DNA of 53,945 bases from Thermomicrobiales bacterium (GTDB lineage: Bacteria > Chloroflexota > Chloroflexia > Thermomicrobiales > UBA6265): assembly GCA_033812595.1 (NCBI GenBank), contig JAPXTJ010000002.1, forward strand, positions 1 through 53,945, given 5' to 3'. Position 1 is the first letter of the stretch; every line of letters begins with the position of its first letter. The notes beneath the pieces are model-generated. The model saw nothing but the letters and a program-made list of their open reading frames with translations, made no database searches and was not told the DNA's origin. Both the position numbers and the translations under genes were made by a program. This document shows, piece after piece, positions 1 through 53,945 of this stretch.

Positions 1-1323
1 GTGCGGGGCTCGCACGTGATCCTGGCGTTGATCCAGGTGCTGGCAATCTGGGCGCTGGTGACACATTACAGGCGCACCCGCAGCATCGAATCACTCTGGA
101 AATGGCTGGCGGGACCGGTCCTTTCGCTGGCCGTGTTCCTCGTCTACCCCGCGCTCTGTTCGGACGTGATGTTCTACATCACCAGCGGCGCCATCGCGAA
201 CAGCGGCGGTAACCCCTACTCCGCCCCGATCCGGGTCAACTTCGACGCGCCTCTGCTCTATTTAAATGACTGGGCCGGCATCGCCTCGCCCTACGGACCG
301 GTCTGGACCGGACTCTGCCGGATCATCGTCGGCATCTTCGGCGATAGCTTCCTGGTCGGCATTTTCGGGTTCCGGTTCCTGGCCATCGCCAGCGTCGGCA
401 CCCTCCTTTACATGGTCTACCGGCTGACCATGCAGCTGCTCGGCGATCGCAATTTCGCCCTCGGCGCCGTGATCGCCCTCGCCTGGATGCCGAGCTTGCT
501 CTTCGAAACCGCCACCGGCGCTCACAATGACGCGATCATGTTCTCGCTGGCGCTCGGCGGTCTGCTGGTGATGACCAGCCGCAAGCGGGGCGGGACCCGC
601 CTCGGCATCGCCCTGATCACCCTCTCGGCGTTGCTGAAGTACGTCACGATCCCGATTCTCGGCTTCGCGCTGCTCTGGCGGCTGGCCGATCGCAAACGGG
701 ACGAACCGATCACGGTGGTGATCAAGCGCTGGTCGCTCGACGGGATCATGATCGTCGCGCTGGCGATCGGGGCGTACGGCCCCTACTGGGACGGACCGCG
801 CATCTTCGATTCGTTGATCGCGCAACCGACCCGTGGCGTGAGCACCAGCCTCTGGATCCTGCCGCACAAGTTCACCGAAGCGATGTGGGGGTACCGAGCC
901 GGTCAGAAGTTCGACAACGTGCTCGGGTACGTCACGCTCGGCTTTCTGGTGCCGGTCTTCATCCTGACCTTCATCTGGCTCTGGAAGCAGATGAATTCAT
1001 TCCACGGCGAAAGCGGGCTGAACGACGAGGGCGTTACCCGTGACCGCCGCCTCCTCGTGCAGTTGCAGGCCTGGATGATCCCGGCCGGGCTGCTGCCGAC
1101 GATCCCGGTCGACGGTCACAACTGGTACATGATCTGGGCAATGGGTCCGTTCTTCATCCTGGCCGCCTGGCTGACGAAGCGGCTGTTCGCGGGGGTGAAG
1201 GATCAGAGCGCCGGCCAGGTCCCCGGCTGGATCGACCGCCTCGGCCCGGCGAGGATAACGGCCCTGTTCCTCGCCTGGTCAATCTTCAACGTCCTCATGT
1301 ACCACACCCGGACGCTGGGGTAG
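1..1323 (+). CDS. Polytopic membrane protein, GT-C/DUF2029-like (PimE-type glycosyltransferase-like) candidate; the 5' end may lie outside the window
   Basis: Longest ORF here, with many hydrophobic helices (e.g. LGIALITLSALLKYVTIPILGFALLW). The family call rests on overall resemblance only. The ORF starts at window position 1. Confidence 0.5.
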   Translation: MRGSHVILALIQVLAIWALVTHYRRTRSIESLWKWLAGPVLSLAVFLVYPALCSDVMFYITSGAIANSGGNPYSAPIRVNFDAPLLYLNDWAGIASPYGPVWTGLCRIIVGIFGDSFLVGIFGFRFLAIASVGTLLYMVYRLTMQLLGDRNFALGAVIALAWMPSLLFETATGAHNDAIMFSLALGGLLVMTSRKRGGTRLGIALITLSALLKYVTIPILGFALLWRLADRKRDEPITVVIKRWSLDGIMIVALAIGAYGPYWDGPRIFDSLIAQPTRGVSTSLWILPHKFTEAMWGYRAGQKFDNVLGYVTLGFLVPVFILTFIWLWKQMNSFHGESGLNDEGVTRDRRLLVQLQAWMIPAGLLPTIPVDGHNWYMIWAMGPFFILAAWLTKRLFAGVKDQSAGQVPGWIDRLGPARITALFLAWSIFNVLMYHTRTLG

Positions 1324-1441
1324 GCGCAACGCAGCTAAAGCACCTATTCAGTATCATGACTTCAAACACATTATATTCCAAGAACGCATCAGGATAAGAG
1401 ATCATGTGCAGTTGCTTTCACACCTGTATTGGAGGCGAAAG

Positions 1442-2392
1442 ATGAATCTTGAATGGATTGACTCCGGACTTACTAAATATGTAGCCGCCACCGTCGTTGG
1501 ATACATGATTGCTTTATTGGCAAACGTTACTGCACATGCGATTGCTAATCGTAGGTCAAGGCGGGTCCTAAGAGAATCACTCGCTGAGGAGGTGTTGAGC
1601 AACTTAATAGCTCTGGATGAGATCGCTGAAATAAGTTCCAAAAATCTCCTTGTTGACGGTAGGTCGAGACAATTTACGATTCCTAACGCGCGACTATCCA
1701 CCGTTGTACTCACTCAGTGCACCAGTCCGAGCTTGTCATCACTGCTAAGTGAAGGCGAAAGACTTCAAGCTGGTTCAGCGCTGATCCAAGCAGGGATTGT
1801 CAATCAACGCATTGACCAGATTCGTGAACTGCTTTGGAGTTCAGTGAATAAAGCGCCCGTATATGGACAATATGGAATCAGAAGAGGACAGGCCGAGTGT
1901 CGCCATGTTGTGGATCAAATTCTTCCGCCTGTTGGGCAAACGCACACCGATCTTCTGTGTCAGGTTCTTAGCAGGCAACTGACATTTGATTCTTCGCGAC
2001 TTCTGGGAGTTGCGACAACACTCAAACCAGTTGTGAGTAAAGGATGGCCTAACACGCCTCGGATTTGGCGAACTGGAGTCGCAGCACCGGGCACACTAGG
2101 CTCGGGCTTCCACATCGTTTGGAACAACGATGCTCCGGACGCTCTTTCTCCGAATGCAATCGTGATTGAACTAAAGCCTTCCAGGACGAGCGATCGCATA
2201 CTTCATAGGTCGGGACTGGGGGACACGCGCATGCCCAATTGGCTCCGCAAACGACGCCACGAATCCCTGCTCAGGAAGGGGGAACGGCGGCTCTCGTCAA
2301 CAGGTAATAACAACCCAATTGCTGTTAGGTCGTTGTCCACATCAATTCTTTCCAGTCACCATCATCCACCCAAGGACGCATCAGTGGACTGA
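1442..2392 (+). CDS. Hypothetical protein with one N-terminal TM helix, encoded on a visibly low-G+C islet
   Basis: ATG at 1442 is preceded by GGAGG (1431-1435). TM segment YVAATVVGYMIALLANVTAHAIA. No family recognised. The last ~100 codons look low-complexity and may not be translated. Confidence 0.4.
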   Translation: MNLEWIDSGLTKYVAATVVGYMIALLANVTAHAIANRRSRRVLRESLAEEVLSNLIALDEIAEISSKNLLVDGRSRQFTIPNARLSTVVLTQCTSPSLSSLLSEGERLQAGSALIQAGIVNQRIDQIRELLWSSVNKAPVYGQYGIRRGQAECRHVVDQILPPVGQTHTDLLCQVLSRQLTFDSSRLLGVATTLKPVVSKGWPNTPRIWRTGVAAPGTLGSGFHIVWNNDAPDALSPNAIVIELKPSRTSDRILHRSGLGDTRMPNWLRKRRHESLLRKGERRLSSTGNNNPIAVRSLSTSILSSHHHPPKDASVD

Positions 2393-2538
2393 CATCGCTT
2401 CGCAGTTGGACACTGTCTAGTCGAGTATTGCCAGCGGTGGCTTACCCTTCCTCGATACTCAGCGGACTGGATGCTCGGTGAACTCCTTCGTGTGTCAACT
2501 GTGTCGTGTTCCTTACCACCCTCTTTCGCGACTCCGAA

Positions 2539-2991
2539 CTAATCCTTGCCGCCCTTGGGATCGACCGGCGCGAGCTGGTCCTGGCAGAACTGATAGAGCC
2601 CATCGAAGACGCGGCCCATTTCCTCGATGAAACGTTCGTCTTCCTCGTAGAGCGACCGCAGGCCGAGGCCGATGGCGCGGATGCCGGTGCTCCACGGGGT
2701 CAGGGTGCGATCGGTGGTTTCGGCCCCGCGCAGCGCCATCTGCATCAGTACCAGCGCCGGATCGGAGAGGTCGTACTTCATGATCATGGCGTCGAAGCCG
2801 GTCCGGAAGCCGGTGTTGCGCATCTCCGCCTTCGGGTGGTGGAAGAGCACCGCGCCGTTCTCCTCGGCGAACGCTTCCGCCTCGGCCTCCGGCAGCAGCA
2901 CGATCTCGGCGTTCGGTTCGATCACTCGCTTGATCAGCCAAATCATCGCCACGCGATCGAGCCGGACATTCGTCCGCGTCACCCATTTCAT
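2539..2991 (-). CDS. ChrB C-terminal-domain-like protein (chromate-resistance-associated domain)
   Basis: N-terminus MKWVTRTNVRLDRVAMIWLIKRVIEPNAEIVLLP resembles the ChrB_C signature (KWVTR..DR.A..WLI.RFIDP.AEF). AGGGGA lies 8 nt before the ATG at 2991. Confidence 0.6.
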   Translation of the reverse strand: MKWVTRTNVRLDRVAMIWLIKRVIEPNAEIVLLPEAEAEAFAEENGAVLFHHPKAEMRNTGFRTGFDAMIMKYDLSDPALVLMQMALRGAETTDRTLTPWSTGIRAIGLGLRSLYEEDERFIEEMGRVFDGLYQFCQDQLAPVDPKGGKD

Positions 2992-3035
2992 TCCCACGAT
3001 CCCCTTTCCTATACTGACGCTATGTCGTTCCGCCG

Positions 3036-3812
3036 ATGAGGATACTCCGAAGCCGGCCGGATGGGGAAAAGGACCAGCGTGTGACCGACGAGAACCAGGA
3101 TCGGGCCGAGCGATTCATTCACCTTTACAACCAGACCGATGAACACCTGCGCGCGCTGCTGCAAGAGCGGCGCCCCTCCTCCGATCGCTACCTCACCTTC
3201 GTCAACGTCGTACGCGAGGTGGCGAAATTCAACCACCGGGTGCGGGATCGCAAGGATGATCTGCTCGAATACGCCGACCTGCGCAATGCGCTCGTGCACA
3301 CCGCCGGGCGCGACGGACTCCGTTACCTGGCCGAACCCTATCCGGAGGTGATCGACGACTTCGAGCGACTGGCGGCGGCGATCGCTAACCCGAAGCGCGC
3401 CGAGCAGATCGGTTCGCACAATCCCCGCCGTTTCGCACCGGAGGACTCGCTGGCAACCGCCCTCGCCTACATGCGCGATGCCGGCCACGGCCAGATCGTG
3501 GTGCAGGGCAACGGCCCGGCGCAACTCCTCTCCAGTCGCGGCATCGCCAACTGGTTCGGTCAGCACCTCGGCGAAACCATGGCCACGATCGACGCGGTGC
3601 CGCTCAGCGATGTGCTGCCCCAGCAGCCGGCGGGATCGTTCGACATCATCGGCCGGGAGACGACGATCGATGAGATTCGCGCCCGTTTTCTCGATCTCGT
3701 ATCGCCCAACGGTGAACGCCTGCTCGCACTGATCGTCACCCACTCGGGCAAACCGACCGAGAAGGCGATCGGCATCATCACCGCCTGGGACGTGGTAGCC
3801 ACCACCGATTGA
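3036..3812 (+). CDS. Fusion protein: N-terminal HEPN-like (Swt1-like) domain plus C-terminal CBS-domain pair
   Basis: R-x4-H motif LRNALVH (codons 3282-3299) sits in a helical ~110-aa N-domain. The C-terminal half has two CBS-like repeats (..ALAYMRDAGHGQIVVQ.. and ..LALIVTHSGKPTEKAIGIITAWDVV). An alternative GTG start exists at 3081. Confidence 0.65.
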   Translation: MRILRSRPDGEKDQRVTDENQDRAERFIHLYNQTDEHLRALLQERRPSSDRYLTFVNVVREVAKFNHRVRDRKDDLLEYADLRNALVHTAGRDGLRYLAEPYPEVIDDFERLAAAIANPKRAEQIGSHNPRRFAPEDSLATALAYMRDAGHGQIVVQGNGPAQLLSSRGIANWFGQHLGETMATIDAVPLSDVLPQQPAGSFDIIGRETTIDEIRARFLDLVSPNGERLLALIVTHSGKPTEKAIGIITAWDVVATTD

Positions 3813-3915
3813 CGCCATGCGTTTGTCGCCCGTATCCGTGAGTTTCACCACGCCGTCAGGCAGAATAGGGGCGACGCGGGACGGCGCCGTTCCGGCAGGG
3901 AAGGGAGTCTTGGCG

Positions 3916-5403
3916 ATGCGGAGAAGCGCGCTGGTTCGATTCGGGTTCATCGCCGCGCTGCTGGCAATGCTGGTGAGCGGCACCTTCGGTTCGGTCACCG
4001 CCCAGGACGCCGATACGTTTTCGACGGCCGGTAACGAGCGTTTGCAGACGCTCGCGCCCGATGGGTCGATGGTCGCGGTCACCACGGCCGGCGGCTTCGA
4101 ACTCTGCGTTTACACCGTACCCGATTCGGACCTGGTGAACTGCATCGATCTCAAGACGGCCGCGATCCGGATCGATCCCGATACCATCGCCTGGTCGCCC
4201 GATGCCACCTCGCTCGCTTTCACCGAGCGAATCGTGCAGTTTCTCTCGGACGGCGATCTCTGGCACGTCGATGTCGCCACCGGTGAATTGACCAATCTCA
4301 CCGACGATGGCGTGGCGGATGCTTATCCCTTCGGTCCCGATAAATCGCCCGATCCCTTCCTGCTCGATCTCTCCCCCGCCTGGTCACCCGATGGCGCGCT
4401 GATCGCCTTCAGCCGGACGGTGGTAGTCGGGGGCGATGTGCCGCCGGTCACCTCGATGATGCTCCTCGATGTCAGCTCCGGTGAGGTGGCGGAATTGGTC
4501 GTTTTCGAAGAAGAGACCCCGCTCGCGCTTCCCCACAAGATCGCCTGGTCGCCGGATGGCGGCACGATCTACGCCTCCGCGCATTACGGCGATCCGACGC
4601 ACGAGCGCAACGGCATCTGGGCGTTCGACGCCGCCAGCGGCGAATTCACCCTGCTGGCCGGACCGAACCCCGATTTCGGCGGCGACATTCCCTCCCTCGT
4701 GGCGGTGTCGCCGGCGGGCGATTTCCTGGTGGTCAGCTATCCGGCTTACATGAACACCGCCAACGCGCCGGACAAGGCGTCTGGCTACGCGCTTTTCGCG
4801 CTGGCCGATGGCAGCCTGGAGCCGATCGAGCCCTCCGAAGCCTACGCAGGTGACTACTCAGTGGCGGTCGGACCCACCTTCTCGCCCGATGGCAGCGCCC
4901 TGATCTTCGGCGTGCGCCAGCCGAGTGAGGGCGCCGGATTCGTGATCGCCCGCGATCTCGCATCGGGCGATGAAACCGTCCTCGCCGAGCTCCCGCCCGA
5001 CACCTACCCGATCACCACCTTCCCGACCACCCCGATCCAGATCGGCGGCGCGACGGTGATGGTGCTCACCGACCTGACAACCGCCACCCTCGTCGACCTG
5101 CCGGATGAGCTCACCGATGCCGCACCGGTCGCCGATGATCTCGCTACGCCTGAGCCGGCGGCGTCACCGGAACCGGAGTCCGAGGTCGTGGATGCCACCG
5201 TCACCGTCGCCGAAAACGCCGCCACCCTGCGGGACGGCCCCACCCGCGACGACGACATCATCATGATCCTCGCGCCCGGCACGGAATTGCTGCGCATCGG
5301 CGCGCCGTTCGAATCAGATGATCACTTCTGGATCGAGGTCACCGAACCTGAATCGGGTGAACGTGGCTTCGTGCGCACCGATTTCCTCGAACCGGTCGGG
5401 TAG
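3916..5403 (+). CDS. Secreted TolB/PD40-like beta-propeller protein with C-terminal bacterial SH3 domain
   Basis: Signal peptide MRRSALVRFGFIAALLAMLVSG. Repeated AWSPDG/FSPDG PD40-type motifs. C-terminal SH3b-like segment (..HFWIEVTEPESGERGFVRTDFLEP). SD GGGAAGGGAG lies upstream of the ATG at 3916. Confidence 0.75.
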   Translation: MRRSALVRFGFIAALLAMLVSGTFGSVTAQDADTFSTAGNERLQTLAPDGSMVAVTTAGGFELCVYTVPDSDLVNCIDLKTAAIRIDPDTIAWSPDATSLAFTERIVQFLSDGDLWHVDVATGELTNLTDDGVADAYPFGPDKSPDPFLLDLSPAWSPDGALIAFSRTVVVGGDVPPVTSMMLLDVSSGEVAELVVFEEETPLALPHKIAWSPDGGTIYASAHYGDPTHERNGIWAFDAASGEFTLLAGPNPDFGGDIPSLVAVSPAGDFLVVSYPAYMNTANAPDKASGYALFALADGSLEPIEPSEAYAGDYSVAVGPTFSPDGSALIFGVRQPSEGAGFVIARDLASGDETVLAELPPDTYPITTFPTTPIQIGGATVMVLTDLTTATLVDLPDELTDAAPVADDLATPEPAASPEPESEVVDATVTVAENAATLRDGPTRDDDIIMILAPGTELLRIGAPFESDDHFWIEVTEPESGERGFVRTDFLEPVG

Positions 5404-5446
5404 CGAAGTTCCGGGTTCCGCGTTCCGGGTCCGGCGTTGTTCAACC

Positions 5447-5491
5447 CCGAAGGGTTTTCGGCTTATTTAACCGAGGGTTTTGAACCCTCGG
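5447..5491. terminator. Two tandem hairpins between convergent genes (CCGAA-GGGTT-TTCGG; CCGAGGGTT-TTG-AACCCTCGG)
   Basis: Inverted repeats read directly from the sequence. Located between the stops at 5403 (+) and 5519 (-). Confidence 0.5.
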
Positions 5492-5518
5492 GAACTACCG
5501 CCGACCCTGGACATCACC

Positions 5519-6769
5519 TCACACCCTGAGTTCATCAAGGGTGCGCGGGTAATTGGTGAGCGATTCGAGTCCGTTCTCACGAACGACGGCCGTGTCGGAA
5601 TGCCGGAAGCCGCCGAAGCCGGGCAGGTACAGACCAGGTTCGATGGTGAAAACCATGCCCGGCTCCACCACCGTCGGATCGCCCAGATCGATGAACGGCG
5701 CTTCGTGCCCTTCCAGCCCGATGCCGTGCCCGGTGTGATGACGCTGCGCGTCGCGTACGCCAAGGCGATCGAAGGCGGCGGTGATCTCGGCCTCGATCTC
5801 GCTCAGCGCCCGGCCAGGCCGAACCGCCTCGAACGCGATGCCCTGCAACTCGAGCATCAGCTCGAAACGGCTCCGCACCTCGGCCGGCGGATCGCCGGCG
5901 AACATGGTCCGTTCGAGTTCCGACTGGTAGCCGCCGACATCGACGGTAGCGAAACTCTCGATCAGGTCACCCGGTTGCAACCCGCTCGCGCCGGGCAAAC
6001 CATGCGGCAGGGCGGTGTGCGCGCCGCTGATCATGTAGAGCGCGACCGGCAATCCGCACCAGGGTTGAAAGAAAGCGCGCGACGGCGCCTGGAACGACTC
6101 GCCGAGCTCCGCCAGCATCTCCCGGCTGGCGAGCAGCGCCGCCTCCTGGGCGATCTCGAGGTCGCTCCGGCCGATCGCCATCTGGTCGTGCAGAATCCGG
6201 TGCGCCCGATCGGCCCAGCGGCAACTCTCCGCGATCAGCGCAATTTCGGCGTCGCTCTTGATCGAGCGCAGGTGATCGATCAATCCGCGCGCTTCGATTG
6301 TGCCAACTCCATCCGCCACGATCCGGGAGAAGGGCACTCCCCGGTAGCCGTTGATATCGAGTGGACCATCGTGATCGAACCCGATGCGCAGACCGGCCCG
6401 GTTCATGCCGAGGTCATCCAGCAGGGCGCGCAGGTGCTCCATCGGGTGCACGGTGCCGCCGGTCGGGTACTCGGGGTACCCGGCGGCGTGATCGATGCCC
6501 GCGATGGTCTGCACGTGCTCCTGCTCCAGTTTCGGCGCCAGCATCACGCGACGATCGTCCGGGGTCAGGATCAGCACGATCGGGCGCTCGGTGATCTGGT
6601 GAAAGAAGCCGGTCAGCCAGGCAACCCGGATCGGGTGGAAGATCAGGACGGCATCGAGTCCCTCCCGTTCCATCGCCACCCGGACCCGCGCGGTCCGCGT
6701 TTCGAATTCCGAAGCGGGCAAGGTGAACTCAGACATCAGTGGCCTCCTGCTGGCGGACGTAGTCGTCAC
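5519..6769 (-). CDS. M24-family metallopeptidase (Xaa-Pro aminopeptidase/creatinase-like)
   Basis: HHTGHGIGLEGHEAPFID and FTIEPGLY metal-ligand motifs; N-terminal creatinase-like domain. Confidence 0.85.
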   Translation of the reverse strand: MTTTSASRRPLMSEFTLPASEFETRTARVRVAMEREGLDAVLIFHPIRVAWLTGFFHQITERPIVLILTPDDRRVMLAPKLEQEHVQTIAGIDHAAGYPEYPTGGTVHPMEHLRALLDDLGMNRAGLRIGFDHDGPLDINGYRGVPFSRIVADGVGTIEARGLIDHLRSIKSDAEIALIAESCRWADRAHRILHDQMAIGRSDLEIAQEAALLASREMLAELGESFQAPSRAFFQPWCGLPVALYMISGAHTALPHGLPGASGLQPGDLIESFATVDVGGYQSELERTMFAGDPPAEVRSRFELMLELQGIAFEAVRPGRALSEIEAEITAAFDRLGVRDAQRHHTGHGIGLEGHEAPFIDLGDPTVVEPGMVFTIEPGLYLPGFGGFRHSDTAVVRENGLESLTNYPRTLDELRV

Positions 6770-7062
6770 GTACTGGCTGACGACTGTTCGTGACGGATAC
6801 GCGAATTCTCCAACTTGACGTCGACTTGACCATGATTGACTTTTGAAATCTACCGTAGTACGATCACATTCACTAGAACGCCATTCTATTCATGGTAGGC
6901 TCATTCGAGCGACGAACGGGCGGGAAGTCATGATCGGAAACCTGCGAATCCAGTTCAACCCACTAGTCTGCCGGCGTCGAAAGGCGGCGCGGCCACCGCC
7001 GGCGAGTGCCGGTCGGTAGATCCATTGTCGCGCAGATCAACTCAATGAAGGAGATGCCCGTA

Positions 7063-7998
7063 ATGAAGCGGGAAATGCTGACTTCGATGTCACTCGATCG
7101 TTCGCTCTCGCGCCGCCGGGCGCTGCAACTTGCCGGCGCGGCCGGCCTTGTTACCCTCGCCGGCCCGAACCTCACGTTCGCCCAGGCGACCCCGGCCGCC
7201 GAACTGCCGGAACTGAAACTCGTCGCCGTTGAGTACAGCTTTGAGCTTTCCGGCGAGCCGGTGGCCGGCTGGACGCGGGTCGTCCTCGACAATCAGGGCA
7301 CGATGGACCATCACGTCATGCTGTTGAAGGTCCACGATCACGCCACCCTGGCCGATCTCGAAGCGGCGCTGGAAACGCCCGATCTCGGCGCGATTTTCCC
7401 GCTCGCCGCCAGCGTCGGCGGTCCCGGCGTCGGCCCCGGAATGAGCTCGACCGTCGTGCTCGATCTTGCTCCGGGCGATTACGTCGCCGTCTGCGTCGTG
7501 CCGGATGAGGAGGGGACGCCGCACTACCTGCTCGGCCAGAAGCTCGCCTTCTCGGTCGCGGCGGGCGATGCCACCGGCGCAGCGCCCACCGCCGATCTTC
7601 GCGTCGAAATGACCGAGATGGCCTTCGCCAATCTCCCGACGGAACTCCCCGCCGGAGAGCAGGTTTGGGAGGTCGCCAACACCGGCGAGCAACTGCACGA
7701 AACGCTCGTGCTCGCGCTAGCCGAGGGGATGACGATCGAACAGGGCATGCAGATCTTCACTGGCGGCGAAGCGCCCGCCGAGGGCGAGGGTGAATCGACC
7801 CCGGCCATGGATATGGAAATGGGTCCGCCCCCCTTCACCGGCATCGGTGGCGTCGCTCCCCTCAGCCCGGGCCTGACCAACTACCTGCTGCTCGATCTCA
7901 CACCGGGCAACTACCTCACGATCTGTTTCGTACCCGACGCCGCGACCGGCATGCCGCACTTCATGATGGGCATGCTCGCCGGCTTTTCGGTGGCGTAA
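7063..7998 (+). CDS. Tat-exported two-domain protein with cupredoxin-like Cys/His/Met signatures
   Basis: Tat motif SRRRALQLAGAAGLVTLAG. Domain ends are GDYVAVCVVPDEEGTPHYLLGQ and GNYLTICFVPDAATGMPHFMMGM. Met-rich linker PAMDMEMG. AAGGAG lies 9 nt before the ATG at 7063. Confidence 0.6.
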   Translation: MKREMLTSMSLDRSLSRRRALQLAGAAGLVTLAGPNLTFAQATPAAELPELKLVAVEYSFELSGEPVAGWTRVVLDNQGTMDHHVMLLKVHDHATLADLEAALETPDLGAIFPLAASVGGPGVGPGMSSTVVLDLAPGDYVAVCVVPDEEGTPHYLLGQKLAFSVAAGDATGAAPTADLRVEMTEMAFANLPTELPAGEQVWEVANTGEQLHETLVLALAEGMTIEQGMQIFTGGEAPAEGEGESTPAMDMEMGPPPFTGIGGVAPLSPGLTNYLLLDLTPGNYLTICFVPDAATGMPHFMMGMLAGFSVA

Positions 7999-8034
7999 GG
8001 CGTACGGTATACGGCGCAAGGAACGTGAGTGCGT

Positions 8035-8070
8035 GAAGCGGGCGTTGGTCATCTGGCCAACACCCGCTTC
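8035..8070. terminator. Long imperfect hairpin (GAAGCGGGCGTTGGTC-ATCT-GGCCAACACCCGCTTC) between convergent genes; REP-like
   Basis: Inverted repeat read directly. A closely related hairpin recurs at 19489-19520. Confidence 0.5.
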
Positions 8071-8098
8071 TACCTCCTGACCCCTAACGCCTCACGCC

Positions 8099-9376
8099 TC
8101 AGATGTTCACCACCATGCTGTCGAGATCGCGTGGGTAGAAGGTGAGGCGCTCGGCGCCCCAGGAGCGGACGACGATCGTGTCGGAGTGGCGGAAGCCGCC
8201 GACTCCCGGCGCGTAGATGCCGGGCTCGACCGAGAGCACCATGTTCTCCTCGATCAGGTAGTCGCTCCCCTTGTCGATGAACGGCCACTCGTGGCCTTCG
8301 AGGCCGATACCGTGCCCCGTGTGGTGCCGCTGCATTTCCGGCACGCCGAGATCGGCGTAGAGTTTGCTGATCTCGGTCTCGGCCTCGGCGAAGGTGCGGC
8401 CCGGCTTGAGCGCATCGAACCCGGCCTGCTGCAGCGCCATCATCTGCTCGTAATGCTTGATGAAGGCGGCGTTCGGCTCGCCGATCACCATCGTGCGCTC
8501 GAGTTCCGAGTGGTACCCGGCGATATCGGCGCTGGAACCGGTGACGAGAATATCGCCCCGCTGCAAGCCCATACCCCCGCCCAGGCCGTGCGGCAGCGAG
8601 GTGTTCTTGCCAGCCGAGAAAATCACCCCGGCGGGCTGGCCGAACGTCGTGGTCAGCTGCCGATAGGAGGGACCGAGCGCGTTCAGCATCGCCCGGCTTG
8701 CCTCGGTGGACGCCTCGAGCGAGATGTCGAGCGCGGTGCGACCTAGTTCGAGCTTGTTGTGCATCAGCTGGTGCGCCAGATTGCCCCAAACGCAGGAGTG
8801 GATGATGAAGTTGAGCTCGGCGTCGCTCTTGATCGCGCGCAGGTAATCGACGATATCGCGCGATGACACCGTTTCCACGCCGTCGCCGGCGAGTTCAGTC
8901 AGGGTCGGGCCGTCGTAACCGTTGATATCGAGATACCCGTTGCTGTCGTACCCGAGACGGGTGCCCTTCTTTGTCAGGCCCATCTCCTTGAGCAGATCGG
9001 CGAAATGGAGCAGCGGGTGCTTGGTGCCGCCGCTCGGATACTCGGGATAGACCTTGACGTTCGTGACCGAGGGCGACTTGGCGATGTGCTCCTGTTCGAG
9101 CCAGGGGATCAGCGCGCCGATCTTGTCGCTGGCGCCGATCACGATCGCCATCGGGCGTTCGGTGCTGAGGTGGAAGAAGCCGGTGGTGTAGGCCATCCGG
9201 ATCGGGTGGAAGAGCACCAGCGCGTCGAGCTTGCGCTCGGCCAGCATGGCGCGTACCTTCGCCACCCGCTCGTCGTATTCAGCCTGGCCGATCGCCCAGC
9301 CGATCACTGGTGTCGGGACGGGCGGAGCGGCCGCGGCCGCTTTCTTCGTCGATTTCTTGGCCGGTTTCTTGCCCAT
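8099..9376 (-). CDS. M24-family metallopeptidase, paralogue of 5519-6769, with a Lys/Ala-rich N-terminal tail
   Basis: HHTGHGIGLEGHEWPFID and SVEPGIY motifs. GGGAG lies 8 nt upstream of the ATG at 9376. N-terminus is MGKKPAKKSTKKAAAAAPP. Confidence 0.85.
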   Translation of the reverse strand: MGKKPAKKSTKKAAAAAPPVPTPVIGWAIGQAEYDERVAKVRAMLAERKLDALVLFHPIRMAYTTGFFHLSTERPMAIVIGASDKIGALIPWLEQEHIAKSPSVTNVKVYPEYPSGGTKHPLLHFADLLKEMGLTKKGTRLGYDSNGYLDINGYDGPTLTELAGDGVETVSSRDIVDYLRAIKSDAELNFIIHSCVWGNLAHQLMHNKLELGRTALDISLEASTEASRAMLNALGPSYRQLTTTFGQPAGVIFSAGKNTSLPHGLGGGMGLQRGDILVTGSSADIAGYHSELERTMVIGEPNAAFIKHYEQMMALQQAGFDALKPGRTFAEAETEISKLYADLGVPEMQRHHTGHGIGLEGHEWPFIDKGSDYLIEENMVLSVEPGIYAPGVGGFRHSDTIVVRSWGAERLTFYPRDLDSMVVNI

Positions 9377-9520
9377 GGTGGCGATCTCCCTTACGTACGC
9401 AGCCTGCGGGCGTGATCACGATCAGCGCCGGTTACTGATCCTCATTATGCGCCACTCGTCAGGACACGGACAGCGTGTGACAATGGTCCGCTGCATTCGT
9501 TCGAGCCAGGGAGCGCAGCC

Positions 9521-10066
9521 ATGTCCGCACCAACTGATTCGCCGATTCTGCCGTACGACGTTCGACCCGCCGCAGTTTTGCCGTGGGACCCGCGTTCGCC
9601 CGAAGTCGCTCGCCGGCTGATCGCATTGATCGAGCCGGTGATCCCCGGCGCGACGATCGAGCACATCGGCAGCACCGCCATCCCCGATTGCGACGGCAAG
9701 GGCGTGATCGATCTGATGCTCGTGTACCCGGCAGGCGGCCTGGCTGCGGCGAAAGCGGCCGTCGATGGACTCGGGTTTCAGCGGTGGGAGGCGCCCGGCG
9801 CGCACCCCGATACCCGGCCGGTCCGAATCGGGGCGATCGAGTACGACGGCACGCTCTTTCGCGCGCATGTTCATCTGCTGGCGCCCGATGCTCCCGAAGT
9901 GGAGCAGCAACGACAGTTTCGCGATCGCCTGCGGGCCGATCCGAAGCTGGTGGCCGACTACGTCGCCACCAAGCGGTCGATCATCGCGCGTGGGATCACC
10001 TGGGGACCGTCATTCGGGGAGGCGAAGAGCGACTTCATTCGGCGCGTCCGGGAAGAAGGATCGTGA
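9521..10066 (+). CDS. GrpB-family (UPF0157) protein
   Basis: IEHIGSTAIPDCDGKGVIDLML and FRDRLRADPKLVADYVATK are typical GrpB motifs. Confidence 0.8.
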   Translation: MSAPTDSPILPYDVRPAAVLPWDPRSPEVARRLIALIEPVIPGATIEHIGSTAIPDCDGKGVIDLMLVYPAGGLAAAKAAVDGLGFQRWEAPGAHPDTRPVRIGAIEYDGTLFRAHVHLLAPDAPEVEQQRQFRDRLRADPKLVADYVATKRSIIARGITWGPSFGEAKSDFIRRVREEGS

Positions 10067-11116
10067 CGCCGAGCCGCCGTCGCCGCTGAAGGCGTCGAAC
10101 ACCGTCCGCCCGAGGTGCTGGATGGCGTCGATCGCCGCCCACTCGTCCGGCATCGCCTCGCTCATGCCCACCACCACGATCGGCCCGGAATCGGTGACGA
10201 TGATGCCGGCGTCGTGCACCACCTGCGGGAGGTTGCCGGTTTTGTGCGCGATCCAGGCCGATTCGGGCAGGAGCGCAGGCAGCCGATCGCTGATCGCCTG
10301 CTGCGCGAGGATATCGAGCATCGCCTGGCTCGCGTCGGCGCTGACCACCGTGCGCGACAGCAGCCCCGTGAAGAAGGCGGCGATATCGTGCGGGTTCGTG
10401 ATCATCACCGGCGCCCAGCCGTAGACAGCGTCGACGAAGGCGCCGGCCGCGGCCATCGCCTCCGGGGCGTCACTCTCACCCGGCGGTGGCGGCCACGCCT
10501 CGAACTCTGGCGTCACCGCGAACATCCAGGTGCCGGTGGTCATGCCGATCTCCCAGGCGGTCTCCTGCACATCGGGCCAGTAGACCAGCGTCGAGAGCGC
10601 CCAGGCGGCGACGTTGCTCGACCACGCGCCCATGGCGAAAAGCAACTCGTTGATCGAGACCGATGCGCCGAGCCACGCGTGATCGTAGTAGCTGTCATCG
10701 CCCTCCGACCAGTACCACTCATCGAGCACGAGTTGCTCGTACAGGCTGATGAGACCCTGATCGGCGAGCTTGTAGATGTGCGCCATCAACGGCAGTTTAT
10801 AGAGACTGGCCGCAACGAACGGGACCGTGGCGTTGCTGGCGTAGAGTTGGCCGTTAGCCGGATCGTGCACCAAAAAGCCGTAAACGCCGCCATCTTGCGG
10901 TGTGAGGCCATCGATCAGCGCGGCGAGATCGGCCGGCTCGGGGGTCGCCTGCCGAGCGATCGCGAGATGCGGCACCCCGCTCCCGGCCAACACCAAAAGG
11001 ATGAGCAGCAGGGTCACGGCGGAGGCGCGAGGGACCAACAAAGAGCGGCCGGTTCGAACGAACCGCCGCCAGCGAACGAAGCTCGGATTGTGGACCACGG
11101 CGCTCACCCTGCGCAT
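10010..11116 (-). CDS. Secreted class-A beta-lactamase-like serine hydrolase
   Basis: S-x-x-K (ASLYK), S-x-N (WSSNV) and KTG (HKTGNL) motifs occur in order. N-terminal TM/signal segment. The 3' end overlaps GrpB by 57 nt (convergent). Confidence 0.7.
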   Translation of the reverse strand: MRRVSAVVHNPSFVRWRRFVRTGRSLLVPRASAVTLLLILLVLAGSGVPHLAIARQATPEPADLAALIDGLTPQDGGVYGFLVHDPANGQLYASNATVPFVAASLYKLPLMAHIYKLADQGLISLYEQLVLDEWYWSEGDDSYYDHAWLGASVSINELLFAMGAWSSNVAAWALSTLVYWPDVQETAWEIGMTTGTWMFAVTPEFEAWPPPPGESDAPEAMAAAGAFVDAVYGWAPVMITNPHDIAAFFTGLLSRTVVSADASQAMLDILAQQAISDRLPALLPESAWIAHKTGNLPQVVHDAGIIVTDSGPIVVVGMSEAMPDEWAAIDAIQHLGRTVFDAFSGDGGSASRSFFPDAPNEVALRLPE

Positions 11117-11162
11117 GCCGGTGAGTATGCACCAAACGCTGTCGCTATGTCACAGCCTGAGT

Positions 11163-11552
11163 CTAACGATGGATGCGCAGTCCCGGTACATCCTGGTAGT
11201 CATCAACGTTGCGTGTCACCAGCGTCAGATCGTGCTCAATCGCCGTCGCGGCGATCAAGAGATCGAGCGATCTTGGCCGGACGCGACGTCGCCGGAGCGC
11301 CAGATGGGCACGAATCTGGGCGCAACGTTCCGCTATCGCTTGATCAACCGGCAAAAGCGCGAAACTCTCAATGAGCGATTCGAATACCGTGCGAGGTGCG
11401 TGGCGCTTCTGGTGAAAGCCCTGGCTCACCTCCATATAGGAGATCACGCTGATGCTCACCCCGGAGTCTGCGAAACGAACGAGTAGCTCCTCCGTCTCCT
11501 CATCGTTCGCCAGAAGAGAAATCAGAACGTTGGAATCGAGTAAATAGCTCAT
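11163..11552 (-). CDS. vapC: PIN-domain toxin (VapC-type)
   Basis: MSYLLDSNVLISLL.., YMEV, SLDLLIAATA and TRNVDDY acidic PIN residues. 4-nt overlap with the upstream antitoxin ORF. Confidence 0.85.
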   Translation of the reverse strand: MSYLLDSNVLISLLANDEETEELLVRFADSGVSISVISYMEVSQGFHQKRHAPRTVFESLIESFALLPVDQAIAERCAQIRAHLALRRRRVRPRSLDLLIAATAIEHDLTLVTRNVDDYQDVPGLRIHR

Positions 11553-11833
11553 TCGTCGTACGGTCGACCCGCGCTGTATTGTCCTCGCTGCTCCCGGATT
11601 TCCTCGTTCCAGGCATCGAAGTCAATACCGCTACTGGCCAGCGCGCCGGCTGCAGCCCGGATAGCCGCGCGTGCCTTTTCCGGGTCGTAGTTTGCCCAGA
11701 TGTCCTTCTTCTCTCGCACGATGCGAAATCGCTCGCGTCCGACAGAGACCACGACCGGCTCATCTTCGACCTGAGCGAAGAGTTCCTTGATCGTTGATTC
11801 AGGATCAACGGGAATTGTTCGTTCCGCAGCCAT
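11549..11833 (-). CDS. Antitoxin partner of VapC (family not resolved)
   Basis: Small ORF overlapping the vapC start. ATG at 11833 was chosen over the longer track ORF. Confidence 0.6.
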   Translation of the reverse strand: MAAERTIPVDPESTIKELFAQVEDEPVVVSVGRERFRIVREKKDIWANYDPEKARAAIRAAAGALASSGIDFDAWNEEIREQRGQYSAGRPYDE

Positions 11834-11931
11834 CTTTATCACCCAACCAGATACCCGATCGACGACTTGAGCATACGTCAACCCGCCGACGGGTATCAAT
11901 CCGGATTGCAGCCCGGTTTACGAATCGGCCG

Positions 11932-12975
11932 TCAATTCGGAGCGGCGTCCCAGCCGATGCCCGGGACGTCAGGCGGGGAGATGCAGCCGTCGCGGCCGAT
12001 CCCCTTCTCGACGACGATCTCCACGGCATCGACGAGCGACTCGTAGTAGGTGGTATTCGGGATGGCGCAGGCGAGGTGGAGATTGGGCAGGCCACCGCCG
12101 TGCACTTCTGCCCGCATGTGGAACGCCTCGGCCAGGTGCGCCACCCGCAGGCCGCCGGTGATGCCGCCCTTGTAATGGGTGCTGGTCCGCACCAGATCAG
12201 CCGCATCGCGCACGATGAAATCGGCGATGTTGAAATGCGCTCCGTCCGACGTTTCACCGGAAAGAATCGGGATCAGCACCGCTTCGGCCAAACGCCGGTA
12301 CGCCTCGATGCTGAACTCCCGCATCGGTTCCTCGAGCCAGAGGTAGTTCGCCTCTTCCAGCGCCTTCGCCACGTAGAGCGATTCCATCAGGTCAAAACCG
12401 GCGGAGCCGTCGTACATCAGGTCGATCTCGTCACCGACGTGCGCGCGCAAATCCTGACAGAGCTTCGCGTCCTTGCGGTAATCGCCCCAGGCGTGGAGCT
12501 TGATCGCCTTGAAACCGTAGTCCAGACACTGATCGGCGACGTGCAGGAACTCCTCGGTGGTTTCGAAGGTGACGGTCGAGGCGTACGCAGGTATGCTCTC
12601 CCGATAGCCGCCGATCACCTTGTAGAGCGGCAGGCCCGCCACCTGGGCGGTGATATCCCAGAGCGCGATATCGGCCAAACCGAGCGCGTAGATCGGCAAC
12701 TCCTCGATCCGGTCGATCTCCCAGGCCTGCTCCCAGAGGAACTCCTTGAGCAGCGGATCGTGCCCGACCAGCATCTCGCGCAGCCGGCGATCGACCAGGT
12801 CCTGGATCAGCGGACCCCGCGCCGCCAGCGCCCGGCCGCTGATCCCCTCGTCGGTGTCGATGATCAACCAGGCGTTGCCATTGACCGTCCCCGATCCGGG
12901 CAGGCCGGCGCGCCAGCGGAACACCCGCGGCACCACCGCGTCGAAGAGTTCAACCCGGACATCGGTGATGCGCAC
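11932..12975 (-). CDS. Enolase-superfamily enzyme (mandelate racemase/muconate lactonizing enzyme-like, probable acid-sugar dehydratase)
   Basis: Overall MR/MLE architecture (N-terminal capping domain, KLHAWGD.., DGSAGF.., WLEEP motifs). GTG start at 12975. Confidence 0.75.
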   Translation of the reverse strand: MRITDVRVELFDAVVPRVFRWRAGLPGSGTVNGNAWLIIDTDEGISGRALAARGPLIQDLVDRRLREMLVGHDPLLKEFLWEQAWEIDRIEELPIYALGLADIALWDITAQVAGLPLYKVIGGYRESIPAYASTVTFETTEEFLHVADQCLDYGFKAIKLHAWGDYRKDAKLCQDLRAHVGDEIDLMYDGSAGFDLMESLYVAKALEEANYLWLEEPMREFSIEAYRRLAEAVLIPILSGETSDGAHFNIADFIVRDAADLVRTSTHYKGGITGGLRVAHLAEAFHMRAEVHGGGLPNLHLACAIPNTTYYESLVDAVEIVVEKGIGRDGCISPPDVPGIGWDAAPN

Positions 12976-13066
12976 GTGCGTTTCCTTTCATGGTCAGATC
13001 CGTGTCAGGCCGGCGAGCGATCGACAGCCGCAGAGCGGCATTGTCGCCATTCGGCACGATCGGCGC

Positions 13067-13792
13067 TCAGCCCGATTTCGGTTGCACCGTCGAAACGGTC
13101 TCCATGAGCGCGTTCATTGCGTAGGCGATGTGTTCGCCCATGAGACATTCGGCGCGATCGGCCGCGCCGGCCGCGATTGCCTCGGCGATGGCACGGTGCT
13201 GCTCGGCGGCGATCGGCATCGAGCCGGGGTTCGCTGTGATCATGGCCGCCGTGTTCTGCTGGATTTCGCGAATGGCGTTCATCACCGTAGTCAGCAGCGT
13301 GTTGCCGGTGGCAGCATACAGGGCGCCGTGGAAGCGGTGATCGGAACGGCCGAATGCATCCCAGTCGTCCCGGGCCGCGGCGGTGATTGTCTCGGCGGCG
13401 GTATTGGTGATCGCGCGCAACTGGGCGGCGGTGCGCCGCTCGGCGGCGAGCCGGGCCGTGAAGCGTTCCAGCGGCAACCGCATTTCCAGCAATTCGCGCA
13501 GGCTGCCAGGCTCCGGGCGGGCCGAGAGCACGAGCGCGCGCGATACCATCGGCGTCAGATCGGCGGCGACGTAGGTGCCGGAACCCTGACGTGATTCGAC
13601 CGCGCCAAGGGTGATCAGCACCTTGATCGCCTCGCGGATCACCCCTCGGGAAACGCCGAAGAGTTCACCGAGCTCGCGTTCGGTGGGGAGCCTCGAACCG
13701 GGCAGGAAATCACCGGCGCGGATGCGGCCGAGCAACTGCTCGACCACCTGCTCGTAGGACCGGGTGACGGTGACCGATCGAAACGTCGCCAA
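13067..13792 (-). CDS. GntR-family regulator, FadR/FCD subfamily
   Basis: LPTERELGELFGVSRGVIREAIKVL winged-HTH plus a helical FCD-like C-terminal domain. Confidence 0.85.
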   Translation of the reverse strand: MATFRSVTVTRSYEQVVEQLLGRIRAGDFLPGSRLPTERELGELFGVSRGVIREAIKVLITLGAVESRQGSGTYVAADLTPMVSRALVLSARPEPGSLRELLEMRLPLERFTARLAAERRTAAQLRAITNTAAETITAAARDDWDAFGRSDHRFHGALYAATGNTLLTTVMNAIREIQQNTAAMITANPGSMPIAAEQHRAIAEAIAAGAADRAECLMGEHIAYAMNALMETVSTVQPKSG

Positions 13793-13853
13793 TCGCTCCC
13801 CCGTTCACGAGTTCCGGTCTCTGCCGACCCCGCCCCGGCGCTGTTCTCCGTGG

Positions 13854-14603
13854 TTACGTTTGCGAACCGAGGTAGCGGACGTGGCGCCGATCCTCCGGCG
13901 GCAACGCCAATACCCCTTCGAGCGCCCGGATCGTGACTCCCAGGTGCTCGTCCATCACCGCCGCCGCCGTAACGCTGTCCTGATCGGCGATGGCGTGGGC
14001 GATGCGCAGGTGCTGATCGGCCGCCATCGTGATCGAGCCGGCCATCATCACCACGCGGGAGGAGACATCGCGCTGGATATCGCGAATGGCGGTGTGAATA
14101 GTGATCAGGAAGGGGTTGCGCGCCGCTTCCACGATCAGGCGGTGGAACTTGATGTCGCCATCCTCGAAATCATGCACGTTGTCCGCTTCAGCCGCCGCAA
14201 CCGTTTCGCGGGCCGCTTCCAGGATCGGCTCAACTTCCGCCGCGTCGCGACGGATGGCCGCCAACCGCGCCGCAAGCGTTTCGGTCGATTGACGCAGTTC
14301 CATTAAGGAAAGGAGCGAGCCCTCTTCCGGCTTGGCCGAAAGAACGAGCGCGCGCGAAACCGTCGGGGAGAGATTGGCCGTGACGTAGGTGCCGGAGCCC
14401 TGGCGCGATTCGACCAGGCCGAGCGATGACAGCACCTTGATCGCCTCGCGGATGACCCCGCGAGAGACACCGAAGAGTTCGCCGAGCTCACGCTCGGTGG
14501 GCAGGCGCTGATTCGGGCGAAATTCGCCCCCGTGGATGCGCTCGGTCAGCTGCTCGACCACCTGCTCGTACGAGCGCATGGTGGAAACGGAGCGGAAGCT
14601 CAT
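13854..14603 (-). CDS. GntR-family regulator, FadR/FCD subfamily; tandem paralogue of 13067-13792
   Basis: The same HTH string LPTERELGELFGVSRGVIREAIKVL is present, and the two proteins align by eye along their whole length. Confidence 0.85.
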   Translation of the reverse strand: MSFRSVSTMRSYEQVVEQLTERIHGGEFRPNQRLPTERELGELFGVSRGVIREAIKVLSSLGLVESRQGSGTYVTANLSPTVSRALVLSAKPEEGSLLSLMELRQSTETLAARLAAIRRDAAEVEPILEAARETVAAAEADNVHDFEDGDIKFHRLIVEAARNPFLITIHTAIRDIQRDVSSRVVMMAGSITMAADQHLRIAHAIADQDSVTAAAVMDEHLGVTIRALEGVLALPPEDRRHVRYLGSQT

Positions 14604-14661
14604 GACGCGCTCCCCCGGCGAGCCGATACAGGCCGCTCGCTCACCGAAACGGCCCCCGGAA

Positions 14662-14672
14662 TGGTAGGACCA
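14662..14672. promoter_or_regulatory. FadR/GntR-type box TGGTAGGACCA (TGGT-N3-ACCA) upstream of the GntR gene
   Basis: Palindrome read directly, ~60 nt upstream of the start at 14603. A second partial box TGGTCCGACC lies at 14781-14790. Confidence 0.35.
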
Positions 14673-14915
14673 TCTAACAGATATCGTATTCTCACAGGTC
14701 TGTCAACTCCGTTCGCCCCATGTTTGGGCAAGGGGACCAACGCGCCCGAACGGGCACGCGTGGCGGACCGGGTTGTTCGCTGGTCCGACCGGTTGTCAAG
14801 ACTATACAAGGGAATTCGCAACATCGAAACCGGCTCCCCGGCGGGTCGAGCAGGGGAGCAACAGTCCATGCTCGTCACCGGTCCGGATGACCGACCACCG
14901 AAGCTCAAACGCGGC

Positions 14916-15578
14916 TCAGCGTGATTCCTGATCCGCCCCGAACCCGGCTTCCCGGGCGCGGACGATCGCCTGACCGCGGTCATTGACCTGCAGCTTGGCG
15001 AAGATCGTCGAGAGGTGGTTGGCCACCGTTTTGACGCTGATGTTCAGGTGGCGGGCGATCGTGGCGTTGTTGTGTCCCTCGGCGAGTTCATCGAGAATCT
15101 CCCGCTCGCGCGGGGTGAGTTGCTCGAACTCTCCCCGTTCCTGCCGGGATCGTGCCGCGAACCAGGAGAGCACCCGGTGCGCGATCACCGGGCTGAAGAT
15201 CGCCTCGCCGGAATCAACCGCCCGGATCGCGCGCTCGAATTCCGCTTCCCGGGCGTCCTTGAGCACGTAACCATGGGCGCCGGCCCGCAGCGAGAGGAAG
15301 ACCGAATCGTCATCCTCGTACATCGTCACCACCAGCACCCGGGCTTCGGGAAGCTCGCGGCGGATTTCGCGAATGGCCAGGATGCCGCCCATTTCGGGCA
15401 TCTGCAGATCCATCAACACGACGCCGGGGCGATGCTCCCGAACGCTCGCGATCGCCTGGGTTCCGGTCTCCGCCTCGCCAACCACCTCGAATCCTGGAAT
15501 CGCATTCAACAGGCTGGTCAATCCCTTGCGAAAAAGGGGGTGATCATCGGCCACCACGATCCGGATCGTCCGATCCAT
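14916..15578 (-). CDS. NarL/LuxR-family response regulator
   Basis: Receiver domain (VVADDHPLF, MDLQMP) plus LuxR HTH (LTPREREILDELAEGHNNATIA). The start overlaps the kinase stop (TGATG). Confidence 0.9.
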   Translation of the reverse strand: MDRTIRIVVADDHPLFRKGLTSLLNAIPGFEVVGEAETGTQAIASVREHRPGVVLMDLQMPEMGGILAIREIRRELPEARVLVVTMYEDDDSVFLSLRAGAHGYVLKDAREAEFERAIRAVDSGEAIFSPVIAHRVLSWFAARSRQERGEFEQLTPREREILDELAEGHNNATIARHLNISVKTVANHLSTIFAKLQVNDRGQAIVRAREAGFGADQESR

Positions 15579-17782
15579 CAGGCGGCCCCTTCCGCGAGTG
15601 CGGGAAAATCAACCAGGATCGTCAGGCCGCCCCGCTCGCCACTCACCAGGGCGAGGGCTCCGCCTAACTCCTCGGCCCGTTCGCGCATGGAGCGCATCCC
15701 TACCCCCGGTACGATCTGATCGGGCAAGCCGAGGCCATCGTCCGCGATCGACAATCTGACCGGTCCGGTGAGATCGAGCGTGACCGTGAAGTTGCGGGCG
15801 TTGGCGTGGCGGCTGGCGTTGGTCAGGGCCTCCTCGACGATCCGGTAAATCGCCACTTCGATCGCGACCGGCAGGGCTCGCTCCTCACCGATCAGATCGA
15901 ACCGGGCCTGCTCGATCCCGGTTTCCCCTTCGAAGCCGAGCAGCCGGGTTCGCAGCGCCGCCACCAGGCCGAATTCATCGAGCGCGGGCGGGCGCAAGCC
16001 ATGCACCAGCCGGCGGACATCGCCGATGGCGGAGCGAAGCTCCGTTTGGATCGCATCGATTTCTCGCTCGGCCCGATCAGGATCGCTCCGCAGCAACCGC
16101 CGGATCGAACCGGCCTGGATCGTCAGCGCCGCCAGCTGGGCTCCGAGCCCATCGTGCAGATCGCGCCGCAATCGCCGCCGTTCCTCTTCGCGGGTAGTTA
16201 CGAGCCGCTCCCGCGCCTGCTGCAAGTCGCCGGTCACGCGCAGGGCGTAGGCGGCGACCGAGGTTTGCCGAGCGATGCTTTCGAGCACAGCCCGATCCGC
16301 GCTCGAAAACCCCTCGCCGGGGCCTCGGGGCGTGACCCGCAGTTCGCCGATCCGCACCCGCTGGTAAACGAGCGGCACCGCCGCCTGTTCCGGTCCGGGT
16401 TGACCTGATTCCGCCACGACCTCGAGTCCTGCCCCGGAATTCATGGCGATGGCGACGTGCGGCAGGCGCAGCAGATCGCGCACCGTGCGAGCCACCTCCC
16501 CGAGCAAATCGGCCGGCGCTATGGCCAGCTCCAGCCGAACGCCGAGCCGATCGAGGATGTCGTCCGGATCGTCCCGCGAACCGTAGAGCCACCGATTGAG
16601 CAGCCGGTGGATGCGATCGCGCAGGGGGTGAATCAGCAGGGCGACGATGGCGGCGACGATAATCGCACTCACCCAGAGACGGGGGTGAGATGGTTCGACT
16701 CCTCCAACAAAAAGATTGGCGATGCTGGCGATACCGACATAGGCGATCGCCACCACGCCGACAAGAATGGCGTAAAGCATCGAGCGGTGAATGACGAGAT
16801 CGATGTCGTAGAGCCGATAGCGGAGAATGGCGACGCCGACCACGATCCCGATCGCGTTCAGGCACAGCCCCCAATAGACAATGTAGAGCCAGAACCAGGA
16901 CTCCGGCAGTACCTTCACCAGTGTTCCGTTGCTGGCCGATATGTGTACCGCGTATCCGGTGATGACTACCGCCGCCACCCAGGCGATCCAGCGAAGCTGC
17001 ATTCGCTCGATGCCGGTCGAGCGGCGGAGTCGAAGCGCCATCGAAACGAGCGCAGGAATACCCATGATGAAAATCAGCTCGAAAGGGTTGACGCGCTCGG
17101 CGAATCGAGGCAAGAGCTCAGGCCGGTACCACGGATTCGGAATCTCGCCGAACGTTCCGAACTCGAGATACCTGGATCCAAACCCCCACGCCAGGCTGGC
17201 AACGATAGCCCCATAGAGCCCGATTACGCGCGCGACCTGCCAGATTTTCCCGGCCAGACGTCCGGTCGGAAAGATCAGCGGAAGCTCGACCAGCAGCAGA
17301 TAGAGGCAAAAGGGGTAGAGAAAGCCAAACTGCATCACATGGGGCCCGGCTGGCAAACCCCAATGAGGACGGGTGACAGCCAGCACGCCATAGAGATACG
17401 GCGTTTGGGCCATGATCGTGACGAAACCGGCGATGAGCACCGTCCATCCCACCCGGTGGTGGGGGTACTGCTGCAGGATCAACACACCGGTCATGGCGGT
17501 GCAGAGAAAGAGCGGCCCCCACACAAACATTTCCACGAGCTCAATCGAGAACCCGTCGCGTGCGAGTGCGTACACAATCGCGCCGCTCACGGCAAGCGCG
17601 CACGCCACGCTGAGGGCGAGCATGCTCCAGGCAACGATGAGACGGGGATTTCGCTCAGGAATAGTCCGGGCGAGATCGAGCAACGATGGCTCGCTGAGTG
17701 ATTCAACCGGAACGATATCCGGATGCGTAGTCCGCCCTGGTTCGATCGAAGCGGGTACAGACGCTGCCATGCTGTCGACCAC
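15578..17782 (-). CDS. Sensor histidine kinase (multi-TM N-domain, GAF-like, HisKA_3, HATPase)
   Basis: H-box RRDLHDGLGAQLAAL. ATPase motifs near the C-terminus (ADDGLGL, GVGMRSMRERAEELGG). About 10 predicted TM helices in the first ~370 aa. Confidence 0.9.
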   Translation of the reverse strand: MVDSMAASVPASIEPGRTTHPDIVPVESLSEPSLLDLARTIPERNPRLIVAWSMLALSVACALAVSGAIVYALARDGFSIELVEMFVWGPLFLCTAMTGVLILQQYPHHRVGWTVLIAGFVTIMAQTPYLYGVLAVTRPHWGLPAGPHVMQFGFLYPFCLYLLLVELPLIFPTGRLAGKIWQVARVIGLYGAIVASLAWGFGSRYLEFGTFGEIPNPWYRPELLPRFAERVNPFELIFIMGIPALVSMALRLRRSTGIERMQLRWIAWVAAVVITGYAVHISASNGTLVKVLPESWFWLYIVYWGLCLNAIGIVVGVAILRYRLYDIDLVIHRSMLYAILVGVVAIAYVGIASIANLFVGGVEPSHPRLWVSAIIVAAIVALLIHPLRDRIHRLLNRWLYGSRDDPDDILDRLGVRLELAIAPADLLGEVARTVRDLLRLPHVAIAMNSGAGLEVVAESGQPGPEQAAVPLVYQRVRIGELRVTPRGPGEGFSSADRAVLESIARQTSVAAYALRVTGDLQQARERLVTTREEERRRLRRDLHDGLGAQLAALTIQAGSIRRLLRSDPDRAEREIDAIQTELRSAIGDVRRLVHGLRPPALDEFGLVAALRTRLLGFEGETGIEQARFDLIGEERALPVAIEVAIYRIVEEALTNASRHANARNFTVTLDLTGPVRLSIADDGLGLPDQIVPGVGMRSMRERAEELGGALALVSGERGGLTILVDFPALAEGAA

Positions 17783-17909
17783 TCCACTAGTGGCGTCATC
17801 CGTTCAGGAAGTCACAGTCTCTTCGCGGAGTGTACTCGTGCCGGAATCGTTCCAGAGAGCATCGGCAGAGCGACTTCCCGCAGCCGCTCTGCCGGTGCCA
17901 AAGCGGACG

Positions 17910-18821
17910 TTAGCCCGCAACCTCGAAGACCTGGATCATGCCCATCATGACGTGCGGAACCTCCTGGCCGGGGTCGGCAACGAAGCAGATCGCTGCGTAG
18001 AAGCCCGGCTGGAAATCAACATCAATCCAGATCGTGGCGCCGCCGCCGATCACCGGGGTTGCCAGAACCGGGGGCGCATCGCCTAGCGAGAACGCGCCCT
18101 CAGCGGAGGGGGTGCCCTGCATCATGCTCATAACGCCGGCGTGCGCTTCATCGTGACTGTAGAGCTTGTCCGTTGCGAAGATGATCGCATGGTGCAACAC
18201 CACGTGCGTGTTGGTGACCTTGACGATGGCGGGGCCAGCCGGAATCGCACCGTCGATCGTGAATTCATACGCGCCGAATTCGATGGTAGCGGCGCTCTCG
18301 ATCGCATCGGCCGCATCGGCGGCCAGGTCACCGGTGACCGACATCGGCGCGATGCCAATCGGCGTCGATTCGCTCATTTCATCCGGGCTACCCGCAGTGG
18401 CGGCAACCTGGTACTCCCCGGCCGGAAGCAGCACGGCGATCTTAACTGTTTGGCCCGGCATCGCATCGTACACCACCGGAATGTTGGCCTCTGCCCACCA
18501 GGCATCGATGACCGGCCTGGCGAAGCTCTCCAGCACCATCTCGGGCGTCGTTCCATCCGGTGGCTCAGCCAGCATGAAAGACACCAGGGAAGCAGTAGCG
18601 TTGTTCACAACCAGCAGCACGGGGCCGGCCTCGAACGAATCAGGCGCCTGCACGCCGTCATCGGTAATCGTGATTTCGAGCTCCGGCAAGCCGAGGCTAT
18701 CGAGCAGTGAGCCACCCACCGGGGTTGAATCCTGGGCGGAGGCGAGACCAAATGGGACGATCGCCGCGCCCGCGGCGGACGCAGCGACCAGGATCACAGT
18801 TCTGCGCGATACCTTCGTCAT
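17910..18821 (-). CDS. Tat/Sec-exported protein with a C-terminal cupredoxin-like signature; paralogue of 7063-7998
   Basis: Start ATG at 18821 with GGGAGG upstream. Signal MTKVSRRTVILVAASAAGAAIV. C-terminal end GFYAAICFVADPGQEVPHVMMGMIQVFEV and an upstream His pair NTHVVLHHAIIF. Confidence 0.6.
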   Translation of the reverse strand: MTKVSRRTVILVAASAAGAAIVPFGLASAQDSTPVGGSLLDSLGLPELEITITDDGVQAPDSFEAGPVLLVVNNATASLVSFMLAEPPDGTTPEMVLESFARPVIDAWWAEANIPVVYDAMPGQTVKIAVLLPAGEYQVAATAGSPDEMSESTPIGIAPMSVTGDLAADAADAIESAATIEFGAYEFTIDGAIPAGPAIVKVTNTHVVLHHAIIFATDKLYSHDEAHAGVMSMMQGTPSAEGAFSLGDAPPVLATPVIGGGATIWIDVDFQPGFYAAICFVADPGQEVPHVMMGMIQVFEVAG

Positions 18822-18976
18822 GGTGTTCCTCCCGTCAATCGCACGTGTGCATTGCGCGCTGGAACCGCATCCGGACGACCGATTCGCCCGCAACGACTCC
18901 TGCCACCATCGTGCGGTTGCACCATTCCCGGGCGGAAGTGAGCGTTGTCCCGGATTAACCGGGAACCCCCTTCCCG

Positions 18977-19417
18977 ATGGTGCGACTTTGCGACGCGCGG
19001 ATGGCTCTACTGGCATGGAGACCGGTGGCCCACGACACCGGAGTGGAACGTTCGCCATCGAACGAAGGAGGAACGCCGCCCCACGCCAGGAGGTACGAAA
19101 CAGGGACGCTCAACGATTCGACCGATTGGCGAAGCGCTCCCGAGTGGCGAAACGCCGGCTTTAACTTCGCCGGTGTGGGCGCATTCCTCGAAACGCTCCG
19201 CAACGCCAAGGACCTCACCACGGCCACCTACGCGCACAGGCTGGCAAGCCCGACCTCGGGTGAGCCGATTCGGGACCTGGCCGGAGAGGCGATCATCGAG
19301 GGCCGGCACGCGGCTTGGCTGGCGGTGCGCACGGGCGAGATCGCGTTGACCGAGCCGGTGGAGCGCATCCTCACCCACGAGGAACTGCAGGCAGAACTGG
19401 CGGAGTTGCTGGGCTGA
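18977..19417 (+). pseudogene. Possible remnant (C-terminal half only) of a ferritin-like domain protein
   Basis: ..FLETLRNAKDLTTATYAHRL..AGEAIIEGRHAAWLAVRTG.. resembles the second half of the ferritin-like (desiccation-related) domain. No matching first half or signal peptide is present. Confidence 0.3.
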
Positions 19418-19436
19418 ATCCGTCCATACGCCTTTC

Positions 19437-19520
19437 CCTCGGGTTCAAACCCGAGGCCAGGAACGGAAGCCGCTCCGCGGCTTAAAGAGAAGCGAGTGGC
19501 CGATTTGGCCACCCGCTTTC
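19437..19520. terminator. Three tandem hairpins between convergent genes
   Basis: CCTCGGGTT..AACCCGAGG (19437-19456); AAGCCGC-TCC-GCGGCTT (19467-19483); GAAGCGAGTGGCC-GATTT-GGCCACCCGCTTTC (19489-19520). Confidence 0.5.
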
Positions 19521-19531
19521 ATGTCGTCTTT

Positions 19532-19559
19532 CCAATGGCCAATTGCCAACGGCCAAGTG
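19532..19559. repeat. Four tandem heptamers CCAAnnG (CCAATGG CCAATTG CCAACGG CCAAGTG)
   Basis: Read directly; lies just 3' of the stop at 19572 (minus strand). Confidence 0.6.
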
Positions 19560-19571
19560 CCGACAGCCGCG

Positions 19572-19979
19572 CTACTTCTTTTTCGGGCGCTCCGTGAAGG
19601 TCTTGGCCATGGCCCGGACGCCGGCGATCGAACTGGCGACCGAGATGAGCGGCTTCACCGCTTCTTCGGTGACGAAATCGGTGGTGCCCTTCACCCGCTT
19701 CAGGGTGGACGTCAGCTCCTCGATCGCCGGAATCACCCGGTCCTTGATCTGCATGACGAGGAAGATGAGGCCGGCCGTGATCCCGGCCAGCAGGATCGTC
19801 ACCACCAGCAGGAGCAGGACAATGAAGATGACGGCGATATCGCGCAGCCGTTCCAGCGCCGATTGATCGTCATCGCCGAGCATGTAGAGCCCAAAAATGA
19901 TCAACCCGAAGATGATCAGCGCCCCAACGACACCGCCGATGATGTACCACTTCGTCCGGCTGGAGGGTGATTCATCCAT
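19572..19979 (-). CDS. Small two-TM membrane protein (DUF948-like C-terminal region?)
   Basis: TM helices WYIIGGVVGALIIFGLIIFGLYML and IAVIFIVLLLLVVTILLAGITAGLIFLV. The ATG at 19979 overlaps the mnmA stop by 8 nt. Confidence 0.6.
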   Translation of the reverse strand: MDESPSSRTKWYIIGGVVGALIIFGLIIFGLYMLGDDDQSALERLRDIAVIFIVLLLLVVTILLAGITAGLIFLVMQIKDRVIPAIEELTSTLKRVKGTTDFVTEEAVKPLISVASSIAGVRAMAKTFTERPKKK

Positions 19980-21180
19980 CCGATTCCCCACTTTCCGTCG
20001 CCCGCTCAACCGTCCGGATCGTGCCGCCGCCGAGCACTTCCTCGCCGGCGTAGAAAACGATCGCCTGCCCCGGCGAAGCGATCGGCAATCCCGCGGCCGC
20101 GCCGGTGAAGCGGATCGTCGCCGTGCCGCTGCCGGCCGGACCCGGGGTGATGATCGCGTCGTTCAACTGACCCCGATAGCGCACCATCGCCCGGCACGAA
20201 ACGGCCGTTTCCGGCCAGCGGTCGCTGGTAAACGCAACCCCATCCGCCTCGACTTCCCGGGCCACCGCGCGCTGGCGCGATCCTACCATGAGACGATTCT
20301 GCTTCGTATCGATGTCGAGCACATAGAGCGGCTGCGGGCCGGCGATGCCGATCCCCTTGCGCTGCCCGACGGTGTGATGCACGAGCCCCTTGTGCTCGCC
20401 AAGCACCGCCCCTGATTCATCGATGATCGCGCCCGGCTTCGTGACATCGGGCCGTCGCTTCGCCACGAAATCGGCGTACGAGCCCCGGCCGACGAAGCAG
20501 ATCTCCTGGCTCTCTTCCTTTTCCGCCACCGGCAGTCCGAAGCCACGCGCCAGCTGGCGCACCTCGGGTTTGGTCAGCCGGCCGAGCGGGAACTGGATGA
20601 AGCTGAGCTGATCCTGATCGAACGTGTGGAGCACGTAGCTCTGATCCTTGTTCCCGTCGATCGCCCGTAGCAGCCGGTAGGGCTCATCGTTACCGCCCTC
20701 GATCCGGGCGTAGTGTCCGGTGGCGAGGCAATCGGCGCCGAGCTGACGCGCCCGCGCCACGAGGTGGCGGAACTTGACGTGCCGGTTGCACTCGAGGCAG
20801 GGGTTCGGCGTGCGTCCTTCGGCGTACTCGTTGACGAAGCGATCGATCACCGCTTCGCCGAACTCAGCTTCCATATTGATGGCGTAGAAGGGAACCCCAA
20901 TGATCGCACAGGTGGCGCGGGCATCGTCCATCGCCGGAATGCCGCAGCAGGGATTGGCGGCGTGTTCGGCATCGCCGGGCGAGAAGAGGCGCAGGTTCAT
21001 GCCGACCACGCGGTAGCCGCGCTCGCGCATGATCAGCGCCGAAACCGCGCTGTCGACCCCGCCGCTCATCGCAACCACGACCGTCTTGCCGGCGCCGTCA
21101 CGCGGGCCGATCTTCTCCTCGGTCAGCAGCAGCGCCGTCTCCACGGCGGTGGTGATTGGATTGGAAAAGGTAACCGCCAT
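19972..21180 (-). CDS. mnmA: tRNA 2-thiouridine(34) synthase
   Basis: PP-loop VVVAMSGGVDSAVSA, catalytic Cys context NPCLECNRHVKF, full-length MnmA architecture. The ATG at 21180 was chosen over the longer track ORF. Confidence 0.9.
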   Translation of the reverse strand: MAVTFSNPITTAVETALLLTEEKIGPRDGAGKTVVVAMSGGVDSAVSALIMRERGYRVVGMNLRLFSPGDAEHAANPCCGIPAMDDARATCAIIGVPFYAINMEAEFGEAVIDRFVNEYAEGRTPNPCLECNRHVKFRHLVARARQLGADCLATGHYARIEGGNDEPYRLLRAIDGNKDQSYVLHTFDQDQLSFIQFPLGRLTKPEVRQLARGFGLPVAEKEESQEICFVGRGSYADFVAKRRPDVTKPGAIIDESGAVLGEHKGLVHHTVGQRKGIGIAGPQPLYVLDIDTKQNRLMVGSRQRAVAREVEADGVAFTSDRWPETAVSCRAMVRYRGQLNDAIITPGPAGSGTATIRFTGAAAGLPIASPGQAIVFYAGEEVLGGGTIRTVERATESGESDG

Positions 21181-21335
21181 CGAAAAAGGGTCCAAACCTG
21201 AACGGAACAACGCCGGTCCTCCAGCGCAACACAAGAGTATAGCAATCCTCCGTAATCACGAGCCGTTACGATAACAACCGAACTGGATGTCCGATTCGGA
21301 GATTATGCTAAAATTGGTATATCTGGAGGAGGAAG

Positions 21336-21674
21336 ATGCGCAGACTTTACTACGTGGGCACGAGTTACGATGACTTGGCCGCCTTTCCCCACGAAGTCCA
21401 GACCGACGTCTTTCTCTCACTCCAGGTCGCGGTTGAAGGCGGAAAAGCGCCCAATGCAAAACCCCTCAAGGGATTCGGTGGCTCGTCCGTCGTGGAGATC
21501 GTTGAATCGTTCGATGGAGATGCGTACCGCGCCGTCTACACCGTTCGATTCAAAGATGCGGTCTACGTACTCCACGCGTTTAAGAAGAAGTCAAAGTCCG
21601 GTATTGCCACAACGAAGCGAGACCTGGACTTGATTCGACGTCGACTGAAAGAAGCCGAATCACGTGCAACCTGA
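21336..21674 (+). CDS. RelE/ParE-superfamily toxin, phage Gp49/HigB-like
   Basis: ..GDAYRAVYTVRFKDAVYVLHAFKKKSKSGIATTKRDLDLIRRRLKEAE is the typical Gp49-like signature. Lies in a lower-G+C patch. Confidence 0.8.
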   Translation: MRRLYYVGTSYDDLAAFPHEVQTDVFLSLQVAVEGGKAPNAKPLKGFGGSSVVEIVESFDGDAYRAVYTVRFKDAVYVLHAFKKKSKSGIATTKRDLDLIRRRLKEAESRAT

Positions 21675-21696
21675 GATAAAGGAGGCAATTGACACG

Positions 21697-22056
21697 ATGG
21701 ATGATCTGCACATTCGAGAGGGTAGCGATAACGTTTTCGCCGACTTCGGGTATCCCGATGCTGAAGACTGGCGCGCCAAAACACGGTTGGTCATGCAGAT
21801 TTGGACCACCGTAGAAGCACGTGGATTAACCCAGCGTCAGACTGCGGAGATTCTGGGAGTCGATCAACCGAAAGTCTCGCTCCTGATGAACGGGAAGCTT
21901 CGAGGTTTCTCCGTCAGCAAGCTGATGGAGTTCCTGAACGCGCTCGATCAGGACGTTGAGATCATCGTGCGTCCGAAAGCAGCCGGCCAGGAACATGGCC
22001 GCACCACCGTGCGTCTCGTCGCCGAGGAAGAACCGGCGTACGTGGCTGAGGGGTAG
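21697..22056 (+). CDS. XRE-family HTH antitoxin (HigA-like)
   Basis: NVFADFGYPDAE...GLTQRQTAEILGVDQPKVSLLMNGKLRGFSVSKLMEFLNALDQDVEIIV. GGAGG lies upstream of the ATG at 21697. Confidence 0.8.
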   Translation: MDDLHIREGSDNVFADFGYPDAEDWRAKTRLVMQIWTTVEARGLTQRQTAEILGVDQPKVSLLMNGKLRGFSVSKLMEFLNALDQDVEIIVRPKAAGQEHGRTTVRLVAEEEPAYVAEG

Positions 22057-22059
22057 CGA

Positions 22060-23352
22060 TTAGGTCGTTGCTGCCATCGTCACATCGGCGCGGGGGCGGC
22101 GGATGAGGCCGAGCATGGCGAGAGCGCCGAGACCGGAGATCGCCGCCAGGAGCCAGAAGACCGGCCGGTAATCACCGAACCAGACGTAGGCGAGGCCGGC
22201 GCCGATCGGGGCCAGGCCGCGCGCCCAGGTGATGAAGAACGACATCGTGCCGCTGATCGCTCCGAAGGCCGAGCGGCCGAAGTACTCCACCACCAGCCCC
22301 GGACGCATCAGCGTCACCACCCCGCGGCCGGCGCCGAAGATCAGCACCGCGACCAGGATGCCGGCCCGGCCCTCCCATTCGAGCAGGATCACGATCGCCA
22401 CTACCTGCATGGCGAAGAGCACCGCCGTCAGCGCTGCCTGCGACACCCGCTTGGTCAGGATGGTGGCGGTGATCCGGGCCGCGACCTGCGCCGCGCCGAT
22501 AAGGCCGGTGGCGGTGGCGGCGAAGGCGGCGCTTTCGCCCCGCTCGATCAGGTAGGGAATCATGTGCACCCCGATCGCGATCGAGGAGATCGTTTCGAGG
22601 AAGAAACTGCTCGTGATCCACCAGAAGCTGCGATCGCGCACCGCCTCGCCGAGCTTCATCGATGGCCGCGCGCGCGGTCCCCGCGCGACCACCGCCGGCG
22701 CCTCGGCCAAACCATCGACCCGCAGCCCGAGATCCTCGGGACGCCGGCGCAGGATGAGCGCGTGCGGCAGGATCGTCGTCACGCCCAGGATCACCGCCAA
22801 CCCGAGCAGCGCATCGCGCCAGCCCCAGCGCGTTTCGAACCAGCCGGTGAGCGGCAGGAAGATCGTGCTCGCGAAGCCAGCCAGGATGGTGATGATCAGG
22901 ATCGCCCGGGCACGATCCCGCTCGAACCAGGCGGTGACGGCGGTGAAGGCCGGCTCGTAGAGGGTGGCCGACATTGCCAGCCCAATCCCGATCCAGATCA
23001 GGTAATAGAGCCAGACGTCGCTCACCTGTGACCAGGCGACGATCAACGCCGTGCCGAGGATCGAGCCGGCCGTCATAAGCAGGCGTGGACCGTGCCGGTC
23101 GAGCCAGATGCCGACCGCCGGCGCCACCAACCCCATTACGATCAGCCCGGCCGAAAACCCGCCGGTCAGGGTGGAGACGGACCAGCCAAGATCGTCCCGC
23201 ATCGGCGTGAGCAGCGCGGAAAAGGCGTAGTAGAGGATGCCCCAGGAGACGGTTTCGGTGATCGCAAGCGTACCGGTGATCACCCAGCCGTAGTAGAAAC
23301 GGGCGAGGAACGGCGGATTCGACTCACCCGGCACGTCACTCCCCTCACCCAA
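22060..23352 (-). CDS. MFS transporter
   Basis: 12-TM-type hydrophobicity pattern and typical MFS loop motifs. Confidence 0.8.
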   Translation of the reverse strand: MGEGSDVPGESNPPFLARFYYGWVITGTLAITETVSWGILYYAFSALLTPMRDDLGWSVSTLTGGFSAGLIVMGLVAPAVGIWLDRHGPRLLMTAGSILGTALIVAWSQVSDVWLYYLIWIGIGLAMSATLYEPAFTAVTAWFERDRARAILIITILAGFASTIFLPLTGWFETRWGWRDALLGLAVILGVTTILPHALILRRRPEDLGLRVDGLAEAPAVVARGPRARPSMKLGEAVRDRSFWWITSSFFLETISSIAIGVHMIPYLIERGESAAFAATATGLIGAAQVAARITATILTKRVSQAALTAVLFAMQVVAIVILLEWEGRAGILVAVLIFGAGRGVVTLMRPGLVVEYFGRSAFGAISGTMSFFITWARGLAPIGAGLAYVWFGDYRPVFWLLAAISGLGALAMLGLIRRPRADVTMAATT

Positions 23353-23367
23353 GACCGCGCGGAGCGA

Positions 23368-24756
23368 TCAGCGCCGCGTCAGCGTGATCAGTTGCGGCGT
23401 CGAACCGCAACACCCGCCCGGGGAATCATCGCAGCAACCGCCGATGCGCGCGTTGGCCGTTTCGCCCAATTCGATTGTGGAATCGCAACAGGAGCCGCCG
23501 TCGCCAAGGTCGGTCGAGCAGACGCCGGTCTCGGGCAGCACCAGCCTGACGTCACGAGCGGCGACCAGATCGCCCGCGATCGCGCAGGCGATCGAGCGCA
23601 CCTGCTCGTAACCGGTCAGGAGCAGGAAGGTCGGCGCACGCCCGTAGCTCTTCATGCCGGCGATGTAGAAATCGGGATCCGGATGCTTCAGTTCCTCGGC
23701 GCCGTGGGGCGGCACCGAGCCGCAACTGTGCAGATTCGGATCGATCATCGGCGCCAGCCGCCGGGGCGCTTCGACGGCCGGATCGAGATCGAGGCGAAGC
23801 TCGCGCGCGATCGAGAGATCGGGCCGGAACCCGGCGCAAACAACGATCTCGTCGACCGGCGGCAACGCTTCGGTACGCGATGAGGCGACGATTCCCGCCG
23901 GCGTCTCATCGAGTCGGGTGGTTTTGAAGCCGGACACAAGCGTCAGCCGGCCCGCATCGACCAGTTCGCGAACGCGTTGACCGAGTCGACCGCGCGCCGG
24001 CAAGCCGTCCGCAGCACCACCGCCAAACGATTGCTCGAGGCGCCGGCCGCTGCGCCGCACCGCCCAGACGATCGAGCCTGTTCCGGTTTCATCGATCAGC
24101 GTCGCGAGATCGAGCAGCACGTTGAAGGCGGAGTGACCACTGCCGGCCACCAGCACGCGCTTGCCGGCGTAGCGGGACCGCTCGGCGCCGAGCAGATCCG
24201 GAATGCCGTAGGCGATCCGATGCCGCAACGCCATCTCGCCGGGCGCCGGCACGCCCGAACCGCCGAGCGGATTCGGGTGGGTCCAGGTACCGCTGGCGTC
24301 GATCACCGCTTTCGCCAGGAGATCGTCCTGCCGGCCGTCGGCGGTCTCGACCGTCACCCGGAAGGGTGCGCCGTTCCGGCCCGGCGTGAGCGACTTGTCA
24401 AAGCCATCGCGCGTGACCGCGACCACCCGGTGATCGAGCCGCAGCCGCGGAGCGATGGTCGGGTGCGCCGCCAGGGGCGCGAGATAAGCCGCGATGATGT
24501 CGGCACCGGTCGGGTGGGCGTCACCATCCGGGGCGATCCAGCCGGTCGGAGTCAGGAGCCGCACCGCCGCGTCGTCGGTCACGTAGCGCCACGGTGAGAA
24601 GAAACGGACGTGCGACCAATCCCGCACATTCGCCGCGATCTCGCTCCCCCGCTCCAGAATCAGCGGTTCCTCACCCTGTTCGAGCAGGTGAGCCGCTGCC
24701 GCCAACCCGACCGGCCCCGCGCCGATCACCACCACCGGCCGTTGTCCGTTGCTCAT
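23368..24756 (-). CDS. FAD/NAD(P)-binding oxidoreductase (flavin-monooxygenase-like, ArsO-like context) with a Cys-pair-rich C-terminal tail
   Basis: Dinucleotide fold VVVIGAGPVGLAAAAHL and a second GSGHSA motif. The tail carries three vicinal CC pairs (SCCDS, GGCCDD, GGCCGS). GGGGAGGAG lies upstream of the ATG at 24756. Confidence 0.7.
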   Translation of the reverse strand: MSNGQRPVVVIGAGPVGLAAAAHLLEQGEEPLILERGSEIAANVRDWSHVRFFSPWRYVTDDAAVRLLTPTGWIAPDGDAHPTGADIIAAYLAPLAAHPTIAPRLRLDHRVVAVTRDGFDKSLTPGRNGAPFRVTVETADGRQDDLLAKAVIDASGTWTHPNPLGGSGVPAPGEMALRHRIAYGIPDLLGAERSRYAGKRVLVAGSGHSAFNVLLDLATLIDETGTGSIVWAVRRSGRRLEQSFGGGAADGLPARGRLGQRVRELVDAGRLTLVSGFKTTRLDETPAGIVASSRTEALPPVDEIVVCAGFRPDLSIARELRLDLDPAVEAPRRLAPMIDPNLHSCGSVPPHGAEELKHPDPDFYIAGMKSYGRAPTFLLLTGYEQVRSIACAIAGDLVAARDVRLVLPETGVCSTDLGDGGSCCDSTIELGETANARIGGCCDDSPGGCCGSTPQLITLTRR

Positions 24757-24780
24757 CGTTCGCTCCTCCCCGATGACATC

Positions 24781-24804
24781 ATTCATCGATACATATCGAT
24801 GAAT
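24781..24804. promoter_or_regulatory. Palindrome ATTCATCGATA-CA-TATCGATGAAT, candidate ArsR operator upstream of the flavoprotein gene
   Basis: 11-bp perfect arms read directly, 25 nt upstream of the preferred start at 24756, in an AT-rich patch. Confidence 0.5.
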
Positions 24805-24842
24805 ATAACCGCAAAAACTCCGTTCAAGGCCGGCGCGTGTCC

Positions 24843-25223
24843 TTATCGCGCGACGGGCGTCTCGAACAACCGCCGTATCGTTTCGGGCAACACCCCGAGT
24901 CCAGCGCGATTGAGCTGGTAGTACATGAAGGTACCGCGTCGTTCGGCGTAGACAAAACCGACATCACGCAAGATTCGAAGATGATGCGAGATCGTCGGCT
25001 GGCTGATAGCGAATCGCGGCGTAATCTCGCAGACGCAAACTGGCTCCTCGCACCCGGCCAAGAGACTGAGAATCTGAATTCTGGTTGGATCAGCCAACGC
25101 CTTGAACGCGCTGGCATACTCGACTGCTTCAGTATCACCAATCGACATCAATCCCGCCGTCGGCGTACAGCACACTTCACTGATAGCGGTATTGGCTTGT
25201 TCGACGATGATCGTTGCACTCAT
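24843..25223 (-). CDS. arsR: ArsR/SmtB-family metalloregulator
   Basis: ALADPTRIQILSLLAGCEEPVCVCEI..SQPTISHHLRILRDVGFV gives the CVC metalloid site in helix 3, plus an N-terminal CC pair (EVCCTP). Confidence 0.9.
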   Translation of the reverse strand: MSATIIVEQANTAISEVCCTPTAGLMSIGDTEAVEYASAFKALADPTRIQILSLLAGCEEPVCVCEITPRFAISQPTISHHLRILRDVGFVYAERRGTFMYYQLNRAGLGVLPETIRRLFETPVAR

Positions 25224-25247
25224 GTCACTCTCCCAAAAACCCGTTGC

Positions 25248-25269
25248 TCGATACTACTCCTTGTATCGA
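25248..25269. promoter_or_regulatory. Inverted repeat TCGATAC-N8-GTATCGA upstream of arsR, candidate autoregulatory operator
   Basis: Read directly. Followed by the related GTATCGACAAATATCAATAC. Confidence 0.4.
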
Positions 25270-25275
25270 CAAATA

Positions 25276-26040
25276 TCAATACAGCGACGAGCGATCACCG
25301 ACAGTCGAAGCAGCGCCGCCATTTTCGAGATCATCCGCGAAGTGATCCGACAGTCCATTCTCTCCTCGAATGGCGGTCGCCATCGCGGCAATGTCATAAG
25401 CGACCCGATGGAACCCAACATCAGGGAGACTTCCATTTGACAGCTTGAGCAATGCCCAACAGGCGCGTGGATCGCCGTCCTTCGGCTTGCCCACACTCCC
25501 CGCGTTGACCAAACACACGCCACCGATCTCCTTCGACCAGGGTATGTGCGTGTGCCCAAAAATGAGCAGCCCGCAATCAGACTGATTGGCGATCCGTTCG
25601 AGTGACCGGGGGTCGCGGTCTTCGTAAAGATATTCATTGATCCGACGAGGTGACCCATGCACCAAACGCAGCCGAAACCCTTCTATCTCGACGCGCAGTT
25701 CGCCGGGAAGTGAGCGCAAATGGGCTTTGTTCTCATCTGTGATGACAGACCGGGTCCAGAATAGAGATTGTTGACCCCGCTCCCGCTCGTCCGGATCTCT
25801 ATATGCGCAGCCGCAATCATCCCGATCGTACCCGACACCATCATCGTAATTCCCCATAATTGTGGGAATTCTCCGGTTCCGAATCAACGCAATCGTTTCG
25901 TTCGGCAAGGCGCCGTAGCCGACCAGATCGCCGAGGCAGTAGACAGCATCGGGAGCCTCCGCGTCGATCGCCGCCAACACTGTTTCGGTGGCGGCGCTGT
26001 TACCGTGCAGATCGGAGAGGATCGCGACCCGGGTCGTCAT
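25276..26040 (-). CDS. Metallophosphoesterase (calcineurin-like, YfcE/MJ0936-type)
   Basis: Motifs in order: ILSDLHGN, GDLVGYG, GNYD, GHTH. Confidence 0.85.
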   Translation of the reverse strand: MTTRVAILSDLHGNSAATETVLAAIDAEAPDAVYCLGDLVGYGALPNETIALIRNRRIPTIMGNYDDGVGYDRDDCGCAYRDPDERERGQQSLFWTRSVITDENKAHLRSLPGELRVEIEGFRLRLVHGSPRRINEYLYEDRDPRSLERIANQSDCGLLIFGHTHIPWSKEIGGVCLVNAGSVGKPKDGDPRACWALLKLSNGSLPDVGFHRVAYDIAAMATAIRGENGLSDHFADDLENGGAASTVGDRSSLY

Positions 26041-26249
26041 CAGCAGACCCCGCAATCACACGTTCCGGAGCGGATGCAGCAGCGAACCCGGCGCAAAGCA
26101 AGCAGAGGGACAAAACCGGGAATGCGCGCCCCACCAAATCGAGCAACGGAGTCCCGCACGCATTCAGCAAGGAAAGGCGCAATCAGACATTGCTCGCCCG
26201 GGCATTCCTCAACGGCAACGCGCCCGACAAGCTCTACGACAGCGTCCAT
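26040..26249 (-). CDS. Small cysteine-rich protein (69 aa), possible metal(loid)-binding accessory
   Basis: GGAGAGGGAG SD before the ATG at 26249. Its stop overlaps the phosphoesterase start (TGATG). Eight Cys residues, including C-terminal RCCIRSGTCDCGVC. No family recognised. Confidence 0.45.
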   Translation of the reverse strand: MDAVVELVGRVAVEECPGEQCLIAPFLAECVRDSVARFGGARIPGFVPLLALRRVRCCIRSGTCDCGVC

Positions 26250-26293
26250 GTCGCTCCCTCTCCACCCACGGATCAATACAAATCCATCCACCG

Positions 26294-27382
26294 TTAACCC
26301 TCCATCCTGACTTGGGCAGCAGGTTCCCGAGATTCGACTGGAAAGAAGCGGTCCTTCATCCAGAGCGAGAGATAAACCAGCGCGATCAGTACCGGAACTT
26401 CGATGAGCGGACCGACTACCCCGGCCAGCGCCTCACCCGAGCCAAGGCCGAAAAGACCGATCGCAACGGCAATCGCAAGTTCAAAGTTGTTTCCAGCGGC
26501 CGTGAACGAGAGGGAGGTGGTGGTCTCGTAGTTGTATCCGAGCCGCATCGAGATCATGAACGCGAGGCTGAACATGATCACGAAATAGAGGAGAAGCGGA
26601 AGCGCGATGCGCAATACATCGAGCGGCTGATCGAGTACACGATCACCTTGCAATGAAAAGATGAGGGTGATCGTGTAAAGCAATCCGAGCAGCGCCAGCG
26701 GGCTAATCTTCGGTGCGAACACCGTTTCGTACCAATGGTCACCGCGCCGTTTCACAAGCCAGCGTCGCGTCAGAAAGCCAGCCAAAAGAGGAATGCCGAG
26801 GAAGATGGCGACATTCCGCGCTATAGAGATCACCGAAATGTCGACCGCGGTCGATTCCTCACCGAACCAGGCGGGAAACTCACTCAGAAAGAACCAGCCA
26901 AGGATCGAATACATCGCAATCTGGAAGAGAGAATTGAGCGCCACCAGCACAGCAGCGATATCGCCATCCCCGCCAGCGAGCATGTTCCAGATCAACACCA
27001 TGGCAATGCAGCGCGCCAGGCCGATCAGAATCAGGCCGTTGCGATAGGCAGGCTCATCGGGCAGAAAGAGCCACGCGAGTCCCACCATCAGCAGCGGCCC
27101 GAGCAACCAGTTGAAGAGGACGGAAACGCCGAACAACTGGTACTCACTGCGAAATCGCCCGAGTGATCCGTAGCGAACTTTCGCCAGTACCGGATACATC
27201 ATCCAAAAGAGGCCGATCGCAATCGGCAGCGACACGTTCTCGATCTGCACTTGATCGAGCGCATCGCTGAATCCGGGAAATGCTCGCCCTAGCAACGTTC
27301 CCAGTGTCATCGCGGCAACGATCCATACCGGCAGAAATCGGTCAAGCCAGGCAAGACGCGGCCCATCGCTCGCATTCATCAC
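26294..27382 (-). CDS. acr3: ACR3-family arsenite efflux permease
   Basis: LDRFLPVWIVAAM..PIAIGLFWMMYPVLAKVRY.. plus the ~10-TM architecture typical of Acr3. Confidence 0.9.
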   Translation of the reverse strand: MMNASDGPRLAWLDRFLPVWIVAAMTLGTLLGRAFPGFSDALDQVQIENVSLPIAIGLFWMMYPVLAKVRYGSLGRFRSEYQLFGVSVLFNWLLGPLLMVGLAWLFLPDEPAYRNGLILIGLARCIAMVLIWNMLAGGDGDIAAVLVALNSLFQIAMYSILGWFFLSEFPAWFGEESTAVDISVISIARNVAIFLGIPLLAGFLTRRWLVKRRGDHWYETVFAPKISPLALLGLLYTITLIFSLQGDRVLDQPLDVLRIALPLLLYFVIMFSLAFMISMRLGYNYETTTSLSFTAAGNNFELAIAVAIGLFGLGSGEALAGVVGPLIEVPVLIALVYLSLWMKDRFFPVESREPAAQVRMEG

Positions 27383-27481
27383 AGCGGCCCCGGTACAACA
27401 CTCGTGTCTTGCACACTCATAGATCAGCGCTCCTTTGCGGCCGGCATCATAGGGGTTATATTGATGATTGTCAATTCATGG

Positions 27482-27497
27482 ATCGACGATCGTCGAT
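27482..27497. promoter_or_regulatory. Perfect 16-bp palindrome ATCGACGATCGTCGAT in the acr3 / 27521-ORF divergent region
   Basis: Read directly, ~100 nt upstream of the acr3 start. Confidence 0.4.
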
Positions 27498-27520
27498 TGA
27501 TCTATCCCGGGGACGAGACG

Positions 27521-27874
27521 GTGACTGAACCAAATCCTGACGTACCAATCGCCTGCACGCTGGCGACCAAAGCGTTGGCGGAACGCATCATCGAAATGGA
27601 GCGGCGGCTGTTTCGCCAGTCGCAGGGCGTCGAACGGCTGCCGAACGGCATCCGCCACCGCTTTCCTTCATCCCCCGAGACCAAGCAGGAACTCTTCGAT
27701 TTCATCGTGCAGGAGACGTCCTGCTGCGCCTTCTTGACCTTCGGCCTTACCTTCGAGCCGAATCACGGCCCGATCTTGCTCGATATCACCGGCCCGGCCG
27801 AAGCGCTGCCCCTGATCGAGGAAACCTTCGGCGCGGCCAATTCGGACCCCGCGTGCGCGTCAACAAGACTATGA
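27521..27874 (+). CDS. Conserved-hypothetical-type small protein with A-C-T-L and CCAFLTF cysteine motifs
   Basis: PIACTLATKAL...ETSCCAFLTFGLTFEP resembles uncharacterised proteins I recall next to ArsR/MerR regulators in Actinobacteria. GTG 27521 is preferred so that the palindrome stays intergenic; an alternative ATG is at 27464. Confidence 0.5.
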   Translation: MTEPNPDVPIACTLATKALAERIIEMERRLFRQSQGVERLPNGIRHRFPSSPETKQELFDFIVQETSCCAFLTFGLTFEPNHGPILLDITGPAEALPLIEETFGAANSDPACASTRL

Positions 27875-28423
27875 AGGGGTTGCAGGGCGGGCGCGGGCGA
27901 CGGTGCGGGATTTGTACTCGAGGGTTTCGCGGTCGAAATCTCCGCCGCAGGTGATCAGGGTCAGGCGCTCGTCCTCGGTGGCGTCGATAACTTCGAGCAG
28001 GGCGTCGTGACCATTGTCGGCGGTGTTGATGCGACGGACCCACTCGACTTCGTAGGCGTGTTCGCTGCCGTCATCACCGACGACGCTGATCGTATCCCCC
28101 TCTTTCAGGGCGCCGAGGTGAAAGAAGACCGCGCGAGCCACACCCCAATAATCAAGATGGCCCGACATGACGATATTGCCGGCTTCACCGAGGCGACCCG
28201 ATTCCCGGTACCAGCCGACCACGAAGGGACCAGTCGGGTTCTGCATGCGGCCGGAGACGATGCGCGTGCGCTCGACCGGCGCATCGACCTCCGCCTTCGG
28301 GATCAGGATCGCCGCCGGTTGCGGTCCGCGCACGACATCCTGGGCGCCCGCCGGCCGGCCACCAACAAGCGGCGCCAGCAGCGCCGCCCCCAGCAGCGAT
28401 CGTCGTGTCGAGCGAGTCTTCAT
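27869..28423 (-). CDS. Sortase (class E/F-like)
   Basis: VMSGHLDY (catalytic His) and LTLITCGG (catalytic Cys). N-terminal MKTRSTRRSLLGAALLAPLV signal/anchor. Confidence 0.85.
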   Translation of the reverse strand: MKTRSTRRSLLGAALLAPLVGGRPAGAQDVVRGPQPAAILIPKAEVDAPVERTRIVSGRMQNPTGPFVVGWYRESGRLGEAGNIVMSGHLDYWGVARAVFFHLGALKEGDTISVVGDDGSEHAYEVEWVRRINTADNGHDALLEVIDATEDERLTLITCGGDFDRETLEYKSRTVARARPATPS

Positions 28424-28530
28424 CCAGGCGGTACCTCGTCGCGTCTCCGCGATGGCGGATCAATTCGAGCATAGCACCGGGCCATGACCCGGCTGGCCGT
28501 TGGCGTCGCTCCGGCTTCGTTCAGAGTGGG

Positions 28531-29385
28531 TCACTTGCGGAAAACACCAGCGTCCGGGCTGACCGGCTCCGAATCGCGCCAGGAGTGCTTCGCCTGCCAG
28601 CCGATGAGCTCGCGCGCCCGGGCCGTGCTGAACGGGGTCGAGAAACCGGCGATCGGCGCGCGTACCTCGACCTCCGGCGCGTACCGGGCGAGCGCTTCAG
28701 CGGTCGGGATCGTCGCGAGCGTATCCGTGCCAATGACGTTCAACGCCGCGTACCCGGACGGCGGCGCGTCGATCGCGGCCAGGCAGGCGGCGGCCGCGTC
28801 CCGTTCGTCGATGTAGCTCCAGAGGCCGCTGCGGTTCCGCAGGGGATCGGTGGCGAAGCGTTCAGCTTCGGTGCGCGCGTCCTCGCGCGACAGAATCCAG
28901 CCGAAGCGCAATGCGGCGATAGTGGCCCCGCTCCGCCGCGCGAACATCTCGGCCGTCCGCTCGTTGATCACCTTCGAGAGCCCGTACGGATCCTCGACTT
29001 CGAGCGGGTGCGCCTCATCGACCGGCGCGTAGCGCGGCGGATGGGGCGGATTCGCCCAGGCGCCCCCGAGCGCCGAGAGGCTGGACGCGATCACCACCCG
29101 CTCGATGCCGGCCAGTTCCGCCGCGCGGAGCGCGTTGAACGTACCGAGCACGTTGGTGGCGAAGATGACCTCCGGGGCGTGCCGCTCCGGCGACGGAATG
29201 GCGGCGCAGTGAATCACAGCGTCGCAACCGACCACGACGCCGAGCATCTGACCGGGATCGCGGATATCGACCGCACGATCCGCGCCGGTGAGATCGACGC
29301 CGGCGACTTCATCACCGCGCTCACGAATCGCCCGCGTTACCGCCCGTCCGAGTCGTCCCCCGGCTCCGGTCACCAACACCTTCAT
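28531..29385 (-). CDS. NAD-dependent epimerase/dehydratase-family SDR
   Basis: MKVLVTGAGGRLGRAV Rossmann motif; the ATG at 29385 was chosen. Confidence 0.8.
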   Translation of the reverse strand: MKVLVTGAGGRLGRAVTRAIRERGDEVAGVDLTGADRAVDIRDPGQMLGVVVGCDAVIHCAAIPSPERHAPEVIFATNVLGTFNALRAAELAGIERVVIASSLSALGGAWANPPHPPRYAPVDEAHPLEVEDPYGLSKVINERTAEMFARRSGATIAALRFGWILSREDARTEAERFATDPLRNRSGLWSYIDERDAAAACLAAIDAPPSGYAALNVIGTDTLATIPTAEALARYAPEVEVRAPIAGFSTPFSTARARELIGWQAKHSWRDSEPVSPDAGVFRK

Positions 29386-29534
29386 GGTGCGATTACACGC
29401 CATCCCTGGAGCGGCGTCCAGCGGCGGAGCTTGTTGCGCCGTAGCGGCTCTGGTATCCATGAAGCAGTGCGCAATGCCTAAATACTGCGCGCGCCATTTG
29501 GGCGCCGCGACTCAATCGACGGGAGAACACCACC

Positions 29535-30362
29535 ATGCCGCTCGCACTCACCGCCTTCCAGGGCCGCGCGGGTGACCACAACGATCTGGCCATGCCCGGC
29601 GCCGTCTTGCTCGCTCACGCGATCGGCGAGCATCTGGGCCTGGAGCCGACCGTGATCGGCACCACGGAACCGGCGCTGAACACCAATTGGGACATCGAAC
29701 TGGCGGCCGCGATGCCAGGATTGCGCAACCTGCAAACCCGGCTCGATGCGGTGCGCACCGCCGGGCAGACTTCGGTGACTGTGCTAAATCGCTGCGCCGC
29801 CGCGATCGCGACCCTGCCGGTGATCGCGAAGCACCACCCCGACGCCGTTGTTGTCTGGTTCGATGCCCACGCCGACCTGAACACGCCGGAGGCCTCGACC
29901 ACCGGTTATCTGGGCGGATTGGCGATGTCGGGACCGGCCGGTCTGTGGGATTCAGGACTCGGCAGCGGCTGTTCGATCGATCGGCTGGTGCTGGTCGGGC
30001 AACGGGACATCGATCCGTTCGAGCAGGAGTTGATCGATACGGAATCGATCGCGCTCGTACGGCCGGGAGAACGGCTGGCGGAGCGGGTGGTCAAAGCGAT
30101 CGCCGGACGGCCCGTTTACGTGCACATCGATTGCGACGTGCTCGATCCCGGCATCGTCCCGACCGACTACAAGATTCCGAACGGTTTGACCCTCGATGAA
30201 CTCCGGTCCGCGCTCACCGCAATCGCCGGGGGCGACGTGCTTGGCCTGGAAATGACCGAATTCGAGGAACGCTTCACCCCCGATACTCCGCCCGCTACCG
30301 CCGAAGCCCGGTCCCTCGTCGCCGCGCTCGCCCCGCTGCTGGAGGTGCTGCGCGCCCGGTGA
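29535..30362 (+). CDS. Arginase/agmatinase/formiminoglutamase-family ureohydrolase
   Basis: WFDAHADLNTP, GGLAMSG and HIDCDVLDP Mn-ligand motifs. Confidence 0.8.
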   Translation: MPLALTAFQGRAGDHNDLAMPGAVLLAHAIGEHLGLEPTVIGTTEPALNTNWDIELAAAMPGLRNLQTRLDAVRTAGQTSVTVLNRCAAAIATLPVIAKHHPDAVVVWFDAHADLNTPEASTTGYLGGLAMSGPAGLWDSGLGSGCSIDRLVLVGQRDIDPFEQELIDTESIALVRPGERLAERVVKAIAGRPVYVHIDCDVLDPGIVPTDYKIPNGLTLDELRSALTAIAGGDVLGLEMTEFEERFTPDTPPATAEARSLVAALAPLLEVLRAR

Positions 30363-30450
30363 ACCGGCGAACGGGCATCGCGGATTGAACAGTCGCCTGA
30401 TCAACGCCTATGATATCCGAGTGAATTAATCGGATTTCACAAGGCACGTT

Positions 30451-31491
30451 GTGAAAGGCACCCTGTTGGACGATCTCCTTCGAGCCCGGATCGGGCGTCG
30501 TACCCTCCTGGCTGGTTCGGCCGCCGCTTCGCTCGCGATCGTTTCGGGCGTTCACGCCCAGGGCGATGCGCCGGCCAGCCCCGCCGCGGATGGGTGGAGC
30601 TTCACCGACCTGCTCGGCAACACCATCGAACTGCCGGAGCGCCCGGTGCGTATCGCCGCCGCGATCAACACGGCGGGCGCGCTCAATGATTTCGGGATTC
30701 CCCCGACCACCGTGTTCGGCTGGACGGCATCGAATTACCCGGATGGCGATCACGTCGCCTGGGGTTCGCTCGACCCCTCCACCGTCGAGATCGTTTCGGA
30801 CATCGAGGGAAATGTCGATGTCGAAGCGCTGCTGGCAGCCGAGCCGGACCTGATCGTGACCTGGATCTGGAATCGTGATGATCCGGCCACTTCCATGGTC
30901 GGGATTCCGGCAGAGGTTACCGAGGCGATCGAATCGATCGCGCCAATTGTCATCATCAACCAGGGCGATTCGAACGAAATCGAACTCGGGCGAATCATCG
31001 AACTGGCCGTGGCGCTCGGCGCCGATCTGCGGTCCGAGCAGTTGATCGAGGATCGGCACGCGTTCGAGGGTCGCTACGTCGAAGCGAACACCATCGCTGC
31101 CGAGAAATCCGATCTGACCGTCCTTTTCGCGAGTTACAACCCGGGTGAGTTCTACGTCGCATCGCCCGATTACGTCGGCGATCTCGGGTTCGTGCGCACC
31201 CTGGGGTTCAACCTCGCCAATGACGGCTCACCCGAAGCCACCACCTACTGGGAACCGATCAGCGAGGAACAGGCGCTGAAGTACCCGGCCGATGTCATCT
31301 ACATCGATGCCTACGGCGCCTGGACCACCCTCGAGGAGTTGCAGGCGCACCCGACGCTGTCGACGCACCCCGCGGTCGCGGCCGGTCAGGTCGGAATCTG
31401 GAATCGCGATCTGCCGCTGAGCTTCGTCGGGCAGGCCCGATTCATCGAGGAAGTGCTCGCCCCGATTCGGGACGCCGAAAAGGTGAGCTAG
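30451..31491 (+). CDS. ABC-transporter periplasmic binding protein (iron-siderophore/cobalamin-type) with Tat-like signal
   Basis: RIGRRTLLAGSAAASLAIVSG signal. Overall PBP (FecB-like) pattern PERPVRIAA...PDLIVTW. GTG start. Confidence 0.65.
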   Translation: MKGTLLDDLLRARIGRRTLLAGSAAASLAIVSGVHAQGDAPASPAADGWSFTDLLGNTIELPERPVRIAAAINTAGALNDFGIPPTTVFGWTASNYPDGDHVAWGSLDPSTVEIVSDIEGNVDVEALLAAEPDLIVTWIWNRDDPATSMVGIPAEVTEAIESIAPIVIINQGDSNEIELGRIIELAVALGADLRSEQLIEDRHAFEGRYVEANTIAAEKSDLTVLFASYNPGEFYVASPDYVGDLGFVRTLGFNLANDGSPEATTYWEPISEEQALKYPADVIYIDAYGAWTTLEELQAHPTLSTHPAVAAGQVGIWNRDLPLSFVGQARFIEEVLAPIRDAEKVS

Positions 31492-31533
31492 AGCGTCGGC
31501 CCAATTGTTGTCTTCCCTCCATATCAAACAAGT

Positions 31534-31648
31534 CCCGTCATCCTGACCGAAGGGAAGGATTCGACGCGAAGCGACGGTGCAAGAAGGCACCGTGTCCCGA
31601 CGAGAAGCCGCTCCGCGTCGAGTTCTTCGCGCTGCTCAGAATGACGGG
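31534..31648. repeat. 115-nt MITE/REP-like long imperfect hairpin
   Basis: Termini CCCGTCATCCTGA / TCAGAATGACGGG (1 mismatch). Inner arms TCGACGCG / CGCGTCGA. Central hairpin CGGTGC-AAGAAG-GCACCG. A 21-nt core is shared with 42138-42165. Confidence 0.55.
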
Positions 31649-31843
31649 CTCGGGAGGGACACAATCCGATCGGCCTCCGCTTCAGGTTCGCACAACCACG
31701 AAAACGACGGCCGTGCCTCCGGGCGCGGCCGTCGTCATTCATCCCGCCGGTCGCTGGGCGCGTCCGAAAAAGCACCCGGGAACCGCGTCACGAGTCCGGG
31801 TATGCTACCGGTGGTCGTTGGGATGTGATCGGGAGAAAGCGGC

Positions 31844-32821
31844 GTGGAATACGTACGATTCGGGAACTCCGGGGTGAAGGTTTCACGGATGGCGCTCGGG
31901 CTCGGCCTGCGCGGCCAGAAGGATGAAGCCGAAGTCGAGCGGATGATTCGCCGCGCCCTTGATCTGGGCGTCAACCTCTTCGATTGCGCCAACGTCTATG
32001 GTCTCGGCGATACCCGCGGTCACATCGGCAAATCGGAAGAAATCCTCGGCCGGACGCTGAAGAGCGTGCGTGACGAGGTGGTGATCACCTCGAAGGTGAG
32101 TTCGCCGATCGGCGACGGCCCGAACGATCGCGGCGGATCGCGCTACCACATCATGCGCGAGGTCGAGCGTTCGCTGAAGCGGCTCGATACCGATCATATC
32201 GATGTCTACATCCTCCACGTGCACAACGCTGACGTGCCGCTCGACGAGCAATTCCGCGCGCTCGAAAACCTGGTGCAGCAGGGGAAGATTCGCTACGTCG
32301 GGGTGAGCAATTACCAGGCGTGGCAGGTCTGCCGGGCGATCAACATCCAGGATCGCATCAACGCCAGCCAGCTGATCACCGTACAGAATCCCTATAGCCT
32401 GATGGACCGCGAACTCGAACGGGAGATGTTCCCCTTCTGCCGCGCGAGCGGAGTCGGCGTGATGGCCTACTCACCGCTCGGGGTCGGGCTGCTCAGCGGC
32501 GCCTACCGGCCGGGCAGCCCGCCGCCGGCGGGGAAACTCTGGACCGAGCGGGGCGCCGCCAGTCTGCAAGCGGCGCTGAACGGCCAGCCGGGCGACGTGC
32601 TGCGGGTGGCGTTCGAGATCGCCGAGCGGCTCGGGGTGACGGTGGCGCAGCTCGCGCAGCAGTGGGTGATGACCCACCCGGAAGTTTCCGTGGTGGTCAT
32701 GGGCGCGAATACCGCCGAGCAGGTCGATGACAATCTCGGCGCGTTCGCGGTCGAGCTCACCGCCGACGATCTCGCCGCGCTCGATCAGGCCTCGAAGGGG
32801 CTCGAAATCAAGGGGTGGTAA
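31844..32821 (+). CDS. Aldo/keto reductase
   Basis: NLFDCANVYG, ITSKV and IRYVGVSNY AKR motifs. GTG start with GGGAGAAAG upstream. Confidence 0.85.
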   Translation: MEYVRFGNSGVKVSRMALGLGLRGQKDEAEVERMIRRALDLGVNLFDCANVYGLGDTRGHIGKSEEILGRTLKSVRDEVVITSKVSSPIGDGPNDRGGSRYHIMREVERSLKRLDTDHIDVYILHVHNADVPLDEQFRALENLVQQGKIRYVGVSNYQAWQVCRAINIQDRINASQLITVQNPYSLMDRELEREMFPFCRASGVGVMAYSPLGVGLLSGAYRPGSPPPAGKLWTERGAASLQAALNGQPGDVLRVAFEIAERLGVTVAQLAQQWVMTHPEVSVVVMGANTAEQVDDNLGAFAVELTADDLAALDQASKGLEIKGW

Positions 32822-33158
32822 GCGGCCGGTCCCGCAAGCACTCGCACGGCTTCTCGCGGAGCAGGTCGAACTGGCGATCAAGCGAATCGACCCATTCGTC
32901 CTGCACCGCGCTGCCCGTGGCGAGCGCGGCATCGAGCGGACTGGCGTGGCGGTATCCACGCCGCTCCATTTCCTGGACCAGGGCTTCGTGACGCGCGTGG
33001 AGCGCGCGCAATTTTCCTTGCCAGCGTCGCGTTTCCGGGTGGCGGGAATACCCGCTTCGCTGCTGCGTGAGCACCACCCAGATGGCGTGCAATTCGCGGT
33101 GTTCACCGAGCAAATGAACCCGACAGAGGATCGCCGGATCGACATCCCAAATGCGCAT
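32808..33158 (-). CDS. Pyrimidine-dimer DNA glycosylase / endonuclease V-family protein
   Basis: MRIWDVDPAILCRVHLLGEHRELHAIW...GYSRHPETRRWQGKLRALHARHEALVQEMERRGYRHASPL matches the bacterial Pyr_excise-type signature as I recall it. The start lies 4 nt after the regulator stop. Confidence 0.7.
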   Translation of the reverse strand: MRIWDVDPAILCRVHLLGEHRELHAIWVVLTQQRSGYSRHPETRRWQGKLRALHARHEALVQEMERRGYRHASPLDAALATGSAVQDEWVDSLDRQFDLLREKPCECLRDRPLTTP

Positions 33159-33162
33159 GTCG

Positions 33163-34092
33163 TTACCCGGCTCGCACCGTGGGACGCTGCGCCAGCGCTT
33201 CTTCCACGAGGCGCAGCGCCTCGGCGGGGTCGTCATTCGGCACGATCCGGGCACCGTAGCGTTCGATCATGGCCGCCTCGATCGCGGAGAGTTCGCCCCC
33301 GACGATGACCTCGAAGGGGTCATCCAGGTCGCGCAGCGCCGCCAACGCCTCTTCCAGGGCGTCCCGGGCGCTCGTTTGCTTGACCGAGAGGAGTACAACC
33401 GCCGGCGAGCGCATCGCCACCGCTTCGAGAAGAAAGCGGGTCGCCACGTCGGCCCCAAGGAACGACACCCGGATACCGCGCGCGCGCAACAGCCCCACCA
33501 CCATGCGCAGGCCGAGTTCGTGCTTTTCCCCTTCCACGCAGGCAGCCACCACCACCCCGTTTTGCCGCTCCGGCACGGCGTGGCGGCGGGTGAGTTCGGC
33601 GATCAGTTCACGCGAGAGTTCCGACACCTCTTTCTCGCGCGCCACCGGCACGTCTCCCTGTTCCCAGCGATCACCGATCTCGCGCAGGGCGGGCGTAAGC
33701 ACCTCCGTGAAGAGCGTTGCCAGCGGCAGTCCCACCTGATCGGCCCGCGCAATCACCTCCCCCGCCGCCGCCAGATCACCCGAAACCGCGTCATCGACGA
33801 ACTCGGCCGCCAGGGATTCAGCCGCCGGCAACCGGTCGAGTTCAGCCAGGCGTTCGCGGATCTGATCGAGCGTGAGGCGTTCCGCCTGCCAGCGCTTGAT
33901 CCGGATGATGCGATCGATATCGGCCGGAGCGTAGAGCCGGTGCCCCCCTTCGGTACGAGTGGAACGCGCCAATCCCTCCCGCTCCAGAAAGCGGAGGCTG
34001 GAATGACTCACGTCGGGAAAGGCCGCCTGCAGCGCCTTGACGACATCGCCGATCGATTTGAGTTGAGCCTGATTCGACTGGGTTGCGCGCAC
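33163..34092 (-). CDS. carH: MerR-family regulator with cobalamin-binding domain (CarH/LitR-type light sensor)
   Basis: MerR HTH (..SSLRFLEREGL..R.EGGHRLYAPADIDRIIRIKRWQ). B12-binding module with a VEGEKHELGLRMVVGLLRARG (E/D-x-H-x-x-G) motif. GTG start. Confidence 0.8.
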   Translation of the reverse strand: MRATQSNQAQLKSIGDVVKALQAAFPDVSHSSLRFLEREGLARSTRTEGGHRLYAPADIDRIIRIKRWQAERLTLDQIRERLAELDRLPAAESLAAEFVDDAVSGDLAAAGEVIARADQVGLPLATLFTEVLTPALREIGDRWEQGDVPVAREKEVSELSRELIAELTRRHAVPERQNGVVVAACVEGEKHELGLRMVVGLLRARGIRVSFLGADVATRFLLEAVAMRSPAVVLLSVKQTSARDALEEALAALRDLDDPFEVIVGGELSAIEAAMIERYGARIVPNDDPAEALRLVEEALAQRPTVRAG

Positions 34093-34101
34093 GGGTCACC
34101 T

Positions 34102-34122
34102 ACCTGAACCTGCAGTTCAGGT
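34102..34122. promoter_or_regulatory. Inverted repeat ACCTGAAC-CTGCA-GTTCAGGT abutting the carH ribosome-binding region
   Basis: 8-bp arms read directly, 10 nt upstream of the carH GTG. Confidence 0.35.
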
Positions 34123-34181
34123 TCTTTTATCACGTTCCCGCGCGCAATGCTACTCCCTCCTCACGATGCCCCATTCGCGAA

Positions 34182-34228
34182 CCCGTTGACAAATCTAAAT
34201 CTGTACTTTAGATTCATGTATCAACGGG
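34182..34228 (+). promoter_or_regulatory. Sigma-70-like promoter TTGACA-17-TAGATT overlapped by nested inverted repeats (candidate CarH operator)
   Basis: TTGACA at 34186-34191, TAGATT at 34209-34214. Inner IR AATCTAAA/TTTAGATT (34192-34199 / 34207-34214). Outer IR CCCGTTGA/TCAACGGG (34182-34189 / 34221-34228). Confidence 0.5.
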
Positions 34229-34279
34229 GACGGCGAGGGCGCCGCACCCAGACAGTCACCACGGAGAGGAGATCGTTCC

Positions 34280-35065
34280 ATGCAAAATCGGCTTCGTTTC
34301 TATTCACTCCGGCTGATGCTGCCCGCCCTGTTGATGGCGTTCGCGGTCGCCGCTCCCGGCGCGGCCGCGCAAGACGCCACCCCCGGCCCCGACGCCGACA
34401 TGGGCGTCTGCTCCGAAGCGCTCGGCATCGGCATGGCCGGCGATTCCTGCATCAACGTGATCCACGCCTCCCCCGATGCCCCGGCCGTCGATGTCTACCT
34501 CGATGGCGCGCTCGCCCTCGAAGGTCTCGAATTCGGCGCCTTCTCGGGTTGGGTAGCGGTCCCCGCCGGTGAGCACCACGTTCAGGTGACCGCTGCCGGA
34601 TCGGCCGCGGACGACGCGGTGATCGACGCGCAGGTCGAACTCGAGGCGGATGCGGCCTACCACGTTGCGGCTACCGGCCTCCTCGCGGAAATCACCCCGG
34701 CCATCTACCAGGTCAACCTGAGCGATTTCGACGCCATGGCCGATCCGATGGCGCGGGTGCGTGTGATCCACACCTCCCCGGATGCCCCGGCGGTTGATAT
34801 CGCGCTCAAGGGCGGCGATGTGCTGATCAGCGAACTCGCCTTCCCGGATGCCAGTGATGCGCTCGAAGTTCCGGCCGGTTCCTACGACCTCGAGGTCCGC
34901 GTTGCCGGAACTACCGATGTCGCGCTCGATCTCCCGGGCGTTGAATTGATGGCTGGCATGGTCTACGACGTGTTCGCCATTGGCCAGGCCGGTGACGGCA
35001 CCCTGACGGTGCTGGTCATCCCATCCACCACGGCGGCCGCACTGATCGCGACCCCCGAGGCGTAA
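34280..35065 (+). CDS. Secreted DUF4397-like repeat protein
   Basis: Signal peptide. Two repeats begin VIHASPDAPAVDVYLDG and VIHTSPDAPAVDIALKG. GGAGAGGAG SD. Confidence 0.75.
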   Translation: MQNRLRFYSLRLMLPALLMAFAVAAPGAAAQDATPGPDADMGVCSEALGIGMAGDSCINVIHASPDAPAVDVYLDGALALEGLEFGAFSGWVAVPAGEHHVQVTAAGSAADDAVIDAQVELEADAAYHVAATGLLAEITPAIYQVNLSDFDAMADPMARVRVIHTSPDAPAVDIALKGGDVLISELAFPDASDALEVPAGSYDLEVRVAGTTDVALDLPGVELMAGMVYDVFAIGQAGDGTLTVLVIPSTTAAALIATPEA

Positions 35066-35129
35066 TCCGTTCGGAAGCCTGATCGACCGGGAGGTTCGCG
35101 AACGCGGCCTCCCGGTTTCCGGGAGCTAT

Positions 35130-36074
35130 GTGCGTATGTCCGACCACACCGCCACGTTGAGCCCGCCACTGCAGATCGCTGTCACCGGCGCCACCGGTCT
35201 CGTCGGGAGCCGGCTGGTGCCGTTCCTCCGCGCCGGTGGCCACACCGTGCACCGCATCGTTCGAACCCCCACCGGCGCGCCCGATCAGATCGCCTGGAAC
35301 CCGCAACGGGGCGAAATCGATGCCGCCGCGCTCGAAGGGGTCGATGCGGTCGTGCACCTTGCCGGTGAATCAATCGCCGGCGGTCGCTGGAATGCGGCGC
35401 GCAAGGAGCGAATCCGTTCGAGCCGGATCGAGGGCACAACCCTCCTGGCCCGCACCCTGGCGGGGCTCGACCGCCCGCCGGCGGTACTCGTGTCAACCTC
35501 GGCCGTCGGCTACTACGGTGATCGGGGCGGCCAACGACTGACCGAAGCCTCCGGCAGTGGCGAGGGCTTCCTGGCCGAGGTTTGCCGGGTGTGGGAAGCA
35601 TCGGCCGATCCGGCGCGGGCGGCGGGCATCCGGGTCGTGCACCCCCGCTTCGGGGTGGTGCTGGCCGGGGAGGGCGGGCTGCTGAAGCAACTCTCGCTCC
35701 CCTTCCGCTTCGGACTCGGCGGCAAGATTGGCAACGGCGAGCAGTACCTGAGCTGGATCGCGATCGATGATCTGCTCACGCTGCTGCTGGAAGCGATCAG
35801 GAACGACGCGCTGGACGGCGCGGTCAACGCGGTCGCACCGGGCGCGGTGACCAATGCGGAGTTCACCGAAGCGCTCGGCCGGACGCTGCACCGGCCGACC
35901 TTCCTGCCCCTGCCGGCCTTCGCCGCCAGGGCGGCGTTCGGCGAAATGGCCGATGAACTCTTGCTCGTAAGTCAGCGTGCCGAGCCTGCTGTGCTACATA
36001 ACGCCGGCTTTCATTTCATCTACCCTGACATCACGAGCGCGCTCGGGCACGAACTCGCGCCCGGCGCCTCGTGA
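35130..36074 (+). CDS. TIGR01777 (YfcH/SDR39U1)-like atypical SDR with DUF1731-type C-terminus
   Basis: IAVTGATGLVGSRLVPFL Rossmann motif. The C-terminal ..QRAEPAVLHNAGFHFIYPDI.. is typical of the family. Paralogue at 48359-49750. Confidence 0.8.
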   Translation: MRMSDHTATLSPPLQIAVTGATGLVGSRLVPFLRAGGHTVHRIVRTPTGAPDQIAWNPQRGEIDAAALEGVDAVVHLAGESIAGGRWNAARKERIRSSRIEGTTLLARTLAGLDRPPAVLVSTSAVGYYGDRGGQRLTEASGSGEGFLAEVCRVWEASADPARAAGIRVVHPRFGVVLAGEGGLLKQLSLPFRFGLGGKIGNGEQYLSWIAIDDLLTLLLEAIRNDALDGAVNAVAPGAVTNAEFTEALGRTLHRPTFLPLPAFAARAAFGEMADELLLVSQRAEPAVLHNAGFHFIYPDITSALGHELAPGAS

Positions 36075-36895
36075 GCGAAAGGACGTACCGCATGGCGATG
36101 AACCCGGCGCTCTCCGCCTCCGCCCGGCCGATCGAACGTGACACCGCGCACCGGTTGCGGCGCTTCAATCTCGTGGTCGGCGCGATTCACCTCGCGCAGG
36201 CGATCGTGCTGCTGGCGCTCAGCAACGACTTCAAATTGCCGATCCTCGCCTCGTTCGTGGACGGACCTCCGGGCACCGCCCCGAGTGAACCCTCGGTGCT
36301 CTGGAACGTCCCGCTCGGTCCGGCGGTGGCGCTCTTCCTCCTCTTCGCGGCGGTCGATCACCTGCTGATGGCGACGCCCAAAGTCGAAGGCTGGTACCTC
36401 GAGAGCCTGCGCCAGCGGGTGAATCGAGCGCGCTGGACGGAGTACAGCGTCAGCGCGTCGTTGATGATCGTGTTGATCGCGATGATCACCGGCATTCTCG
36501 ATATGACCGCCCTGGTGGCGATTTTCGCCGCCAACATGGGCATGATCTTCTTCGGCCTGGTGATGGAATCAACCAGCAAGCCGGATGACGAGCGGGTCAA
36601 CTGGTGGCCCTTCATCTTCGGCTCGATCATCGGCCTCGCTCCCTGGATCGCAATCGCGATGCAGGTGGTGCACACGAACGAGAACGCGACCGGGGATGGC
36701 ATTCCCGGTTTCGTTTACGGGATTCTCGTATCGCTCTTCATCTGCTTCAACTCGTTCGCCGTCAACATGGTCCTGCAATACCGGCGGGTCGGTCCGTGGC
36801 GTTCCTATGAGTTTGGCGAGCGGGCGTACATCGTTTGCAGTCTGGTCGCGAAATCCGCGCTCGCCTGGCAGGTCTTCGCCAACACCCTGGTGTAG
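36071..36895 (+). CDS. Heliorhodopsin
   Basis: Seven TM helices. Motifs match heliorhodopsin 48C12 as I recall it: LALSNDFKLP, RWTEYSVSASLMIVLIA (counterion Glu), PGFVYGILVSLFICFNSFA, GERAYIVCSLVAKSALAWQVF (Schiff-base Lys, AAA at 36851-36853). The GTG start overlaps the upstream stop (GTGA). Confidence 0.85.
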   Translation: MSERTYRMAMNPALSASARPIERDTAHRLRRFNLVVGAIHLAQAIVLLALSNDFKLPILASFVDGPPGTAPSEPSVLWNVPLGPAVALFLLFAAVDHLLMATPKVEGWYLESLRQRVNRARWTEYSVSASLMIVLIAMITGILDMTALVAIFAANMGMIFFGLVMESTSKPDDERVNWWPFIFGSIIGLAPWIAIAMQVVHTNENATGDGIPGFVYGILVSLFICFNSFAVNMVLQYRRVGPWRSYEFGERAYIVCSLVAKSALAWQVFANTLV

Positions 36896-36939
36896 GCGAG
36901 AACGCGGGCGGTTGTTCCCGGCCGGAATCGAGGCCGGTG

Positions 36940-37881
36940 ATGTTTGGCGCGGGTGACGAACGTGGTTTGTCCTTCCTGTCTGACGGAGGCAAGGTCATCG
37001 TGGATGAACAATCCAGGGCCGAAGCGGCCCTTTGCCGCGAGATTGCCCGCTCCAAGGGCCGGAGCTTCTATCTGGCGAGCTTTTGCCTCGCGCCCGATCA
37101 GCGCCGCGCCATCCACGCCGTTTACGCCTACTGCCGCGTTGCCGACGATATCGTCGACCTGGCGGATCGCGACTCACGGGATGCCGCCGAACGCAAGCTC
37201 GATGCCTGGCGCGATCAGCTCCACGAACCGGTCGATCCGGTGGCGCGCGCCTTCGCCCGGGCACGGGCGGCGTACGGCATTCCGCTCGAACCGGCGCTCG
37301 CCCTGATCGAAGGGGTGCGTGGCGATCTCTCCCCCGAATCGTTCTTCGGCTGGCCCGAGTTGCGCCGCTATTGCCACAAGGTGGCCGGGACGGTCGGGTT
37401 GCTGACCGCGCCAGTGCTCGGCTGCCGCGACCCCCGTGCCCTGCCGCGCGCCGATGAACTCGGCATCGCCATGCAGTTGACCAACATCGTGCGCGATGTG
37501 GCGGAGGATGCCGCCGCCGGCCGCGTCTATCTTCCCTTCGCCGAAATGCGCGCTTTCGGCTGCGATCCCGAAGCCCTCCTGCAGGGTCGGCCGACCGGTG
37601 ATTTCGCCGGTCTGATCGCGCTTCAGGTCGACCGGGCGCGGGGACTCTACCGGAGCGCGCTGCGCGGCGTGCCGGCGCTCGATCGCAACGGCCAGCTCGC
37701 CACGCTTGCCGCCGCGCGGCTGTACGGTGAAATCCTGGGGGAGATCGAACGGGCGAACTTCGACGTCTTTCGCGGGCGGACGCGCGTATCCGGTCCGCGC
37801 AAGCTCCGGCAGGCGCCGGTGGTTGCCGCCGATTTCATTCGCAGTGCGTTCGGGTCGGTGGATTACGTAGCCTCTTCATGA
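36940..37881 (+). CDS. crtB: Phytoene synthase
   Basis: YAYCRVADDIVD and NIVRDVAEDAAAGRVYLP Asp-rich motifs. The start is ambiguous (ATG 36940 or GTG 37000, the latter preceded by GGAGG). Confidence 0.85.
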   Translation: MFGAGDERGLSFLSDGGKVIVDEQSRAEAALCREIARSKGRSFYLASFCLAPDQRRAIHAVYAYCRVADDIVDLADRDSRDAAERKLDAWRDQLHEPVDPVARAFARARAAYGIPLEPALALIEGVRGDLSPESFFGWPELRRYCHKVAGTVGLLTAPVLGCRDPRALPRADELGIAMQLTNIVRDVAEDAAAGRVYLPFAEMRAFGCDPEALLQGRPTGDFAGLIALQVDRARGLYRSALRGVPALDRNGQLATLAAARLYGEILGEIERANFDVFRGRTRVSGPRKLRQAPVVAADFIRSAFGSVDYVASS

Positions 37882-39377
37882 CCGAAATCGCGCGCGATCA
37901 GCGTATCGACGATCGTCGCCGACGACAGGACACCGGGCAATCCGGCGCCGGGATGGGTACCCGCGCCGACAAAGTACAGGCGATCGAGTTCTTCGGAGCG
38001 GTTGTGCGGGCGAAACCAGGCCGATTGCGTGAGGATCGGCTCGACCGAAAAGGCCGATCCGAGGTAGCTGCTCAGGTCATCGCGAAAGTGGCGCGGATCG
38101 ATCATGCGCTCGGTCACGATATGGCGCGAAAGATCGGGCAGGAAACGCCGTTCCAGGGCGGAGATGATGGCATCGCGATACGGACGCGCCCGCGTTTCCC
38201 AATCCACGCCGCCACCGAGATGCGGCACCGGCGCGAGCACGTAGAACGTTTCACCCCCGGGCGGGGCCAGCGAAGGATCGGTCAGGGTGGGCATGTGAAG
38301 ATAGAGCGAAAAGTCGTCCGCCAGCACCTTCCGGTCGAAGATGTCGGCCAGCAATTCCCGGTATCGCGGGCCGAGAACGATATTGTGATGCGCCAGCGGC
38401 GATGCGCCCGGATCACGGTACCGGCGATCGGTTCCGAAATAGATCACCACCAGCGACATCGAATAGCGCATGTTGGCCAGACGGCGATCGGTGTACTTGC
38501 GGCGCAACCGCGCCGGAACCAGGCGCTGATAGGCGGCGGCAACCTCGGCGTTGCAGACCACCGCGTCGGCGGTGATTTCCGTGCCGTCGGCGAGCCGGAC
38601 GCCGGTTGCGCGCCGGCCACTGGTGAGGATCTCCGCCACGTCGGTCCCGAGCAGCAGGGTTCCGCCGAGCTCGAGGAAGAGCTTTTCCAGCGCGGCCGTG
38701 ATCGCGCCGGTGCCGCCCATGGCGTACCAGACCCCCCAGGTTCGTTCGAGATGATGAATCAGCGCGTAAATGCTCGTCGTTTGAAACGGATTGCCGCCGA
38801 CCAGCAGGGGATGAAACGACAGCACCTGGCGCAATCGCTCATCGCGCACGTAGCGCGCGACCAGGTCGTAGACCGTGCGGTAACTCTGCAACCGCACCAG
38901 ATCGGGCGCCACCTTCAGCATCTGCCACGGCGAGTGAAAGGGCGTGGTGGCCAGTTCGGTGAAGCCCTTGTCGAAGATGCGTTCGGTTTGGAGCAGGAAT
39001 TGCCGGTAGCCCTCGAGATCGCCGGGATGCGGGCTGAACGCGGCGATGCGATCAGCCATGGCCGCGGCATCGCCCGAGTAATCGAACTGCGCGCCGTCAT
39101 CGAAGAAGATGCGGTAGAACGGATCGACCGGGACGAAGTCGACGTACGCGTCCCGCTTGCGGCCGGCCAGTTCGAAGAGTTCATCGATCAGCCAGGGCGC
39201 GGTGATCACGGTCGGGCCGCCATCGAAGGTGAAGCCCTGATCCTGGTACACGTAGGCGCGGCCACCGACCTTGTCGCGGCGTTCGATCAGCGTAACCCGG
39301 TGCCCGCGCGCGGCCAGGCGAATGGCCGCCGCCAGACCGCCGAAGCCGGCGCCGATGACAACGAACTGGTTGGACAT
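37863..39377 (-). CDS. crtI: Phytoene desaturase
   Basis: MSNQFVVIGAGFGGLAAAIRLAARGHRVTLIERRDKVGGRA plus the C-terminal GAGTHPGAGLPGV motif. GGGGAG lies upstream of the ATG at 39377. The 99-codon extension in the track is rejected. Confidence 0.9.
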   Translation of the reverse strand: MSNQFVVIGAGFGGLAAAIRLAARGHRVTLIERRDKVGGRAYVYQDQGFTFDGGPTVITAPWLIDELFELAGRKRDAYVDFVPVDPFYRIFFDDGAQFDYSGDAAAMADRIAAFSPHPGDLEGYRQFLLQTERIFDKGFTELATTPFHSPWQMLKVAPDLVRLQSYRTVYDLVARYVRDERLRQVLSFHPLLVGGNPFQTTSIYALIHHLERTWGVWYAMGGTGAITAALEKLFLELGGTLLLGTDVAEILTSGRRATGVRLADGTEITADAVVCNAEVAAAYQRLVPARLRRKYTDRRLANMRYSMSLVVIYFGTDRRYRDPGASPLAHHNIVLGPRYRELLADIFDRKVLADDFSLYLHMPTLTDPSLAPPGGETFYVLAPVPHLGGGVDWETRARPYRDAIISALERRFLPDLSRHIVTERMIDPRHFRDDLSSYLGSAFSVEPILTQSAWFRPHNRSEELDRLYFVGAGTHPGAGLPGVLSSATIVDTLIARDFGHEEAT

Positions 39378-39413
39378 CGATGGCCGTCTCCCCGAGTCAG
39401 AACGGTCTGCGTC

Positions 39414-39429
39414 AAACGCGCGCGCGTTT
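39414..39429. promoter_or_regulatory. Perfect 16-bp palindrome AAACGCGCGCGCGTTT in the crtI / GT2 divergent region
   Basis: Read directly; the intergenic region 39378-39475 is 98 bp. Confidence 0.3.
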
Positions 39430-39475
39430 TTCACTATCGCACGGGCCGCGCCGCCCCGTCTGTCGCGGCTAACGT

Positions 39476-40603
39476 ATGAAACGGGCGTTGGTGAATCTGA
39501 TCGCGCTGGCGCAGGTTGTGCTCGGACTCCGCCTGGTCGCGCGTTTGCTGCGGACATCCCGGGGGACGCGGATCCGGCCAACCTCGAGCCTCTATCCGCC
39601 CTCGATCGGCGTCCTCGTTCCTGTCCTCGACGAAGCGCAGCGTATCGTTCCCTGTCTCGAGCGGCTGATTGCATTCGGTCCGGAAGTGGCGGAGATCGTC
39701 ATCGTCGACGGTGGTTCCGTAGATGAAACGCCGGCGATCGTGGCGGAGTACGCGGCGCGGGACAAGCGGATTCGCCTCGTCGAAACCCGGCCGCCGGATG
39801 GAATCAACGGCAAAGTGCATGGCTTGGAGGTGGGATTGGCCGAACTCACCGCCCGGTGGGTGTTGACCATCGACGCCGATGTCCGGCCGAGCGCAGCGCT
39901 GCCGCCGGCGCTGCTCCGCCGCGCGCACGCGGAACGGCTGCGCATCCTGAGTGTGGCGACCGAACAGTGGCTGGGGGACCGATTGGATCAATTCGTCCAT
40001 CCCTCCATGCTCGCCACCCTCATCTACCGCTTCGGGATTCCCGGCCACGCCACCCGGCGCGCCGCCGCTGTTCAGGCCAATGGTCAATGCATGTTGATCC
40101 GGCGCGATCTGCTCGATGCCCTCGGCGGATTCGCGCCCCACGCCCGGGTCATTGCCGAAGATGTCAGCCTGGCGCGCGCCGCTGCCCGGGCCGGTGAGCG
40201 CGTCGGGTTCTACGAAACCGAGGGGCTCGTTTCCGTGGAGATGTACCGGAGCGGACGGGAAACCGCGCGAAACTGGAGCCGTTCGCTGCCGCTGCCGGAA
40301 TCGCGACCGTTCCGGAACCGGCTTGGCGACCTGGCGAATCTCCTGCTGCTCCAGGCCGCCCCGCCCTATCTCTTCGCGGCCGCTGCACGGCGCCGGGGCT
40401 TCGCCCGGGCGGTGAACGGAGCGCTCATCGCCACGCGGATCGGGATTCTGGCCGGCGCCCGGCGGGCGTACCGCAACCCGGATGCGTGGTACTGGTTCTC
40501 TCCGCTCGCCGATTTGCCGGTGGTCGCGCTGCTGATCATCCGCTCCGCGCAACGACGCCACCGGTGGCGCGGCCGCGTGATTCACCCGGGAGGTGGACGA
40601 TGA
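39476..40603 (+). CDS. Family-2 glycosyltransferase (carotenoid glycosyltransferase candidate, CruC/CrtX-like role)
   Basis: IGVLVPVLDEAQRI, IVDGGSVDETP and TIDADV GT2 motifs, with C-terminal TM helices. The carotenoid role is inferred from context. Confidence 0.7.
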   Translation: MKRALVNLIALAQVVLGLRLVARLLRTSRGTRIRPTSSLYPPSIGVLVPVLDEAQRIVPCLERLIAFGPEVAEIVIVDGGSVDETPAIVAEYAARDKRIRLVETRPPDGINGKVHGLEVGLAELTARWVLTIDADVRPSAALPPALLRRAHAERLRILSVATEQWLGDRLDQFVHPSMLATLIYRFGIPGHATRRAAAVQANGQCMLIRRDLLDALGGFAPHARVIAEDVSLARAAARAGERVGFYETEGLVSVEMYRSGRETARNWSRSLPLPESRPFRNRLGDLANLLLLQAAPPYLFAAAARRRGFARAVNGALIATRIGILAGARRAYRNPDAWYWFSPLADLPVVALLIIRSAQRRHRWRGRVIHPGGGR

Positions 40604-41469
40604 GCTGGTTGACGCCGATGCGTCTCACCTGGGCGTTGCTGACCCTGCACCTGGTGGCGCTCGTTTTCGGACTGATCGGCATGCTGATCATGCTGCCGAA
40701 TCCCGATCTCTGGGCGCACGATCGCAATGCCGTCCGCGTCTTCGACTTCTCCATGCAGTACGCCGGCGCGGTGCACATCTGGCTCGGCGCGGCCGCGATG
40801 TTCGCCTACGGCGTGGTGGCGATCGGCTGGCGCAAGACGGCGATCTTTGCGGCGATTGCCTACCCGCTTTCGTTGACCTCCGAACTCTTTGGCACCGGCA
40901 CCGGCTGGCCGTTCGGCAACTACGCCTATACCGATTTCCTCGGCCCGAAGGCATTCGATCACGTACCCTGGTCGATTCCCGCGTCCTGGTTCTACATGGG
41001 GTTGGCGTCATACCTCCTCGGCAGCGCGATCGTGGCGCAACTCGGCGTGAAATGCGAACTGCTCTGGTCTTGCCTGGCGGGCGCCTGGCTCCTGACCGCC
41101 TGGGATCTGGTGCTCGATCCGGCGATGGCGCACGAATCGCTCCGCATCAAATTCTGGATCTGGGACGAAGCCGGCCCCTACTTCGGGATGCCGGTCAAGA
41201 ACTTCATCGGCTGGACCGTCACGGCCTTCCTGTTCATGGTGTTGAGCCGGTTCGCCTGGCGCGAAAGCGCCCGGATTGGCGCGTCGCTCCGGGCGCCGGT
41301 CATCATCTTTGTCTCGAATATGCTGTTCGCGATCGTGATCAGCGCCTCGGTGGGACTCTGGATTCCGATCGCGCTGGCGATCATCGTCGGCGTGGCGCCG
41401 CTGCTGGTCATTCGGCGGGAGCAACCAGGCGTCAATCGCTTCGGACGCGGAGCAACGCTCGATGCCTGA
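40600..41469 (+). CDS. Carotenoid biosynthesis membrane protein (DUF422/CruF-like 1',2'-hydratase family)
   Basis: GTGTGWPFGNYAYTDFLG...HVPWSIPASWFYMG signature and ~7 TM helices. ATGA overlap with the GT2 stop. Confidence 0.7.
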   Translation: MSWLTPMRLTWALLTLHLVALVFGLIGMLIMLPNPDLWAHDRNAVRVFDFSMQYAGAVHIWLGAAAMFAYGVVAIGWRKTAIFAAIAYPLSLTSELFGTGTGWPFGNYAYTDFLGPKAFDHVPWSIPASWFYMGLASYLLGSAIVAQLGVKCELLWSCLAGAWLLTAWDLVLDPAMAHESLRIKFWIWDEAGPYFGMPVKNFIGWTVTAFLFMVLSRFAWRESARIGASLRAPVIIFVSNMLFAIVISASVGLWIPIALAIIVGVAPLLVIRREQPGVNRFGRGATLDA

Positions 41470-42121
41470 CATGCCGTGGCGCTTCCTGCGCGTCTGGAGC
41501 CGGCGATCGCTGGCGCGCGGGGCTGACCTGCACGTCGCGGGCATCGAACATCTTCCCGCCGATGGTCCGGCGCTGCTGGTGGTGCGCCACGTTCACCACC
41601 AGCGGGACGGCGAGGCGTTGTTGGCCGCAATCGAACGGCCGGTGCACCTGGTAGTGGCGATCGACTGGCCGACGAACCGGGCGACACGGTCGGCGCTGGC
41701 CGCGGCCTGCCGGTGGGCACGCTGGCCAGCGGTGATCCGGCCCGAATCAGCGCTCGGCGCGAACCGGGCGAACGCGCGCCGGTGCAATGCCCGGGCGATG
41801 CGCGAGGCAGTGGAGTTATTGGACGAGGGGCGGCTGGTAGCGGTTTTCCCCGAAGCCTATCCCGATATCGACAACAATCCGCGACCGGACACGCTGCCGG
41901 CCGGCGCGCTTCCCTTCCGGAGCGGCTTCGAACGGCTCGAGCGCCTGGCGAATCAGGGCGGGAAGCAGACCCCGATCGTACCGGTCGGCATCTCCTTCGA
42001 GCCCGGTGAGCGCGCGCGAATCTCGCTCCGATTCGGCGCCGCCATTCATCGGCGCGGCCTCGACGATGACGCGCTGCGACGGACGGTCGAAGCGGAAGTC
42101 CGTCGCCTGAGCGAAGGTTGA
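41462..42121 (+). CDS. Lysophospholipid-acyltransferase-family protein (carotenoid-glycoside acyltransferase candidate, CruD-like role)
   Basis: PALLVVRHVHHQRDG and VAVFPEAYP blocks resemble PlsC-type motifs. 8-nt overlap with the upstream gene. Confidence 0.6.
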   Translation: MPDMPWRFLRVWSRRSLARGADLHVAGIEHLPADGPALLVVRHVHHQRDGEALLAAIERPVHLVVAIDWPTNRATRSALAAACRWARWPAVIRPESALGANRANARRCNARAMREAVELLDEGRLVAVFPEAYPDIDNNPRPDTLPAGALPFRSGFERLERLANQGGKQTPIVPVGISFEPGERARISLRFGAAIHRRGLDDDALRRTVEAEVRRLSEG

Positions 42122-42166
42122 GCGCGAAGGGCTCGGCGCGAAGGGACGGTGCAAGAACACCCGTGG

Positions 42167-42212
42167 GCATGCGCATCGCCATTCAGGAGTCCCGACTTAA
42201 GGATGCGCATGC
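42167..42212. terminator. Hairpin with perfect 11-bp arms GCATGCGCATC / GATGCGCATGC between convergent genes
   Basis: Read directly; 24-nt loop. Confidence 0.45.
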
Positions 42213-42311
42213 GGAACACAACACGAAGGCCGCAGGGCGCGCCATGGAGCACCCTGCGGCCATCATCACACCGCGTCCGGGAGCGAGGCCCAAGCCCCGC
42301 TCCGCGCCGCG

Positions 42312-43559
42312 CTAATCCCCGACTTCTATGGTAGCCGCGTCATCCTTGGTCAGCAGTACGCTGGCGCCGCCGTTGGAATTGACGGTTTCAAGCCGCAGCG
42401 AGAAGGTGTACTCGCCCGGCTCCCAGCCGGTCAGCGGCAGGTACCGCTGCGCCACCGTGGTGACGCCCTGATCGAGAATGAGATTCTCCGCCAGAACGAA
42501 CTCCTCGAGCGGTTCACCATTCTTCTCGACGATCAGGACGAGTCGAGCCGAACGGACCGTTTGGGCGTTATTGATGATTTCGACGCCGACGGCCGCGAAC
42601 TGGATCGGTTCGGCGTTGGGAACGACGAGAATCTCGCCGAACTCAAGCGGAGCGGACTCACCTGAAGGTGCCTCGGGCATCGTGACTGACACGTCCTCGA
42701 ACCCGTTGGTGAAGCCACTCACAACATCAGTCAACTGAAGTGAAACCAAGTATTCACCGGCTGGCAAGGCAGTGCGGAGCGTCTGATACACGTGGGTTTC
42801 GTGCAGACCGTAAACCGTACCCATCACGAACTCTTCGTCCATGACGGTCACGCCATCGAGAGTCTTGATCACCATCTGCCCTTGCATGCGCAGGGAGGTT
42901 TGGCCCGTATTCACGAGGGGGACATAGATTGCGGTACGCCGGCGTTCGTATTCGAGCCTGGGTGTTCCAAGTTCGAACCCCGCCTGAACTTCACCAGGCA
43001 CCACCACGTACACGGCCATAACCTTGCGAACCTTTTGCGTGAAGTTCGCATTGCCTGGCACTTCATACGCATTGACCGTTTCAACGGCAATTGGAATCAC
43101 GTATTCACCGGGCGGCGTGCCCTCCGGTACGTTGATCTCGGCATCGCGCCCGACCTCAATCTGCGGCTCAATGTCGTAATACCGGGTCGGGAAGTCTATC
43201 CACGTGGTTGGCTCGTGTTGTTCAGAACCTTCGGGCGCAAGCTGAAGCCCGCCGTTCAGTTTGGTGCTCACGTCTGACGTAAAGGCAAAGACCGGCAGTA
43301 TTTCCTGACCGAGGTTTCCGATAAAGACCCGAATGGTGGCGCGTTCGCCTGGATCGATCTCAACAATGATCCGTTCACCATCACCCTGGCCGTCTCCACG
43401 GAGCACAAACTGAACTTCTGAACCGGACTGACTCGTCGCTGGCTCTTCTTCGTCGGTTTCATCATCTTGAGCGAATGTGGCAAGAGGAGAGATTGCGCCC
43501 AGTAGCAACGCAAAAGCGACGAGCAGTGGTAGAAAACCACGCGATCCGTTTCGTTCCAT
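42312..43559 (-). CDS. Secreted three-domain Ig-like protein, DUF916/DUF3324-like (WxL-cluster partner-like)
   Basis: Signal MERNGSRGFLPLLVAFALLLGAISPLATFA and an acidic linker. ..IEIDPGERATIRVFIGNLG.. / ..TWIDFP..VPEGTPPGEYVIPIAV.. / ..LVNTGQTSLRMQG..LPAGEYLVSL.. patterns. GGAGGAG SD at the ATG at 43559. Confidence 0.5.
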   Translation of the reverse strand: MERNGSRGFLPLLVAFALLLGAISPLATFAQDDETDEEEPATSQSGSEVQFVLRGDGQGDGERIIVEIDPGERATIRVFIGNLGQEILPVFAFTSDVSTKLNGGLQLAPEGSEQHEPTTWIDFPTRYYDIEPQIEVGRDAEINVPEGTPPGEYVIPIAVETVNAYEVPGNANFTQKVRKVMAVYVVVPGEVQAGFELGTPRLEYERRRTAIYVPLVNTGQTSLRMQGQMVIKTLDGVTVMDEEFVMGTVYGLHETHVYQTLRTALPAGEYLVSLQLTDVVSGFTNGFEDVSVTMPEAPSGESAPLEFGEILVVPNAEPIQFAAVGVEIINNAQTVRSARLVLIVEKNGEPLEEFVLAENLILDQGVTTVAQRYLPLTGWEPGEYTFSLRLETVNSNGGASVLLTKDDAATIEVGD

Positions 43560-43699
43560 TTTAGGCGCTCCTCCACTCGCACGAGCGGAATCCCAAGAAA
43601 AACCAGACACTATTCGGTTGTGCACGAAGGTTGGCTCTGCCAAGCCTTCTTGAGTTAGACGATAACGATGCCATCCAGCATAGTTATCGATGAGGCGAG

Positions 43700-43796
43700 G
43701 GATTCGCCGGCTCGCTTGAGGGTCGCCGGCGAATCCAACTCGTCTCGGTTTGACCAGGGAGCTGATCCGATCCAACGGGTCAGCTCCCCTTTTTTT
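43700..43796 (+). terminator. Two strong hairpins; the second (GGGAGCTGA-N14-TCAGCTCCC + C-T7) is an intrinsic-terminator shape oriented for the plus strand
   Basis: GGATTCGCCGGC/GCCGGCGAATCC at 43700-43736. GGGAGCTGA/TCAGCTCCC at 43757-43788, followed by a T-run at 43790-43796. Both flanking genes are on the minus strand. Confidence 0.45.
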
Positions 43797-43817
43797 CGCT
43801 GGTGCTGACGCTGCTAT

Positions 43818-44507
43818 TTAGTCAGTCGTCAGTTCAACGGTAATGGTGGAGGAGTACGTGTTGCTACCCCACAGGAACGGAAGATCTTCCAGGAAGCCCG
43901 TGTAGCTGGCAACCGTCGTGAACGGCGCCGGGTTGGCATCGAACGAGCCCGGGCCGAAGATGAGGTTCAGCAGGAAGGTGAGCAGGTTCGTGTTCGTGGC
44001 AAGAATTTCCTCGCCGCACGGTCCGCCCGGAGTGGTGGAGTTGTTGCAGGTAAACTGCGCGTCGCTGACGTCCGGCTCCATCACGTCATCGAAGAACAGC
44101 GGATCGTCGACGCCATCGAAGTAGTAGTCAACTCCCTCAGCCTCGAGGCTGAGGTGATCCGCGCCAAAGCGCTGAGTAGTATCCGGCGACGTGAAGCGGG
44201 TGGCCGTCGCGTTCACCTGCCAGGAGCCGAGGTAGCACCCCATGTCCACGGTGACCTTGATCGCGCCTTCTTCAGTTTGGGTGCTGCGATCTTCAACGAT
44301 GTTTTCGATGTCGTCGAAGGTGACGGTTTCGCCGTCGTCATCCGCGGTGATGTTCACCGAGGCGGCAACAGGACACGAAATCAAGACACTGCCCGTAACC
44401 GTGTCTGTGTCTTCCAAGGCGTTGACGGAGGTCGCCAGGCCAGCCATGGTGCCCATCATGAGGGCGGCAACGCCGACGAATGCGATGAGTCGTTTCATGA
44501 GTTTCAT
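43818..44507 (-). CDS. Secreted WxL-like domain protein
   Basis: Signal MKLMKRLIAFVGVAALMMGTMAGLATSVNA. GSWQVNATATRF and a C-terminal YSSTITVELTTD parallel the two WxL motifs. AAGGAG SD at the ATG at 44507. Confidence 0.5.
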   Translation of the reverse strand: MKLMKRLIAFVGVAALMMGTMAGLATSVNALEDTDTVTGSVLISCPVAASVNITADDDGETVTFDDIENIVEDRSTQTEEGAIKVTVDMGCYLGSWQVNATATRFTSPDTTQRFGADHLSLEAEGVDYYFDGVDDPLFFDDVMEPDVSDAQFTCNNSTTPGGPCGEEILATNTNLLTFLLNLIFGPGSFDANPAPFTTVASYTGFLEDLPFLWGSNTYSSTITVELTTD

Positions 44508-44702
44508 GATCGGTTGACTCCTTTTCCCATTTCCCTTTGTTCCCCCTGGAGCGTGGACACGCTGCCCCGCTCCCATGCTTGTCGTGCTATTTCCACCTCC
44601 CTGCCCGGGCCCTGTCCCGGCTCCCCTTCACGCGCTCCTTTTATAGGAACGTCCCTTGCAAGCTTTCGAGCGCGCCCGCGCCCGAAGCGACAGAAAGCAC
44701 AT

Positions 44703-45938
44703 TCATTCGCCTTGCGGCATGACCGCGACCTCCACGGTGACCGCAGTTCGATACGTTCCTCGCGGGAGAAACGATCCGACATTGAGTTCCAGCGAAACCT
44801 CGAACGTACCCGTGTCTGGTCGCGGTTCGGGACTCTCAGGAATCAGGAGCGTGATCACGCCCCCGTCACTCGTCACGGTGACGCCATCAAGGCCAGCCAC
44901 CGCGATGGCAACCAGGTTTTCAGCGGCAAGCTGTTGCTCACCGGCGACAAAATCGGCAAAGTGGAAGGAAATCGACCACCCGCAGGTAGCGGGAGCGGCC
45001 GCGAACGGCACGACCAGCGACCCGGCGGAAATGCGGCTCTCCAGCAGGTTCTCGATCGGGGCAAAGGTGAGCGCTACATCGTGAAGCCGGGGCGCAACCG
45101 GCGCCTGACCCCCAATGTGGATCTCCTCGGTTGCTTCATGAACGCGAGGTGTGGACTCATCTGATGCGTTCGCCACGAGGTCGACATCGAGCGTCGTTCG
45201 CACCGGCGCCAGGCAGCCGAACCGCACCCCGATCAGCAGGTCAGCCGATGTGAATGTCTCCGCGTCGTCCGGTGCGTGCAGTGTCAGCCTTTTCTCGCTG
45301 ACCTCGATCCGCTCGATGAGCGCGGATTCATCCTCACCCGGCAATTCCGCTTCGAGCACACGAACGGTCCACCCGCTATCCCGCGGTTGAACCGAGAACG
45401 CCAGGCTCTCGATATCGCGGGTTTCCCAGGTCACCGAGCACTTGAGCAGGGTCCAGTCACGTTCACCCGCAACCGCGGCTTCATCTTCAACCCGCGGCTC
45501 GCACTCGAGCTCCGGCGCGAACGGAATCACATTTTCAGAGGCTACATTCTCGTCCTCAGCATCTGGCACCGGTGTTCCCGGCTGGTCTTCGGAATCAGCG
45601 TCACCAAGCGCCGCTTCATCCTGGGATGGTGTCTCCTCCGGGGTGGGGACTTCGGTCGTGGGTTCTGTCGGTACCTCGGTCTCCTCGACTGGCGGGGGTT
45701 CAGCAATGGGAGGGTTGGCTTCTGTTGGCGTCGGTTCCGGGAGGGTGGTTTCGATCGGCGCCGAGGGCGTTCCGGCGTCCGGATTCCCAACTTCGTCGGC
45801 CAGCGCGGGCAGTGGAGCCAGGATCATGAGCGCAAGGATCAAAACCAGTCGCCAACCGCGGGATACGCCTCGATCGAACCTCCGGGCCGGGCGACCGTGG
45901 CTGAACGTACTATGTCGATCGTGTGTCCCGCCCCGCAT
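44703..45938 (-). CDS. Secreted Pro/Glu/Thr-rich protein with a C-terminal WxL-like domain; paralogue-like of 43818-44507
   Basis: Signal ..WRLVLILALMILAPLPALA, then a ~90-aa P/E/T-rich linker. CGWSISFHFADF and C-terminal GTYRTAVTVEVAV. GGAGG SD at the ATG at 45938. Confidence 0.5.
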   Translation of the reverse strand: MRGGTHDRHSTFSHGRPARRFDRGVSRGWRLVLILALMILAPLPALADEVGNPDAGTPSAPIETTLPEPTPTEANPPIAEPPPVEETEVPTEPTTEVPTPEETPSQDEAALGDADSEDQPGTPVPDAEDENVASENVIPFAPELECEPRVEDEAAVAGERDWTLLKCSVTWETRDIESLAFSVQPRDSGWTVRVLEAELPGEDESALIERIEVSEKRLTLHAPDDAETFTSADLLIGVRFGCLAPVRTTLDVDLVANASDESTPRVHEATEEIHIGGQAPVAPRLHDVALTFAPIENLLESRISAGSLVVPFAAAPATCGWSISFHFADFVAGEQQLAAENLVAIAVAGLDGVTVTSDGGVITLLIPESPEPRPDTGTFEVSLELNVGSFLPRGTYRTAVTVEVAVMPQGE

Positions 45939-46631
45939 TGGGTTGGCCTCCAAGTGCCCATTCTGGAGTCTGCTGCTCGTCACGATACGCCCGGAAAACA
46001 GCGCTGATGATATGTTACGTATAAGCCAGCCGATGAGGGAAGTCAATCGGTTGCTGCGTCAATCGTCCCGGGTTCTCTGTCGGGATCATACCACAAGCGC
46101 CTAGTCGTCTGGATTGATGAATTGATTGCGCACAACAAGAGCTGTGAATACGTCTCGCTTGGCAATTGCCCGCATACGTACGCCACATTTACGTTGATTC
46201 GTGCCATGCTAGGGCCGGGATATACGCCATACGTCGCCGATGAAGGTCACTTATGGCAATCTATAGTGTACATAAGTCAGACCATCACGGTGCTTTAGTT
46301 ATGCTAACTCCAGGCGAATTCCCTGGTAGACGGGCGAGAATTTCGACGATCGTTTATGGTAACTCTCTCTCATAATTGATAGGACTGTCTGGCCCCAAAC
46401 CCCGACCTCCCGGCTGGTTTTTCCGGGTTGCTTCCTTTGGACGCGTTCATGTGCGTACGATCGCTCGATCGGGATTCAACCGGGGCCTCGGGGTGAGCGG
46501 ACACCACCCGTTGGTTCAGGGACATATGCCAGCCAACCGGTTAGCGATATCGGTATCACCCAATGTTCCCACTCGAGCCACACGCGCTCTAAATGGCGAT
46601 TGCGGCGAATATGTGACCGCACAACACGAAC

Positions 46632-46743
46632 GATACGATCGTACCTCTTCGCATCCGACTAGTCGGGAACGCAGTTGGTGACCGCAGAATCCCTCCGGTT
46701 CGAGATCGTATACGCACGCGACCGGCGGGACTGCGATACGATC
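46632..46743. promoter_or_regulatory. Cluster of GATACGATC-type motifs and palindromes upstream of the amidohydrolase gene
   Basis: GATACGATCGTA (46632-46643, contains palindrome TACGATCGTA). CCGACTAGTCGG (46655-46666). Hairpin GATCGTATACGC...GCGATACGATC (46704-46743). Confidence 0.35.
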
Positions 46744-46784
46744 CCGGCGTCACACATTCCTTCCGTGCCTGGAGACTGACAACC

Positions 46785-47858
46785 ATGTTCATCGTCGACA
46801 CTGATGTTCACGTCAACGACACGCCGGGCGAACTGGCGCCCTACTGCGAGCAACCGTGGCGGGTATCGCTGGAGGAATTGGCGAAGGCAAGCTACCCCTA
46901 CCTGCTCGTGCCTGGTTTCGCGCCGAATTTCCGGCCCGATCCGCCGATTCCGGGTGGACAGGATTTCCGCTCGGTCGATACCGCCGCCGATATGCGCCGC
47001 GGACTCGATGAACTCGGCATCGATATCGGCATCCTCTTTCCTGATCACATGCTGCTCTTCGCCGGGCTTCCGCACATCGAGTACGCGGTCGCGCTCTCCC
47101 GCGCCTACAACCGCTGGCTCGTGGAGCGCTGGCTCGCGGAGAAGAACGATCTCTACGGGGTGCTGCTGGCCTGCCCGCAGGACCCGATTGAAAGCGCGCG
47201 CCAGATCCGGGAGTACGCGAAAAACGATCGCATCGTCGGGGTCTACCTGCCGACCGCCGGCGTCAATCCGCTCTGGGGACACCGCAAGTACGATCCGATT
47301 TTCGAGGCGGCGCAGGAGGTCGATCTGCCGGTGGCGCTGCACAGCGTCACGGTCGTCTCGCCCGCCTTCCCGGCGCAGCTCGATCAATTCGAGAATCACT
47401 TCGCCCGGCAGGTGCTTTCACACTCGTTCGCGATGATGGGAAATCTGACCAGCCTGATGCACACCGGCGTGCCGGCCCGCTACCCGCATCTCCGCGTCGT
47501 CTTCACGGAGGCGGGGATCGCCTGGGTGCCCTACATGGCGTGGCGGATGGACAAGTACCACCAGGAGTACCGCCGGATGGTGCCGTTCCTGGAGAAACGG
47601 CCGAGCGAATACATGCGAGAGCAGATGTGGTTCGCCACCCAACCGATCGAGGAGCCGGATGATCCCGCCCACCTCGTCGATACGATCCGTCACATTGGTG
47701 AGGATCGGGTGGTTTTCGCCAGCGATTGGCCCCACCACGATTTCGATCACCCGCGCGGCATCCTGAAACTGCCGATGGGGAACGAATTGAAGCGGAAGGT
47801 GATGGGCACGAACGCGCTCGCCGCCTTCACGCGCATCCCGGCGCCGGTGGAGGGCTGA
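46785..47858 (+). CDS. Amidohydrolase-2 family (ACMSD-like metal-dependent hydrolase/decarboxylase)
   Basis: N-terminal DTDVHV metal motif and C-terminal VFASDWPHHD motif. Confidence 0.8.
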   Translation: MFIVDTDVHVNDTPGELAPYCEQPWRVSLEELAKASYPYLLVPGFAPNFRPDPPIPGGQDFRSVDTAADMRRGLDELGIDIGILFPDHMLLFAGLPHIEYAVALSRAYNRWLVERWLAEKNDLYGVLLACPQDPIESARQIREYAKNDRIVGVYLPTAGVNPLWGHRKYDPIFEAAQEVDLPVALHSVTVVSPAFPAQLDQFENHFARQVLSHSFAMMGNLTSLMHTGVPARYPHLRVVFTEAGIAWVPYMAWRMDKYHQEYRRMVPFLEKRPSEYMREQMWFATQPIEEPDDPAHLVDTIRHIGEDRVVFASDWPHHDFDHPRGILKLPMGNELKRKVMGTNALAAFTRIPAPVEG

Positions 47859-47860
47859 CG

Positions 47861-48244
47861 ATGGCCGAGCACATCATCGGCACCCTGGCCGATTTCCCGC
47901 CCGGTTCGCACAGGGTGGTCACGGTCGGTCGCGCGGAGATCGGCATCTTCAATATAGAAGGCGAGTTCTACGCCCTGCCGAACATCTGCCCGCACCAGTT
48001 CGGACCGGTTTGCGAGGGGCACGTCACCGGCACACTGTTGAGCGACCGCGATCACGAATGGCGCCACTATTGGGGGCTGCACGGCCGCGTGGTTTCCTGT
48101 CCCTGGCACGGCATCGAATTCGACATCACCACCGGCTGCGCGCTGGTCAACCCCAAACTGAAAATGCGCCAGTACCGGATCGAGGTAGTGGACGGCAGCG
48201 TCTGTCTGACCTTGGGCGCGTCCGTCGGCTCCGATCCCGCCTGA
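47861..48244 (+). CDS. Rieske [2Fe-2S] domain protein
   Basis: CPHQFGP (C-x-H) and CPWHGIEF (C-x-x-H) ligand boxes. The ATG lies 3 nt after the upstream stop. Confidence 0.85.
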   Translation: MAEHIIGTLADFPPGSHRVVTVGRAEIGIFNIEGEFYALPNICPHQFGPVCEGHVTGTLLSDRDHEWRHYWGLHGRVVSCPWHGIEFDITTGCALVNPKLKMRQYRIEVVDGSVCLTLGASVGSDPA

Positions 48245-48358
48245 ACGTTGTCGTCGATCCGGACGCGTCCGCCACATCCCGCCAAACCCGGCATCGGGCG
48301 GTGGGATAGTCTTGCATGACAAGCATTCGCTGACGTTCATGACACCAAGGTGGACGTG

Positions 48359-49750
48359 ATGACCGAACGAAGCGTTACCTACCGCAGTCATTTGCCGGTT
48401 TCGGCGGCCGAGGCGCTCGCCTGGCACGGACGGGAGGGGGCGTTCGAGCGGCTTTCCCCACCTTGGTCGAGGGTTCGGGTGATCGAAGCACGCGGCACGA
48501 TGCATCCGGGCGACAGCAAGCGGGTCAAGATCGCCTTCGGCCCGCTCACCACCGAGTGGCAGATCACGCACGAGGCGCTCCCCGCCGGCATCGGCTTTCT
48601 CGACCGCCAGGTGTCAGGCCCCTTCGCGGCCTGGACCCACGAGCACCGCTTCGAGGACGATCCGGCCGGCGGCAGTTGGCTGGAGGACCGGATCACCTAC
48701 GCCCTGCCCCTCCAGCCGGCCGGGAACATCGCCAAGGGGCGGGTCGAAGCGGAACTCAACCGCACCTTCGCCTACCGTCATCAGGTCACCCGACACGATC
48801 TGGCCGCGCACGCCCGCCACGCCGGCAGCGCGTCGAAGCGGATCGCGATCACCGGCGCCACCGGTCTCGTCGGGAGCCGCCTCGTGCCATTCCTCCGGAT
48901 CGGCGGCCACACGGTTCACCGCATCGTGCGCACGCGAACCGGCGCGTCCGATGAAATCACCTGGGATCCCACCCGCGGCTCCATCGATCACGAAGCGCTC
49001 GAAGGCTTCGATGCCGTCATCCACCTCGCAGGCGCCTCGATCGCCGGTGGTCGCTGGAGCGACGAGCGCAAGCGGGCGATTCTCGAGAGCCGGGTCAAGG
49101 GCACCGCCCTGCTGTCGGATGCGCTCTCCCGGTTGCAGCGCCCGCCCGCCGTGCTCGTTTCGACCTCGGCGGTTGGCTACTACGGCGATCGCGGTGATGA
49201 GGTTCTGACCGAGGCCTCGACATCCGGCGACGGTTTTCTCGCGGAAGTCTGCCGGGAGTGGGAAGCGAACGCGGCGCCGGCCAGCCGGTCCGGCATCCGC
49301 GTTGTTCACCCCCGGTTCGGCGTCGTGCTGGCGGGCGAAGGAGGGCTGTTGGCCCAACTTGCCCGGCCTTTCCGCTTGGGACTGGGCGGCAGAATCGGCG
49401 ATGGCCGGCACTATCTCGCCTGGATCGCGATCGACGATCTGCTCGCCGTGTTGCTCGAAGCGGTGATGAACGAATCACTCGAAGGGCCGGTCAACACCGT
49501 CGCGCCGGTATCGGTCACGAATGCCGCGTTCACGCAATCGCTGGCGGCCACGCTCCACCGGCCGGCGGTCGTGCCGCTGCCGAAGGTCGCCGCCAAGCTC
49601 GCGTTCGGCGAAATGGCCGATGAACTCTTGCTGGTCAGCCAACGCGCCGAACCGGCCCGCCTCCAGGCAACCGGATTCACCTTCAGCTACCCGACGATCG
49701 ACGCGGCCCTTCGTCACGAACTCGATCCCGAACCGCTCCACGCAGGTTGA
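48359..49750 (+). CDS. SRPBCC (START/polyketide-cyclase-like) domain fused to a TIGR01777 (YfcH)-like SDR
   Basis: N-terminal ~150 aa are SRPBCC-like. The remainder aligns by eye along its whole length with 35130-36074 (IAITGATGLVGSRLVPFL.. to ..QRAEPARLQATGFTFSYP). Confidence 0.8.
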   Translation: MTERSVTYRSHLPVSAAEALAWHGREGAFERLSPPWSRVRVIEARGTMHPGDSKRVKIAFGPLTTEWQITHEALPAGIGFLDRQVSGPFAAWTHEHRFEDDPAGGSWLEDRITYALPLQPAGNIAKGRVEAELNRTFAYRHQVTRHDLAAHARHAGSASKRIAITGATGLVGSRLVPFLRIGGHTVHRIVRTRTGASDEITWDPTRGSIDHEALEGFDAVIHLAGASIAGGRWSDERKRAILESRVKGTALLSDALSRLQRPPAVLVSTSAVGYYGDRGDEVLTEASTSGDGFLAEVCREWEANAAPASRSGIRVVHPRFGVVLAGEGGLLAQLARPFRLGLGGRIGDGRHYLAWIAIDDLLAVLLEAVMNESLEGPVNTVAPVSVTNAAFTQSLAATLHRPAVVPLPKVAAKLAFGEMADELLLVSQRAEPARLQATGFTFSYPTIDAALRHELDPEPLHAG

Positions 49751-49801
49751 GGCAATCGAACTCGCCCTCGGTGATCGCGATTCTCGCCGAGATACGTCCG
49801 G

Positions 49802-51562
49802 TCAGCGTGGCACAACCTGACCGCTCGAGGCGCTGGTCCGGAGTTCGACGCCGATATCGGCGACCGTGCCATCCTCGTTCACCGCGATCATCCCGCCCGA
49901 TCCGAATACGCCGGTTCCCACCTCGATCTGGTGTCCACGGTTCCGGAGTTCCGCGACCGTCGCGCCCGGAAACCCATCCTGCAGCTGGAGCGTGTTGCCG
50001 ACCTGATGCGGCACGGTCGACGCCCGCAACGCCGTGGTCACCCAACGTGGCATGCTGATCGCTTCCTGGGCCGATAAGCCGAAATCGATCGCGTGCATCA
50101 GCTGCTGCAATTGCGCCTGCGGTTGCGTATCGACCCCGGTGTTGCCGCCCAGCACGTACGGCCGGCCATCCCGCAACACCAGGTACGGGCACGAGGTGTG
50201 CCGCACCTTCTTGCCCGGCGCGACCACGTTGGGGCTGGCCGGATCGGTGGAGTAGTAGCGCATCCGTTCATTGATGTGAATGCCGGTGTCGCCCATGACG
50301 CGGAAATTGAGCCCGAGGCTGGTGGTGATCGTGGCGGCGCTGCCGTAGCGATCGGTCACCTGGAAGGTGGTGGTGTTGACCGGCGACATCTGGGTCAACG
50401 GCGCGGTCTCGGGCCAGTCCATCGCGCTCGACATATCGATACGGCTCAATTGCTCGGCGGCGTGTTCATCCGAGAGGAGATGATCGAGATCGATTTCGAT
50501 GAAGGCCGGATCGCCGATCAGCGCGTCGCGATCGCCGAACGCGAGTTTGACCGCCTCGACCTGCGCGTGGATCACATCGGCATCGTGGGGTGACATTTCA
50601 ACGTGGTTGATTCCCTTGAGGATGTTCAGGGCGAGCAGCATTGTCACGCCCTGACTGTTGGGGGGATTCTGGTACACGCGCATCGTCGGTCCGTAGGAAA
50701 TCGAGATCGCGACGACGATCTCGGCCTCGAACGACGCGAAATCGTCGAGCGTCAGGTACCCGCCCCACTGCTCCGATTCAGCGACGATCGTTTCGGCGAT
50801 CGGCCCGCGATAGACGTAATCGCGCACACGCTGGAGTCCGGCCCGCCGTCCCCCCGGTTCAGCGAAGACCTGGCCAAGCGTTTCGAGGGTGTTCGCGAAC
50901 GCCGGCATGGTCATCACGTTGCCGGCTGCGGGGAAGAAGCCGTTCGGCGCGTAGACGGCGGCGGTGGGCGGGTGCGCGCGCATTTCGTCGTAGTAGCGAC
51001 TCATATAGGCCGCCATCTCGTTCGTGACCGCAAACCCGTCCCGGCTCAACCGGATCGCCGGCCGCAGCACATCACTAAGATCGAGCCGGCCGTAGCGGAG
51101 AAGCCAGAGCATCCAGCCGTCCCAGGCGCCGGGAACGTTGGCCTGATGCATGCCCCGTTGTCCGGAGCGAGCGGCGTAGTCCTCGAGCGTGATGAGACTG
51201 CCGGCCGGGCCGACGCCATCGAGCGCGGTGACTTCCCCGGTCTCGGCATCGAAGTAGAGTCCCCAAACCCCGCCGCCAAGCGCGTGCGAGAAGTAGGGTT
51301 CCACGACAGAAAGAGCCAGCGCAACCGCCACCGCGGCATCGGCAGCGGTTCCCCCCGCGGAGAGCACTTCGATGCCCGCGTTCGTCGCCGCGACGTGGGA
51401 GGATGCCACCGCCTGAACGCGATCTTCGGTCCCCTGAAGCGCGCGCACGGATTGCGTTCCGGCCAGGGATGCGGCGGTCCCGAACGAACCAGCCAGCAGT
51501 GTTCGGCGGCTAAACGGAGGATTGGGGATGGGTGATCGTGAATTTCCGGGCGTGTTCGCCAT
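49802..51562 (-). CDS. ggt: Gamma-glutamyltransferase-family protein with Tat-type signal
   Basis: FSRRTLLAGSFGTAASLAG signal. Autoprocessing-site context VNTTTFQVTDRYG. Overall GGT architecture. Confidence 0.8.
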   Translation of the reverse strand: MANTPGNSRSPIPNPPFSRRTLLAGSFGTAASLAGTQSVRALQGTEDRVQAVASSHVAATNAGIEVLSAGGTAADAAVAVALALSVVEPYFSHALGGGVWGLYFDAETGEVTALDGVGPAGSLITLEDYAARSGQRGMHQANVPGAWDGWMLWLLRYGRLDLSDVLRPAIRLSRDGFAVTNEMAAYMSRYYDEMRAHPPTAAVYAPNGFFPAAGNVMTMPAFANTLETLGQVFAEPGGRRAGLQRVRDYVYRGPIAETIVAESEQWGGYLTLDDFASFEAEIVVAISISYGPTMRVYQNPPNSQGVTMLLALNILKGINHVEMSPHDADVIHAQVEAVKLAFGDRDALIGDPAFIEIDLDHLLSDEHAAEQLSRIDMSSAMDWPETAPLTQMSPVNTTTFQVTDRYGSAATITTSLGLNFRVMGDTGIHINERMRYYSTDPASPNVVAPGKKVRHTSCPYLVLRDGRPYVLGGNTGVDTQPQAQLQQLMHAIDFGLSAQEAISMPRWVTTALRASTVPHQVGNTLQLQDGFPGATVAELRNRGHQIEVGTGVFGSGGMIAVNEDGTVADIGVELRTSASSGQVVPR

Positions 51563-51731
51563 GCAGATGTCCAACCGGGAACGAAACAGGGTGAGGCTCG
51601 AACAGGTCGATCCCCATCGATCCTGACGACCGAATCACCACGATCGGTGTGAGCAACCTGTGAGATTGCTGGGAGTGGATCGTTTCGTTCACCGGTCCCG
51701 TATCGGCGGCGACATTCGCCCACCGCTCCTC

Positions 51732-52589
51732 CTACACGAAGAGCGGCTCCATGGCTTGCTGCGCGAGGAGCTGGTCCATTGCGGCTTCGGAGGGGCGAGT
51801 TTCGAAGCGGGCCGCTGCGTCGAGCACCAAGGGCAGGATCGTGATGTCGCCGACCGTGTTCAGGAAAACACCGGGCCGGCCGAGCACCCAGTGGACCGCC
51901 AGATCGATATCGTCCTGATCGCGCAGGGGGTCGTACCAGGTGTTGGCGGTCGGCGTTTGCTCACCCCAGGGGGCGCGGGTGATCGCCTTGATCGTCTGCA
52001 TCGCCACGTTCCGCTCCGCGCAGAGCGCGGCCAGCGCTTCGAAATCGGCGGCGTAGACCGGGTTGCGCATCATGGTGTAGCTGAAAGGCAGCAGCACCGA
52101 ATCGAAATCGAAACGTTCCAATGAACGGCGATGCTGCGCGGCCACCGTCACTCCGTGACCGGTGACCCCGATGAAGCGAACCAGCCCCTCATCGCGGGCG
52201 CGGACGGCCGCTTCGAGCGCGCCGCCCGGTCCGAGCGCCGTTTGCCACTCCGCTTCGTCCACGAGATTGTGCAGCTGGATCAGATCGACCTGATCGACCC
52301 GCAAACGCTCCAGCGAACGGCGAATCTCGTCGTAAGCCGGGCCGGCCTCCCGCTCGCCGGTCTTGGTGGCGAGAAAGACCTCGCGGCGGTGCGCTTCCAG
52401 CCAGGGGCCAAGCCGAAGCTCCGAATCACCGTAGCTGGCGGCGGTATCGATGTGGTTGACCCCCGCCTCGGCGATCGATGCCAGGGCGCGATCGGCATCC
52501 GCCTGCGAGACGTTTCCGAGCGCCGCCGCGCCGAAGATGATGCGGCTGCTCGTGTGGCCAGTACGGCCGAACGCGGCTCGTTCAATCAT
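51732..52589 (-). CDS. Aldo/keto reductase
   Basis: [18 protein letters not shown] and FIGVTGH motifs. Confidence 0.85.
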
Positions 52590-52815
52590 TTCACCTGCTC
52601 CCTCCGAATCTGCTCATGCAGACGATAACGCAAGGAGCGGGAGCCAGTCAGTACCCGGATTAGCGAATGAAACGAACCGACCGATGCATCTCCAGCCGCC
52701 AGCGCCGGATCCGTGCTCCTGCTCCCGATGCAGCGATCGGGCCGGAAACGTGCGCCGGCGGCTCGATTGCTCGAACCGCCGGCGCGCGTTGCTCTTCAGT
52801 TGGAGGCGATCGAAA

Positions 52816-53613
52816 TCAGCCCTCGGTGGTGGAGCGTTCGCCCTTGAGGAGCTTGCCGCCCACGACGGCCGCGGCCGCCGCGCCGAGCGCGGTCGGGATC
52901 AGCCACTCCGCGCCCTGACCGTTCTGGCCCGCGCCCGTATCCGGCAACTGGGTCACCGGCACCTCCGGCTTGGCCGGTTCCCCGGGATCGGTCGGCTCTT
53001 CCGGTTCCTCAGGCGGGTATCCGCAGACGTAACGCTCGTCTTCGGCCCTGATGCAGACCAGATCGCCACAGCAGTCGTCATCCTCGTCGTCCTGCGCCAG
53101 CGTGACGTCACCGCACGATTCACCTTCGGGGATGCACATGGACTGAATCGGATCGCAGAACGAATATCCGTCCCGTTCGATGCACTCATGTCCTTCACAG
53201 CAGGCGCGCTCATTGTCCTTGCCGTACAGCCCGCAGAACTGATCGATCGTGCCGCACGTTTCGAAGTCGTCGTATTCGCAGACACCGCCGACACAGTCGC
53301 CGCCGAGACAGCACGGAAACTCGGCGCATGAACCGCCTACGTTGGAGCAGATGTTCTGGTCGTACTCGCAGTACCCCGCGCCCTCGTCATTCGTATACCA
53401 GCACGTCATGCCGGCGCAGCAGGTCAGCGTCGTGTCGTTGACGTTGCAGTTCAGGCCTTCCCCGATACAAATAATCGTGGCATCCGCGTTCGACGTGGTT
53501 TTCACCACCGCAGCGCCACCAACCCAGGTTGCGACCAGGCCCTTAATCACGCTCCGACGTGACTTGCCCGTTCCGAGCGCACGTGCGAAGCGATCGAACT
53601 GTTGTCCGTCCAT
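52816..53613 (-). CDS. Tat-signal, LPDTG-anchored surface protein with four tandem knottin-pattern cysteine modules
   Basis: SRRSVIKGL Tat motif. 24 Cys in four modules C-x6-C-x(4-13)-CC-x4-C-x(4-10)-C (codons 49-197, nt 53023-53469). P/E-rich linker. LPDTG (nt 52933-52947), then a hydrophobic stretch and KLLKGER. Confidence 0.8.
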   Translation of the reverse strand: MDGQQFDRFARALGTGKSRRSVIKGLVATWVGGAAVVKTTSNADATIICIGEGLNCNVNDTTLTCCAGMTCWYTNDEGAGYCEYDQNICSNVGGSCAEFPCCLGGDCVGGVCEYDDFETCGTIDQFCGLYGKDNERACCEGHECIERDGYSFCDPIQSMCIPEGESCGDVTLAQDDEDDDCCGDLVCIRAEDERYVCGYPPEEPEEPTDPGEPAKPEVPVTQLPDTGAGQNGQGAEWLIPTALGAAAAAVVGGKLLKGERSTTEG

Positions 53614-53886
53614 TCATCCTCCCATTCCCAAGCCAGCCTGGGTCGAACGCGTGCCGCAGCGCCAAATTACGGCTCATGACTGAGTACGCAACAGTATACC
53701 CGCTGGGACAGTAGCTCCAGCACGCCTCGATCGACGGGCAGTTCGACCCCCGAGACGTCTGGAGGGACAACGCGGAACGGCGGCCGATTGGCATCGACCG
53801 CCGTTCGCTCGCCGATTGCTTGCGTACGTAGTTAGAGCGATTTCCGGTGATGCTGTCACCGCCCCAGAATGAACGCAAACCGTGTA

Positions 53887-53928
53887 GGGGAGGGTCTTGT
53901 GCCCTCCCGCGGTCGCCCGTAGGCGACC
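53887..53928. repeat. REP-like double hairpin (GGGAGGG-N7-CCCTCCC; GGTCGCC-CGTA-GGCGACC)
   Basis: Read directly at the window edge. Confidence 0.5.
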
Positions 53929-53945
53929 GTCTCCTTTCGCTACAC

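Follow-up and report, generated by a model that had tools for sequence, protein, structure and literature searches.

The heliorhodopsin (HeR) gene in a 53,945-nucleotide stretch of Thermomicrobiales DNA (hereafter the window, at its full length) probably belongs to a DUF4397-SDR-HeR-crtB transcription unit, predicted from sequence features to be controlled by a CarH-type regulator acting on operator-like dyads, with HeR serving as an accessory within a light regulon. The regulator gene is transcribed divergently from the four genes, which lie on one strand in the order DUF4397, TIGR01777-type SDR, HeR and crtB, separated by gaps of 64, 17, and 44 nt. From this arrangement we infer that the four genes are co-transcribed and controlled by light. 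An earlier sequence-only reading had proposed an intact HeR in a light-regulated operon beside carotenoid and UV-repair genes, which is plausible: the neighbors it named, i.e., a CarH/LitR-type regulator, a UV-damage glycosylase, a DUF4397-like gene, a TIGR01777-like SDR upstream of HeR and a same-strand crtB after it, all matched the corresponding families. The genes and their closest profile matches are:

32808..33158, minus strand: pyrimidine-dimer DNA glycosylase (Pyr_excise; PF03013, 2.6e-26), directly downstream of the regulator on the same strand
33163..34092, minus strand: CarH/LitR-like regulator with a MerR HTH, a four-helix bundle and a B12-binding domain (Pfam MerR_1, B12-binding_2, B12-binding)
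34280..35065, plus strand: DUF4397 protein with two repeats (PF14344, 4.4e-46), first gene of the operon
35130..36074, plus strand: SDR1, a TIGR01777/DUF1731 atypical SDR of 314 aa (TIGR01777, 325.7 bits; cutoff 207.35)
36092..36895, plus strand: HeR, 267 aa (maximal ORF from GTG 36071; Schiff-base Lys codon at 36851-36853)
36940..37881, plus strand: crtB, phytoene synthase family (PF00494, SQS_PSY, 1.9e-76; a 313-aa gene from L001 maps here), probably the operon's final gene

Profile searches and alignments show that the HeR gene encodes a genuine, functional-looking but ordinary heliorhodopsin. The 274-aa maximal ORF at 36071-36895 (+) is present as first described, and it matches PF18761 across its full length (8.4e-96; 320.4 bits, cutoff 26.7; all 242 profile positions) as well as the NCBIfam heliorhodopsin equivalog NF038020 (301.7 bits, cutoff 100). 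A phmmer comparison with 48C12 (PDB 6SU3) gave 1.3e-68 at approximately 50% identity, and alignment to this protein placed hallmarks noted in the earlier reading: the Schiff-base Lys of TM7 (K254, equivalent to K241 of 48C12; DNA 36851-36853), the single counterion Glu of TM3 within RWTEYS (E117, equivalent to E107), and FNSFA (48C12 F206-N207-x-x-A210). Both His residues are also retained (H33/H90, equivalent to H23/H80). The protein thus resembles 48C12 (6SU3/6UH3) and TaHeR (6IS6) in its full-length profile match, Lys, Glu, both His and FNSFA region. It further carries RLRRF and additional Arg residues ahead of TM1 and has six to seven hydrophobic segments; this Arg-rich N-terminus fits the N-in topology of these structures, with the positive-inside rule being indirect evidence. 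In contrast to 48C12, Ser replaces C166, and the gene context differs from those of 48C12 and TaHeR.

The start codon of HeR was previously read as a GTG overlapping the SDR1 stop codon, a GTGA overlap taken to indicate translational coupling. Although the GTGA letters do occur at the SDR1 stop, GTG 36071 was ruled out in favor of ATG 36092 on the basis of homolog lengths, recorded products, and the Shine-Dalgarno sequence. The nearest HeR homologs are 267-268 aa long, and seven contigs have on record precisely the 267-aa product of a start at ATG 36092, while a product of 274 aa is not recorded. The ribosome-binding site is:

36078..36083, plus strand: Shine-Dalgarno AAAGGA for HeR, 8 nt before ATG 36092

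The motif GAAAGGA is common to the window and the related locus L005, 8-9 nt ahead of starts (ATG/GTG) that align with each other. In L005, no in-frame start precedes that of HeR. With HeR starting at ATG 36092, the actual SDR1-HeR junction is a 17-nt spacer, and coupling through overlap is probably wrong for this locus; true 4-nt SDR/HeR overlaps are found in the relatives L094 and L007.

Four features of the noncoding DNA bear on how the unit may be controlled:

34107..34123, no strand assigned: operator-like dyad 1, AACCT-N7-AGGTT, beside the carH start; position conserved in relatives
34186..34214, plus strand: near-consensus sigma-70-type promoter, TTGACA-17-TAGATT, in a conserved block
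34198-34214: operator-like dyad 2, AATCT-N7-AGATT, overlapping the promoter spacer and -10
36918..36937, plus strand: GC-rich hairpin within the 44-nt HeR-crtB spacer; its T tail is weak

The proposed promoter, divergent from the regulator, was located and proved to be conserved across five loci: the block TTGACAAATATAAACCTATACTTTAGGTTTATAT at this site is kept in L005, L091, L007, and L094, while the remaining intergenic DNA is unalignable. It is the single promoter-like site in 9.7 kb, but TTGACA-17-TAGATT is no commoner than chance predicts (1 found, 1.4 expected). Only two exact matches to AAYCT-N7-AGRTT occur in 53.9 kb (0.03 expected), both of them in the 187-bp carH-DUF4397 control region; the dyad is conserved in four related loci, where it is confined to the equivalent places, and two arm changes in dyad 2 of the window preserve its symmetry. 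We searched the window for further operator copies at crtI, at cruG/cruF/acyltransferase and upstream of SDR2, but these candidates were rejected, as there was no exact match and relaxed matches were at chance level (33 vs. 26 expected). Given that no dyad is found at crtI and cruG/cruF/acyltransferase, control would cover only part of the carotenoid cluster. The HeR-crtB spacer contains no promoter-like site; its hairpin is possibly an attenuator rather than a canonical terminator. No riboswitch or structured RNA was matched by Rfam across the window.

The conserved dyad over the -10 element is the predicted operator for the CarH-like regulator. This protein aligns with Thermus CarH (5C8D; 6.6e-22) over the HTH and the B12-binding domain (CBD; TtCarH residues 34-282), and its locus resembles the CarH/LitR regulons of Thermus, Myxococcus, Bacillus, and Streptomyces in pairing a MerR-HTH and B12-binding regulator with divergent carotenoid genes, in the overlap of an operator or operator-like dyad with the promoter, and in having crtB as the controlled step, as is the case in Thermus. 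There are also differences. The Thermus CarH operator comprises three 11-bp direct repeats, whereas the window has an inverted dyad, and the predicted regulon, unlike the known ones, includes a rhodopsin. The regulator scores 111.7 bits against the NCBIfam CarH equivalog, below the cutoff of 400. Four residues are key to the light response of CarH/LitR, namely W131, E141, H142, and H177 (PMC11796333). Equivalents of W, E and H177 are present (IGDRW, GEKH), the last preserving the lower-axial His, but the signature reads Wx9EK rather than the canonical Wx9EH, with Lys for H142, and Glu stands in place of H132. The window and five of the six aligned relatives share this Lys142/Glu132 state, while L102 keeps EH. 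As the key residue His142 is Lys, AdoCbl photochemistry and B12 photosensing by this regulator are uncertain. Within the maximal ORF 32808-33254, the glycosylase match begins at residue 33, and homologs of 116-120 aa lie 4-5 nt after carH in L005 and L091.

In the favored model, the regulator would sit on the dyads in the dark, repressing the operon and autoregulating carH together with the pyrimidine-dimer glycosylase. Light would release it, and HeR and phytoene synthase would then be made together with a DUF4397 protein for secretion and an NAD(P)-binding protein of the TIGR01777 family in the cytoplasm. Phytoene synthase would commit carbon to acyclic carotenoid glycoside esters, to be finished by crtI, cruF, cruG, and the acyltransferase. 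These genes follow the operon:

37863..39377, minus strand: crtI phytoene desaturase (TIGR02734, 634 bits; 504-aa call from L001), convergent with crtB
39476-40603, plus strand: CruG-like GT2, carotenoid glycoside-ester tailoring
40600-41469, plus strand: CruF 1'-hydroxylase, carotenoid glycoside-ester tailoring
41462-42121, plus strand: acyltransferase, carotenoid glycoside-ester tailoring

The complete Thermomicrobium-type set of crtB, crtI, CruF, GT2, and acyltransferase is therefore present together in the window, with crtB, CruF, and CruG falling below their equivalog cutoffs and hence assigned by family and context. The T. roseum cluster trd_1158-1167 has the same crtB, crtI, 1'-hydroxylase (CruF), GT2, and acyltransferase along with conserved hypotheticals (PMC2615216), and shares a glycolate-oxidase paralog that is also found on a related contig (P0082); acyclic products are expected. 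It differs in that hydroxylase and acyltransferase are fused and that no HeR is reported there.

The DUF4397 protein has a single hydrophobic segment at residues 7-30, an N-terminal signal peptide or anchor. SDR1 contains GATGLVG, which matches the GxxGxxG motif, and a C-terminal DUF1731 (8.9e-18), but lacks a YxxxK catalytic motif anywhere in its 314 aa, consistent with its label as atypical. Its sequence shares 72% identity with residues 159-458 of a 473-aa protein in L005, whose SRPBCC N-terminal domain it lacks: reading upstream in frame, a stop is reached at 33 codons, and no SRPBCC remnant was found. The domain is present in the orthologs of L005, L091, L094, L007, L100, and L102, whose SRPBCC-SDR fusion matches PDB 3OH8 over both domains, and in a second SDR of the window:

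48350..49750, plus strand: SDR2, full-length SRPBCC-TIGR01777 paralog of 466 aa, outside the operon and with no dyad upstream

The loss of SRPBCC from SDR1 and the full-length paralog elsewhere suggest that SDR1 may be degenerating or specialized. A division into HeR-linked and housekeeping SDR lineages, considered as an account of the HeR-less loci, was rejected, since the SDRs of L100 and L102 fall within the HeR-linked group in a neighbor-joining tree; SDR2 is a separate local duplication. Above the TIGR01777 cutoff and with both GxxGxxG and C-terminal DUF1731, SDR1 resembles ThyD, GC1, SDR39U1, and YfcH (PDB 4B4O, 3OH8), differing from the 3OH8 type in the domain that its orthologs keep. 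Its relative ThyD is induced by light and needed under high light, and TIGR01777 relatives are membrane-associated and light-related, but no member has a known enzymatic activity (PMC11711299).

We compared the locus with its relatives using a metagenome scan with alignment, which replaced a single-protein scan of reference genomes as the source of loci; the latter gave just three loci and did not extend the set of module-bearing contexts (L008 is a duplicate of L007, and the module is missing from L009/L010). The order DUF4397/SDR/HeR recurs in L005, L091, and L007, and in L094 without DUF4397. Equal contig sizes were not accepted as a sign that HeR and SDR hits lie together: this worked for P0082/P0156, but the P0067/P0188 match was coincidental, and the equal-size pairs 2798, 2496, 2484, and 5619 were excluded from the evidence.

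These loci bear on a rival explanation, a dedicated partnership in which light-activated HeR binds the TIGR01777 SDR, and possibly DUF4397, at the membrane to switch it on or off. SDR lies directly upstream of HeR in five independent loci with tight junctions of -4 to +28 nt, and the pair persists in L007 and L094, which have no carotenoid genes nearby; L094 lacks DUF4397 as well. HeR identity also tracks SDR identity across subclades, in keeping with parallel divergence, and the membrane association and light-related roles of TIGR01777 relatives would suit such a partner. HeRs are known to regulate partner proteins, and ten groups of HeR neighbors include "MerR regulator" and "SDR oxidoreductase" (PMC11109279). 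As in the partner operons with glutamine synthetase, photolyase, and the ABC transporter OmrDE, HeR is here co-oriented and tightly spaced with a soluble NAD(P)-binding protein, and a MerR-family regulator adjoins. However, the members of the published SDR group are classical SDRs, found in Actinobacteria and Thermococcus and encoded downstream of helR, whereas the window has an upstream TIGR01777/DUF1731 protein; likewise, the MerR protein here is of the B12-binding CarH type.

Several observations count against this partnership. The synteny proposed for SDR/DUF4397 and HeR holds in close relatives but not beyond: adjacency of SDR and HeR was found in 3/3 loci at ≥75% HeR identity, 1/2 at 64-75%, and 0/44 below 64%, the last set being the 44 HeR loci with enough upstream flank. 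In HeR-less relatives (L100/L101, L102-104), CarH-[DUF4397]-SDR stands beside the same carotenoid genes, with a SOUL-domain gene filling the HeR slot in one of them; hence gene order does not single out SDR and DUF4397 as HeR partners, as had been proposed, and both are members of the cluster and weak partner candidates. On the P0082 contig, HeR is instead found at the opposite end of the same cluster, behind the acyltransferase gene and coupled with it. The HeR-less scaffolds and this relocation suggest that the order mainly reflects membership of a photoprotection cluster. The fused SDR family is moreover very large, reaching diderm Planctomycetes, and has no known enzymatic activity. We found no literature linking heliorhodopsin with DUF4397, DUF1731, or TIGR01777. 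On balance, a dedicated partnership is rather unlikely, while the TIGR01777 protein is still the best, if unproven, candidate for a HeR partner.

The same comparison fits the favored model of HeR as an accessory in a CarH-type light regulon. The CarH-[DUF4397]-SDR-carotenoid scaffold would be the stable unit of the Thermomicrobiales-like group, to which HeR would have been recruited, usually behind SDR, once behind the acyltransferase, and sometimes not at all. Standalone HeRs at 60-74% identity (L095-97 at 74%, L098, L105) make it clear that HeR function does not require the CarH-DUF4397-SDR module. By analogy with other HeRs, the protein might act as a light-only membrane photoreceptor that tunes a co-expressed protein through light-dependent contact. 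An extension to a two-tier circuit, in which the CarH-type switch is followed by a light-only HeR that gates the ThyD-like TIGR01777 protein or docks the acyl-glycoside carotenoid of the cluster as an antenna, is speculative and rather unlikely.

A role of the neighbors in chromophore handling is more doubtful still. Under this explanation, the cluster product would serve as a HeR antenna at the lateral fenestration, or the cluster would supply retinal, with the SRPBCC-SDR acting as lipid carrier or retinoid oxidoreductase. HeR does occupy two positions within the same carotenoid cluster, one in the window, L005 and L091 and the other on the P0082 contig, orthologous SDRs carry the SRPBCC lipid-binding domain, and the fenestration residues F/S/G ... 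F-N-x-x-A are retained, matching F162/C166/G169/F206/N207/A210 of 48C12, which have been proposed as a carotenoid-binding site of HeR from docking only (preprint 10.1101/2025.11.27.691015). The psi-end chemistry of the cluster also resembles that of salinixanthin, the antenna of xanthorhodopsin (PMC2615216), likewise a rhodopsin in a maker of acyl-glycoside carotenoids. Yet xanthorhodopsin is a type 1 pump, and salinixanthin docks, as known antenna carotenoids do, through a ring, a 4-keto ring that is missing in acyclic oscillol derivatives. Clusters of the T. roseum type yield acyclic carotenoids, and lycopene cyclase is missing from T. roseum itself (PMC2615216). Scanning ORFs of the 54-kb window revealed no lycopene cyclase, Blh, or RPE65-type/carotenoid-cleavage gene; as far as is visible, retinal does not come from this pathway. 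In addition, CarH-SDR-HeR is kept in L007 and L094 without carotenoid genes nearby, and SDR1 itself lacks both SRPBCC and YxxxK. The earlier suggestion of chromophore handling is therefore weak. That HeR and its neighbors are mere neighbors, with HeR on its own signals in an unrelated role and adjacency a lineage-specific accident of gene order, is highly improbable: the linkage is limited to a narrow clade, HeRs at 60-74% identity stand alone, and HeR neighborhoods are generally very diverse (PMC8612252, PMC11109279), but the 17-nt spacer has neither room nor signal for a separate promoter, the SDR-HeR pair survives rearrangements in five loci, relatives have 4-nt overlaps, and B12-type regulators adjoin HeRs in two more unrelated architectures.

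The locus reveals no new kind of system, and is a moderately interesting, testable context. Few HeR partners have been experimentally shown so far, and here the setting is well-defined, conserved, and tractable, with a short control region bearing a clear operator-like dyad, a B12-type regulator and few co-expressed proteins. Since SDR and DUF4397 are members of the photoprotection cluster also without HeR, partnership with it is not to be assumed. What stands out as most general, and has been least reported, is the repeated placement of HeR genes under regulators of the B12-photoreceptor type. Such regulators occur beside HeRs in three unrelated architectures, i.e., MerR-CBD/DUF4397/TIGR01777/HeR, MerR-CBD/fasciclin/HeR (L048, with a canonical Wx9EH regulator), and CBD-XRE + NmrA-like/HeR (L046, where the regulator has an XRE HTH), which suggests that light-gated expression of heliorhodopsins may be recurrent rather than a one-off.

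By all available sequence tests, the window ORF is a bona fide heliorhodopsin (HeR) gene, as the sequence-only reading had claimed; it adds one more member to a familiar family.

36071-36895, plus strand: maximal HeR ORF of 274 codons, containing the 267-aa HeR that begins at ATG 36092

The protein matches Pfam PF18761 at 8.4e-96 over profile positions 1-242 of 242 and the NCBIfam equivalog NF038020 at 301.7 bits (cutoff 100), and HeRs with solved structures (48C12, TaHeR, and others) match it at 1e-68 to 1e-33. Alignment to 48C12 (267-aa numbering for the window) equates the Schiff-base lysine K241 with K254, whose codon at 36851-36853 is the one first proposed, and the counterion glutamate E107 with E117 within RWTEYS. 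Both histidines are kept (H23 = H33; H80 = H90), as is F206-N207-x-x-A210, in the form FNSFA.

The start codon had been placed at GTG 36071, overlapping the SDR stop codon (GTGA). This start is rejected on the lengths of the nearest homologues (267-268 aa), on the recorded product, and on Shine-Dalgarno placement: translation from ATG 36092 gives a 267-aa product recorded on seven public contigs, exact-product look-up found the 274-aa product absent from the record, and a GAAAGGA motif common to the window and the syntenic locus L005 lies 8-9 nt 5' of the aligned ATG/GTG starts. The L005 HeR has no upstream in-frame start codon. With HeR starting at ATG 36092, 17 nt therefore separate it from the SDR stop, and the GTGA overlap in the window appears to be incidental. 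The tight SDR-HeR linkage nevertheless holds, and true 4-nt overlaps occur at the same junction in two other loci, L094 and L007.

Profile searches recovered all the neighbours originally named, i.e., the SDR, a DUF4397 gene (4.4e-46), a phytoene/squalene-synthase gene, an opposite-strand MerR-B12 regulator, and, near the latter, a Pyr_excise pyrimidine-dimer glycosylase. We gathered HeR loci by exact-product look-ups and a metagenome scan, scored them by tblastn and HMMs, and counted SDR-HeR adjacency only among loci with sufficient upstream flank.

SDR adjacent to HeR, by HeR identity to the window
Identity at least 75%: 3/3
Identity 64-75%: 1/2
Identity 55-64%: 0/14
Identity below 55%: 0/30

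The crtB gene follows HeR in three of five loci at 75% identity or above (the window's own contig, L005, and L091) and in 0/50 below. A module in which a CarH-type gene diverges from [DUF4397]-SDR-HeR is present in L005, L091, L094, and L007; crt genes are missing from both L094 and L007, and L094 also lacks DUF4397 and carries an IS element behind HeR. SDR-HeR adjacency is found in close relatives but not below 64% HeR identity (0/44), and the photoprotection scaffold is conserved both with and without HeR. A second survey, started from the SDR side, revealed a very large family, with diderm Planctomycetes among its holders, and two close relatives that retain the scaffold without HeR. In L100/L101, CarH diverges from SDR, with Pyr_excise, crtB, crtI, GT2, cruF, and acyltransferase on the opposite side; in L102-104, from a Thermomicrobiales MAG, CarH diverges from DUF4397, SDR, a SOUL-domain protein, and crtB, with acyltransferase and Pyr_excise further along. 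HeR also changes place: on a 9432-nt metagenomic contig (P0082, JGI 3300056388; HeR 60% identity), the order is SDR, FMN_dh, crtB, crtI, GT2, cruF, acyltransferase, and HeR, the last overlapping the acyltransferase gene by 4 nt; the glycolate-oxidase-like FMN_dh after SDR resembles the Thermomicrobium roseum cluster. HeR-linked and HeR-less SDRs share subclades in a neighbour-joining tree, and HeR identity runs parallel to SDR identity. On the simplest reading, the CarH/SDR/carotenoid cluster would be a stable, vertically inherited unit and HeR an accessory that was recruited, moved within it, and lost.

The SOUL haem-binding-family gene (L102 9485-10183, GCA_021156145.1; 1e-41) fills the post-SDR slot used by HeR in the window, placing another chromophore-binding protein in HeR's operon position. 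The nearest module-less HeRs (L095-L097; P0010, 74% identity) are lone genes flanked by LuxR/STAND-type regulators. The JGI sample series that yielded them (3300048xxx) also yielded L005 and L091, and L096 shares its sample with L092, which duplicates the L091 locus; these HeRs could belong to another species or be a second paralogue.

The control region contains the following features.

33163-34092, minus strand: CarH-like regulator with MerR and B12-binding domains, from domain content and a match to Thermus CarH
34186-34214, plus strand: match to the promoter motif TTGACA-17-TAGATT, as previously proposed
34107-34123 and 34198-34214: operator-like dyads matching AAYCT-N7-AGRTT

The carH/DUF4397 intergenic region (187 bp) aligns poorly over five syntenic loci (44% mean identity); its sole well-aligned block, TTGACAAATATAAACCTATACTTTAGGTTTATAT, comprises the -35 hexamer and then an inverted repeat covering the -10. 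Exactly two copies of the dyad are present in the 53.9-kb window, against 0.03 expected, and the only others among 99 loci are at the matching position in L005, L007 (with its duplicate L008), L091 (twice), and L094. The window arms (AATCT/AGATT) depart from the consensus (AACCT/AGGTT) at symmetric positions, and the dyad is therefore preserved. Relaxed searches yielded no excess over chance at other sites, the crtI/cruG spacer and the region upstream of the second SDR in the window (SDR2) among them; no operator dyad precedes SDR2. There is good comparative evidence that the dyad is a putative regulator-binding site governing DUF4397-SDR-HeR. In this compact same-strand string, crtB is probably under the same control, since nothing in the 44-nt gap after HeR resembles a promoter and its one hairpin is weak. 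The hairpin (36918-36937), GC-rich with a weak T tail, could reduce crtB expression relative to HeR.

The regulator matches Thermus CarH (5C8D) at 6.6e-22 across the HTH and B12-binding domain and retains GxxW and the lower-axial histidine (GEKH). Its NCBIfam CarH score of 112 bits falls under the cutoff of 400, and its motif at residues ~140-155 reads W-x9-E-K, with Glu in place of His132, where the published light-response signature requires E-H (PMC11796333). Five of six aligned relatives (L005, L091, L094, L007, and L100) have E-K; L102 keeps E-H. We class the protein as CarH-like, not as a certified CarH. Because the cutoff is missed and E-K replaces E-H, we infer light control of the operon from family and context. 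A Peripla_BP_2 gene (30451-31491, plus strand) lies 1.7 kb from this regulator; the L005 syntenic stretch lacks it, and in the unrelated HeR locus L098 such a gene directly follows HeR (3690-4919). B12 and siderophore binders are among the members of this family.

SDR1, the SDR beside HeR, belongs to TIGR01777/DUF1731 (325.7 bits, cutoff 207). Its orthologues (460-482 aa) all have an N-terminal SRPBCC/START-like domain, weakly matched by Pfam Polyketide_cyc, and the orthologue SDR matches PDB 3OH8 over two domains (6.6e-84). SDR1 (314 aa) cleanly lacks the ~155-aa SRPBCC lipid-binding domain kept by every orthologue examined, with no remnant in the 64-nt spacer 35066-35130; GxxGxxG is present and YxxxK is not. 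The window also encodes a paralogue.

48350-49750, plus strand: SDR2, full-length SRPBCC-TIGR01777 protein of 466 aa

SDR2 shares 71% protein and 73% nucleotide identity with SDR1; its gene is flanked by a Rieske/amidohydrolase pair on one side and a gamma-glutamyltranspeptidase gene on the other.

We consider an accessory HeR within a CarH-type light operon the probable overall picture. DUF4397-SDR1-HeR-crtB would be repressed in the dark and derepressed in the light, such that HeR would be made only while light is present and may act as a slow-cycling membrane photoreceptor modulating some co-expressed protein. The TIGR01777 protein would be the best candidate, because the SDR-HeR pair survives without DUF4397 and crt genes (L094, L007). 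This persistence also favours a direct HeR-SDR partnership, which is nonetheless unlikely: the SDR keeps its scaffold position in the HeR-less L100/L101 and L102-104. The TIGR01777 family has no known enzymatic activity. In Anabaena, the membrane-associated member ThyD is induced 5-8-fold under high light and is needed for acclimation to it (PMC11711299); the presence of a TIGR01777 protein in a light regulon is therefore understandable even with no rhodopsin involved. The sequence-only reading was largely right in what it observed; its partner inference has only partial support.

A carotenoid or retinal chromophore link to HeR is decidedly improbable. The T. roseum cluster contains crtB, crtI, CruF hydroxylase, GT2, acyltransferase, conserved hypotheticals, and a glycolate-oxidase paralogue, and its product is acylated oscillol diglycosides, in an organism without lycopene cyclase (PMC2615216). 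The window has the crtB, crtI, CruF, GT2, and acyltransferase members of this set, and the cluster, expected to give acyclic products, is already known as a kind. A Pfam pass over the remainder of the window found no gene for lycopene cyclase, Blh, or an RPE65-type protein. Judged from the window, retinal would not be obtainable from the pathway beside HeR, which weakens the suggestion that neighbouring proteins handle its chromophore. Beside the carotenoid cluster, three genes lack any Pfam match (42312-46046, minus strand; 487, 252, and 447 aa); L005 and L091 have no-Pfam genes of comparable length at this site, in the same orientation. That HeR and its neighbours are merely adjacent is scarcely credible.

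Sequence similarities within the window were also observed elsewhere. Tandem GntR/FCD regulator paralogues (13067-13792 and 13854-14603, minus strand) share 76% nucleotide identity. Short blocks of 78-85% DNA similarity link 8817-9229, within the minus-strand M24 peptidase gene at 8099-9376, to 6246-6658, ~2.6 kb upstream, which suggests a second peptidase paralogue whose ORF was assigned to the wrong strand.

B12-type regulators also adjoin more distant HeRs. In L048 (5946-8759), whose HeR is 58% identical, the regulator has canonical Wx9EH and ExHxxG motifs and diverges from a TTGACA-17-TACATT promoter that shares the AATCTGTAC core with the window, followed by a secreted two-fasciclin-domain protein and then HeR; this is a CarH-HeR link without SDR. 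In the marine L046 (7668-10762), whose HeR is 51% identical, a protein joining a B12-binding domain that bears the full light-response signature to a C-terminal XRE-type HTH is encoded divergently from HeR, with an NmrA-like NAD(P)-binding protein downstream of the regulator. With the window, B12-photoreceptor-type regulators therefore adjoin HeRs in three architectures. The available text of PMC11109279 includes "MerR family regulator" and "SDR oxidoreductase", the latter classical SDRs, among ten recurrent HeR neighbour groups, and does not discuss a B12 aspect of the MerR neighbours; Bulzu et al. described carotenoid and photolyase genes around Znf-HeRs (PMC8612252). A literature search returned no paper connecting HeR with DUF4397, DUF1731, or TIGR01777. 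The HeR context unites three known themes, i.e., HeR operons, CarH-type light regulons, and the Thermomicrobium carotenoid cluster. The locus offers a useful starting point open to testing, and the repeated pairing of B12 regulators with HeRs merits a systematic count.
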